A stretch of 64,000 nt of DNA from Ophelia neglecta (GCA_965285935.1 OZ260663.1:35030001-35094000), one strand, 5' to 3'. Numbered from the stretch's first letter, positions 1 to 64,000 are shown. Program-made: numbers and translations. The notes: a model not told the origin generated them from the letters alone.

Positions 1-684
1 AAACTGGTTTACCCGCATATTTATCTAAATGCTTATATCATACCATCAATGCATGAACAATCATACAACCGGGGTCGAAAACAATGCTCCCCTAGCCAGA
101 AAGATGGCCACTAGTAAATGCTAGGCTAGTAAATGTAGCAAATAGGACAGGGGCAGTCTAAACAGACAAGTTGTCCCTGATTATTGTCACGTCGTACATA
201 ATACCGATTGATCGTGCAGCCCGCGTCCAGATGACTACTACCGACCCGTATTGATCAATAAACCATAGACTTGTTCCGTTTTTGACCAAGTTTGCGTCCC
301 AATAGATTTCTGGTTGGACACTAGCTACCATCGATAAATCGATAACTGACCATAATCTTCGATTTCATATTGGCAGCTGTGCCTTTAATGCAGAGATACT
401 TAAAAGCACATCCCATTGTATGATAGAAGCTTTAACCCTAGACACAATCATCATAAGAGGGAAACATTAAAATGCCCCCCTATAGTTGATAATTGTTGCA
501 AGTACAGAATTTCTTTTGCTTCTTTAAAATGGCTACTATTTGCTTTCGCCATATTTATTGCTAATAAAAACCAGTTTATGCGCTTGACATAATTATTATT
601 AATGACAACTGGTACTCAATGATGATATTATGTCCAATGTATTGAGCTGATTGACTGAGTGAGATCTTGACTTAGTAATCTTAC

Positions 685-778
685 CTGCGAGGCTAGCCAG
701 CAGCAGGAACACGATAACCAGAGACACCGTGGTGCGCGGCGTGTTAGCAGTAGGGCGGTGTATATCCATGCCTGCCAT
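685..778 (-). CDS. First coding exon (signal peptide) of an unidentified secreted or type-I membrane protein; gene continues beyond the left edge
   Basis: Minus-strand translation is MAGMDIHRPTANTPRTTVSLVIVFLLLASLA+G: basic n-region, hydrophobic core VSLVIVFLLL, small residues ASLA. It ends at a strong donor GCAG|GTAAG (intron starts at 684). Phase 1 is typical of signal-peptide exons. The exon is GC-rich relative to its flanks. The second ATG (769) has the better Kozak context (GGCATGG). Confidence 0.75.
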
Positions 779-1070
779 CGGACTTCCCGCTACAGAGGCT
801 GGTCGACCTCCCCGACAACTATCCCAGGGGAACTCCGCTTGAAAGGGGAGCCCTCGGGCACCCGCTCTTGATGTCTGTCGGTAATCACAGTCTAATCCTT
901 TCTAGGCCAATTACCAATTCCAAACAGGCACATATCTGTTTTTCTTGTCTGGGGAGAAAAATGATTAGAAGTTATAAGTGAGTGTTGAGGGAATAATCCA
1001 AGAACGTGTCTAATCACGATGGATGGCATTTCAATGCTGTTTTCCCCATATCGTTGTCTCCAAGGTCAAC
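779..1070. promoter_or_regulatory. 5'UTR/proximal promoter of the signal-peptide gene (copy A of triplicated module)
   Basis: Directly upstream of the exon. Contains tandem CCAATT motifs (907-919), TTATAA (972-977), several TAATC(C/A) homeodomain-type sites and CAAGGTCA (~1061). These motifs are retained in two paralogous copies. Confidence 0.65.
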
Positions 1071-3324
1071 ACACTCCACTTGAAAACCTTTAACTACAAG
1101 TTAAATCAGCGACTATTTCCATTGTGAGTGTGCTACATAAATGACCGAATCCGGATCGGATCATGAATACAGACAAGAAGTTTAAATAGCAGGTTACTGA
1201 GGAATGTTTTCGCGTCGATAGCTAAACCCATTTTGAGGCTGATATGCGGGCTTAAATGCGCGCAATTTCATAACTTCGATAGATCATGTTGATTCGGAAG
1301 CAGACGATATTCATGAACTTAGAGCTGGGTTGTTCATATTCCCGCTGGTAGATTGTAATTCAGAAAAAACTCGTGTGAAACACACGTTAGATGATACCAA
1401 TGGCAATAACAGGCAATTGAGCGAATTATTGACACAACTGATTACTTGGTACCACTAATTATCTTAGCTGTAGTGAAAAATTTCCCACAGCGCGGGAAAT
1501 TAGAGTTTTTATCATTATATAAACGTCATTGAACACTTGGAACTATTCTCGCGATTGTTCCATCCGTGTTTATTCGATTGAATTTGTGCCACATTACCAT
1601 GAGGATCCACACAGTGATTATTAGAACAAACGAAGGAAGGTGCAATACATGCAAGCATTAAATCCACGTCGGTGTTTATTCTCTACACATATAAATAAGT
1701 ATATATACACAGCTGTATACGAAACCACTGTCATTCATCGGTCACGACATTCGCCAAGACAGCCGGCGTATTAATCTTACATAATATGATCTACTAAAAT
1801 AGGTGGAACTTAATACACAAGGAAAATCCCTATGATTGTGATTTGATTTAAGAAACAAACGCTGCTTTTTTTTCGTAGAATATCTTAACACTCGGAGCAT
1901 AATGTCACTTTTCAACGAAATGAAGACTTTTTATCCATCAATTGATAATCAATATTAATACATGTTGCTAACAGGGTTTGCCTTTAATAATTTTTTTTGC
2001 CTTTAATAACTTTGGCAATAATTTTACTGCAAGTATTTACATATTAATTCCATATCTGTTACACTACAATGACTTGAAGACTGTCTGTTTGGTAATGATC
2101 CAAAATATCACATGCGAGGGGTAGGTCGGCCCCATCTTCATGAAAACTAAATAAATACTCGGGGACAAGCTTAATTAATGTAAAATAGTCCTTTATTGAT
2201 TCATGAGATCCAGGCTTGTCCGTCATTGCTGGCACATTTTTGTTTTCTTATATACACGAGGAAAACACCTTGATATTGTTTTGCCATTTGGCTGTCACAC
2301 CAATTGCCACATTCTTAACATCTTTTTATAGACACCTTATCTTACACTCGTAATGTGCGGAACATGTGAGGACGAACAACTGCAGCGCCAGAGTGTCGAC
2401 ACATTAGGTAACACGTGATTAATTTTTGCTGGAGTTGGGGTAAGGATAACTGTATTGTCGTCTGCCCAAGTCCGTGGCAAAGGTTATAGGAAAAATACGC
2501 TAATAGAAAATGTATTCAAGGCAACGTGTGTGGATTTGCTGGCGATGACCATAAAACAAAGATAAATTACACTTTTAACTGGTCGCCTCGTTGGCACGGT
2601 GTGAACCGTCCTGCTGTCTGCTTAGTAACATGCATACTAACAAACGAGGCTCATGGAGCTAAATGTAACAGTCGATAATTGCCACAAAAGAAGTCGTTTG
2701 TTGGCATGATATCAATCATATATGTTAAAAAACCGGGCTTCACCAAGGCGAGGATTTATTATGTTGTCCGAAAAAAACATAACAAGATATTATTAAGACG
2801 GGGCCAAGCTTACGTCACCTATAATTGTAATAACTATTGGCTGTCAAGAAACATATAGCATGGTAAATCGTGGAGATGATCCCATAAAAGTTGAATATTA
2901 CCATTTTTCCATTTAAATTGCTTAACCTACAAGCCCACAAGATAAAGAAGGCAACAGATAAAGAGTTGCTGAGAACTTATTATAAAAAATACATGCAATG
3001 GTTTGTAAAAGGTCATATATAAATATGTTAGTTATAAATATATCTCGTACATTGAGGATTTCCTCACCCTGTTCATAGAGGGTCACAAGTTACCCTTGTA
3101 AGATCAAAAGCTTCATCGTTCTGACATACATCCACCGTGTGCGAGGTAGGACATCGCCAGTCTACACAACAATCAAAAACAACTTTGTCTATATAATGTC
3201 AGTATCTTTCCTTTGAGGTGGACAGTCTCGTTATTTTCAGGAAACAGCCTTTAGGGCCTACTAGTTAGCGGCAGCAGCATATCTAATTTCCTGAAAAGCT
3301 AGGAATCATACACTGTCCAAAGGA

Positions 3325-3800
3325 ATGTACATAACATGTGAAAGAATGCTGCATGGGTACGGAGGTGAGGAATTTCAATTTTTGAAAGCTATGGTTGCCT
3401 GCTTGTGGAATGACTGTGGTAGCCAAGCCGATAATGAGCTCAAAGGACAACTATATAGCGGCTCTGCATCTACCCCTGGAACTGATAAATATACGTGTTC
3501 ATGTAGCGCAGGCAAACCCAAGGGAGATCTACAGCGGGTAGAAGAGACACAGAAACACGGGGCATGTGCCCACCTGTTCCTTTCCAGCACTAACAGTGGA
3601 GACATTATGAATATTTATACCCACGATCAGGATGCTGGGGCCTGGGCCCGAAGGGAGTCAGGGACAAGTCCCCAATGGTATGATGCACACCCATAATTCA
3701 GTTTAGCCAGATTAGCAGGACGAGGAATAGACTAGTACTGAAGGCTGCCAACACTCTAACCCTAAATTTATGAATAGGATAAAAGACACATTTCTCCCTA
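3325..3800 (+). mobile_element. Ancient CR1/L2-type LINE 3' relic
   Basis: DLQRVEETQKHGAC resembles LE.IQKRAC, and the terminal MNRIKDTFLP resembles the TNRFKNSF.P ending of CR1/L2 ORF2. The composition is GC-richer than the flanks. Confidence 0.45.
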
Positions 3801-4369
3801 TTAACAGAATGGTGGAGATTTTACTATTTTCCAGAGAATAGTCATGAAGTTAAATACTCGATTATCACACTAGGTATCTGCTCTCCCAGAAAAGCAACGT
3901 GATAACGGCAATCAAACTCATGGTTAAAACGTATGATTGAGTTGTGTACAAAAAACCTATAGAGAGTCTTATCGAACTCGGCAGTATGTTATGTTAACAT
4001 TCACATCCGATAATGTTAGATGAGCACAGGTCTTGAAGAGAGGTGCGTGGCATTCAGTGGTCAGGAAAAAAAAAAGGGTTGTATCTGGCTTCATTCAGTA
4101 TTAATAAATAATTATTGAACTTTTAGGTTTAGGATGCCATGCTGCCATAATTGGTAATATATTTAAATGAAACGAAGATATTCTCATTTCAGGTTTTACG
4201 CTGCTACATTCTTCTTGTTCAAGGATGCTTCGTCCGGCGCTGTCCAAGTTTGACTTTTCATGTCACTAGTTAAGCCTCAAATCAATGATTTCTACAGAAA
4301 AAAGGACATTTCATTGCTGGTCAAACTTGAACCCTTGTCAGTAATAAGTAGCTAGTGAAACGTAGTTCG

Positions 4370-4660
4370 TACTGATGCAAATAAGATGGTAAGAAAATTG
4401 ATTATGTCGAGCCCCAGGAAGTCAGGTAGGGCGGATACCCCGAGCTGCTCTTGGATGTGTTTTATTCTCCTTGTAGACAGTAGATGTAAAAGAGGTGATA
4501 TGAGTGATGTGGTTGCCAGGATGCTTGGGAACCTCCTGAGAAACATGCAGCTGTCTACAATCACAGGTTAATGAGAAGACGCCTAAAGAAAAGGGGTTTG
4601 AACCGAATCACACGCAGCAGTTACAGCACCAGAAAGGAAGTCGCTTTTATCAGGAAACAC
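4370..4660 (+). mobile_element. Ancient L2/CR1 RT N-terminal relic
   Basis: VRKLIMSSPRKSGRADTP resembles V.KLI.SSP.KSC.LDP. It is followed at the expected spacing by LKKRGLN....SSY.....AFIRK, resembling LKKPGLD....NYRPVSNL.FISK. Confidence 0.55.
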
Positions 4661-7600
4661 CCATGCTTTAGGTTGAAGAGGTATTGATCTTGTAAAAGAA
4701 CAGTAAGCGACATTACAGCGTCTCCTTTGTATAGCTGCAGTGAGCGTGATAACTGCGTTATCTACCCTGGAGATGCACATTTAACGTGTCTATAACAGGC
4801 TTATTAAATGAATAAAGCCTCTCGAGGCACGATACCATAATAATTGTTATCAATATATCTGTTGCTGACACGACTTCATAGCTTTTTTTCCATTACAAAG
4901 CACGAAAAAGTGTCTTGAAGTCACGCCGTGGGCAAACTTGAGTAGAAATGAAGCAGTTAGAACCCTGATCACTGTAACGGAGACATTTGTAGATATGAAC
5001 AGAACGATTTTAGAGCGCATGGTTTCAAATATACCCCTAAGACACTAAATGGGTCACATGGTGCTTATGTGTTGTTAAACCCCCCGTAATCCTAATTCAA
5101 CCTTACCATATTGATATGCTTTGATTATAGAAGTTTGCTTATGTCGCCAGGTAGGCGCACCTTTGCGGTAATAATTGTTTATGAACAAACCAGCAAGTGA
5201 TGACCTCCAGGGTTATGTTGTGTGATGACGCTGTTAACTTGTTACTTTTATATAAGATTCATTAAACTTTTGCTTTTACAATTTGCTTTTGAATAGTTCG
5301 GTGTTGAAGTTGAGAAGACAACAGTGCCACGTTAGGTTGGTGAAACAAACAACGTATGGTTGTTTTAGTTGAATAAATCATTAACTTTGAGAAGAATTAT
5401 GCATAGAACAATAAAAATTCTGCAAACATTGCCTTTGATTATCAATGGCAAAGGTTTCTATCAACGTAGTTGTTTCTGTGTAGTTAGTTGTTTACTGAGT
5501 ACTCAAAATATTGTCTGAGACTGTCTGAGTAGGTCAGAATAGCATCTCTTGTACAGTTATCATAAAAAAATATGTATGCTGGTCGTTTTGCTCCTTTTCG
5601 ATAATACTGAGAAGCGAAATTTTGATATTTAAAACCGACCAGCTTCATTACAAGCCAAGTAAGCAAAGTAAGGCAGACGTATCTGGACTGGACGATGTCG
5701 GCTAAACTTAGCCAACCTATGACGTATGACATCCCGAGGATGAACTGTTAAGACACGTGTACTAATTGAAGAAAGGCAGACGACAGCTTCTGGCTATAAG
5801 TCTTTAAAGCTGTGCAACGCAATCAAGGGTATATTGGAGCTGGTATACTGAGAAAACTTGAATGTGACAGGACCAGCGATGTTAACTTATCGAGATAATC
5901 CTTAGCAGAGTTTGAGCAGAAAACAATTAGTTTTCAGTCTTTATGTCAATAGAATATTTCGAACCAGTTTGTTCAGGCAAAAACAACATTTATTATGAAT
6001 CGATAGTGCAGACTATTTCACAGCCGGGAACTTTTCCAAAAATTATGGAATGGCACCAATGGCACCCCGGTTGGAGCCGCTGTATACGATGTTATCCAGA
6101 TATGAGCCAGTATATGAATATGTATGATACTAGTATAAAAATATAGGAGCCGATGAAGACTTAAACAATTTGACAGAGTGATGTTGGTTTAAGGATGGCT
6201 GAGGTTTCTGTCTATTAGCAATTTGATTTGACGTATAATAAAACAAATATGGACTTGATTGGGCAACCAGGCGAAAAACTTTCCTTCGAGATGTGTCAGT
6301 CAGGACAAATAGTTTGGCCTAGTTCAGCAAGTCACGTGGTATATTCGTTAACTAGCCGATGACACTTTTCTTCTTATAGTGAACCGTATGTAACTTCATT
6401 GCATATGTGAAGTACGCAATGATGGCAAGGACACACCTTTTGCTTCTACAGGCCGAGATACTGACAGTGCTTCATTGAATGAAAAGCAAGCATAACTCCA
6501 GGAATGGAATAACTGAGTCTTTGTCTATAGAATTAGTTCAAATCAGCCCTTTTCCAATAAACGAAACAAATATGATATAGCATCACTCTGAATATTGATA
6601 TTAGGAGTCCGATGGACTGTAACAATCTGATGTACAGTGCTCCAGAATGATACTTATATTTTACGGGTCCTGGATAGAAGTCCCCGGACTAAAACTAATA
6701 GGGGTATAGATTGTCCAGTCTAAAATTCCCGGAAACGTAAGTCCCCCCACGACTAAACAAAGAACTATATGACATGGAGTGTCTCCGCAAAGAAATTCTA
6801 TATATATCACTACCTATGCTTACTATTATGAATAGAGACCGCCTGTTCTTGAGAACGAATCCCTAGCATAAAATGTGTTTTGTGCGTAACAAAAGTAACA
6901 AAGGGTGAAACGTCTTGGGGGGTTGAGTGGGGGAATGGCCTAGGCACGACAATCGTTGTATCATGTTTTCTGGGAGTAACACACATTCTTTAAGAGAACC
7001 AATAATACGTATACGACTATAAAGAGTCCAGGGGGCTTTCTTAATCTCTTCATCCCGGCATATCATAACAAACAACGAGTAACAAAGGTTCATATTGTTC
7101 TGCAAAGTTTTGGTAATAGGTAAGGAGGTGAAGGAGAAAAAAACCAGGATTGTGGTCGAAGCGAAAATACTTGAACATTTCGTCTGGCCCGTTTTGAAAA
7201 ATCATGAATCAATCAAAGCCCAGTTGATTTCTCAGAAAGGGCCCTTAAGAGATGGAGTAATAACGAACGGGTGAGAGTGGGCCATATCCCACGACCTTTA
7301 TAGAGATTTGTGCTCTTTTCGGTACCATAGGTCGGGGTAATAATCATATATCTAAAGAGTTACAAATTGAATTCTCTTCACTTAAAGTAAATCCTACCTC
7401 TTCGCCATGAATATGTTGTCATCCATCCTAATGTAAACATATATCCATTTATATATCAAATACTGAGTTCTTCCAAGTCTAACATAAAGCTATGCCCCAT
7501 GCACGTCTGTAAAGACTAATAGTTGTCACTTAATTATGTCAGAGAGATTGACTCTTCCCGACCGCGCTGAGAAGCTAAACCCAACTGCACAATGGTGTCC

Positions 7601-10600
7601 TGAGCTCTCAATTGGTGCCAACGCATTGGTTCATCGCCAGCGATCGCTATTGCAAAGACTGCAAAGAAAAGTGACCGAGGTTTACTCAGAGCGAAAGCGG
7701 CACTAGCCGTGTCAGGAGCTATACCAAAGAAAGTTTATTGATCAATACAGGAATCATCTGCATTCGAGAATGAACGTAGCCATGTATTAGGTGTTTAAGT
7801 ATTAATGCTGTTTAAATATATTCTGGTTATTTGCTCCATGATCCAAACAATGTAAGGGTCTCTTTATGCGTGTGATGTACAAAACCGATATCGGCATTTT
7901 AGTTTTTGGGTTGTACATAATTTTTAAAACCAATAGCAGGTCACATGAAACTGTATAAAAATGTATATCTATAAGTGCATATCCGCACAAACCTGATTTC
8001 TTCTTTAACATGAACAAAGCGACGAATCAGGTAGTAAACAAATTGTATCTAGTTACTTTTAAACAGCAAAGATCATTCATGCTTACTAACGTTAGTAAAT
8101 GTTTTTCAGTATCACTGGCTTTTCCTTATGATCTAATCGTGCAACGAGTGCATGCCACTTCTAAGCTGTATTTGTAAGGTTGACTTAAATGTTTTTTTAC
8201 GGAGTGTCTTTGATTGAAGATTTGCTCGTGGTATGGCCAATAACGTCAGTCTTGAGATTGATTTTGCCCGAATGATTGAAGTGTCTGTGTCTTTTAGTAC
8301 AAAACCAGGAAAAAAACTTAGAAAAGAACCCATGTTGAACTTGCTATTTTTTATTCACACCTTTTTTTTACTGTGCGTGTCTGGATAATCAAGGTGCTTG
8401 CCTCGAGATCAGCTCACTAGTCTTCTAAAAAGTGGTAGAAATATGCGGAAATAGAATCATTTGTACTGATATATGTCTGTTGGCATAGCTTTTAAAACCT
8501 AGCACAACTTGTAAAGGTATAGCAATAAAGAACATTTCAAAATACAAAGGTGTTGACTCACTATGAGAAGAACATGGACAACTGCAAGAGATTATTTCGT
8601 GTTTTCATTAGTTAGCTTCCCATTACTCAATAGTAACCATGAAATTCCTATTTCCCTACCATAAAGGGTGTACTTGTCCTTACGTGTGGCCTTTTATTAG
8701 GAGCTTGTGCTTTTCCGTCTGAATTTAACGGGAGACACTTAGCCCTGATGTCACAATTACTGAGCCACGAAAATATAAACTTCTGGCTCAAACGGGCATA
8801 GGATGTATTCATGTGTGTGGGCTTATGACTGCTGGTTCCTGATGATTTCGGACCGGTTTAATGGCCTATTCTCGACTAAGGATTTGGATTTGTCCACTCC
8901 CAGTATTTTCTAATAATGTAAGGAATAAATTTATCGCTGATACTCAATGCGGCGAATTCATTCTCTATATATGAATATACAATTTCCAACAAGAGTCTTG
9001 TATACTAATCCATACAACACCCAGGTTGTGGAACAATTTGAGTGTCTCTGTACGACATTCTTCATTTTATTAGAAAGCAAATGAATACTTATTGGTTTAA
9101 GGCATATTTGTATATAATGTGTTTTGAAAAAGGATACATTTTAATCTTTAATTGCAAACACCTGTGATAATTTTATTCCTTATTATAAAGGTACATTTTA
9201 TATGAACCAACTTACTAGAAACTGGAACGTTAAGTGACTCTATGTACAACGACACCAAGTAAACTTGGCTCAGAAACGACTCGGTTGGCTGCCTTACAAA
9301 GATTACTTGATCGTTAGTGAGTCGAAGTAAAGAAACATTCTAACTTAATACAATAAACTATATTCAAAGATAGAATACAAGCTTTGAATGTTGTCTGTGA
9401 AAACCAAAATTGATTTGATTTTTTGTTTCTTACCTGGAATGTTAATATTGATATATGTTGCTTGATGACTATATATACATCTATATTTTTCATAAGACGA
9501 CTTCGCATTGGCATATCATGACAACTATATATCAACCTCCGATGAAATTAGGAAGAAGTCAACTGAATGAAGAAGTTATCTTAGTGTCGATAATATATTC
9601 TGATGATTAGCGTCTCGACCAATTTTCCCAGACTTAGGTCAGCTAGACTGTCATCACTTTGTCATCAGCTGCCTATCATTTCTCAGTCAGAGGTATCATT
9701 TGATAATATGATATGTTTCACCTTCTCGACTCCTGCCGGCGCACCTCATTATGAATTTACCACCCGACGCTCCTTTGATATTGAACATGGTTTGTTTGAT
9801 GATAACGTTGTCATTCATATTGCTTATATATGAATTTTTTATGAATGCATCTAGCGTATCTGTCAATAATTTGGTCCTTTACGTTGTAAATGAGAATATT
9901 GCCCCAAAAAGACAGGATTATTGTTTACGTTTTACCAAAACTGCAACCTAATCTGTTGCTACTCGAAATACATATAGTTCCACTGGTTATCAGCGTCTGT
10001 TATCCGACGAGCGGGCAATGTTTATCCAGGAATATGTCCTGGAGCCGATTAACTATAAACTTCGAGCCCGATGACCAACACCTCAGGGCTTGATTGCCTC
10101 TATTTCAGGGAGTTCTAGCCTTCAAGACACCAAATATCTTGTCCTTAACTCTCAATTCAGAGATTCCATTTATTCACAGGTGCCCTCGCCTATTAAACCC
10201 ATGTTAAATCTGGCGAGACCGAACAAAAACAAAAGTGTCCTTAATTAAACAATTGCCTTAATTTACAGAACCCATTTATGACAGATTCGACTGCATTACA
10301 CTTGTAGCAATAGAGCTTTTTCCGTCCCCATAGACAAGGCATTTGCAGGTTATCAAATGGTGTCGAGGAGGTATTTGAACTAAGTTTTACGAGGCAGTAA
10401 CATGAATAAATAGTGTTGTAATAATTGCCTGCGGAAGCTAATTAGACGAACACGTTCACAGATTGATAGCAATTATTACAATGGGAGCACGCATCTTTCG
10501 TTAAAACCACAAACACTGATGTCTGTTATGAATCGCCCATCGCGAAGTATCGAAGGATATTATGGCGAATCCTGGCATTGGTTAATTTCTTGAATACATA

Positions 10601-13446
10601 CAGGCATACATTTCCAAATAGTCATAATTTGAAATAGACTACATGCCAACTTAAAAAAAGAACTTCTGGAAAATGTAAAATCCACAGTCTCAGATTGGAC
10701 AGAAACTATTCAATGACACATTGAATGATATTCGTTTGGGCAAGAATTCATTGGGGGCTGTTTGTAAACATTTCATTGATTGTCATATGTTTGCGGTGTA
10801 ACCTATTTGTATTAGTCGCTCATTTCCGTTCGAGTGAATTTGGTAGCAACTAGCATTATATTTTCCAATAAAAAAGTAGATATTAACCCTTATACAATAT
10901 TAGTCCCATTTTGATACGGCACCCACTGGGTGTTTAAAAATTCACTATGTTTTTACTGTGCACTTAAATAATGTGATCGACAGAAACTGAACAAACCTGA
11001 CAGATTCAAGTAGTGCATACATGACTATTGATAAAAATGGAACGGTTTGCCTATTAAAGTGGCAAGACAATTTTGCTTGTCACTGTCTGTCTTTCACTTT
11101 GTTATGCCACATGTTAGTAAGTAAGTTCCAATGACCGAAGTTTTATGTTTAGAACAGCATGATCGATCATCCTGTCACCGTTCGTTATAATGGTAATTGA
11201 TCGTGTGCGCCATCAATCGAATCTCTGCCAATTAATGTTGTCTTCCTGATATAAAAAAAAACAATAAATCTCAAGAGGCGAACAAAGTGGCAAATCGACT
11301 TTTAAATGTCACTTCAGCCTAACGTATAATGTAATGAGACGCGCTACGGAGGAATTGACCAGCAGCGTTATTGACAAATATACCATTCTGGCCTAGGCCC
11401 TGGCCTAGAACACTCGGGTAGGCTACCATCACTCGTACATTGCAACTGGAACACCAGTACAATTAGCTTATGCCTTGGAGCAAACACCCCATTTTTATCA
11501 TTCCCGCGAATGATAAAAACCTTAATTAGACTCTTCAATGAAGCATATTATTCCAAGCAGTTGTTTTCTAGAAGTTCTATCATGGTGTGTTTTCTCGTGG
11601 TATTATTTTGCTTAAGACATGTGAAACTCATATTGAAGACATACAGCATGTAATCGTCGGTCATAAAATCTAATTTCTTCTTCTTTGGTTGATCAGCGCT
11701 TATCTTCAATTTTACTTTAAAATACCGAGGTGTGTCATATCTTGAAGAAACACTTACAACGAAACCAAGAATGAATTTAGAACGCTCACCCAAACAAGGA
11801 TTATGAGCACAAAATTGGCAGTAATTCTTCTCATGCCGGTGAGTATTATAAGAACGGTCATAATCAAAGGTCTCTATATTCGGCATTTTTTGAAACCTTT
11901 ATTAGGCATTGATCTGTTGCAATATTCTTTCAGTTGATTTCGAAATACCCCAGATTATACTAAATCAGCTATAGTCATGAGAGCTGGCAACCCACTTTAT
12001 ATGAAAGATGAACATGATATATCAATAAATATGGTATTACATGTCCTGGCCAATGTATGCTGTATAATGTTTTTTCATCGTATTGATCAATTACTTTATT
12101 TCAACCATTTTCTTATTTTGATTTTGATTTATGATAGTTAATATGCAATAAAATGCTGATGCATATATTGAATAGTATTAACTGATGGATGGATGTTACC
12201 TTTGGTATCAAAGTGTATGAGCACCTACATGGAAAGATTAATGGCGTAAACACAAATTAGTAGAATAGATTACTACTAAATGTTATCTTTAGAAAGTCAC
12301 ATTTGTTAATATGTTAGACTAAATGTCCCTGTCATTCACAAGTTGCAGGAGATAAGTGATCACACATCCAACTAAGGCCTTTTTCAATTTCTTCTGAGAA
12401 GTGTTTAACCAAAAGTTATACATATACCTGATGTCAGTAAAGAAGATAACCGTTAATGATTTATTAAAGGTAGGTATGGTACATTTCCATGTGTCCTTTT
12501 ACCGACTGATACAGACTCTCTAGCTACATTCTGGCAACATTATACATACACTGTGATCAATATCACTACTACCGAGGTCGAGTACGTGCCAACGATTTAT
12601 ACCATGTTACACCATTTAAAGGGAACTTTTATTGTGAGTTTATGGCATTTTCATTACTGGCAATAAATCAAACGGATTTAAATATTCATTAAATATATAT
12701 GATATCTACCTTTATGAGTAAGGCCGGACAATTACTAATACAACAAGTCAAACATCAGATGCTCCTAAAAACCTTATTTATTGTGTGTGTAAAGGGATCA
12801 AGTTGATGGCCATCGGTAGAAACTAGTTCTAAAATAGCTTCTATAGGATCGAGATGCGAGAGTCTTTTGTCCCTAGATCGGATAGTTGTTTATCGTCTGG
12901 GTTTATCTATCGCCAATGTCTCATTCATCCAACATGACCACAATGATGGTTAAACATGATATGGAATTTGAGCATAACAGCAGTTTATAAATTGATAACT
13001 TTGGTACAATTCGCAATAGTTGTGTCCCAGATATGTGTTTAATCAGAACAAAAAGACATACAGATGGTACACAGTTTTTTGTAGCGGACATAAAGAATTT
13101 GTGGACGTTCCGTTAACATATCGCAACCTTCCATTCAGAAATGATCTGGCTGTCAAACACCATGATCTTGCGCTGAAGCTATATTGGACGAAATCCATCT
13201 GGTTCTAGGTGTGTAACCGTATTTAATAGGACATATTTAGCCTCGATATACATCATTATGAATGCATGCCGATTGCAGAAAAAAAAATTTGAAAGGAGCA
13301 AACTCAGATTATACCCATCTGTAGAACTATTGCATCTTTTCCACTTGTTATTTTAGTCTATAAAAACTGTTTGGACATGACGCTTTTCTCTTTTCATTTA
13401 GTTTTACTGTTCTATAGTATCGTGTTACAACGACGGATAAAAAACG

Positions 13447-13826
13447 CTGCCAGTAGCACTTTTGAGCACAGTGAGTGTGCTGTTAGGCGTATTTTACTCG
13501 GTGCAATCCGACATGCTACCAGCTAATGTTGCCCGATAGCCCTCCGACAACTATCCCCAGGGGGCTCTGGTGGAAAAGTCGAGACCTCATTTTTTCCGTT
13601 CTTGATGTATCCCAGTAATCGCGGTGTAATGCTTTATAGGCAAATTACCAATTCCAAACTGTCGCCTATCGCTTTTTCGGGTCATCAGGGGACACTATAA
13701 GAAGTTATAAGTGAGTGTTGAGGGAGTACCACAGAACGTGATTAATCACGCTAGATGGCATCTTAATGGCGGTTTGCATCATTGTTTATTTCAGTTGCCT
13801 TGCATATCGACATAGTCAAGATCAAC
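13447..13826 (-). pseudogene. Copy B: duplicated promoter plus decayed first exon
   Basis: Colinear with ~696-1070. Identical AATTACCAATTCCAAAC (13643-13659) and AAGTTATAAGTGAGTGTTGAGGGA (13702-13725). CCGACAACTATCCC is shared with copy A. A's first ATG aligns to ATT and there is no donor at the homologous position. Confidence 0.7.
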
Positions 13827-15542
13827 CATGAGTGTCCAAGTAGAATAACATGAACATGACAATTGTCTTTATTCAAATGTTTACGTTATGACATTCGTAG
13901 TTTAATTTGGAGCTTAATTGACTTATCCCCTAAAAAATATTGATTTCTGAGACATGCCTCAAAAGAAAATTGTCGTCACTGAAACCAATGCAACAGGCGA
14001 ATATATGCATAATCATCTTCTTGAACGTATTGATAGCACGGAGGACGCTCATAACACTGACAGAAGCTTACTTGCGAACTAGAGCGACACCAGTTCTCTC
14101 GTGATTAAAACGAAAAAAGGTACATCTGCTGATTTAAGGTTTTCTGTTTAGGTCGACCAGTCGACAAACAAACCGCTGGAATCGGATTAGCTGTGCAGTT
14201 TCCATTCTGTTGATGGAGAATATTAATAAAGGAAGGAGTCATTCTGAGGGAAATATAATAACACGCATCATCGTATCATTTAAGGATGGCTATGAAAGAA
14301 AAAAAACTGCAATCACATTTCCAGAAAATCAGCGTGTAATAAGATTTGTTTCCTAAATTACTTGTCAGAGTAATGGCTATCGTGTTTCGTAGGGCGCATG
14401 TTCATAAACAAATTATTATATTTTATCTGACAGATGATCAGACCGTCAGAACAAAACATTGTCTTTATCAAAGCATCAATAGTCCGCGGGATATTGTTTC
14501 GACGATTTGTCGAGCCGTAGGACGACTTCACTTGCATTAGAACTGCTCATTACAGGAGATTATACCTCAGTTATATGTTTACGGCAGAACAATCCTTCTT
14601 TTCTCTCCACTGGTTTAAAGACTCATCCCTATCCGTGGTGGCTTATTCGCATCATGTCTTCAGATATGATGGATCTGCACTTGCTATATCTAACATCGGC
14701 GTCTGATATGTTGCTACGCGAAAGCAAGTATTATTACAGAGATGACCGGTGTCTTATTACATGTCAACTGACGACAGTAGGAGACAGACGTGTATTTATA
14801 TATATCCCCAAAAGATGTCTACCGAATAATTTTTAACTAAACTGGCCTTGCCAGCCATTGATCTTACATAAGGGGAACACTAAGTTGAACACCTGAGTGG
14901 TTGGATCGAATGACTCTCCTCCGATTATGACTCAATATGTTTAGATTATTATGGCAAGGGTAAGTAATCTGATGACTGTTCTTATGGACAAAGTATGATA
15001 AGTTGAAATTTTACTGATATAATCTGATATCTAATAATCCACTCCAATTTCCACAACGGTAAATAAGTTAATATAGAAATGAATTAAACATATTAGTTAC
15101 TTGATGTCATTGGTTGAATGTAGGAATAGAAAAATTATTGTTTTAATTGACATGTGCGACTGTTTTAGATACGAATTGCTGTATATGATCCAAAAGAACC
15201 GATTTTATTACGGAGAAGGTGATTAGTTATGATTCCAATTATAATAAGCACACTGCCAAAAAAAACTCAACTTAACATTCACGCTTTGGAATTAACCGTG
15301 GTGAGTTATTTTCTGGATTCTGCTGCTGCTTGATACATTCGTAATACAATTCTCAAGTGTAAATTCATTTGCTGTTAATAGTTTATCCTATTCCAATTCA
15401 GTCAAAAAAGTTTTTTTCAGGAGAGTTAGGCCATGAGGTGAGAGGTTATTATATATGTAACATAATCAACTACAATGAGTTGAATATAATATTCGAACAT
15501 TGCAATTGACTGTTCTTGTATATTTGGGTTGGGTTGGTGGAA

Positions 15543-15753
15543 AGCTCTTGATTAGAAGTTGAGGTGCGGAGGGCTGTGGAGGGGGTAACCTGAGATCAGG
15601 ACACAACGTGATACTTAAATAACCCGCAGAACCCTTAAATGAACCCGAATCGAGTCCGTACCTTTCTGTGAATATAACGCTTCTCGCCCTCTAGAATGAT
15701 CTATTACTTCCGCCTCCGCCTAGGCAGAGCACTTCCGCGTTTAATCTAAATCC
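15543..15753. mobile_element. Highly diverged copy of the same MITE family
   Basis: GCTCTTGATTAGAAGTTGAGGTGCGGAGG and TCCGCCTCCGC...TCCGCGTTTAATC termini align with the 40224 copy, and the length is similar. Confidence 0.7.
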
Positions 15754-15968
15754 CTAAATATGAATGCAAGTTAGTTACATATTAACCTATGTTCATTACT
15801 TATGACGGCTCGATTAGACCACTTGTCAGCTTTCGTTGTAACGGTCATTTATCTTTGTGCGATCAATTACATTCTGTCACTTTGGTAAGATAAACTTCTC
15901 ATTCCTAAACCAAGACATTACATTCAATAAAAATTCATATATACACACAAGAACAAATCACTGTGATC

Positions 15969-16114
15969 AGGCAATTTCTGGTTGGCGGAAAGCCCCCTGC
16001 GAATGCCACCTGCGTTTCCATTTGTGACTTCATCATTTCAATAGTAATGAAAACGACACAATAATAAAACGCAGACGGTGTTCGCAGGTGGCGTTATCTG
16101 CCCTAAAATTGCCT
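15969..16114. mobile_element. Foldback/MITE-like imperfect inverted repeat (~50-bp arms)
   Basis: AGGCAATTT..GGCGGA..CCTGCGAA..CTGCGTTT pairs with AAACGCAG..TTCGCAGG..TCTGCC..AAATTGCCT. Confidence 0.65.
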
Positions 16115-17494
16115 TATAAATGTACCTCAGTGTTTTGAAATAAATTTTAAGTAGCAAGACCGGCATTAGTCTTTTGCAAAGTAAAGTGCAAAAGATCATT
16201 TGCCGAAAACAAATTTAATTTTATATGAAAGATGCAATGCTTGGATTTAAAATACATATGAACTCAAACTCGTCATCGACGGTTTTTTGAAAAATTATAA
16301 TTCTACGAACTATATTTCTTCTGTCATTCCTAACCGACTTCTCTACATGCAGTCTATGCCCTGTGTGTTTTTCTACCAGTTAGAAGCTGTAATTGCTTTA
16401 TTGTTTCACAATTGGCAGTTATGTTGCCATTAATAATTGGCCCACCAAACGTTTTTAAAAGCCGGCTGAACCTTGAGTTTTATCCAATTGGATGCACATC
16501 AGTCCGCACCATGAAGCACTTGCAAGGAAAAAATGCTGTAAAGGTAAGGCGATCATTATTTCATACTACATGAAGCTGAACTCCAATATGTATTACTTTA
16601 CTGAAATACTGCATCAAATTGAGCAGGACACGATATGATGTCTGGCGACATACGCATATACTCCAGTAGCTTTCTTTGCGAAAAAATGTAATAGTTAAAG
16701 TGCATGTAAAATCCTAACTGCCAAATTAAGGCATATCTACAGCTTTATACGTACATGTTTCTTGTATTTTAATGGGCCAGTTACTATATTCCTATTGTAA
16801 ATAGTGAAATCACTCCGAACTGAATTATATGTACAACTACAAAGCCAAGTGTGGGAGAATCTTATTCTCTTGATACTTATTTTGTGATCTTTTTGGCAGG
16901 TAATGGGCACACGTAAGGCATAAGTTCATGTTATAAATCAATAGAGCCTGGGGAGACAAATTTAACAAGCATGCTCTACTAGCAGTGCCGCAGAAGATCC
17001 ATCTTAACTTTGTCACTTTGTATCAGGTCACCACTGAATTCTGTCTTTACGATGTCGATATTGTTATTCCCTTCATATAGACGCGTATAATTAGCTGTAT
17101 CAAGCTCATTTTCTTCATTATATAAGTTTGAGTATGCTATGAGGAGATCAGCAACACACTATTCATAGTTGACTAACCAATTTCGTGGTTCACTATTTAA
17201 TGTATGTCAGTCGAGTCATTGTTACGGAACAACATTTCCAGCTATTTGCTGGAACCAGACATACATTTCGGTTAGATGGTGGAAGGATAATTGTGATAAA
17301 ACTCGGCAAAGGTGCATTCAGCACAGTATATTCCTTGAAGAACATGATGCTTCCTTGATTAAGTCGTCGAGACATTGTTGTCACTAGCTTGTATTCTATA
17401 TTTGCTCATCCATCACGTAATCGTTTTTATTGGCGGAGTTTTTAACGGTCGGATTTTTATTACCAAATGTTTAAAAGGTTGCCTTTATTCACAA

Positions 17495-17826
17495 ATATAG
17501 TAGCCGATAGTACCACTGTGCGAATGCTGAGGGACGTTACTTCTCAGTGAAACCTGACATACTAAAAAATACTGTAGACCGATGGCATTGTCGACAAAAA
17601 TCCCGTGGGTCTCTGTAGCAAAGTGGAGACCTCCTTTGTAGGCCAATTACCAATTCCAAACAGTATCCTATCTTTTATTTCGGGTCTGCAGAGAACATGA
17701 TTAAAAGTTATAAGTGAGTGTTGAGGGAGCAATCACAGTACGTGAGTAATCACAATGAATGGCATTTTAATGATGCTTTCTATCGTAGTCTATTTCAGGT
17801 CTCAATGTTTATGTTGGCAAGGTCAC
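17495..17826 (-). pseudogene. Copy C: duplicated promoter plus decayed first exon
   Basis: Colinear with copies A and B. Identical blocks at 17645-17661 and 17705-17728. A deletion of roughly 45 bp follows GAGACCTC. The exon-derived part resembles B more than A. Confidence 0.7.
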
Positions 17827-19244
17827 AAAACTGACCAAATCTAAAAAAAAACATTAACTACCGACTCCCAGACTTATCTTATATATTCTTATAGGATTTC
17901 CTATTAATTCCAAACAATAGGAGCATTACAAACAGTTATCAGCATTCGGAAAATATACAATAGAAAGCTTGCTGCGACTACTAGTTTCATTTTCAATATT
18001 ACTTCATTAACTTGGAGTCAATATTTGTTTAGTCAATTTGGCTTCCATCATATCAATAGGGAGCGGAGAGAAAGTCGTGTCTCCATGAAAGCTTATTAAG
18101 GATTAAATGCTGGCTTCTACCCCACTATTGGCCACGTTTTGCTTTAACAACAAGGAACTAATAAATCTGTCTAGGAATGCTTTATAATATGAATCGTAAA
18201 ATGACAAATAATTTGTCTTGTGGATAATGTTGAAACTGGGACAAACATAGCGGTTATCCATTTGGTTTGCACTTCTTATCTGCAGGTGTAAGCAAAAGGT
18301 CAATCCAGCCATGGCGGCGTACAAATAAACAGTGTTTGACGTACCATTCTTCTGTTCAACAAATTGATAAGAATAGAAATATCGTCGTGTGACGAGTTGA
18401 AACTTAACTCTATTACTTTTCAGGTAAGATTCGTGCAAATATCAATTTGATTACGTTAGAATTTACTATATTGACGATTCCTCCAAATGTCATTTTGATA
18501 ACGATAGAATTTATAACAGCGCCATGTTGAACAAATGGACTTTTTTTCTGGTATGTTCCGACAATGACAGTTACAAGTAGGTAGGTTGTAGGAGGATTAG
18601 GGTAGCTACGACTTCCTCCGGAAACGCGTGCTGCTATCCATAACCACACTTCAATGGCAACACGTCTATAAGCTAATCTCGGTCTAATGCGCATGTGGCA
18701 CGAACATTGTCAAAGGACAATCGCACTTTTATCACAAAAGCAGGAAAAACGCAGGATGACATTTGACATGTATCTTTGCGCTGTAGATTAACAGCAAGTA
18801 ATAGTAAAGTCTTTGACAAATTAGAACAGCGTGAATTTAACGTAATTATGATCATAGCGCTCTCGATTGAGACAATTGAATACAGGTTGCTGGAATATTC
18901 TGTCACTGGCTAGGAATGAATTAAAGGTAATCTCTCTCATGGTATAGGTTGCAACGCCAGTTTACATTCACTCTAAAGTATCATTTGTTTTAAACTACGG
19001 CGATTTAAATAAAACTTGAATATTGGTAATCCTAAGGATGAATCGTTAAAGCTTATCCATTATTGAAGATAGGCCAGCTGAGACTTTCAATTATAACGGT
19101 TATCATTCTTTGTATTTCAATCTGTCATTCAGTTAAATCCAATTTTGCAGGAATGTGATCGATTTATATTTTAATCGCGGGGTCCATAAAAAGTTGCAGC
19201 AGCTGCACATGGTTCATAATAAACAAAGCAGTTTGAATTTAAAA

Positions 19245-19400
19245 AAGTGGGACCCTGGTATAAATGCAGGTTTTGTGAGTGGTACAGTGAGGAGGCACTG
19301 CTGTGAGGATCGAAGTACGCTCGATGGGGCGATGTAATGTGGGATAGTCCCCAAGGAACACAGGGACATAGAAGGCAGCACTTTCTTGACCAGGAGGCAG
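19245..19400 (+). mobile_element. Ancient CR1-like RT relic
   Basis: GFVSG...RWGDVMWDSPQGTQG...HFL resembles FLS.R...W..V..GVPQGT.LGP.LFL. Confidence 0.4.
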
Positions 19401-22400
19401 ATTTTTTAATGTATCTACCCTTACTCTTAGCCAATGCAAATACCGGAGGACACGGGGTAATTCGACCATGTTTCCCCAGTGCCTGTGATAATTCTGGCTG
19501 CTGTGATCAGTACTCGCTAAACCAAACAACAGGGAATTTAGACAGTCAAGCCCAGGAATTACCAGAAATATACGAGACGTTCCTTTGCAGATGGTGTCAT
19601 ATCTACAAGCGAATGTACCTTTTCCAACTCACTTGATAGAATGTAGATTTTATTGTTTGGCTTTCATAATGGTCTATGTTTATGTGACAATGAACATGAA
19701 CTCAAAGGTTTCGCACATTCGCCACTGCGGAAACATGGTTATCTCCGACATGCATGTTGGTAACCGGAGACAACTAGCCTAGGTCCGAGGAGACAGAATA
19801 ATAAACTATATCTTATCATTTAGCTTTCAGTAATTGATGGTCATCCACACTGTGATACCAAGTGTACACAATTCCATTCTGTAATAGGCATCATCTACTA
19901 CTTTTGTGTAACAATTCGTACACAGATATTGTAATAGCTTTGTATTTTATATCGTGATTGTTATGTACTGATATTACAGACGGTGGCAACGGTGTATACG
20001 TAGTATTGAATAACCCATGACTCACCAGTTTGCTCCACGAACCGTGCGACTACGCAGCGAATCCTTACACGTCGCTAATTGGCTCTTATTATGACGTGGT
20101 CGGCCAGGAAAGTTTCAACAGAGGACTGGCCAGCACACCTCCACAAAGAGGGTATTTCCCAACCACATAACCCTGAAAACAGTACTCCTGTAAATAAAAT
20201 GCCCGCTAGTTATAACATTGTGTCAAGTATTTCTCAAACTGATCCGTAAAACAAGTGCCACGTTTTAACAATATTTAAATGAAATCTCCTTTTAAGTGTC
20301 TGCAACGTGTTTTTTTGTGTGCGTATAAAATGAAAAAAGGTTCGAAAATATTTGGCTCGAAAATGTATAGCAGCCCTGCTATAAAATACCTGGAAACCGC
20401 CAAAACTAGTTTTTGCTAAAAGTTTAGTAACACATGTAGTTGACTACAACAGGGAATTATAAATATCTCGATGCTTTAGAATGTAAGGAAAAAATGACAA
20501 GCTCGTAGCGAAAAAAACAGACTGGAAACCCTGTAGACACATGGAAATCATTAATCGAGAACAATCGGAAGCGGTCTGAAATCATCAACTACTTGTAGCC
20601 ACAGGCCCGTTTACATAAATCCCGAGTTCTCTAACGCTCAGTAAACTCATTATGCAATTAACAACAACAAAAATAAAACTTGATAGCACTTAGTAGTCAA
20701 TGGTTTTTAATTATGCGAGTCATAGCACTAGACAAACTGGCAGTGGTCAATGTAATTCAGCGATGAAGAGTCTATTGTGGAATAAACTTTCTCATAACTG
20801 TGCCACTGAATATGAATTTTTTCATATGGCTCTGGCAGTTGTAGAAATGGTCCTTAAATATGTAGGCACTTTATTCAATAAATATTTGATGGAGGGTGAA
20901 ATAAAGTAACCCCTATGCCTGCATTATCGGCTAAGCCTTGTTTACACAAGCCTGTAGTATAATAAACACAAACCGATATGTGGACAGTGTCCCGCCGTGA
21001 TCAGACGCCTGACTTTACCGGTGACCTCAATCCTACTACTCGATACTTATTACAGTTGCGCATTTTTGTCACAATTTTTGAGTAATTAAGATTAAAAAAA
21101 ATTAATACTAACACGAATATCGTTTTCAATAACAATTCACATGGCTTGGATCATCAGGTATAACAGTGTATCGAAAAATAAAAATGACGCAAAGATACAT
21201 TAACATGATTTGCCATGATTTGATGTTATCGTTTTGCCCAGTTCAACAATAAAAATACGCCTACCTCATTTATGTAGTTTATTCTCTTCACGTGGTAATA
21301 TGAGTAAAACCGACCACACTTAACATTAAATGCTTGTTAGGATGAAAAATAGCACTAAGTCACATATGACTCTGTAGTTGCCCCTCATGTATCTTACATC
21401 CTTCAATTCGTAGGGACTGGTTGCTCGCAATCGCTTACAAAAGTATGAGTTAAATGCGCACGAAAGTCTTGGGTTCCCATTGGTGCCGACGCTTTGAATC
21501 AACAAGCGACTGCTTGTTCAAGGTATAAGTCGCCACGGGCCCCTTTAAAACCATTGAGACAGGGAGTCGACTATATCTTCCATAGAGGTACCGGTTTATT
21601 TCGTCCTATTTTTAGACGACGTAGCTTGGTCGGCGACACCATCCAGAATTGCAACGCCAAGCAAAACTGTGGATGGCCTTATTTTATTGATGAATTTGGG
21701 TCATATTGAATATATATTGGCTCCAATAACGGTCAGTCATACTGCACATTAAGAACATGGATGAATAAATATGACAACAGGTATTGAAACTAGTGTTCAA
21801 CATGATGTGTCATCATAATGTTGTACAAAAGCACTTGATTAAGCCTAATTATTTTCTGACAATAGCTAAGGGTCAAATCTCACGATGACTTGACCTGTTT
21901 GATATTTCGTTCATGGTAATCGGCACAACCTTTTCCTAGTTGTTTTCATTTTTTTTACGATACACATATCAAAGGAACTTAACCAAATCCCCCAGTAATT
22001 TCACTACTATGTGGTTATGATACGTTGTAGGATAAATGCTGTGATAAAACATATCTGGCTGGTAGAACATGCCATAAAGCATGAAAAGGGTGGCCCGCCT
22101 CCGCGAGGCAGGTAAAGTCTTAAAGGAGGGGTTTATGTGTTTTATGCCCTAATTAATTTCAAAGTGTTTGTATTTTTGTTCTTAGTTATGTGATACCTGC
22201 AAAATGCCAAATTTGCCATAGTTAGTCATTATTTGGCGGCCATATTTGATTTATAAAATCTTCGTTATACACTATGTATATTCTCCCACTGATTTGTAGG
22301 TCTTTCCTTGATATTCCAACCACTCACCACATTATAAACATCATCTGATGGATCCCATTTATGAAAAACCTCTAGAGAAAGGGACGTTATCGGTGAATTT

Positions 22401-22687
22401 AGCAACTGAAAAGACGTGCCTTAAAATCGAAATTGTTGCATTTAATAAAATAAAGCCGGGTTTAAGTTCAATATTATTGTGCAATTAATTAATTTTGTCT
22501 CTTTTAAAACTCCCAATTCCCCTTTTTGCAGTTTATCTGCATGAACCCTTGAGATATTTTCATCTGCGATATTGAACAAATCAGTCCCATATAGTCTTTT
22601 AAATTCATACATTATTGTTTTCGTCGGTCGTTTATTGTGTTATCGAATAGATGCAGCTGAATGTTGACTCCATCTATTCAGTTTCAC

Positions 22688-22914
22688 CACTTTTGATTAA
22701 AAGAGGAGACGTGGATGTATGGCGGAGGTTAAAACCTGAGATTAGAACACGACACTAAACTTGGATAGCCATAACCCTTACCCTTTCCCTCGCTTTGAAA
22801 TAAACAAAAACCAGAGCCCTAACTCTTCTATAGATACAAAGCTTCATGCCCTTCACAACTATCAATTACCCCTACCTCGCATAGCCTCCACTCCCCCGTC
22901 TTTAATCAATAACA
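22688..22914. mobile_element. Diverged copy of the same MITE family
   Basis: CTTTTGATTAAAAGAGGAGACGTGG...GGCGGAGG and CGCATAGCCTCC...TTTAATCAATA ends. Internal TAGAACA..CACTA, AACCCT and GCTTCATGCC are shared with the 40224 copy. Confidence 0.8.
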
Positions 22915-25900
22915 GTATATTTTGATAATCTTCCTGATGACAATTTTTGTTAACTGCCAAGACCCAGCATTATTCTTTCAACACATATAAGCGTAATCTT
23001 TGAAAAATACCAGTTGTTCCGCACAATATGCGGTCTCAGTGACCCCTTACAACATAGCTTAAAGCCACGTCTAGTGGTTGTTTTTGCAAGCTCAACCCAA
23101 TTTGTAACCTACCCAGATGGATAGTACCTCAATTACCCAATGAATCCATGCAAGTTATAGTCTGCGTTCTGCACCTGCTGCACCTATGTTTTTATTTTCA
23201 ACTTGCGCGGTTAAGGCACTTTGGTGATTTTTGAATGTCGTTCCTGTCTGATAAGGCCATCACACTTCGAAAAAATTAAAGAATTGTCACATTGATCAAG
23301 TATTTTAATGGCAAGGTCAGGTATACAGTAGTTTGACCGACAGCAAGTACGATAATTTTAAAAACAGTGAGCATTGTATGGAATATCTATTCATTCCAAT
23401 TCATTAAAAAGGCTACTTTCTAGACCTGATGCTGCTCTTTGTCTTCACTGTTGGGCTCAGGTGTTCACTGGTAAGGGATACGTGTTGGTATTGGGTAAAC
23501 CATCCAATACCCTAATGAGTACAATAGAACAAGATTTTACGTGGAATGATATAATTGATTAACTAGTTACACACACCTAGCTTCTGTACGTGCCACTCTA
23601 GTGATCACTTCGCCATAACTTTGATACGAAATGGCAAAGGCCACCCAATCCGTTACACAATATAAAGTGCAAACCACGAATATGAAACTAATTATTATTA
23701 CTAATACGAACATAAATGTCTTGTTGATTATCCAATCAACCGTGTGAAAGAAAGTTACATATGACTCCCCTTATCATTCAAAGATTGGTTTCAGTCAAAC
23801 CTGTACATTTAATAAACATGCAGTTTCCTTTAAACAATTGCACCTTACAATGAGCTACTGTTCTTAACGTAAGCGTGCAGGGTTGAAGCCAATACATTAG
23901 ATAAGGTAAAACAAGACCAAACATGTGTGTTAAATTGACACAAGGCAATAATCATAGTTTCGATTAATGCCAGTATCAATAAACATTAATCAATTGCGCG
24001 TGAAATATTTGCCAAGCCACTTCCTCTGTGTTTACTTCGTCAATAAGGAGCGGCAGGTAGATAATTGAAGAGAACACCTACAATGAAGTTTATGTGGTTC
24101 TGTGGCCTCTCAAACATGACCGGCATGAGAATAGTATGCATGCAATGACAATTAATCTTTTTGAGATCTTTTTTAGTTTATTTAGAAATAATTTAGTCCA
24201 TTCAGCTAATTATATGTTATTTGTACTATTCTCTTTGTTTCTAAAATTCTGCACAATATTCGACAATTGATTATCTCGTTTATATTTGGCCGTTGGTTTT
24301 TGAAAAAAGGACGAATTTCTTCCCCCTCCTACTACCGATAGACACGTGCACAAACATGCACCGACCGGAGACCACAGTTGAAACCGTTGCAATACCTTAT
24401 TATAGTCTTCAACGATAAAATACGAAATCTGTTAAGCTGGTAAATTGAACTTTTTTATTGTGACTGAATACGTGATTCTGCGATAAACGGTGCTATATCA
24501 GCAAGGCGCAGGCTAGACGCAAAGGCAAATGAACTAGAGATTATTAGAATGTTCCCCTGGTGGTCGTTTTGATTGCACGCTCGTACTGCAAATGTATTAC
24601 AGTTGTAATCACTTTTAACTGAACTCATGCGATTGTCTTCGTTTGAAGTAGCAACCACCCTTTGAAACTTGCAGTAGACATCAGACCCACCCTGTATGCA
24701 TGAACCACGTTTATATGAACAACCAAAGCCATGAAAATCAACACATATTAAAGTTCCAAGGCAGAAGTACAGACACGATCAAACTTGGCCCTTATGTTAA
24801 CATGAGACTAGATTGCCATTGTTGCATTTCCCTAAAGAACCATTCATTGGAAGGACTCAATAATTGAGCCAATGGCCCAGAAGGAAGCGAAACTACAGAA
24901 GGAACTCTCAGCTGATAGCACCTGGATGGTAGAAAGGGTTTCTCTTTGTTAATTTTCGAACAGCGACATCGTGAATGTGTTTGGTAGATCAGGTGAATAG
25001 GACCACATCGCAGGTGTGTTTAAATATACAACAGCAAATAGAGCATACTTTACTAAACAGCCGCACTGTTATAATAAATTATGTTCATATAACAATTATG
25101 TTCTACAAATGATTTCAGCATCTATTGCCTTTTCCATGTTAAAATTTGGGCTTGTATGACTGCATCTAATATCATGGTTAAACAACACGTGTCCTCGTAA
25201 GCCACAAAAGCCTTAACTACATTTGTCAAATACAAGCGGGCACAAGGCGAACGCACGAAACCTCAGTGGCAAGGTTTTCAAAAAGGGTCATTACTAAATT
25301 GTGATAATGATTTTGAAACACTTTGCGTTGGGTAGTATCGAAAGACAAATAAAATGAAAGGGGATACTTCGATCTTGTGAATAAATTACTTATATAAACG
25401 TATCAACCGGATATGTTATCTGACCGTATAATTGAAATAATTACATTTCCACAATATTTTTACCAACCCATATATATTCAGATGTGATTTCCTGACTATG
25501 CTGTCTTAATTCTAGAAGGGTTTGGAGATCACAGCGCCAAAGGTTTACTCGTAAAAAGGATTAAGCTCTTAATTGATCATCAAGTCAGGTCAACGTTCCT
25601 AAGGTTTGGCATCATTACCACGTCGAATCCGGTCTGGATTCATACTTCGGAAATCAACTTTTACAAAAGCTATTCGTTTTGTCTGTTTCACGTTCTTGAT
25701 CGATAGTTAGAAGGAAGCGTATGAGTCCTGAGCGAGTTATTGCCAGGCTGTACTCTCATTGATCTTTTGATCTGGCTTTCATTATGACAAATCCGGCCCT
25801 CTAATGAACGGATGCAAACATATACCAAAGTGATAGAGGATGACACATGCCGGCGTCTGAATAGATAGACATCTGTTCTCTTCACATAATTGACTGGTAT

Positions 25901-28900
25901 TCCCCCAGTCGTCTGCCGAGTATTTGAGCCAATAATTCCCCAATTTCAACGTTGTTCAACTTTGCATATGTCCTTTTTAGATGCTTTGTGCAATTCAAAG
26001 CCACAAATCATACTCAAATTACAGTTGCAGCGTTATTACAACAACCTTATTTCTCGTCGTCTCACTTGCCAAAATAATCTTCAACTGTCAGTTTTTAGTC
26101 TTGACATTTAGGCTATTTAATATAGGTCAAATTAAACATAATTCTCCGCAGGTTGGATAAAAACTGATTATAAAACCAAAAAGTTTCAATGGTAATATTA
26201 ACTCTCTTTTGACAATGAATAATTTAGATGTATTCGATTGCTGTACGTAAGTATTAATGAACAAGCTTATTTGGCAGCATAAGTTGGCCCATGTTAAAAT
26301 TTCATTTAGCTGCTTATTGTAGTTTCGATCCTGTTTGGAAGGCCAGTTATTATATGTGACAGACTCAATGCATAGGCAGGAAAGGTAAAACAAAAATGTT
26401 CAGATAATAATCCAAACCCATGCGAAAAATAATATTTATGATTATATATTTGTAATATTACTCGCCTCTAAATGCTCAGATAAATGACCAGCTCAGATAA
26501 TATGCCTTTGGGTGACACACGCCAAAGTGCCTTGATTATGGTGAGATATGTATAGTTGGATATCAAATTTGGTTCAACAGTGAACATTATTTAGTGAATA
26601 TGATACCCTAGTTACCTTTACTATACGCCACCTTTGATAAGAATTGAATGATTATTGCAACATTAGAGAGTTAGTTTACTAGTTCGATGTCTTACTACTT
26701 CCGAGAATATCTGAAATAACCAAGTGTCTATGGCAACCGAGAATATATATGCAGTAAACATGCCTTGGGCTATAAGTGGTCGTGGTTTTAACTAGGTTGT
26801 AACAAGCTTGCAGGCGTAATATGGCTGCTGGATCAATGCAGAAGTTGACAGGTAAACTCTGGTTTCTCTTGGAAGTAATTGCTACGTTTGCTTATCTTGG
26901 TAAAGACGCCGCTGGCAAATAAGGCAAGAAGGTGATACCACTATATGTCATTAGATCTGATCGTCCGAAACACGTGATAGAATAGCATCGTACCACATAT
27001 ACCAAAAGCGTAATGGGAAAGCCCTACTATTAAGTGATTAAAACTGTAATGTTGAGCAATGATCGAAATACAAAAATAAATCCTTTATTGTCGCAAGTAA
27101 TATCATGTTGTCAAATGTTGCGCTCAGTATTGAACAAACCTTAATTGTTTTCATACAAACCAACCTGTCAATAATTCTATAAAACGTGTCTGTGTCCTAG
27201 CCATTAAACATTAAACATGATTAAAACGCTAAACTTCGGTTTGTAACGTACAAAATCTACACCTGTTTATTAAACACTTTGTCTACTACAAACTTCAGCA
27301 ACAACTCCACGGATTGCAAAAATTAACAGCTGTTATCTAGAAGGCAAATCTAGAATTGTCCTGATGACGATTTTTCCAATATTTGTGTCTGTCTACAATG
27401 AATGATAAGTTGGAAAAATAGTGTCATCAATTATTATTTTGTCATATTTGAAATATAACCAAACGTTCGTGTAACACTATCTTCAGCGAGGGTCGCAATA
27501 TGGAAGTCCGCACATTGTAAGGTAACATGATACAAAATACCAGCTTGGTGTCTCTATCATACATCAAACGTCCGCTCAGCTCTTTGTATAAAACGTACTT
27601 CCACAAATATATTATTGAATGTTTATTGCTTGGGGGTGGGGCGCCATGTGGTATGGTACAGGCATAAAACAACGTTACACACGCCTTATAAATGCATGCG
27701 CGTATAACAGGTTTCAAATACATTTTCTCTGATAATGATCTTTTTGATGAAATTTTTATATCGCTCTTAAATCTAAAAACAAGGTATTAACTTGATATTT
27801 AAACAATAGGAATTCCCCATTTGATATGTTGATACTCAGTTTAATCAAAGTTTGATTCAAACGTCACCGCTTATCATCACTGTAAGGCATTAACCATCTG
27901 CTATTCTTCTCAAACACGGTAACTCCCATGATCCCCGCCATATGGATCATGTGAAGTATTGCACAATGTGTAAATCTGGTCCAATGTTATAATCAAACGA
28001 ACGAACATGGTTATTTATTTCGAAATTATGAGATATAACCTATATGATTTTAATGCGACTCACCCAGTGACAGGTGTTAATTTGCTTGACGAGAACTTCT
28101 ATACCTCAGACCACACTTCTTTGTGAAATAGGCTACCACTTTTCGTGTTTGGAACAAAAATGCCATGACCGCCATTGGTTAGTTTATCAAATAAACCGGG
28201 AAAAGCTGCAACCAATCCTGGTAATTTGTTCCATTAAACAGGTGTCGAGGTACAATACCATCATTAATCATTGTATACCTATATATTTCACCAGACGACA
28301 TTCCGACAACAGCTGTAACTTTATTCTTCAGGATGTCCTGAAGGCAAATACCACGTAAAGGCTGATTAAAAAATAACCTCTCATACCTATGAAATGGCAT
28401 TGGGTATATTTTCAGGAAAACTGGAATGTTTAACACCAGCATCTGAATTAAAGAACGTAAATTGGTTCCATAATTTTGTCGAACTTTAGGGCACACCTGA
28501 AACTGCTCAGTTACTGTATGAATCCAGGAACTTGTTTGAATCTATGAAGCCAAGACTGTATCGCAGATAAATAGCACAGTTTGGCAGCATAACGCACACA
28601 ATGAGAAAACGGGTGCTTTTGACATGAAGCCTCATATGTATGGAATATGCTCTTGACGAAAAATCTGTGTAATGCCACCCGTTTCTCCCTTTCTAGCAAC
28701 CCAGTAACCATTTGCAATAAACCAGTTAAACGCCTGAATTGGGCCCCTGTTGGACTTGATTAAAGTTTCGACGGGCAAGGCACTTGAGAAATAAGATCAA
28801 GTGTTTGTTGTTGTTTTTTTATTTTGTAAAAACAAGTCTCCCGTTCAGTGATTTTATTAAAATATAAGTTGAAACACCTAACTGTGCGGAACAACCCTGC

Positions 28901-30899
28901 AAGCCTTGTTATTGAACGTTCGCATTATTTGTCCAATAGAGATAATCAAATCATTAGGACTAACATAAGGCAAGAAAATAAGTCAATATGTGCTATGTTG
29001 GTACATATATGTTAAATAGTCTTCAGGAGAGACTATAATGCCTTCCAATTGAAATCAATCCTTTCTGGAAATTTTTTTCAACATGTTACATTCAACGAGG
29101 TCCACTGAAATCTATTTGGATTTTGTTTCTGTGTCAAAACAAAAATCTTGACAAGGTGTCCTTGCATACCGTCCACTGCCTCTCCTTTCCGGCATCTAAG
29201 TTCTAACCCTGCATGCTGTATAATATACAAAGGCATGCTTGTACATCCTGCAATTAGAGCTTAATTTTGATTTTTGACAACACTGAATTGTGTCTCAAAG
29301 TAAATTCAAGTACATAATCATACTTTCAGCAAAACTGAATGTCAGATTCCGCGAATCCCCCCTTCCCCCACCCACTCCTAGCATAAAATGGTTATTGCTT
29401 CCTTTATCTCTGATCAACAGCCAAGGAAGGACACAGCGTTTCATGTATATTATACTTTTGACGTCATAGGAAGTTAAAGTTTCTGAACGTATGCGTTGTG
29501 GTCAGCATTTGGCATCAGCTTTTTCCACATTTTGCGAACAGCAAAGATAAACAGTGAAGGCAAAGCCTGCATTGCACTTCCGTTACACATACTTATTAAA
29601 GTGGCTAAACAACTTTGGATATAGCTAAATATTTCAAGCTTACATTAAGCGTAACATCTGGACAAAATGTTCTTCTTCATAAACTGAACCTTTCATGAAT
29701 AGTTCAGCAGTGATCATAAGGCATGGAATTGACGGATAGTTGCCTATCAGTGACAAAGAAAAGCAAGAACATATAGCACCAGCGATATGTTGGTAATGTG
29801 CATTTATATGGGATTGTGGCGTATGTTTTGTATGCCGATAGATAACAATGAGGCAGCGACTGGGAGCAAAGTGAAGCAGTGGTGTGTCACCCGATCTGTA
29901 TGTAATTAAAATCGATTAGAAAGTCAATCGATTTCAGGTTGCAAAATGGTACTAGCTGCCATGATGGTCGCTTGAGGGTCCCCTAAGCCCAAGGAGTCAA
30001 ATAAATCAATCAATCAAAAAACAGCCACAGTTCTACATAAATCTCATGATTATATTGTTTTTTTTTATAAAATTGAACCGCGTTATATACATGTATGGAC
30101 ACGACGATAAGCCGGCCATGTGGTGGTTCTCCGGAAATGTCAAGAAGCAGGAGACGAGCAGATTGTTTCCTCGATATTAGAAACTCATAATCTGGAAAAC
30201 TTGCCTGTATATAACCGCTGCAGACTCGAGAAAGGGTGAACTTGGTGAACGATTATGGCTCAATGATTTAATGAACAGTTTCCTTTGCCGTCGCCTCTAC
30301 CACCTCTGAAGAACTATAGCCACGTACTACTAAAGCTATGTCGATTCTAGCCCACATCCATAGCACAGTTTCTACGTCTACAAACTATTTGCTTTGTCTA
30401 TTTGCCTAGCTCTTGATCAATAGTTAGCAGGAAGTACAGGCCTTTCTGACAAGTAATTGCAGGAGCCTGACCCTTTGAACAAGGCTCTAAATTGACGAAG
30501 CCCACACTTGTTTATTTTACTGGCATATACCTCAGTAGTAACAGAAGCAATGACAATGAATGTTGTGTGCTCTCCTGACAGCCATGGTCACTCGGAAGGA
30601 CCGATACCGACTCCTTACAAGGTGGACATCAGTACAAAACATATATTTACATCTGTATTCGTTGGTCTTTTGTTTGCTCTTTTTTTGCGAAAGTTGAAGA
30701 AGAACTGGTGTACTCGTATAAAAATAAGAAATATGGTCTATACTTGGATAATCATCTCTGCCATACGACAGGCTTGTTACCATCCAAAACGTATTTCAAA
30801 GCAAAATCCGGCACAGATGTAACCATAAAAGCACAGGCTTCCTTTAATGCTGCAGTGCCAGGCTGTGCTAAGTGTAGCCAAACACATTTAATGCAGGTA

Positions 30900-31255
30900 G
30901 GGAAAAGGTTCAACCGGATGTCATATTTAACATCCTTTTACCGCACGCCCTGTTCTCGTCTAAGCATAAAAAATGTTATCTCGGATCCTAGCCGTCATTT
31001 TTGTAGCTTCTTTGAAATGTCTTTGAGTAATATGTCCACTGGGTTTACAGGTCGGCTGTCTATAAATATAATCTTTAAGGCGAAGGGACCACGGTGCAGA
31101 ATAACGTTTTAGCTTACCAGCTTGTGCGCGATATGTTGCCTCAATCAACTCTGAATAATCAATTATCTAACTTCACTCTTGCTAACTGGAATGCGGTTGG
31201 TTTTTTCTGGCAGGTACTTTTGTCTTCATACAAGTTATGTGCATTTAAAAAAATG
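30900..31255 (-). mobile_element. Ancient CR1/L2 RT relic
   Basis: Minus-strand FLNAHNLYEDKSTCQKKPTAFQLARVKLDN*LFRVD*G resembles FL..HNL...QSGFR..HST..AL....D.WL..ID.G. It is followed by LRLKDYI.R, resembling WL.DYL..R. Confidence 0.55.
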
Positions 31256-31984
31256 TTTTTTCAGGTATCCAATCACGTTTTCCCTATTCCGTATTAATCA
31301 GATTCGCTATTAATACGAATTTATTAAGTGATGCAATGAAAATTTGTTTTTAAAATGAATCTTATCTTGAACAGGTACCTTTAGGCGAATGTGTTTGTAA
31401 TTTGGGGCTCGCATTGCTTTGGGCGCCGTGTCTAAACCTATTCAGTATAATCAAAGCCCGCACATATGTGATGAAGGCGAACGGGTCGTGCATCGTTTCG
31501 TATCGTATGACTGATATACCACACAACGATTCCAGTAATCTGAAATCTTCATTCGACCGGTCCGAGTTAAACCATGAACCATCAGGTACAGGATCAGTAA
31601 ATGTCTATCATAACAGAAAAGTGCTTTTGGCATAATAGCAGCGACAGTGACCAAGCATTCCTGTTTCAGATACTATAGCTTAACTTTACAACTTATAATA
31701 TGCCATGGCCAGCTGAGCATTTATTAAATATCTGCTTGGAAAACATGATTGTATCCGACTGTTCCGACTATTCCCCCTCAGTCTGTCATCGTTCAAAGTC
31801 AGGACTTCCATCGACATTCTGGTTTAAACTTAAACTAACCGCAGAGGGATGAAACATAAATTGAATCAAACATAATACTTTGGTTAAAATGCATTTTGGA
31901 ATTGAAAATTAGTTTACATATTAATTGGAATAAAGAACACTCTTGGCTTAAGTATGCAAATATCAGTTAGGCCTTCTAAAACCA

Positions 31985-32225
31985 AATGGAAACTTACTGT
32001 TTTCACGGTAACCGCACTATTTCCAGTATGTCGTATTGACCCAGAGTTTTCGTTTGTCAATAGTCAATGGAAAGTAAATCCAATTAGTATTCAGTCATGC
32101 GGATTGTGCTCCAGTCACGTTTGTCATCAACCTCGTCCCTGCCAGGTCTAGATAACCCATGTATTTTTTTTCCCTGCAGAAAACGAGGAAGGTGCCACGA
32201 AATGCACAGAAATTTCATCTATCTG
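31985..32225. promoter_or_regulatory. Paralogous conserved non-coding block D (pair with 45057-45300)
   Basis: GGAAAGTAAATCCAATTAGTATTCAGTCATGCG (32069-32101) matches 45144-45176 at 31/33. Flanking AATGGAAACT, TATTGACCC, CACGTTT, GTCCCTG and TAGATAACC are colinear. The regulatory role is inferred. Confidence 0.5.
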
Positions 32226-33169
32226 AAAAACGACAAACAATATGCTTTACTGCATTTAATAATCCACCACTCTCTTAAGGATGGTGTTCCTTGTTCCAGT
32301 ATGCTGTTTTTTACTCAGAATTAGTTCATGTGCGGGCAGTGCTTGATATTTCTATATACATGTAAACAGATGAAGAATTAATTATCATTAATGTGTGTCA
32401 ACGAGGGAAAACCTAACACTATTTGCTTATACGCGCTGATTATATGACGTATGATTATTATATTGTAGTGATCATGTCATCATAGAAACGATGTGGTACT
32501 ATGTTGTCCAGAACCAATTCGGCGGCACCTTCAGCGGGGAGCGACCAAATACTACCTCTAATCAGTAGGACCTGTTTTCAAACATGACACATTTCCCTAT
32601 GTTGACATAAAATTTAGGGGTGATGACACATAACCTGCCCATGCAAACGTAGTTTCATGCTCCCCGTCCATTTCTGTTGAGTTGACATAGGTACAGTACC
32701 TATGATATTTTGGCTGCCTGTATGAAGCATCGGAAGTTAAGGTCTGCCAAAATGATGTCTATGGGAGATTTTCTATGGCTATTTGCGGCCTAATAGGGCA
32801 ATTTATAGCACGGTATGCAGCATTTTCAATTAATTTATTCTAGCCCTAGTAATAATTTTGCGTGCACAACTTCCTTATGAACAAAGTTGATTTTAACGTT
32901 TTCACTTTTGTCGGGCAAAACCTCCGAATAAACAAAGATTCAATCTGTATTGAAACATACCATAAAAAATATGCACTAAGACAGTTTTGACGTTATACAG
33001 CAAAGTGACAGATAGCTAGAAAGTAATTTTGGTAACTGTCACCGCAGTCACACATATTACAATACCCCAAACAATCCAGCCAGCTTAATGTACATTTTTT
33101 AACCAGCACCGGAAATAAGGATGTCAGATTAAATGAAGCCAGATTACATTTTGGAAAAGAACTCACCCG

Positions 33170-33340
33170 GCAGCCTTGATTGATAATGTCTGCGTACAAG
33201 CTAAAATAACCCGCAGTATTAAAGAATTTAGGTCCATCAAGGATAAAACATGGCAGAGCAAAGTAGTCTCCAATTGCAGACCACCTGCGCACTTTAGCAG
33301 AGAGAATGCCACTTTCTTTAGTGATGTTGATTACCAATTA
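33170..33340 (+). mobile_element. Possible LINE RT relic
   Basis: QAKITRSIK...VSNCRPP resembles AKITP..K...SNYRPIS. Confidence 0.3.
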
Positions 33341-36300
33341 CAAAAAAAAACGATCATAATCACGAGACGTAATAAATAAACCCAACCTAGTACCTATGCT
33401 ACTCATCCATCCCTGAATACATTCGACCGTTATACCCTTGTACATTCATTGTAAAATATATTGTGTGGTATCTTTTTTTAAATCTAGACAAATATATTGG
33501 CAAAATGCGATTAACTGTAAATTTTTTCTAGGGGGAATTATACAATAAGTTTCCGTCTTGCTTAGTTCGCTGTACGTATTATTATCAATAGTTACTAATG
33601 TACTGCCATTATTTTATCTATTATTTTTTAAACACCTCTCATTAATAATTTGGTCATAAGACCACTCATCACAATAAATAAGCATGTGACGTTCCAAGTT
33701 CCCAAGGAACAAGAATTGCAAACGCAGAGTAGGTTCTGGTAGTTCGAAAGGGGAAAGGTGACAATTGCACGTGAACTCCTTACTTTGTACCAAATTGTGA
33801 AAACATCTATTAATGTGTAAATAGCACCAACATTTTATTACTTCGGCTTCCGACTTCATGATGCTTTTGTGTCACATTGACATTGATCACACTGTGCATT
33901 TCATGATTCTTTGGTTTGAATGTTACATTGCCTTTTATGGGTTCAGACAGACTAATTTGGAGTTATATATTGTTGTGAGCAGCGTTAACGGCACACTGCG
34001 GATCTTTCTCTTGAAAAGTGGCCGTTTCCTTAACCGGCCGTCAATTTTAACCGTCAACCGGCGAGAAATGCTTTACGGAAGTCTAAGGAAGTAATGCATC
34101 ATAAGATATGGCACACCTCACATGTCAAGCATCAAATTATCCATTTATTTACCGCCTACTGGCACCGATAGCTCGTGGGCGATGGGGTCGTTATAACAAG
34201 TAAGCCCTACTTAATGACCATTTAATCGAGACTTTAAGGAGGGTAGGAGCATGCGAAAGTTACAAGGTAGGTTACTTTATTTGGAATACACAGACGACGA
34301 TTCAACATCGATATATATCGCGTGTAACATAACTACTTATACTAGCGTCACTAGAGATAAACAGGTAGGGCATAAAATGACCTATAAACATTGCAAACAG
34401 CGCACTATGACTTCAAGTCTGCCCATGAATCAAGACTGGATTGAAATCATGTACCAATATCAATGTTATCCCAAAGCCAAATTTACCGGAAGATGGATTT
34501 TAGTGGTAATTGTTTCATCGATGTAATCGGTGGAGCACCTTTTGTTTCAATAAAACACGCGTTTATTTAGAGTTATCTCAAACCACTCTATTGAAGACTA
34601 AAAGAAAACCATCCCAATCCAATTTCCCAAGACCAAGCATCAGCCAGATCTCTCCGATCGTGGCATGAGCATGAAGGCAAGAAAAGTGGTCCAAGAGACA
34701 GAAAGTTCAAACACCTTTTTTTCTATAACTGAAGCATGATGATATGGCATGTGAAGTAGAGACTTTAACAAGTAGCTGGGTTGAAAGCCAAGATGTTGCC
34801 TAGGTTTCATGTATCGAAATAGTGTCGATGGACTATTCGACGCCAACTTCGTCATGCCCCCTGTGGTTTTCTTAAATTATTCTAGTGTAAGGTAAATTTG
34901 CCATCGGTTTAGCAAAGAGACAGTAAAATACTGAAATGGCTTTGGATTCTACTCATCCTAGGGTTAGGGGCCAATTTGTCTCTTATATTATACAATATAT
35001 CACCTTATGTTGCAAATGCACGTGTTCAATCACCATAAAAACGTGACTAGTTTTGCTTGGTTATTGAACAGTTTATTGCGTTATCGAAGAGACTTAATAC
35101 ATATCCTCATTAGTATAAGGGACCTTTACAACAGTTTCCGGTATTGTTTTATTGCAGCATATCAATATTTAGTCTCGAAAAGCTGAGAGGTCTAATCCCA
35201 CAATAGATTTTCCTATTGCATATTTCGCTTCTGTACTTCGTTGTCCAAAGACTAGGCTGTATTGTGCTTTGACTCGCCTAAATGAAACTTATCCACTTCA
35301 CATAGCAATTGATATCAATTTATATTTATTTTTATTGGATAATTCCGTCATAAGTTTATTAACTCTTGGTGAAATGGGGTTCGGTTTGATAGCATTAACC
35401 TAATATTTATCCTTATTTTGAAGTACACCAGTACAATACAAGACAACATATGAATTTTGTTCCACTTGGAAGAACGAAAACAGTCCAAATAGATGTATAT
35501 GAACTTTTTCATGGAATTACTTTGTGATCGAAATTTACATAGTAACTACCCTATTTCTGCAATCAATCATAAACAAGCTGAACCCATTCTTCCGATTCCT
35601 ATTCTTTAATTTCCAATGCTTTAGCCCGCTTTTATTATTTCTACTTTAGCCTATTAGGCCTTTTGCTAAGGTCATTGTGAAACGAGTCTCTTATTTCTAG
35701 CGAATCTGTTGGATTTCAATAAAACATAATATTACAATTATAATAACCACGGTTACCATAGGTTGCTATTGTTTAAAGTACACGTGAACCTTTCATATTA
35801 GTTTCGACCAATCACAATCAGCATTGCTATAGATGTATCACTATAATTATAGTGGTTACTGACTGTACGCAATCGCTGCCCTGGTTATATTAAATTTGCA
35901 TGAAGTCCACTCTTCTGCCTGACGCAAGGAGATGCTCCTTTCTGCAATACATCTTACTTTGGGCGCGCCTTTCTGACAATGGTGATACCCTACAATGGCA
36001 ATTTAACATAGGTGTCACCAACTGACTACCTGTTATTTAGTTATTGTAAAATGATTGAGTTAATACTCTTCGAGGATGAGAACAACAAGCTTATTTTAAC
36101 AGCTCCCTTTGTGATAAACGCAAAGCAAAGCTTTTGAATATGCCAATCTATGAATTCCGGTCCTCTTGGCGCCGTCGGACAATATTATAGGACCCTTAGA
36201 ACCGCGATAAACCGATTTCTCCAGGAAAATAAATCTTTTGCCCAATATTCGCGGTGACTTTGCATCTATGTAGACAAACCCAGGCTTAAGATAGTGCCCG

Positions 36301-36517
36301 GAAACTCAGGTCCTTATTCATGTAAATTAAGCTAAAACAATACAACTGTATTCTACTGTTGGGTTTCAAGACGGAGTTTAAAGCCTCTTAGGCCTTTCCG
36401 ATTTCATTGCTAATAAAACACATCCAGCATATACGTCCTATACTTGCTTATGCTTAACTGTATAAACAAAACATTACCATATAGTGTATAAAATCTGTAT
36501 TCGACACTGTAGCGCAG

Positions 36518-36648
36518 GGCTCTATGATTCGGCGCTGAACATCTGCCTCTGCACTGAGAGCGGAGTGTCACGTGGGTTTGGGGTAGGGTTATTCTATTGT
36601 TCTCTCGCAGCGCAGCGTCGAACTGCGCAGCGCTGAATACAGGGAGCC
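36518..36648. mobile_element. Short GG...CC foldback MITE with telomere-like spacer (second family)
   Basis: GGCTC..ATTCGGCGCTG..CTGCACTGAGAG pairs imperfectly with CTCTCGCAGCGCAG..CAGCGCTGAAT..GAGCC. The spacer contains GGGTTTGGGGTAGGGTTA. Confidence 0.6.
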
Positions 36649-39600
36649 AACTATGAGTTTAACAAGATTCCCATTATAAAAGACGGCGAAGGTGTTGAGG
36701 GATAAGACTTGATAATATTTCTCTATTACATTTTATAACATATCTTAGCCTTATTACATATCTCAGCCTATTCACCCAACTTTAACCGATGTTTAATTTC
36801 CACCGACGAGCGCCTAGCCTATCAGTGATAATTTCTTAATATTAGTGTTTTCATTAATATTGTTCAGTCTTTTAAATGAATATTGAAAGATTCGTGGCAT
36901 CACATCTGGCTCGTTGTTCACCGTCACGTGTAGTTTCAATATTTGGTGCCTCATTATATATGCATTATCAGCAGCAATAAACCTGCCACACCTCAAAATG
37001 CTTCCGGCACATCACCTGAGACGAGATTTTAGACGAGATTTGACTTCACATACCGTTATTCTAAAAATAAATGATACTAAAGCCTTCAACCTTTCAAACG
37101 ATGAAGCAGGTTGATTTACACACTATATGACTCTGTCATGGAGGAAACGACGCTCTGTCTGACTTTGTGGTCAATGTTACGGATCAGGCAAAAATGTCTG
37201 TTCAATACGGCCAATTGAATAAAAATCTCCTAGAACTTATCCTTCTTTATATATAGTAGGTTGTTATTGGTCAGATGTGTTGCACAGAATTATCGGTGAC
37301 TTAGTACCCAGGTTTTATGATGAACACATGCTTGACACTATATATATCGTTTATATCATATCGTTAAAATCCTAACCAACGTGTCGTAAACATTGACAAA
37401 GAAAATCACGAACATGGAGCACCTATGTAGTTTGCATAGGCACACTACACTAAAACTAGCATAAGCAAGGCATTAGACAGCAGAAACCATTTAATTGAGT
37501 CCTTGTTATGAACGTAACTTGTCCCGGTAAGTTACAAGGGACCAGCATAGGTAAATGTGTTTATGCTTAGCGGACTATCGTAATATCCATTAGTCATTAT
37601 TAGTCAAAAATGAGGCAATTGTATTGTAACATAAACACTTTATTTTTATGGGCGCTTTTGAGACTTTTAATAACACAGAGAAAGCATCTTACCTCCTGCA
37701 GTGGGAATAGGGAACATCTCTTCGTTAGGCATATATTCATTGCCACCATCTTCCCTGGCCTGGCGTGAACTTTCATAAATTAGACAAACATGACGGCGAT
37801 TCGCAATTGCCTTTCGTACATGGCTTATTCTTTTATGTTCTCGTGGTAGGTGTTAAAAGTCACTCATCTGATGTAGTAGTGATTGCTGAGCCCAAAGAAT
37901 TGTTGTTTTCAGACATGCTGTAAAGTGATCTATCACCTTTCACACATAGGTGTGATCTTTATCTGATTCACACCGATTGGCAGCTGTACCTACCCTTCTT
38001 TCAACACAGCAGTGGTGGCCATGGTTCATTGTGTTTTAAAGAGGAAATCGATAATTGGAACATAATGGTACAGACAAGTGCGTTGCAAACTGTCTCTCAG
38101 CTCTGTGTGTCCATTGAAAAACGACATTAAAGCCGCACCAAAAGTGTCCACGCACTGTTTTATTTTACCTTTACCCACAGGTTGAATAATAGTTTAATTA
38201 GCATTTATAAAGTAAATTTGTCTGCAACTGAAATATTGTCACGTTAATGAGTGTTAAATAATTACTTGTAGTGTCAATCATTTTGCAACCTTTCGGGGTT
38301 TTCTTTTTGTGTGAGTGTGTGTATATACTGATTTTACAATGTGCAGTAGTGTTGCGTGAGTCTTATTCTACTAGGATGTGTCTGGGACCCTGTCGGACGA
38401 GGGTGTTACATAGGTTGATACATAGGTATAAAGTGATTTTTCTAGGTAGTGTAGGCCTATATATTCTTGTATATGTAAATGGCTGTTTAATATTTCTGAT
38501 GATACTGGTACACTGGCCTAGTCCTGTCCTACTTAAGACCCGACCTTGCAAGGAATATACCACTACATATATTAAACATGTGAGGTCATACTGGGTAGGC
38601 AACCACAATTTTGAGATTAAAATTTGTCCATTAACGAAGGCCAAATGTTTGCTAAGAATGATGGAAAGTAATGACCAAATTACATATTCTTTCCTGTAGC
38701 TTGCCAATAAAAGTTATCTACCCTTTTCGACCTCTGAGGGAAGGCCAAAGCATATAGTCAGGCATTAGATAAAAGGCAAGCAACTTTTGAAGACAGACGA
38801 GCCACCAGCTGCATGTCTCGTATCAAATATATCAGTGTAGTTTGCATACTATGGTTAGATTTAATTGTCAGAAACACCAAACTGTATTGGAGATTGTCTT
38901 CTAGCATTACGCAGAGAAAAAAAACCGGCAGTCAGATGCCTATCATCAGAAAAAAATAAGTATGCACTCGTTACATAAATAAATGCCTTGATGTATGGTG
39001 TCCCGGACAAAGAGGCTAGCTGAAGAGAAATGCCGCCTGCATTGTGTCATGTCCTCTGTCGGTCGTCTGCTTCCATCAATCTTTACAAATGTATGCGGTT
39101 AGTACCAGGAGGTATCAACTGGCGTCAGCCATTGCGACAGTGCCTTGCTGTTAGCATTATTTATCTCTGTTGAGTCATCAATGAAAATGCTTAACAAGTA
39201 CGAACTTTGCATTTTGTGTGGCGAGTCTATAACATTTTAGGGGCATATGATAATGTATTGCCTCGTATGATTTCTAAGCTATGCACAAAACGAAATATGC
39301 GAGGGAAATAACTGCATGGAGATTAATTTCTCAAACTAAACCTACATTGTAACGTTATAAGTGATTTATAAATATATGTTCACTTTGTTGTTTCTGAAGT
39401 AGCATATTATACACCTAATTTTTTTCAGCATTGTATGCTTATGAGGTACTCCGGGTAATTTTGCTAAGCCCTGTGTTGTCCGGATGTGATAAGTCCTGAA
39501 TAACGCATGAGAGGAGCGCAAGGTCTGGTTGTCTCACAAGAGATCACCCGGGAGAAAGGTTTATTTTCATTATATTACGGATATGAATGCACATATCAAT

Positions 39601-39899
39601 AGATGCCCGACTTTAAAGGGTATGAGTATCATTTTAGGTCTAATGAACAATCTGCAAGGAAATACCAGGACAAGATTAATCCTCACTCTCATCGTATATT
39701 ATATATATTTTCAAAAGCTGTCCAATCAAAACACAGCACCTCAAATGACAAATGATTAAGCTAAATCCGTTTTTGTGTTTCAACTTGGCCCTCAGACATT
39801 ATCCATAGAGAATGAAATCAAGCCCTGGTCAATTGTTTCATAATGATGTATTTTTTAACAAGCTGAAGAATGATTTTAGTGGCTGACAGTTCCTGGTGT

Positions 39900-40106
39900 T
39901 TTCGGAATGATCTGATGGACTATTCTTGACAATCGATAGTGGTTTATCTGTCGGGTATGCACTTCCGTTTCCTTTTTGAACGAAGACAAAAATGCATTAT
40001 TTGGAGGAAATGCGGATTCCCGGTTATTACTATTCGTTTCCTTAAATGAACAGAATTGCTGTTTTTTTACGTGCTGAGACCACGTTTCTCTAATAGCCAT
40101 AGTACC
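39900..40106 (-). mobile_element. Possible LINE APE endonuclease N-terminal relic
   Basis: GTMAIRETWS resembles DI.AISETWL; the downstream match is weak. Confidence 0.3.
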
Positions 40107-40223
40107 TCTTTCAGAAGCAATTTATAAACAGCATGATAATATAGTGAACAAAGGCAGAATGTACCTGTCAGTTACTTTCGTGGAGAATAGATTAGAAGTG
40201 TTTTCTTTTCCCCTTATCGGAAA

Positions 40224-40449
40224 GGCTTTTGATTAAAAGCGGAGGCGCGGAACCATGCGGAGGTAAATCCCGAAAATAGAACAGAGCACTAGACCTATCA
40301 AACCTGTCCCTAACCCTTCCCCTAACCCTGAAATTAACCCTCCGTCCTAACCCTGTCCTTGCTGACGATTATTTGCTTCATGCCACTCAGAAATACTCAT
40401 GACCTCCGCCTCCGCATAGCCTCCGCACCTCCGCGTTTAATCAATAGCC
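40224..40449. mobile_element. MITE (226 bp) with GG...CC terminal inverted repeats, 8-bp TSD and internal CCCTAA-like repeats
   Basis: TIRs GGCTTTTGATTAAAAGCGGAGG... / ...CCTCCGCGTTTAATCAATAGCC. TSD ATCGGAAA at 40216-40223 and 40450-40457. Confidence 0.88.
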
Positions 40450-43400
40450 ATCGGAAAGGACTGTTTTATGCGAAGATTGTAATAATTAAATGAATAAACA
40501 CTGTGTCATAGAAATGTGTGTACTGGTCAGTGCAGTGCTGGCAGTTTTGTACCCCAATCATATATCGAAGCATGTCTTAAATATCATCAATAACAAATTG
40601 TAGCCTAATAGAGTTCCTATAAGAATCTTTGCAATGCGTGACATATGTCATCATGTTTTCAAAAAGATTTATCCTGGTTTACACTCCCAATCAAACAATA
40701 TCCGGTCGAAACCTTGTTTTGCAAGCTCAAGAACTCGGTTTGCTATGTATCTGTAACTTTGTTATATATATAAGTAAAGCTGGCTCCGAAATTATATAAA
40801 CAACAATGTTTGCTTTTCTTGCACTTGTACAGAAAATGTCACATTTATGATATGGTTTTTTTGCAGGTGTAATTAAACCGGGGTTTAAAAAAGTCCAACT
40901 TCGGAGGGAACATACAAGAAAAGACGAACAAAACACACGTCAGTGATTAACGGCTGCCTTGACCTAACTGAAAAGAAATCCAATATAATTCTCTTTCGGG
41001 TCGGCCATCTACTTAACAAGTAATTTATACCATGTTTATTTTATATCATAAAAACCCGGATAGTCAAATGAAAAGGGTAGGATGCTGACTTGACATGATA
41101 CGCTGAAAGCCTAATTAGAATGTTTTAATTAATGTGACCAGACGTGGAATGGCAGGGTAGCATGCTAACAATGTACAATTTAGTTAATGTTCATATGTGG
41201 AAAAGATCAGACACTAATAATTTGAAAGATTCATAGTCGGATGTCGAAGTGACAGTGAAGAAACCGTGCTCAATTGCAGTAAATGTATATCAGAGTCAGC
41301 ATCCCTCATCCGAAAGCAACTGTTAAGGTGGCCATCACGAAGATCCAGTTGATGCGAGCTAATATCATGTAAGCAACAATAACCCAAAATTATCGTGTAC
41401 AACAATTCATATATTAACAATAAAGCCCAACAATTAAAGGGCTTATTCAAATAATGCTGCACACATGTATTGGATATACCATGAAGTAATGTTTTTTTGT
41501 ATTTGTTGCAAATTAATATGAGTTTAAATAGAACATAGAAACTTTTACCTGTATACAGCGTGTGATTTTACCATCGGGTGTTTTTACAAACGATAAAATG
41601 AAAATTTGGTTTAAAATCAGAATTAAATATGTACACACTTTTTCGATAGCAGCTATATAAGGTGCTTATCAATCAAACGACAAATGAATGAAAATAAACT
41701 ATATACGTGGCAATTTGTGATTTTATAATTGCTGTCTAATGCTGTTCATTTCCCTCCTTCGATAAATAGACTGCTGTCGCACTGATACATGATTTATCAT
41801 ATCATGATGAATAATCCAAGGACTCGCCGTTGCCGGAATTAAAGGATATAGTAAACAAGGTGTCGTCTTCGGATTCGGCATTTTATTGACGTGAGCTAGT
41901 CAAGAATTAATCTTTTAACTTGGTAAAGTTTTCAATACATTTGTGTGCGTTAAAAAACTCTGCAAATACACCAAATACACATGATTTACAAGTGGTTACT
42001 GTACGGGGTTTCAGTAGGAAAAATATGTTGAAGTCGTAAAGGCTGTTTTTATGTGTTTTACCCGAAAGCAATTTTGTAACACTGGCACACGATACTATTA
42101 TAAACATGAATGTAGTGTGTATGTACCTTATCTGTATATAGGACTGGTGCGTCTTATTATTATTCATGTAGAATACGGACGTTTCTCGATGCACAATTTA
42201 TCTGTCAGTCAAGTCCAATTTCGAAGTAATCACTCTGTCATATATCATATACTCTAGCCTATTGTTGTATGCCTTCATATGCAGTGTTGCCACGACGAAA
42301 GAAGAAGCTATGAACCTGATGAATCATAATGGTTTCTTTAAGAAAAATAGAAGTTTGGAACCCAATGTATAGTACATAAGAAGTTGTGACACCTAATGAA
42401 TGGTAAAAATGAAGTTGTGAAACCTTTTAAGAATTTTAATGAGTGAGTGGTTCCCTGTTATAGCACCTTCGAAACATATTATGTTACAATGACACACTCT
42501 CTGGTGCCATCTTGAGCAGGTACGCTATGGTTTTGATATCAAAACAATGGGTTTGCTGCACCCGTCAACTCTACAAGTTTTTAACCAACTGAATATTTCC
42601 ATCCAGTTGGTCTCTTTTTCGCGCCCTTTACTATAGCACTTAAGCAACCAGAAAAACAAGCAACATATTGCCAAAATGTTAATAGTTGGAATAGTTGGAG
42701 GTCAAGTAATTCATGCAACCTACGTCCGCACTGACGCTTTGCAGAGAAATTGTCTGGAGGGCCAGCACTTAAGGAAACATGGTTTATTAGTCTTGCCTTT
42801 GAAGATTCAACATTGGCATTCTATTCGAATTCGTACTAGTCACTTTATTTAGCTATCCGAATATCCTATGGATACCAGCATTAGCTCCAGAATTGAGCGC
42901 TATGTTTGCAGCAAAGTGTCATTTCTTTCAAAATGGCTCACCACGTATTTCTACCGCTCTAAATTTAGTTTTCGTATTTACGCAGCGAACTCTCATTCCA
43001 ATGAAAATAGTATTGAAGCTAAATTATGCACTGGAATAAGGGATATTGTTCACCATATTCTTTATTTCTTCAATCGTATTATTTGCAAGGAGTTTTGTAA
43101 GAGTATATTCGTTGTGTAAACACTTACCTTCTTGATTTGTGTTGGCTTGTTGGATTTCAAGTGTGGGACTTCTCGCATTACTTATAAGGGTAATAGTAAT
43201 CACTTTAAAACATTTAACATGCCATGCAATATCTCAGATGTCTAACAAAGGTTATTTGGTCCGAGGCTTCCGGTAATAGCAGGAACGTTGAACAGCATTG
43301 ACATGCTGGGAATATTTAAAACCTGGACGAAGGTGTTTACTGATGTTAGCACCTTGATAGTGTAGAGCAAACACATCATTGGCCATATTTCTGTTCAATG

Positions 43401-44701
43401 TTTAGTTTTGGATCCATCCGTTACACGCTTTGGTAAGCCCAAGACGACGGCACGCCTGTTCAGTGAATGATAAATGGTTTACTTAGCCAGACATGGTTAC
43501 AAACGTGTTTATTGAATACCTGAATAAAGTTCGGTACATCATTATGAAGCTGAAATGGTTTAGGCCTAACTTTATTAGTCAAATTTTGACCATTGCTGTA
43601 GAAATCTTTGCACCATACTCCAATCACTACAGTGTGTGCGAACCACTGAATTATTACATTCTACCAACATCGACCCTTTTATATCATTGAAAAACCATAA
43701 ATTTAAGTAAGTGTACATGTATTTAAAGCGGACATGTTTCGACAGGTTAATGGTGATTTTTATATTAGTATAGCCTACATCAACTAGATACCCAGGGTTG
43801 CTTCTGTCATGAGAAAGGCAGAAGTTTAGGTGAGGATCCCCGGGTTAGGACTCCCTTTCCCTATTTTAATACTTTCTGTTTACCCAGGCGCGCCTAGTAA
43901 GCTTTGCGAGAAACTAGCTATGCTTACTCCTTTGTACTGTGTTCATTTCAACTGCACAAGATGCTTATTATCACTATATGTTCGGCTAATCATTGTTATG
44001 TAGATAGTAGAAACCCTCGTTTGGAATATGACTGAAGTTCCTAAACATATAAAGGGCACCCCTTGAATGCGTGATAACGTTTTTTCTACACGTGTGTTAA
44101 AACAACAAACCGAACTGACACAAATAAGTAGAGTAAAACTAAACTTTAAAGTGTTTTCAAGTTTCCTTGAGCCAGACTGTTGTTAGGCCAATCATAATGA
44201 CCCATACATAAATCCAGACATTTTGTTAATATGTGATTTCTTTTTATTACAATAGTGGACACTGCTTTCATGAATTCGTTTTTACTCTTTTTAGGAAAAT
44301 GCATTTTATTACAACCAGAAAGAAACAAATAATGTAATTGTAAAATGAACCTGGTTAGGGATAACATAACATAGTGGGAACAAACAACCTGTGACAATTG
44401 AACAATATAATTGAAACAAGGGTAAATATTTAATAAAAGGTTTTTCTATTCCTTCGTTCATTTTCGTTTTTACATGGCAATTTCTATTTTTTTTGATTAT
44501 GGATTTTGTCGAATATTCAATCCCACTGTCATAATGTATTGTTAACGATTAGCAAAGTAATTATATGTTCATGATAAATTTATTATTTATACGAAAATTA
44601 TGAAAAAATAATTGTATTGGAAAGTTCACAGAAACATAATATTATTTCTCCTCAATATCTTAGTTCCATATTATGAGTAGCACATGGGACTTAAACAGAT
44701 C

Positions 44702-44751
44702 AGGCCCCCTGACGCATTTTCTTGAGTAGGTCCCCTGCCGTATTTTCTTGA
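44702..44751. repeat. Imperfect 26-bp-period tandem repeat
   Basis: AGGCCCCCTGACGCATTTTCTTGA / AGGTCCCCTGCCGTATTTTCTTGA. Confidence 0.75.
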
Positions 44752-45056
44752 TAAACAAGAATATTTTTAATCAAGCAGCTGCTGTGGGATTCAGACTATG
44801 GTGAAGAATGAATGATATAACGTATCGTTGATACACTCAGCGCAGATCTAAAATAGTTTGCCGTTATAGTTTAAACTTTCAAACTGAATAGTATCTGTAA
44901 AAAAATCAGGGAAATTAAGCTTGCAAACTATCTACTGCATTATGGAAAATTACCCGCTCAATCACCATTGGTGGAATATATTACTGAATAATTGTATTTA
45001 ATTTGGTGACGTGATGAGATTGTGAACAATCACCTTTACGAGAACAGGTCTAAATT

Positions 45057-45300
45057 AATGGAAACTAAATTGTCAAACGAAGAGTGAAACTATTCCATTG
45101 GAAAAGGGGAGCGATTTTATTGACCCGGAATAGACGTTGTCAAGGAAAGTAATTCCAATTAGTATTCATTCATGCGTTGTTTGCTACAGCCACGTTTTCT
45201 TTAAGCTTTGTCCCTGGTAGCATTAGATAACCACCGACCTTTTTTATTCTACTTTATAAGAAAAGTGCCTCGCAACAAAGACAAGCCACAATCTTCTATC
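45057..45300. promoter_or_regulatory. Paralogous conserved non-coding block E (pair with 31985-32225)
   Basis: Same-orientation colinear match to block D, with a 31/33 identical core. Confidence 0.5.
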
Positions 45301-46105
45301 ATAACAAGCAGCCGCCGTAACATAGTGGCCGACTATAAATCACGAATCCTGCCTTCGGAGCCTTTTCACAAACACTTTAATTGATCCGATGACTCGTACT
45401 TATGAAAGTGGCTAATTCTTGGTTCTATGAATAAAACGGCGATATTTTATTAACCTAAAAAGCATGTACTAATAGTAGGAATTGATTTATTTAGGGCGAT
45501 TTAGGTAACATATTCTCACAAGTGCTTATAGATCTACCAAGAGTATGTAATGTAGAATTAATTCGTGTGCAACGGTTTGGTGAAGTGTCCTGGAACTTTG
45601 TACATTAGCGTCGCGTTCCCATTGTCTGGACCATAAGTAGATTACCATTTGTAATACAAATATGATACATGGCAGCCGAGTTCACACTGTCTGATCCAAG
45701 AGGTAGACTGCAACATGTATTAGCAGATAGGATCCTAAGGCTCAGGTGGAAGCAAAAATCTCATTTTAAGTATTGATTATTTTGAACTTGTAGTCGTTTT
45801 CGGCCATTGAACGCAGTCCGTCTTTTCCCTTGCTAATTGATTAGTATTGAGTGCGTAGGAGAAAGTTTGAGCCAGTCTGTCTACACGGTCGTTTGTACGT
45901 CAACGTTGAAATATCAAGGTTCTTCGGAAATTATCTAAATGTCTTTTGATCAAAATATGTGTAGTGAATAGATGACAAGCCAGTTATAGTCTCACAATGA
46001 ACCATCAGCTGTGGCCTCCGTATTGCATGCCAGTGTAACGGGGATATATGAGCAGATCATTGTGACTCAACCATGATACACCACACTCCTACTAGCTTGG
46101 CTAGA

Positions 46106-46185
46106 GGGGTTACCCCTTTGGCAAACTTGGTAGAGCTGTTGGTTGGAGAGTGAGAGGTTGCCGGTTCAAACCCCGCTGAGTCCCC
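46106..46185 (+). mobile_element. tRNA-derived SINE head or tRNA pseudogene
   Basis: A-box-like TGGCAAACTTGG (46119-46130) followed by TAGAGC, and B-box GGTTCAAACCC (46163-46173) at tRNA-like spacing. The stems do not form a proper cloverleaf. Confidence 0.55.
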
Positions 46186-49100
46186 TGGTTGTTACACCAG
46201 TATTAGGAGTACTGATTTTAAAAATGTTGGTCGGAGAAAAGTTTGTATAGCACCTTCTGAGCAAAGATTTAAGATTTAACTCATTCATCACAATGGTAAG
46301 TGGACATTTGGAACGCTATACACTGGATGTTAGCTTTAAAAACTAGAAATATCTCTTCCTGTGACGGCCAGGGAAAGCAAGCGAGCAGAGTCTTTTGTGG
46401 ATTTATTCAAGATATTCGCCGAACTCCGTGCACTGGCCATGGCCACTCAGTAAAGAGGGTTCTTCACTATTTGACAAATAAAGAGATGATTACTCACCCT
46501 ATTTCGGGAAATACATAAATGGATCCACAATGGTCTCCCTGGAAATCAGATGGAGCACTCCAGGTAACAATTCAGTTGTGATCAGTGTTGTTGACTCCAT
46601 TACTATCAGCAATAAACGCTTTATCATTGACGTATACCTAGCCTTCAATACGATGAGCAACCGCTATATTAATGCCGTACAGTAATTCGAAGACACATTT
46701 ACTGGATAGATGTTCCAATGAAATACCAGCTGCAGTGGGACCAATCCGGTCGTTGGGTTTATCCTATAGTGTTTTACATTAATCAAAGATATGACGAATA
46801 ATGGTCCAGCGGCAAATGAAAATAACTGTGTTCATATGGCTAAAGTCAGTGTTAACGATAAAACTGACACGCAGTGGATATAACACCAACGACAACTGCT
46901 CTGACACCACCCTGCTTATATTTTATCGACTCGACATATCAATCCACAAAGGAGCGATTTACCAGTTACTTAATTGATTCTTTCCTAACGCATACTCGTG
47001 CACATCATTGTCGGTGTTTAGTGACAAAATCATAGAATTTTTCCGCAGTTTAGTATAGTTTAAAGTCAAATATATATTTATGACACATATAATGTGCAAG
47101 GGCGTATGTAAGCCGATCATCCAGCACTGAGCTAAATCCTACAGTCAAATATTTCGGGGAATCAGATTTTGAAACGGTTGCATTTGTCAGGTCATGCCTT
47201 GGGTCCGTTTCCTTCCATGTCTTTAAAACCTAGAACATTCGATGGATGGCTCGTCGGAGATGGACAGGATTAAGTTGTCTCAAAGTATATTTCTAAAGAT
47301 ACAAGTTTTGGGCCGGGTGTTACATTTGTCTTTAGGCAACCAAAATATAAGGTGAATCATAAAACTAAATACCTGCTTCAACGTTACCTGTTTATAACAC
47401 CTGAGTGTGATGTATGTTTTATGGTAGGTTTACTTTAAACAATGAAAGTGTGAATAAGTATCACCAACTCTGAGACAGCGCGTTGCATCGATAGATAAAT
47501 AACTCGAACAATATGTTCTTCTTTTGACGGTACTTTATTTCATATTCTGGAAACAGACAACTTTATTTCTAGTGATTCATTATACGAAAAACAGGGGCCT
47601 ATTCAACTGAAAGGAAAGTGCTGACAGGGCACAATGTGTTTTTGAACGCAATAGTTTTTAGTTTAAGAATTGATATTATATTATATGATAGGAATCATAT
47701 GCCATAACTGAGGCAAAGTAGGTTCGGTGTGGGCTCACCTTAGTTATGAGTGTAATAGTGTGAGTCGTTTGGGTTTCGTGGTAGTTGGTACACCGGCGTT
47801 CACAAATATAAACTGAAGCAACTATGCCATCGTAATATGCACATTGCAGCTTCCTCCTACACAATTCTAAATGTGTCTAGCTCAGTTCACGTTTGTGCTA
47901 ATCGGCCTGTTCCGTGTCATGCTCTTTCGGGAAAGGCATCTGGCGCTTGATAAATCGTTGAAAGTCATGCCAAAGACCCATTTCGGATCTTTCTTGAGAT
48001 AAGTGGTCATTTTCTTTAACCGGCTGCCAGTTATACATTTCAACCAGTGAGAAATTGTGCACGGAAGTCGTAAGAAGCCATGCATCATGGGAAATGGCGT
48101 AACTCAAATTACCCATCAATTTATCGCCAGCACCTTCCTGTTGTAAGGCGCAAATCTGCCACTGTTACTCGTGCACCAGACGTCAGCCGCTGTATCACAG
48201 TGCCTCTGGAACATAAACATTTCACAATCCTTAATGAAAGCCAATACAAATCGATTCAAAATTGTCATTTATAGAATATATATATATATATATGTATACC
48301 ACTTCCGTAGGTCCTATATCGTGTTGGTTCAAGGTGATTTTACAATAAAACTATTATTTAATTACAGTGTGAAACATGCTTATTAGATAGGATAATACAT
48401 CAGACGACCGCAGGCGACTGGGACACCAATCAATTGGTAATGGGGTAGAGTGATTAACCATTCGACAAAAGTGTACTATGCATAAGCTAAGAACAATAAC
48501 GACATTGAATTAACCTATTCCTTTATACTTAAATTCCTATTTTCAGCTAAGTCCTAATATATGCTGATTTCAATAAATTGTGATGTCGGCTTACCATTGT
48601 AGTAGTGCGGACATTTGCGGGCATTGTATTGAAGTGTATGTGAATGCCCATTTACCTTAACTCTAACCCGTTCTCACCTGAACCGTGCTCCACGCCCTCG
48701 TGGCAGTGTCGTTTGTGAAACCGGTACAAACTGGTTTAGTGCTGGTCTCACGAGACAATGCTTTTTGGCTGGGGCGGGTTTCCCTACAGTGGGGCTATAT
48801 ACCCGCACCAGCTAGTTTGCAGCACCCGTTCAGGGCTTCGAAGCTGTTCTGTAAATTGAAGTTGCTCGTAATTCACTTGCTGTGCCACGGGTAACCCGTG
48901 GAAAGGCTTCAGCATGGGAGCGATATAAGGGGTATATCATGGTGTTTTGGTACAGACGGTGCAAAATCCGAGACGTTTTCGATGTTTTAGTAATCTGAAT
49001 CGCCAAAAAGACATGATAAACTAAGCCGTGAAATATGAATTTCAAATTGTTACACAATGCAACTGGGGTTTAATGTTGCACATGTATCGAACTTATTGAT

Positions 49101-49886
49101 TCAGGATTTATAACAGAGATGTATATAAAACAATCTAAATAATACATACAAATAAATGGCGCGTGGCATATTTAAATAATGTTAGTGTCCGTCCACCTGT
49201 TATAATGAAAAAATGTATACAAATAAAAATGTATTTGTACCTTTGCAAACCTGTAAGCTTTGAATTATGTGTTGTACAAAAGTCTTGCAATTGACTTTTA
49301 AAATTTCTTTTTGAGGCCAAAAGACAAATTTACTTACAGAAGGTTTCTATCACACATCCTAAAAACCATATTACACCTGTAGCGTCACAACATCCTGAAC
49401 CATATCAGTTTGTATGTTTTATTTTTGTTTGTACGAGTCTTTGTAGACAAACGAACGCTGCAATGTATCTTGCATGTATACATATTGCTTGGAACGATAT
49501 CATCTAACTGCAGTAAGCACTGCTGACAAAAGGCGCCACACCAACTTCCTGTTTATGTCGTAATTGTGTAGATTGAGTTAATGCCGTTCGAGGTTGTTTA
49601 GCAAATAGGCTACATTAAACAGTTCTCTTTGTGTTGGACACGAAACAGAACGGTTGATCACGCCAATCTCTGAAAGCCACTCTTGTTGGCATCTCTAGGT
49701 AAATTTATAGAAACGCTCTGTTAATAGTATTCACTGTAGGTCCCCACAACTGACTGCATATATATTCTGCGGTGCATAACTACAAATACGACCAAAAAGT
49801 CATGTCCTTGTTAGCGGGGGAGGGTTAATTACTGGAAGATTGGAACTATTTTGGTGACGACAGCAGTAGATCCGGTTGCACGAATG

Positions 49887-49962
49887 TAGTGATGCCAGTG
49901 GATTCGTTAACCGTCACATGTAAAAAAAGTAACGAATCTACTGATATTGCCTTGCGTCACTA
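49887..49962. repeat. Imperfect inverted repeat, probable DNA-transposon relic
   Basis: CAGTGGATTCGTTA / TAACGAATCTACTG (13/14) plus outer TAGTGATGC / GCGTCACTA. Confidence 0.45.
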
Positions 49963-50615
49963 GGCCTCACTGGCAAAAACTATGTAACGCAATATATTAA
50001 GTAACAGAATAAGCTCGTAAACATATAGATTTGTAGCACCAAATTTCCTCATAGCTATCGCGCTTCGGCACTTTGGATATACTAATCTACTGTTACGCGT
50101 TCAGTCTCTACTATATGAACATCGGAACTAGTGCCTACTTCTAATGACTTCCATGTGAAAATCTAGATGAAGTGGTTAATTAGTTTATCTTTAGTCACGA
50201 ATACCATTTTGGAAACAAATAACCTGTGTCATGTAGATGATGTTATATCAATTTTCCTTTAATTACGTTCCTACTGACCATATGGTTGATGTTTTAACTT
50301 TGTATCATTGCGCTGGCTTTCTCATAGCTTTTCCAACCTACCTTGACAATAGAAAAGACGTGTGCACACCGCTTAACCGTATACGATAGGTCAGATGCCT
50401 TCAACATTAACTATAGATTCAGATCCCTTGCAACAAACAGCAATAAACAGCTGCTATACACTGAGCCGACACGCGTAGGGCGAATTCTACGTATAATGGA
50501 GGTTGCCAACCTCTAGATCTCTTGCAGAGAGGGACGAAGGGACCTACTTTCAGAGTATTCTGAAAAAGGCCCAGATCTAAGAATATTACTGAGAGAGCAG
50601 AGCGTCATCTGTTTC

Positions 50616-50647
50616 ATATGATATAGGTTATATATGATATAGGTTAC
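50616..50647. repeat. 16-bp tandem duplication
   Basis: ATATGATATAGGTTA(T/C) x2. Confidence 0.9.
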
Positions 50648-50928
50648 ACCTACTTATTACAATAGTTATTTCAATGTTTAGAAAGTGTGTCTTTGATTAT
50701 CGCACAAGCTTGCCCTGTCAAAATATCATTCAATGGAATAATCTTAGGTCAAGTATCTGTTTACTCTCGCAGTATATTCACCGGCTAGAAACTCACAATT
50801 TTCTCATCTCAGTGCGAATTTATGAATTGGCAATGATAATACACACGGTATCATTAGGTTGTGTCAGGTAAACGTAAAGATCCAACAACCACGATCTTCA
50901 GTTTCAGAAGTTCAGCATTTGACCAAAT

Positions 50929-51159
50929 TTATAGGCTAGCAAGCTTCGGTTCCTCTCGAGCAGTCGGAAGGCCCCTTTTATTAACTGTTTCGTCCATTTT
51001 TCGCAGACATATTCCATTGATGCGACCTTCTTGTAAACCGATCCGCGTTTGTTGCAGCGTTTGTGTTCCAATCAATAAAGTGGGGAAGTATGAGTGATGC
51101 AGATATCTCTTGTCATGAAAAGCCAACCAATTGATGTTCGAAAAAAAATTACAAGCCAT
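50929..51159 (-). mobile_element. Possible CR1/L2 RT C-terminal relic
   Basis: INW....YLH....TLLIGT......RINGICL resembles I.NW....L.LN..KT..LLIG......ING..L. Confidence 0.35.
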
Positions 51160-51606
51160 TCTAATTTTCGCCCAATGAATTTAAAACTGAAAATAATATA
51201 AAGGTTGTTACCTCATGTTCATCTAAAATGTCTAATGCTCTAACAAGTTATAATTCCTTTCTATCAGACTGAATCCATGTACGAGAGAATCTGTATAACA
51301 GGTAACAAGGTAAGAATGGATGGAAGGGTGAAGGTCATGGAGTGAGAGAGCACTGTGTGAGGAGCGGGTGGAGATCTTTGTGGTTTTCTCATATTTATAG
51401 ATGGATAGTTGTGGCGAAAAGTACATCAAAAGTAAGATAAGAGTGTTGTGCCTCGGCAAGAATATTTTTCTACTTGTGAAGGAAAACTAAAAGGCGTATT
51501 AATTCAACTTATCCAAGAGTTCAGTGAGATGGAAACATGTCTGTGGGAAATATACAGGGGGGGGGGGGGGGGCACCTCCCATCCAAATCGGGCTAGGACT
51601 GCAAAC

Positions 51607-52125
51607 ATGGAAACAAGGCTTGACGAAATTCTGAATAAACTCTGTGGTATGGACAAAAAGCTAGATAAACTCACATCTAGAATGGATCACCTCGAAACAT
51701 CTGTAGACAGAATGGACGTTTCTATTACGGACATGCAGAATAGTCTATCATTTAAAGAGGAAAGCCAATCACACATGAAGGAAGAGATAACAGAAATACA
51801 GGACACAATGGCAAGTGAAACTCATATCCTTGTCTTACAAAAGAAGATAGTTGACTTGAGCAACCGAAGCAGAAGGCATAACATTGTTTTGCATGGAATA
51901 AAGGAAGAAGTAAATGAAACAGGCAAGATTCTGAAGGAAAAGGTACAAAAAATATTGAAAGAGAAATTGGGATTAAAAGAGGAAAATGCCCTGATGGATG
52001 TTGTTCACAGGACCCCCTGTACTAAGCAACGTGGAAATAATAACCCAAGACTCATTCACGCTCGTATGATAGTACGAGACCAGCGGGATAACATACTGAA
52101 AATTGCCCCAAAGAAATTGATATAA
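51607..52125 (+). pseudogene. L1/Tx1 ORF1p (coiled coil + RRM), C-terminally truncated
   Basis: METRLDEILNKLCGMDKKLDKLTSRMDHLE heptads, then DLSNRSRRHNIVLHGIKE, DVVHR and PRLIHAR, resembling L1 ORF1p motifs. The start could lie further upstream (the frame is open from 51448). Confidence 0.85.
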
Positions 52126-52142
52126 GAAAAAGATATAAATGA

Positions 52143-55100
52143 GTCTTTAGTTCAGCTACATCAAATAGTAGAGGTGTTGCCAAACTTTTCAATGACAATT
52201 TTGAATTTCAGATTCACAATAGCAAAATAGACAGTGATGGAAATTATGTTGCTTTAGATATTACTGCCAAAGGGACGAGGATGACTTTTGTTTCTTTATA
52301 CGGACCTAACAGGGACGATCCTGCCTTTTATAACAAGATAGAAAAATTGATTGAGGAGTTTGATAATGCCACAGCGCTTTTATGTGGGGACTGGAATTTA
52401 GTTTTGGACCAAGAAAAAGATACTAAATTTTATCGGGGGGAACATAATCTAAGATCCAGAACTAAGGTAAAAGATATGTGAAAGAACTCTCTTTATTTGA
52501 TCCAAGGAGAACCCTCAATCCTGATGCCAGGAAATATACTTGGCATCAAAAAAACCCAAGTAAATTTGGAAGATTTGATTTTTTCTTGGTCACAGAAGAC
52601 CTCTTAAATATAACTGAAAAAGTTGAAAGTTTGCCTTCGTATCGATCTGATCATAGTATTGTTATATCAGAGTTTAAAATTAAAGGCCAGGATCGGGGTA
52701 GGGGCTTCTGGAAACTTAATACTTCCCTTTTAGGTGACATTAAATATCTAAATATCTTCAGAAAGTTAGAGAACTAATTATAAATACAGTTGATAGGTAT
52801 GCATTGCTTGGGAAGACTTATCAAACAAAAATGTAAAATTTGGGATACCTGACCAATTCTTTTTTGAAATGATTAAATCAGAATTAAGGGGGTTTTCAAT
52901 AGCACATTCTGTGAGTAAGAAGCGAGAGAGGGAGAAGAGGGAATCAACTCTTACAGAAGATATTTATAATTTAGAGCAGCAACTTAATACGGCACTTGAA
53001 ACATCTTCGCATCCCATCGACCAAAATATAACTAATATTCAACAAAAGTTGATAAAAAAAAAGGCGGAACTCGAAGGAATTAGACAGGAAAAGGCACAAG
53101 GCATCCTCCTTCGTGCTAAATCTCGCTGGTATGAATTAGGAGAAAAACCTACTAAATATTTTTGCGGCCTGGAGAAACGAAACTTTACTTCCAGACTTAT
53201 TTCAAAACTAGAAGAAAATGACCGGGTGATCACAGACCCAAACGTTGTTTTAGAAAAGTCTGAAGCTTTCTACAAAAACCTGTATTGTTCTAAAATATCT
53301 AACCCTAAACATATTGACTATTTTTTAGATAACAAAAATGTAAAAAAAAGTGAACGAGGCCCAAAAAGAATTGTGTGAGGGCCTTCTCACTGAACCCGAG
53401 GTATAAAAAGCCATTAAGGGTATGGCTAATTATAAAACCCCTGGGTCTGATGGGTTTCCCATCGAATTTTATAAAATGTTCTGGATTGGGCACTTTCTAT
53501 TGAGGTCTTTAAATGCAGCATTCCAAGTAGGAGAATTATCTATTGTACAAAAACAAGGGGTGATCATCTGCCTCCCAAAAAGGGATAAACCAAGACAGTT
53601 TTTGAAGAACTGGCGTCCAATCAGTCTACTTAACGTAGATTATAAGATTCTTTCTTCAGTTCTAGAAGGCCGTATGAAAAATATTCTTCCTGAACTTATT
53701 GGGTGGGATCAGAGGGGTTTCTTGCAGTAAAGGTTTATTGGTGAGAATACACGGTTATTATATGATATCATAGATTATTTAAAAGACAGTAAACGAACAG
53801 GTCTACTTCTTCTTGTGGATTTCGAAAAGGCCTTTGATTCTATTGAATGGGGCTATATTGAAAAAGTCTTGGCAGCCTACAACTTTGGAGCGTCATTTAT
53901 AAATTGGTTTAAAATTTTATATAAAAACTCTGTTAGCTGTGTTACCAATAATGGGTATTCTTACAAGTTTTTTAATTAGGGCGTGGTTGCCGACAAGGCT
54001 AACCCCTTTTCCCTTATATGTTTATTCTGGCTATTGAGCCTCTTGCTCAAGCAATAAAGAATGATTCAGCCATTGCTGGAATAAAAATAGAGAACTCAGA
54101 TTTTTGCCGGGTCAGTATGCTGACGATACTTTTACTCTCCTGGACGGCACACCTAAATCTTTAAGGAGCGCTATTAGAAACTTTGTAAAATTTGAGAGTC
54201 TATCTGGTCTTCGAATAAATATGGATAAAACTCAGGCAGCCTGGATAGGACACAATTCACAACTGCGTCAAAGAATTTGTCATGAATTAACGATTAAATG
54301 GGTAGACAGCTTCACATTACTGGGTATAAAATTTACGCATGATCTCCAAAATATGGAAGAATTGAATTATAGATCTAAGATAGGTGAGACACAAATGTGG
54401 CTTAAGGCGTATTCGAGGAGAAATCTTAGTATGTTGGGTAGGGTTACAGTGATAAAAACATTGGCAATTCCTAAACTTGTACACGTTCTCTCGGTCCTTC
54501 CTGCTCAATGCAAACATATTTTAGATGAGTTAAAACAATTGTATAACAATTTTTTTGCGGAAAGATGGAAGGCCCAAGATAAAGCGTTCTATATTGTCAA
54601 AGGCCTACGAAGAAGGCGGTTTGAAATATACAGATCTCGATGTATTTATTTCCGGCCTTTGACTATTGCTTGGGTTGGGACATATATGAAGGCTGAGTCT
54701 GTTGGCGGGGGTTGGCAGGATTTAGTTAAATTTATTATCCCTGAGATATGTTTGGGTAATATTTGGAATCTAGATTATGTATCAGTGGTTAATATTTTTA
54801 TTTTTTTTTAAATACATTTATTCATTCCTTTCTTCATTGAACATGCATACAGGTATGTATTCGATAAACTGACCGGTCCATAATACATACAAAACATTCA
54901 AATAACGTTCTTAGCTTTTTTAAAAATACATCATTTCAACATGCATATATTTCTAATGTGTATATATCAAGTATGTTTGGGTGATTACCATATTTGTATT
55001 TACTCACACAGAGTTCGTTAATAATGATAGGCGTACTACATTCAGCATATGATATATTATTCATTTGATAATACAATATATGTACATGTTCACCAAAGAG

Positions 55101-56214
55101 TACCACTCATTCTGTAATTATAATACATTTCCCTGTAAATTCACAGATATAAACTTGCAACCTCCCCCTATAGATTTGGAGAAAAGTTTTGATATATATA
55201 TTTTTTGGTAAAATTGGCTTTATTTTCTTATTTCATTATACTGATGTACTGATCAGTGGTTAATATGACAAAGCGTGTATCAAACTTGTTTTGGAAAGAT
55301 GTTTTAATTGCATGGAGTTATACATTCATTTATACTTTTCTAATACCCCCGCACAAGATATTGAAAATATTCCAATTTGGATATCAAGTTACATTGGCAA
55401 CGAAAACTTGCATCAATTGTCTGGCCCGTTATACCATACAGGTTGTAGAAATGTGGAGCATTTATATGATAAATCTACTGGAGCCATCCTTTCACATAAT
55501 GAATTCATAATAAAATTTGGTGTAAAAATAAATTTTTTGGACTATGCAAGTTTAGTAAATAGCCTCCCAAAGGTTCCTAGAGACTGTATTCTTACCTCAT
55601 TCTTACTTCATCAGTTGATAACTGCAGAAATTTATTAATAGTGACACTAGTTTTGAATAATGGGCACATGCTCTTGCAACAAATATTGAAAATGATGAAT
55701 GGAAAGCCCACTTTTCGAATTCTTTTAAGGTTTCTATGGAGGCAAAACTTAGGTCATTTCAGTTTAAATTGTACATAGGATTCTTCCTACTAACAAATGG
55801 TTATATATGTGTGGAATAAAGGACACGCAAAACTGTAGTTTATGTGGGCAGGAAATAGAATCATTAGAGCATATCTTTTATCACTGTACACTCGTAACTG
55901 ATCTTTGGTCAAGGCTAAAAGATTGGCTTCGGCCTCATTTTTTGTTCACTCAAGATTTAAATTTGAAAACTGTTATGTTGGGTTATTTAATTGATTCTCC
56001 AGAATATAACCCAATAAATATGCTCTTGTTAATTATAAAACGCTATATCTATGTCAAGAAATGTACTGAAAGTAATATATATTTTGGAGAATTGTTGTTT
56101 TATTTAAAGCGGCATTATGATATAGAATGCCAAATAGCTAGAAATAATGTGAAGCTTAAAAAGAAACTAGAGGATAAATGGAAGCAGGTTAAGCAAGAAC
56201 TTGGACAATTATAA
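52143..56214 (+). pseudogene. L1/Tx1 ORF2p (endonuclease-reverse transcriptase-CCHC), disrupted
   Basis: EN motifs SRGVA, LYGPN, GDWN, YTW, RFDFF, SDH. Linker FWKLN, EKPTKYF. RT motifs KTPGSDG, WRPISLLNVDYKIL, QRGF, DFEKAFD, QYADD. Zinc knuckle CSLC..ESLEHIFYHC. Split over many frames. Confidence 0.93.
54796..55251 (-). mobile_element. Nested antisense, 5'-truncated retroposed insert (probably the 3' end of another LINE)
   Basis: Flanked by a perfect 15-bp direct repeat ATCAGTGGTTAATAT (54781-54795, 55252-55266). It begins with a T-run (minus-strand poly-A) followed by TTTATT (minus-strand AATAAA). Removing it rejoins host ORF2 in frame: LDYVSVVN-MTKRVSNLFWKDVL. Confidence 0.88.
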
Positions 56215-59200
56215 TTATAGTATGTGGTCAGGATTTGTCTGTTAAATATTAAATATTTGTAATCTTTTGTATAAGTGTAGGGAGTGTACAACATATATTG
56301 AGTGTCTAGAATTATTTAAATCAACTTATTGAATCTATTTTTCCCTAGAATCTGTTAAAACGATATCTACTGGATGGTTATGAACCGCCTGGTGTACAAT
56401 CCAAAAACAATATAAAAAAAGGTAAGAATGTGTACAACAAAGATACGCCTAAAAAGGGTAAAACGGAGTGAATAATTGTCCGACAAAAGGGCAGCGACCC
56501 CGACAAAATGTAGGTAGTTCTAGATCTGGAACTTGTCGTAATTGTGATTTTAAACGTTTGTATCGTAGAAAGATCATAATGTGCTGCAGGATAATAATCC
56601 AGTTTGATCGATATGTTTCGAGAAAAATTTTTCCTGTAGCCATCACGATTGGGATTTCCCTGGTACAGTAGAATTGATATTCTAAAATAAATAGTAATAA
56701 AAAGGGACATCAAGCAGATACTTGGACTATATTTAAAAGGCCTTGCGTGCAAGGGGCGTTACTTGCATTTAGTGATACTTAACGAATAACAGCTCGGGGC
56801 AATGTGCCAATACTAGGATAACATGCCTTTGAGATAACTCTCCACAAGCATAACATCATATATATGCAATCATTGTATTAATGTGATCCAACCTAGCTTG
56901 GAGTAACTCTGAATCTGAATAGTCACGGTAGCCATACAATACTGCATAACAATTATTCAATACCACCTAGTGCGTTGAAGGGCACTATAATTGTAATTAA
57001 TACCAGTTCCTATACAACCAGTCTGTTGAATTGATATGATTAAGCAGACTATTATAGGCTTCCGTCACTGTTAGGAAACGCGCACTAAAGAGAAGTGTTG
57101 TATTGGGAGCAGCACAGCCTATACTTTTGTCACAGGCCAACACCCGACGATAGGGAGGCCCAAACGTTAAAGTTGGTCTTGTGCGCCAATAAACGACAAG
57201 TGTTGGGTAATATGGTCAACTTATTTATTGGGAAAGGAATTAATTCCTGGGCGGAAATACGTATACGAAAGGAAAAAGAGCCATGACAAAACTAAGGTCA
57301 CACCATTTGTGTGTACAAGTGCCGTGAACAACCTTTGTCCCGAGACACTAGGCCTACCCACTATTACAGTCATAACACATACTGGCGTCGGGCACAGTCC
57401 AAGCCGTTTATTTGCTCCTGCTCACAAGAAAAGTTGTATCAGTGTTGTTGCTCGCAATAGTACGCTCCTCGCTAGTCCGGGGTTACCGACAGTACAGCTT
57501 CTTGCCTCTGAACCTTTCATCGGGTAACGTCACTGTTATGGTATGCAATCATTTTATCCAAGACCAGCAGGAGAGCGATTTGCATTTGATTATTGTGAAT
57601 GGTCTATTTCAATATATTCATGGAGTAGGCAATGCCAGTGTTTCGGTCGATCAAGTATTGCGATTGTTCGGTCGAAGGAGATATTATTTTCGGTCATGCA
57701 TTGAAGAGATTAATCACTTTTTAAACTTTGGTGCGTTATTTACATGTTCCGGCCTGAATGGTTGCTTTACCTTAAGCCCTTTCGACATAAAAATGGTGCC
57801 CAAAGTCCGTTATATCCTCAACGCAAAATGTATTATAACACAAATGGCGGTGGGCGGTGACCACATTTGCATTGCAAATCGTATAATATAATGGTGTTTC
57901 GATTATTAAACAATCTTCAATAATTCTTCTGTATTGTAGTTATTAAGAGAAATCAAAATTTTGTCTCCCATGTTGGACTCTCCGAGAGTTCAGTCGATCT
58001 TACAAACGGAGCCAAAATATTGCTATGCACTCTGCAGGTTGAAACAAGCCATTTCCAAATTGACCGATCTATATTTATTTTTATTCATCTTTGTTTAACA
58101 CATGTCTTGAGCACTTGTGACTTTGGAATTACATATACTGCACTCCCTAGGGGAAGGGCCTATATGCATCTGTGCTTCATACTTTTATAATTTTTAAGCT
58201 TGAAGGGACCGATTTGATGTTAAGTAATTGTCAACACACCAGATTAAGGGATGGAGTTTTCTATTTGTATTGAAATTGTCAATGTTGAAATAAGTTATCT
58301 ACTCATGTATGATCACAGTTTAACTAATTTCGTTTAGACAAAGAATTCAACAAACAAATGATATAATCATATTTTCCGACAGTACTCTTAATAATCAAAC
58401 TGTCTGTTCAAGTTTGGCACTACTTTCATTTTCTTTTATTATTTTGGTACTTATAAGACCAATATTTCGCGAATTTGAAATGTCAATGAAACTTGCTTTT
58501 GGTGATGAATCGCTGAATACCACATTGTGCAGGACGAGGTGCTGATGAGGCAGTCACTTTATGGCCGGATGCATTCGGAGTAGTATCTTAAGAATTGGTG
58601 CCTAGGTGCAAATCGTTTGTTTCGTGTGCCTAAGAAATATCATGTGCCATATGCCGGACACGAATTCCGGCTGTTTCACATAAATCCGATGGCCCATACA
58701 TATAGGCCTAGATTAGTTCAATCATGGATTTAAAATTATAGAGACCTGTTGTTTCTTTAAAAAAATAGTGAATTTTGTTATTTGTCACTGGAAGTGATAC
58801 TGCAGCTTTCTTTTAATTCGCTATACATTGGATAAGATAATCATTTGTTTTATTTTGGATAAATACCTATCGCCATATAAAACGTTTATATTTAAATAGT
58901 TCTAGACTAAACCCTATAATGTATTTTATATCCAGCTTAAACGCCAGATGAGACAAACACATTTTAATTATAATAACAAAAACAGCAAAAAGAGGCTATA
59001 ACTCAACCTATTGGCACTTTATATTATTAGACCTTTGAGGAATTGTTAGGATAAAAAACAAATTCTGACCAGATAATATGTCTATAATACATAATTCGTA
59101 TCGTCCGCTGTTTTATTATTATTATTAGTTTAGCCAGCCGTCGGCAAAAACATCCTTCAACACTTTATCATTATAAGACATCACATATATGATATCAAGC

Positions 59201-61401
59201 AGAGCTATTCTACAATATGTCGATCACTGCTAGCACCCGTTATTAGTATGTGGCTACCGATGGTTGATAGGTTGTTAATGTTGTTACATTTGCTAGATTT
59301 GTATGAAAAATTTGCTCTTTTTTACCCAGGCTAAAGCAACTGTCTTAACTTATTTGAAAGCAGCTGGATTGTCTGTTAGTGAGTTACTTCTGAAGTGTTT
59401 ATTAGAGAGTAAAGAGGAATGAATAAAATAGGTGCATGGCGGCAACAGCTGGCCAGTAATAAATAACCCACGAGGTTAATATTATATGTGATATATCTAC
59501 TAAATAGCATCTTGTTGCTGAGTTTGATGACAGTTTCCGGACACGAGTTATGTTTGAAAATTTACTCATACTAATATTTGCCTCTTAGTCGTAGAACTTT
59601 ACTAAGCAGGCTAGTCGTACTCTATCTTCTCAACTTTATTTACGGATTTTTTTCTTCGTTAGGAATGTTTTAAAATTTGCCTTAAGTTTATCCCGTTTGC
59701 AAATCATGCAGAGTTATTACGAAAGCATGACTTTGGGGCGTTTGATATTAATCACGCCCAGATAAAAGACTGGTTTCAGAGAATGCTTTTTCATACTGTG
59801 TCAGCGCTTATTCTATTCCCAGCAGACAATGCGAAATTCTCCATTAAAAACTATCCATTATATCCGAATAATCATGAACCATCACTTCAAGTCAATTTAC
59901 AACAAACAATAACGTTGTAATAAGCTGTTATATTATCTCAACTTAAGAGAACTTAAATGATTCACAAATTATTTTATCTTGGATGATATAATAGATCATT
60001 TAGTAGTTGTTTTAAGACTGATAACTAACATACATGATGGGTTTGTATTCAAACGTGAATATATGGTAAATTCAAGAGACCAATCAATTTTGATTGCCGT
60101 TAAAATGTCGCCTGAGGATATTTATTATGTTCCATTTGGGTGTGCTCTGGAATTTAGAATGGTACCGAAAGAAGATAAGTAACCTTAAATATAAACAACC
60201 ACATATCAAAGTTAAGGCTTGACAATCTATTAAGAATAGCTCGCTGAAAGGAGGAGGAAGGTATATATCTGGAGCACATGGAACAACTTATTAGAAACCC
60301 CCATGGCCTCACGAATGACCTTCATTTAAAGATACGCCCATAAATACTGCACGATTCTGCATCCTCTGAAGAACTTGTTCATATGGCATTGGAACTAAGA
60401 ATTACCGGGCTAGTTCCCTAAACCATCACCAAGTACTTTAGGGTAGGGGCTGTGTCATGTCAGAATACACAAGGTTTTTTTCGGATATTTTGTTTAATAA
60501 ACTCAGCATGCCTACTATGTTTTTCAATAGTGCATGTTAAGTGTATTATAAAGCAAACGACCAACCTATATTAAAGGTACACCACCTATGACCGATTTGA
60601 TTATAACTATAGGCGCTTTCATCAGTGTGTCTTATAATTAGCCTTTTCACACAGTATTGGCATTGTTTTATTTAATGCAGGTTACGTTACTTAAGAAATT
60701 CGGATCGTCAACCAGTATGACGAGGTCAATTATAAAAGAGCCTTGATACTTTCAAAATTAAGACGGAGAACATGCTAGTTATTCGAATTGCATTGTAAGT
60801 GAAATCGAGGTATTTTTTCAGCACAATATATATTACTAGCTCTTCCCGAAACAAATAAACTGGCCAGTTACTACCTCCTACCTATTCAGTTCAAATGAAG
60901 CATACTTCGACTTGTATACCTCATGCCATTGGGTTACATTCTTTCGCTACATATGGCAGACTTTTGTATCCTGGAATTTTTCTGAACTGGATTCCAATTA
61001 GCTAGCAGCATAACTTCTCAGATGATGATGTGCATAGACGACATATCTTCAGACAAATGATGGAGCTTTGCAAAGGTTGGCCTCTGGTAATGTACGAAAC
61101 TAACGTCCGCTTTGACATTTTAGTCCGAAATTATTCCGAAATTCGCCACTTTAGCAGACAATGCTTTATACTCCTGTCCTTGAAGGTGCTTCATTGCCAT
61201 TCGTTTACATGTCTACCTAGTTGGTTCATTTGGCATGCTGACTCTCCAATGATACAGACAGACAATTAAACAATGTATACATCACTACAATGTCTGCTAG
61301 ATGACTATTGCTCAGAGTTACGTCAACCGTAACTAGGATCTTACGAATGAAGTTGCCAGTGAAATCCTTGATACACCTGACCGAGCTACGAGAAGAGGGG
61401 C

Positions 61402-61417
61402 GGGGGGGGGGGGGGGG
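61402..61417 (+). repeat. Poly-G (16) tract; a second G16 lies at 51557-51572 in the LINE 5' region
   Basis: Direct reading of the sequence. Confidence 0.9.
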
Positions 61418-64000
61418 CATAACTTAACTGTTTATAATTATTTTTTCATATTAAAGCATAATTTACCATGGGCTTTAGATCCTTGATCTTTGTAACATGT
61501 TAGTTTAGGATGATGATGTGCAACTCATGTAAAGGATGACGGTGCAAGCTGCATGCGTCATGGATTATACGACGGCACGTGATCTCTATAACTGATCTGC
61601 TGAAATGATACAAACTTCCGGAAATTTTAGCCATAAGGATGAGTATTTTCACTTACATAATTTATGTTCAGAAAAGGGAATGATATTAAAGCCGGATCAG
61701 TTTACGTACAAATTCTTCAACCCCATCTATGGAAAAACCGCGCACATGATGGCATATTGCACAACGTTTTACCTGATATAAAAAGATGTGATGAAAAAAA
61801 CAATGCTGTTCAATGTGCCAACTTGTTCTCCAGCATTTAAATTCGTATAATAAAAAGCTTCCCCAACCCACCCGTAGGGGCAATTGTAAAAAATATCATT
61901 TGCATTTAACGTTGGGGCCATGAGCATTAATTGGACCGCAACTCGCTTGATGTGAATATATTATAATAAAGTCGGTTATATAAGGGGTAAATTGCTTATG
62001 AGTTCTTCTGAGTAATGCACTGTATAAATGTTTATTCTCAAGTCAAAATTTGACCAGAAAGTCATCTCCCTTATACCAAATAGTCACGTTTGAATGATGT
62101 CAGTTTGGCTTTCTCCTTTTCGGACTCGCCATTTGCTATCATTCGATAGAAAAACTAGAATTGGTTTAAAATAGCACATACCTTATAAGGTGAACAGACT
62201 GACTGGACTTGAAGACTTAAAGTTTCCGATTATTATGGGCCTGTTTAACATAGCAATATTGAGTACAGATTTCGCCTTGACCGCCCTGTATCCACTCCCG
62301 TTTTCCGACAGGGTCGAAATATATCAAGCAGTCTTGAGATTGAAGTATCTGTGCCTGTAGCTACAGATTAATGTCGATTTCTGTCCGATTAATTGACTAT
62401 TCTCGATTAACGATTTGGTTTGTCCGCCAGGTTTCCATTCCCGTTTTATGTATGGGCAGGCTATTTTCGTTAATCAAAATTATTCATATTTGAATCTTCC
62501 TTGATTTGACCGGATTACAAAGATTTTGGATAAATGATAGAATATTCTTGATTAGCGATTTATTTTCATCTGTCAATCTGCAATTTGCATAATATTCTTG
62601 GAAATACAAATTCACTTGTTCTTGAATACTATCTACCTCGGATCCATGTGTTCTACTGGTTCTAATTGTATGACGTTTCTGAACCAGTCACTTTGTATGG
62701 CAGTTTATGCCCCCTTTTCTCTTGAGATTTTTTTTTTCTTTTCCTGACTTGTCACATATACTTAGCAAAGCGAGGATACAGGCAAATACACATCTTCCAC
62801 ATCTTGTAAAATGGTACGCATCTCCAAGCGGCCCTCTGTAAATATTCCCAAAAGACACTATGATATATGAGTGCGATGACACTATAAAAATCTGTTTAAT
62901 AGGAGTCATTTGAGAATCTGAATAAATCGATGAAATGTCACTTTAACGATTTCCAACCAGATATATAAGTCAAGATGTATTCATTTATCTACGTATACAA
63001 CAGAAAGATAATAAATCATCATGCTGATTATTATAGACTGGCCGAGATATCTCGAAGGTTATCATCAGCTCGACATCTTTTGTATGTGTGGCTAAGGAAT
63101 TAATCGTTCACAAAATACCTGTTTGTCTAGAAAAAAAAAATGATAACCAATTTGTAAACGTGGATAATATTTACTATACGTTTGAGTTAACCAGAACGCG
63201 GTCATTATACAGAAGCGGAATATATACCAAGTATTCTGATCACGTTATGTTCATTCTCTTTTCGAATTCATTTTCAGGGATCTTCGGCTGTATCATATGA
63301 TTAATAACTATTTAGAACATATCAGTTTTATATACAATGTGTGATAACAGATAGAAGCTTCTATTTAAATTACAATTCATGTTTTAGTGTACAAAAGAAC
63401 TAGGCACAGCAGAGACTTTAAGGTTGATACATCAGTCATATTAACAACTTGTTTAACCTAACAGCCTTGCCCTGAACACTACAAAGCAGTCCTGATTTGC
63501 ATTAATGCTGCATCACCTAGACATAGTGACTTTCCAATTGAATCATCTCAATGTGAATGAACGTGTGCATCTGCAACTTAGGATAAGATATCAGTATAAA
63601 ACACGCGGACGGCGATAATGCCGCCAGCCTAACAATGAACTGGATTATACACTCGGAGAATAGCTCGTAACCTGTGTTCTTTTGTGAAAAGGCAATATTA
63701 GAGTTCAGTCGGGCCTCTACAAACCCACAGGAGATTCATTGGTTGTACTCCTTAAAGCGTTCACTATCGGTAGTACAACTTAACGGTTGTTATAGTATTT
63801 CTGTTAATTATCTTAATGGTAATACTGGCCACGCCTAATTATTCGTTCAAAGGTTTTCTAAAGTTATAAAACCGAGAATGCGATACCTTCAATAGCTATA
63901 TTAAATTTACTGTTTTTTTTCTAGCAAAAGCTATTTTTATAACAAAGGTTTAACCTGCAAACAAATTTGAAAATATTATTAAATGTTAGACCTTAAATAA

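What the first reader, a model, noticed from the sequence alone, without database searches (positions are those of the whole stretch)
685..17826. Triplicated promoter/first-exon module: coding part decayed, regulatory blocks identical
Seen: three same-orientation copies (A ~696-1070, B 13447-13826, C 17495-17826) of a ~350-bp unit spanning the signal-peptide exon, 5'UTR and promoter. The exon-derived part of B and C is barely alignable (start lost, indels). Yet AATTACCAATTCCAAAC (17 bp) and AAGTTATAAGTGAGTGTTGAGGGA (24 bp) are identical in all three, ACGTG-nn-TAATCAC-n5-ATGGCAT-nTn-AATG keeps exact spacing, and a CAAG(G/A)TCA nuclear-receptor-like half-site follows. I found no downstream coding exons between the copies. 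Inference: selection has kept the cis-elements after gene duplication and loss. They may act as promoter-derived shadow enhancers, or as an array of alternative promoters/first exons feeding the shared downstream gene. Established analogy: clustered protocadherin and UGT1 tandem promoters carrying a conserved element.
Basis: partly seen in the sequence, partly recalled or inferred. Interest (0 to 1): 0.8.

Follow-up and report, generated by a model that had tools for sequence, protein, structure and literature searches.

The report
Triplicated receptor-gene promoter; two orphan copies
The promoter and first exon of a lectin-type receptor gene occur three times in a row; the two upstream copies can no longer encode protein, yet they keep the promoter's short control sequences letter-perfect, so they are probably still working as regulatory elements, which remains untested.

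Summary
Three same-orientation copies of a ~350-400 bp unit lie at 685-1070 (A), ~13441-13855 (B) and ~17499-17858 (C). They are the only copies in the 762-Mb genome, by exact, mismatch, BLAST and profile searches, so the unit is not a transposon.

Copy A is the promoter, 5'UTR and signal-peptide exon of a minus-strand gene. Its SUEL-lectin, CUB, sushi-like and TM/tail exons lie left of the window. The gene belongs to a family with at least 150 lectin exons in this genome.

B and C keep an upstream ATG but hit a stop after 6-7 codons. No relics of downstream family exons lie between the copies, although the same scan found two decayed lectin relics elsewhere in the window.

Divergence is strongly uneven. 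A 24-mer containing TTATAA and a 17-mer are invariant, and their spacing is fixed at 42-43 nt. The spacer between them and the exon part are near random. Runs that long arose in at most 4 of 100,000 column shuffles.

Distant homologues of the module upstream of paralogs X2 and X3 have not kept the blocks.

Best reading: partial 5'-end duplicates whose promoter elements are held by selection, as extra promoters or promoter-type enhancers. No RNA or sister-species evidence could be obtained, so function is inferred.

The parts
685..778 (-). Copy A: coding part of exon 1 of gene X. ATG at 778 (MAGMDIH...) or 769 (MDIH...). The signal peptide ends ...LLLASLA. The donor is CAG|GTAAGA: the exon ends at 685, phase 1.
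   Evidence: The phase fits the exon-2 acceptor TTTTTTTCAG|AA TGT AAA, and the junction matches the signal-peptide/lectin junction of the Capitella homologue P0022.
779..908 (-). Copy A: 5'UTR-derived part. It contains a near-invariant GGGATAGTTGTCGG and a possible short hairpin.
   Evidence: Pairwise identity is 0.56-0.74.
909..925 (-). Copy A: invariant 17-mer (block 2). On the minus strand it carries two AATTGG repeats; on the plus strand two CCAAT. The nearly invariant stretch extends to 896-927.
969..992 (-). Copy A: invariant 24-mer (block 1) containing the palindromic TATA-like TTATAA (972-977). It lies 43 nt from block 2.
1004..1036 (-). Copy A: distal promoter motifs ACGTG (1004-1008), TAATCAC (1011-1017), ATGGCAT (1023-1029) and AATG (1033-1036), with spacing fixed among the copies.
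1061..1068 (-). Copy A: CAAGGTCA, an extended nuclear-receptor half-site-like motif at the outer edge of the unit.
13441..13855 (-). Copy B, an orphan copy. 17-mer 13643-13659; 24-mer 13702-13725 (42-nt spacer); ACGTG..ATGGCAT 13736-13761; CAAGATCA 13817-13824. The exon-derived part at 13441-13642 has an ATG followed by a stop after 6 codons. A weak GT (GTT|GTAACA) lies at 13428-13427, just outside the unit.
17499..17858 (-). Copy C, an orphan copy. 17-mer 17645-17661; 24-mer 17705-17728 (43-nt spacer); ACGTG..ATGGCAT 17740-17765; CAAGGTCA 17818-17825. It has a 43-nt deletion in the UTR part and an ATG followed by a stop after 7 codons. A moderate GT (TTG|GTAATA) lies at 17463-17462, just outside the unit.

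Best explanation
The unit is the TATA-type promoter, 5'UTR and signal-peptide exon of gene X. Gene X is a minus-strand SUEL-lectin/CUB/sushi-like single-pass receptor gene whose other exons lie 3-10.4 kb to the left of the window.

The 5' end alone was copied twice upstream, first giving the ancestor of B and C and then splitting B from C. Coding capacity then decayed in B and C.

B and C still carry the whole set of promoter elements: block 1 with TTATAA, block 2 at a fixed 42-43 nt, and the ACGTG / TAATCAC / ATGGCAT motifs. These have been held unchanged by purifying selection while the sequence around and between them drifted to near-random.

I infer that B and C are still bound by the same factors as A and most likely still fire as promoters. 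They would make non-coding leader transcripts on the minus strand and act on gene X as co-regulated upstream promoters or promoter-type enhancers.

Shown here: the anatomy, the uniqueness, the rate heterogeneity and the loss of coding capacity. Inferred: selection, factor binding, transcription and the target gene.
For: Three copies only. This holds for exact and mismatch patterns, a composite spaced pattern, BLAST of 196 bp and a 154-position profile. The three score E 1e-35 to 1e-37 and the next hit 0.23.

Gene X. The exon-1 ORF has a phase-1 donor matching the exon-2 acceptor. SUEL_Lectin and CUB domains are found by Pfam. Exon order matches Capitella CAPTEDRAFT_225510.

Rate heterogeneity. 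The blocks are 92-96% identical pairwise and invariant three-way. The TATA-to-block-2 spacer is 45-69% identical and the exon part 41-59%. Invariant runs of 24 and 17 arose in 4 and 1 of 100,000 shuffles. Block spacing stays at 42-43 nt although the spacer sequence itself has diverged.

Sharp edges. Homology stops within about 250 bp of the blocks. All flank windows give z near 0, even for B-C. A simulation shows that flanks of 55-60% identity or more would have been detected.

No later exons. No relics of lectin, CUB, sushi or tail exons lie between the copies. The same scan found lectin relics of 66-69% identity at 38346-38417 and 58474-58573.

The blocks are free to change elsewhere. Remote collinear homologues of the module lie directly upstream of X2 exon 1 and of the X3 lectin exon, and in an inverted relic D. 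They are the top non-self hits among about 950 windows. They keep only about 14 of 24 and 11 of 17 block positions; D keeps 13 of 17.

Core-promoter geometry, a TATA plus a downstream block at fixed distance, matters for initiation rather than for enhancer function alone. That is why I favour active promoters; this step is inference.
Against: There is no expression, chromatin or cross-species evidence. The only orthologue loci reached are too distant or truncated.

Transcripts from B or C spliced to exon 2 would lack a start codon and signal peptide, so their use is unclear.

The donor-like GTs near the homologous position in B and C are weak to moderate. They are only approximately positional (within about 10 nt) and could be chance.

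Exon identities among X, X2 and X3 are mosaic, and 4-fold divergence is only 0.26-0.31. This suggests gene conversion operates in the family. Some of the core similarity among A, B and C may therefore be conversion rather than constraint, though tracts of 17-24 bp with shared edges in all three copies are not what conversion produces.

TTATAA is palindromic, and the CCAAT/TATA geometry also fits a plus-strand promoter.
Confidence: 0.55

Rival explanations
1. B and C are alternative promoters with non-coding first exons that splice to exon 2 of gene X. This would be a UGT1/protocadherin-like layout, giving regulatory or unproductive isoforms rather than protein variants.
For: The copies lie in the same orientation, in tandem, upstream of the shared exons. 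The full core-promoter geometry is conserved. GTAA lies within about 10 nt of the position homologous to A's donor in both B (13428) and C (17463). The edge of the homologous unit lies close to the exon-intron boundary.
Against: There is no usable ATG or signal peptide in B or C: stops come after 6-7 codons. Exon 2 has a phase-1 acceptor and no internal start that would yield a secreted protein. B's donor, GTT|GTAACA, is weak. No RNA evidence exists.
Confidence: 0.2
2. B and C are neutral relics of dead 5' ends, ordinary debris of a birth-and-death gene family. On this reading the identical blocks come from short-tract gene conversion from A, or from chance.
For: The neighbourhood is full of family debris: two lectin-exon relics, relic D, and at least 150 family lectin exons genome-wide. 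The mosaic exon identities among X, X2 and X3 hint at conversion.
Against: Invariant runs of 24 and 17 nt arose in at most 4 of 100,000 shuffles. The two blocks are separated by a spacer of only 45-69% identity with unchanged length. Both blocks share the same edges in all three copies. Five further site-sized motifs keep exact spacing. Relic D and the X2 and X3 promoters show what unconstrained divergence of the blocks looks like.
Confidence: 0.12
3. The module is a plus-strand or bidirectional promoter. CCAAT boxes would sit about 90 nt and TATAAG about 30 nt upstream of a plus-strand start near 1003, 13735 and 17740. A short first exon would run from the conserved AATG to CAAG|GT and feed a plus-strand gene or ncRNA to the right.
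For: TTATAA is a palindrome. The CCAAT-to-TATA distance is classical for a plus-strand start. The frame from AATG to CAAG is open in all three copies. Its lengths of 31, 55 and 52 nt are all 1 mod 3, giving phase 1 as in family first exons. The B and C peptides align at 48%. Family genes and relics on the plus strand lie to the right.
Against: The GTCA donors are very weak, and B has GAT there. A's peptide is short and poorly hydrophobic. No plus-strand exon follows within a family-typical distance. The X2 homologue of the module sits at the same distance upstream of a minus-strand exon 1, which fixes the ancestral direction as minus. ORFs of about 30 codons are common by chance, and this reading was found post hoc.
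Confidence: 0.08
4. B and C are promoters of separate, unrecognised minus-strand genes or lncRNAs lying in the 12.4-kb and 3.6-kb spacers. These would be captured promoters.
For: Conserved promoter geometry with no family exons downstream. Most of the spacer DNA is single-copy.
Against: The ten longest spacer ORFs gave no significant Pfam match. Rfam found nothing in 1-20000. No convincing signal-peptide or ORF exon lies downstream. The two spacers share no detectable similarity.
Confidence: 0.05

Closest known systems
Variable-first-exon clusters (clustered protocadherins, UGT1A), in which each variable exon has its own promoter carrying a conserved sequence element (from established knowledge; see also PMC4151104)
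   Same: Promoter plus first-exon units lie in tandem and in the same orientation, upstream of one set of downstream exons. Each unit carries a short conserved promoter element. The units arose by local tandem duplication.
   Different: Here only the proximal unit A encodes anything. B and C have lost the start codon and signal peptide, so they cannot diversify the protein. There are only three units. Splicing of B or C to exon 2 has not been shown.
Shadow (redundant) enhancers, and promoters with enhancer activity ('ePromoters') (from established knowledge)
   Same: Redundant copies of one regulatory module, carrying the same motif set, sit near a single target gene. Promoter-derived sequence is retained without coding output.
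   Different: Those classes are defined by activity assays, and none is available here. The conservation of TATA-to-downstream-block spacing points to initiation rather than enhancer function alone.
Partial-gene relics in tandem families evolving by birth and death
   Same: The locus lies in a family with at least 150 lectin exons and abundant debris: lectin-exon relics at 38.3 and 58.5 kb, and promoter relic D.
   Different: True relics decay evenly. B and C show letter-perfect blocks with fixed spacing amid near-random sequence.
Capitella teleta CAPTEDRAFT_225510 (R7T8R0), an uncharacterised SUEL-lectin/CUB single-pass protein
   Same: Gene X has the same exon and domain order: signal peptide, SUEL lectin, CUB, sushi-like, TM, and a tail with a YESP-type motif. 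Identity is 62% in the lectin exon.
   Different: It is a single annotated annelid gene. Its upstream 10 kb shows no trace of the module. No function is known for either protein.

Membership tests
Transposable element / SINE / dispersed repeat | Many dispersed copies in the genome | tested here: not met
   Exactly three copies, all in this locus, by pattern, BLAST and profile searches of the whole 762-Mb genome.
Transposable element / SINE / dispersed repeat | Terminal repeats, or flanks shared between copies | tested here: not met
   The flanks of A, B and C are unrelated, with z near 0. No inverted repeats bracket the units.
Variable-first-exon cluster (protocadherin / UGT1A type) | Tandem, same-orientation promoter plus first-exon units upstream of shared downstream exons | tested here: met
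   C, B and A all lie on the minus strand upstream of the lectin, CUB, sushi and tail exons of gene X.
Variable-first-exon cluster (protocadherin / UGT1A type) | Each first exon supplies a start codon and a coding segment | tested here: not met
   B and C have stops 6-7 codons after the only retained ATG and no signal peptide.
Variable-first-exon cluster (protocadherin / UGT1A type) | A conserved promoter element in every unit | tested here: met
   The 24-mer, the 17-mer and three shorter motifs are invariant with fixed spacing.
Variable-first-exon cluster (protocadherin / UGT1A type) | A functional splice donor at the end of each first exon, and transcripts joined to the constant exons | tested here: inconclusive
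   GTAA lies within about 10 nt of the homologous position in B (weak) and C (moderate).
Shadow enhancer / promoter-type enhancer | A redundant element carrying the same factor-binding motifs as the primary element | tested here: met
   All conserved motifs of A are present in B and C at the same spacing. Actual binding was not tested.
Shadow enhancer / promoter-type enhancer | Drives an overlapping expression pattern of the same target gene | not testable with these tools
   This needs reporter, deletion or chromatin-contact data.
Neutral pseudogene relic | Even, unconstrained decay along the fragment | tested here: not met
   Invariant runs of 24 and 17 arose in at most 4 of 100,000 shuffles, and the block spacing is unchanged.
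SUEL-lectin/CUB/sushi single-pass receptor family (gene X itself) | SUEL lectin and CUB domains, followed by a sushi-like exon, a TM segment and a tail, in that order | tested here: met
   Pfam finds SUEL_Lectin (2.2e-08) and CUB (1.6e-04). Exon-by-exon tblastn against P0022 is collinear.

The most novel reading that the evidence does not exclude
Two non-coding 'ghost' promoters are kept by selection upstream of a receptor gene as a promoter-competition or promoter-choice device. Firing of C, B or A would be alternative, as in stochastic protocadherin promoter choice, so that only A yields protein. The orphan copies would then set the probability or level of expression of one member of a receptor repertoire of at least 150 lectin-exon copies.
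Probability: 0.1. Interest if true: 0.75.

Novelty: new variant of a known kind. Interest (0 to 1): 0.5.

Why it matters
If B and C are active, this would be a clean natural case of a promoter that outlives its gene's coding function and is kept as a regulatory element. The element boundaries are marked out at single-base resolution by paralogous copies within one genome: a 24-mer, a 17-mer, three short sites and fixed spacing.

That gives a ready-made mutagenesis map for an otherwise unstudied promoter in a lophotrochozoan-type receptor family that has expanded to at least 150 lectin-exon copies.

It also bears on how alternative-promoter arrays arise, since this locus could be an early or abortive stage of one.

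If B and C are inactive, the finding is an unusual pattern of decay in ordinary gene-family debris.

Tried and rejected

**Transposon.** Rejected: only three copies genome-wide.

**Known RNA gene.** Rfam found nothing in 1-20000. A small 5'UTR hairpin has only weak support from three sequences.

**Whole-gene duplication followed by decay.**
- No lectin, CUB, sushi or tail relics lie between the copies by tblastn.
- A sensitive nucleotide scan also found none there, although it did detect relics elsewhere.
- The flanks are not homologous.

**Hidden genes in the spacers.** The ten longest ORFs gave no significant Pfam match.

**Cross-species conservation.**
- The Capitella orthologue locus shows only chance-level matches.
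- An ENA contig carrying a gene 76% identical to X at nucleotide level in the lectin exon has only 4.4 kb upstream. It gave two weak collinear matches but no blocks, which is inconclusive.
- A scan of metagenome contigs for the 24-mer found nothing.

**Family-wide cis-module.** An 80-kb stretch of the large family array at C5:92.62-92.70 Mb has no match to the module.

**Plus-strand coding mini-exon.** Considered and kept only as a low-probability rival.

**Literature.** Two searches found no description of this family or of this kind of orphan promoter copy.

**Spliced model.** The exons of gene X were searched singly, by reference.


Full report
**What is there.** The window is G000:C5:35030001-35094000 of a 762-Mb eukaryotic genome with about 37% G+C. 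Reading the three places, the repeat finder and alignments confirm three direct copies of one unit.
- Copy A lies at about 685-1070, B at about 13441-13855 and C at about 17499-17858.
- The 24-mer sits at 969-992, 13702-13725 and 17705-17728. The 17-mer sits at 909-925, 13643-13659 and 17645-17661. Both are identical in all three copies.
- The two blocks are 43, 42 and 43 nt apart.
- ACGTG-nn-TAATCAC-n5-ATGGCAT, followed by nTn-AATG, keeps exact spacing.
- CAAGGTCA (CAAGATCA in B) closes the unit, at a variable distance.

**Copy number.** The 24-mer with up to 2 mismatches, the exact 17-mer, a composite spaced pattern, the 196-bp core by BLAST and a 154-position profile all find these three sites and nothing else significant in the whole genome. 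In the profile search the three score E 1e-35 to 1e-37 and the next hit scores 0.23. One-mismatch hits of the 17-mer are no more frequent than hits of its reversed control. Rfam finds nothing in 1-20000.

**What copy A is.**
- On the minus strand, A carries an ORF starting at 778 or 769. It ends in a hydrophobic signal peptide and a CAG|GTAAGA donor, with the exon ending at 685 in phase 1.
- I fetched 40 kb to the left and found the rest of the gene on the same strand. In window coordinates, the SUEL-lectin exon lies at -2954..-3235, a CUB exon at -4911..-5249, a sushi-like exon at -8526..-8684 and a TM/tail exon at -10005..-10394. Pfam supports the lectin and CUB assignments, and tblastn with the best full-length homologue is collinear.
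- The exon-2 acceptor is phase 1 and joins the signal peptide to ...ECKEYCWE, as in the homologue.
- That homologue is Capitella teleta CAPTEDRAFT_225510.
- The exons were searched one at a time by reference. I built no joined model.
- The lectin exon has at least 150 copies in this genome, with very large arrays on C5 at 92.5-93.6 Mb. This agrees with earlier unchecked notes of the scan on the same family.

**State of B and C.**
- Both retain the upstream ATG of A but reach a stop after 6-7 codons. The MDIH start and the signal peptide are gone.
- G+C in the exon-derived part has relaxed from 59% in A to 49% in B and 43% in C. The background is 37-38%.
- GTAA lies within about 10 nt of the position homologous to A's donor in both copies. 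B's version is weak and C's is moderate. This is suggestive only.

**Uneven divergence.**
- Of 299 ungapped columns, 54.5% are invariant. Invariant runs of 24 and 17 were reached in only 4 and 1 of 100,000 column shuffles.
- Pairwise identity is 92-96% in the blocks and 75-80% in the distal promoter. It is 45-69% in the spacer between the blocks, 56-74% in the UTR part and 41-59% in the exon part.
- Outside the blocks, B and C are closer to each other than either is to A. The order of events was therefore A versus the ancestor of B and C first, then B versus C.
- The spacer has diverged to near-random sequence yet kept its length within 1 nt, which argues for a constraint on distance.

**Edges and origin.**
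- Homology is confined to about 250 bp either side of the 17-mer. Ten flanking 250-bp windows per pair give z near 0, even for B-C.
- A simulation shows that flanks of 55-60% identity or more would almost always give z above 3.
- Self-BLAST of 104 kb finds no other similarity between the spacers. The spacers are mostly single-copy DNA with a few old dispersed repeats.
- No relic of the lectin, CUB, sushi or tail exons lies between A, B and C.
- The same nucleotide scan does find decayed lectin-exon relics at 58474-58573 (69% identity) and 38346-38417 (66%), both on the plus strand.
- Partial duplication of the 5' end only is therefore more likely than whole-gene duplication followed by decay. 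Alternatively, large deletions were tolerated everywhere except close to the conserved blocks.

**Paralog comparison.**
- Two close paralogs lie just right of the window. X2 is on the minus strand with its lectin exon at window 71276-71557. X3 is on the plus strand with its lectin exon at 89525-89809.
- Between X and these two, only exons align by BLAST.
- A more sensitive local-alignment scan of 143 kb on both strands gave three top non-self hits for the module:
  - an inverted relic D at window -33977..-33902;
  - the 300 bp directly upstream of the X3 lectin exon, in plus orientation;
  - the region directly upstream of a convincing X2 exon 1, in minus orientation. That exon has its ATG at 72414, ends ...ASASLA and has a CAG|GTGAGT donor.
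- The X2 match has z of about 5, with 0 of 500 shuffles and 2-3 of about 360 random genomic windows reaching it. It is collinear, at the same distance from the ATG as in A.
- The module is thus the ancestral promoter of this sub-family. This fixes its direction as minus.
- In X2, X3 and D the blocks are not kept: about 14 of 24 and 11 of 17 positions in X2, and 13 of 17 in D.
- The blocks are therefore free to change when function changes or is lost. This makes their perfect retention in the two non-coding copies more telling.

**Interpretation.**
- The sequence evidence supports purifying selection on the promoter elements of B and C.
- Gene conversion deserves mention. Exon identities among X, X2 and X3 are mosaic, and 4-fold divergence is only 0.26-0.31. 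But conversion does not produce 17-24-bp islands with the same edges in three copies, separated by a diverged spacer of unchanged length.
- What is conserved includes core-promoter geometry: a TATA-like box plus a block centred roughly 30 nt downstream of the predicted start. I therefore favour the view that B and C still initiate transcription, rather than acting only as factor-binding enhancers.
- Any transcripts would be non-coding, so the protocadherin/UGT1 analogy holds for layout but not for protein diversification.
- TTATAA is palindromic. A plus-strand reading is possible: CCAAT about 90 nt upstream, and an open phase-1 mini-frame from AATG to CAAG|GT in all three copies. It rests on very weak donors, is broken in B, and is contradicted by the X2 homology. 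I keep it as a minor rival.

**What could not be done.**
- No RNA, chromatin or close-relative evidence was obtainable.
- The Capitella locus is too distant.
- The ENA contig L044 is truncated 4.4 kb upstream and gave only weak, inconclusive matches.
- A metagenome scan for the 24-mer was empty.
- Two literature searches found no description of this family or phenomenon.

**Verdict.**
- The case is a new variant of known kinds, namely alternative-promoter arrays and promoter-derived regulatory elements. It sits in an uncharacterised, greatly expanded receptor family.
- Interest is moderate.

Noticed in passing
window 58474-58573 (+) and 38346-38417 (+): Two decayed relics of the family's SUEL-lectin exon. 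They are 69% and 66% identical to gene X's exon at nucleotide level and invisible to tblastn. No matching CUB, sushi or tail relics were found downstream. They are debris of dead plus-strand family members.
   Followed up: partly
G000:C5:34996023-34996098 (window -33977..-33902, + orientation; L008:6023-6098): A possible fourth, inverted and far more decayed copy (D) of the module. It keeps 13 of the 17 block-2 letters and 77% identity to C over 53 nt, but not the 24-mer. It is locally significant (nhmmer E 3e-4 in 144 kb) but not genome-wide (E 7.8). No family exons lie downstream of it.
   Followed up: partly
G000:C5:35095270-35123119 (window 65270-93119; L032-L034): Two close paralogs of gene X lie head-to-head just right of the window. 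X2 is on the minus strand, with its lectin exon at 71276-71557 and a candidate exon 1 at 72339-72414. X3 is on the plus strand, with its lectin exon at 89525-89809. Exon identities to X are mosaic (X2: lectin 84%, CUB 70%, sushi 88%, tail 69%), which suggests exon-scale gene conversion. I could not find a phase-compatible exon 1 for X3.
   Followed up: partly
window 51436-56211 (+): A broken non-LTR (LINE-type) retrotransposon. Several consecutive ORFs carry RVT_1 and zf-RVT matches, plus an endonuclease-like stretch that Pfam did not match.
   Followed up: partly
window 32063-36170 vs 45139-49690: Three collinear short matches at 69-79% identity, each pair about 13-14 kb apart: 32063-32157 with 45139-45232, 33999-34141 with 47984-48125, and 36025-36170 with 49544-49690. 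This looks like an old segmental duplication of about 4 kb. No conserved ORFs were detected.
   Followed up: no
window 10074-10296, 8802-8894, 15969-16149, 16324-16635, 19279-19895: Old dispersed repeats at 70-86% identity to many loci on several chromosomes, lying in the spacers between and beside the copies. They are probably SINE- or MITE-like. The 75-nt repeat at 15679-15753 also recurs at 40375-40449 and 22878-22911.
   Followed up: no
window 800-852, 13535-13590, 17590-17632 (minus strand): A possible 6-bp hairpin in the 5'UTR-derived part of all three copies (GGTCTC...GAGACC in C), with partly compensatory changes. RNAalifold gives only -5.1 kcal/mol, and three sequences give no statistical power.
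   Followed up: partly
G000:C5:92620001-92700000 (L036-L043): An 80-kb sample of the large family array holds about ten minus-strand SUEL-CUB-sushi genes spaced 6-10 kb apart. Neighbouring genes share extensive upstream similarity of their own (up to 94%), but none of it matches the module studied here.
   Followed up: partly
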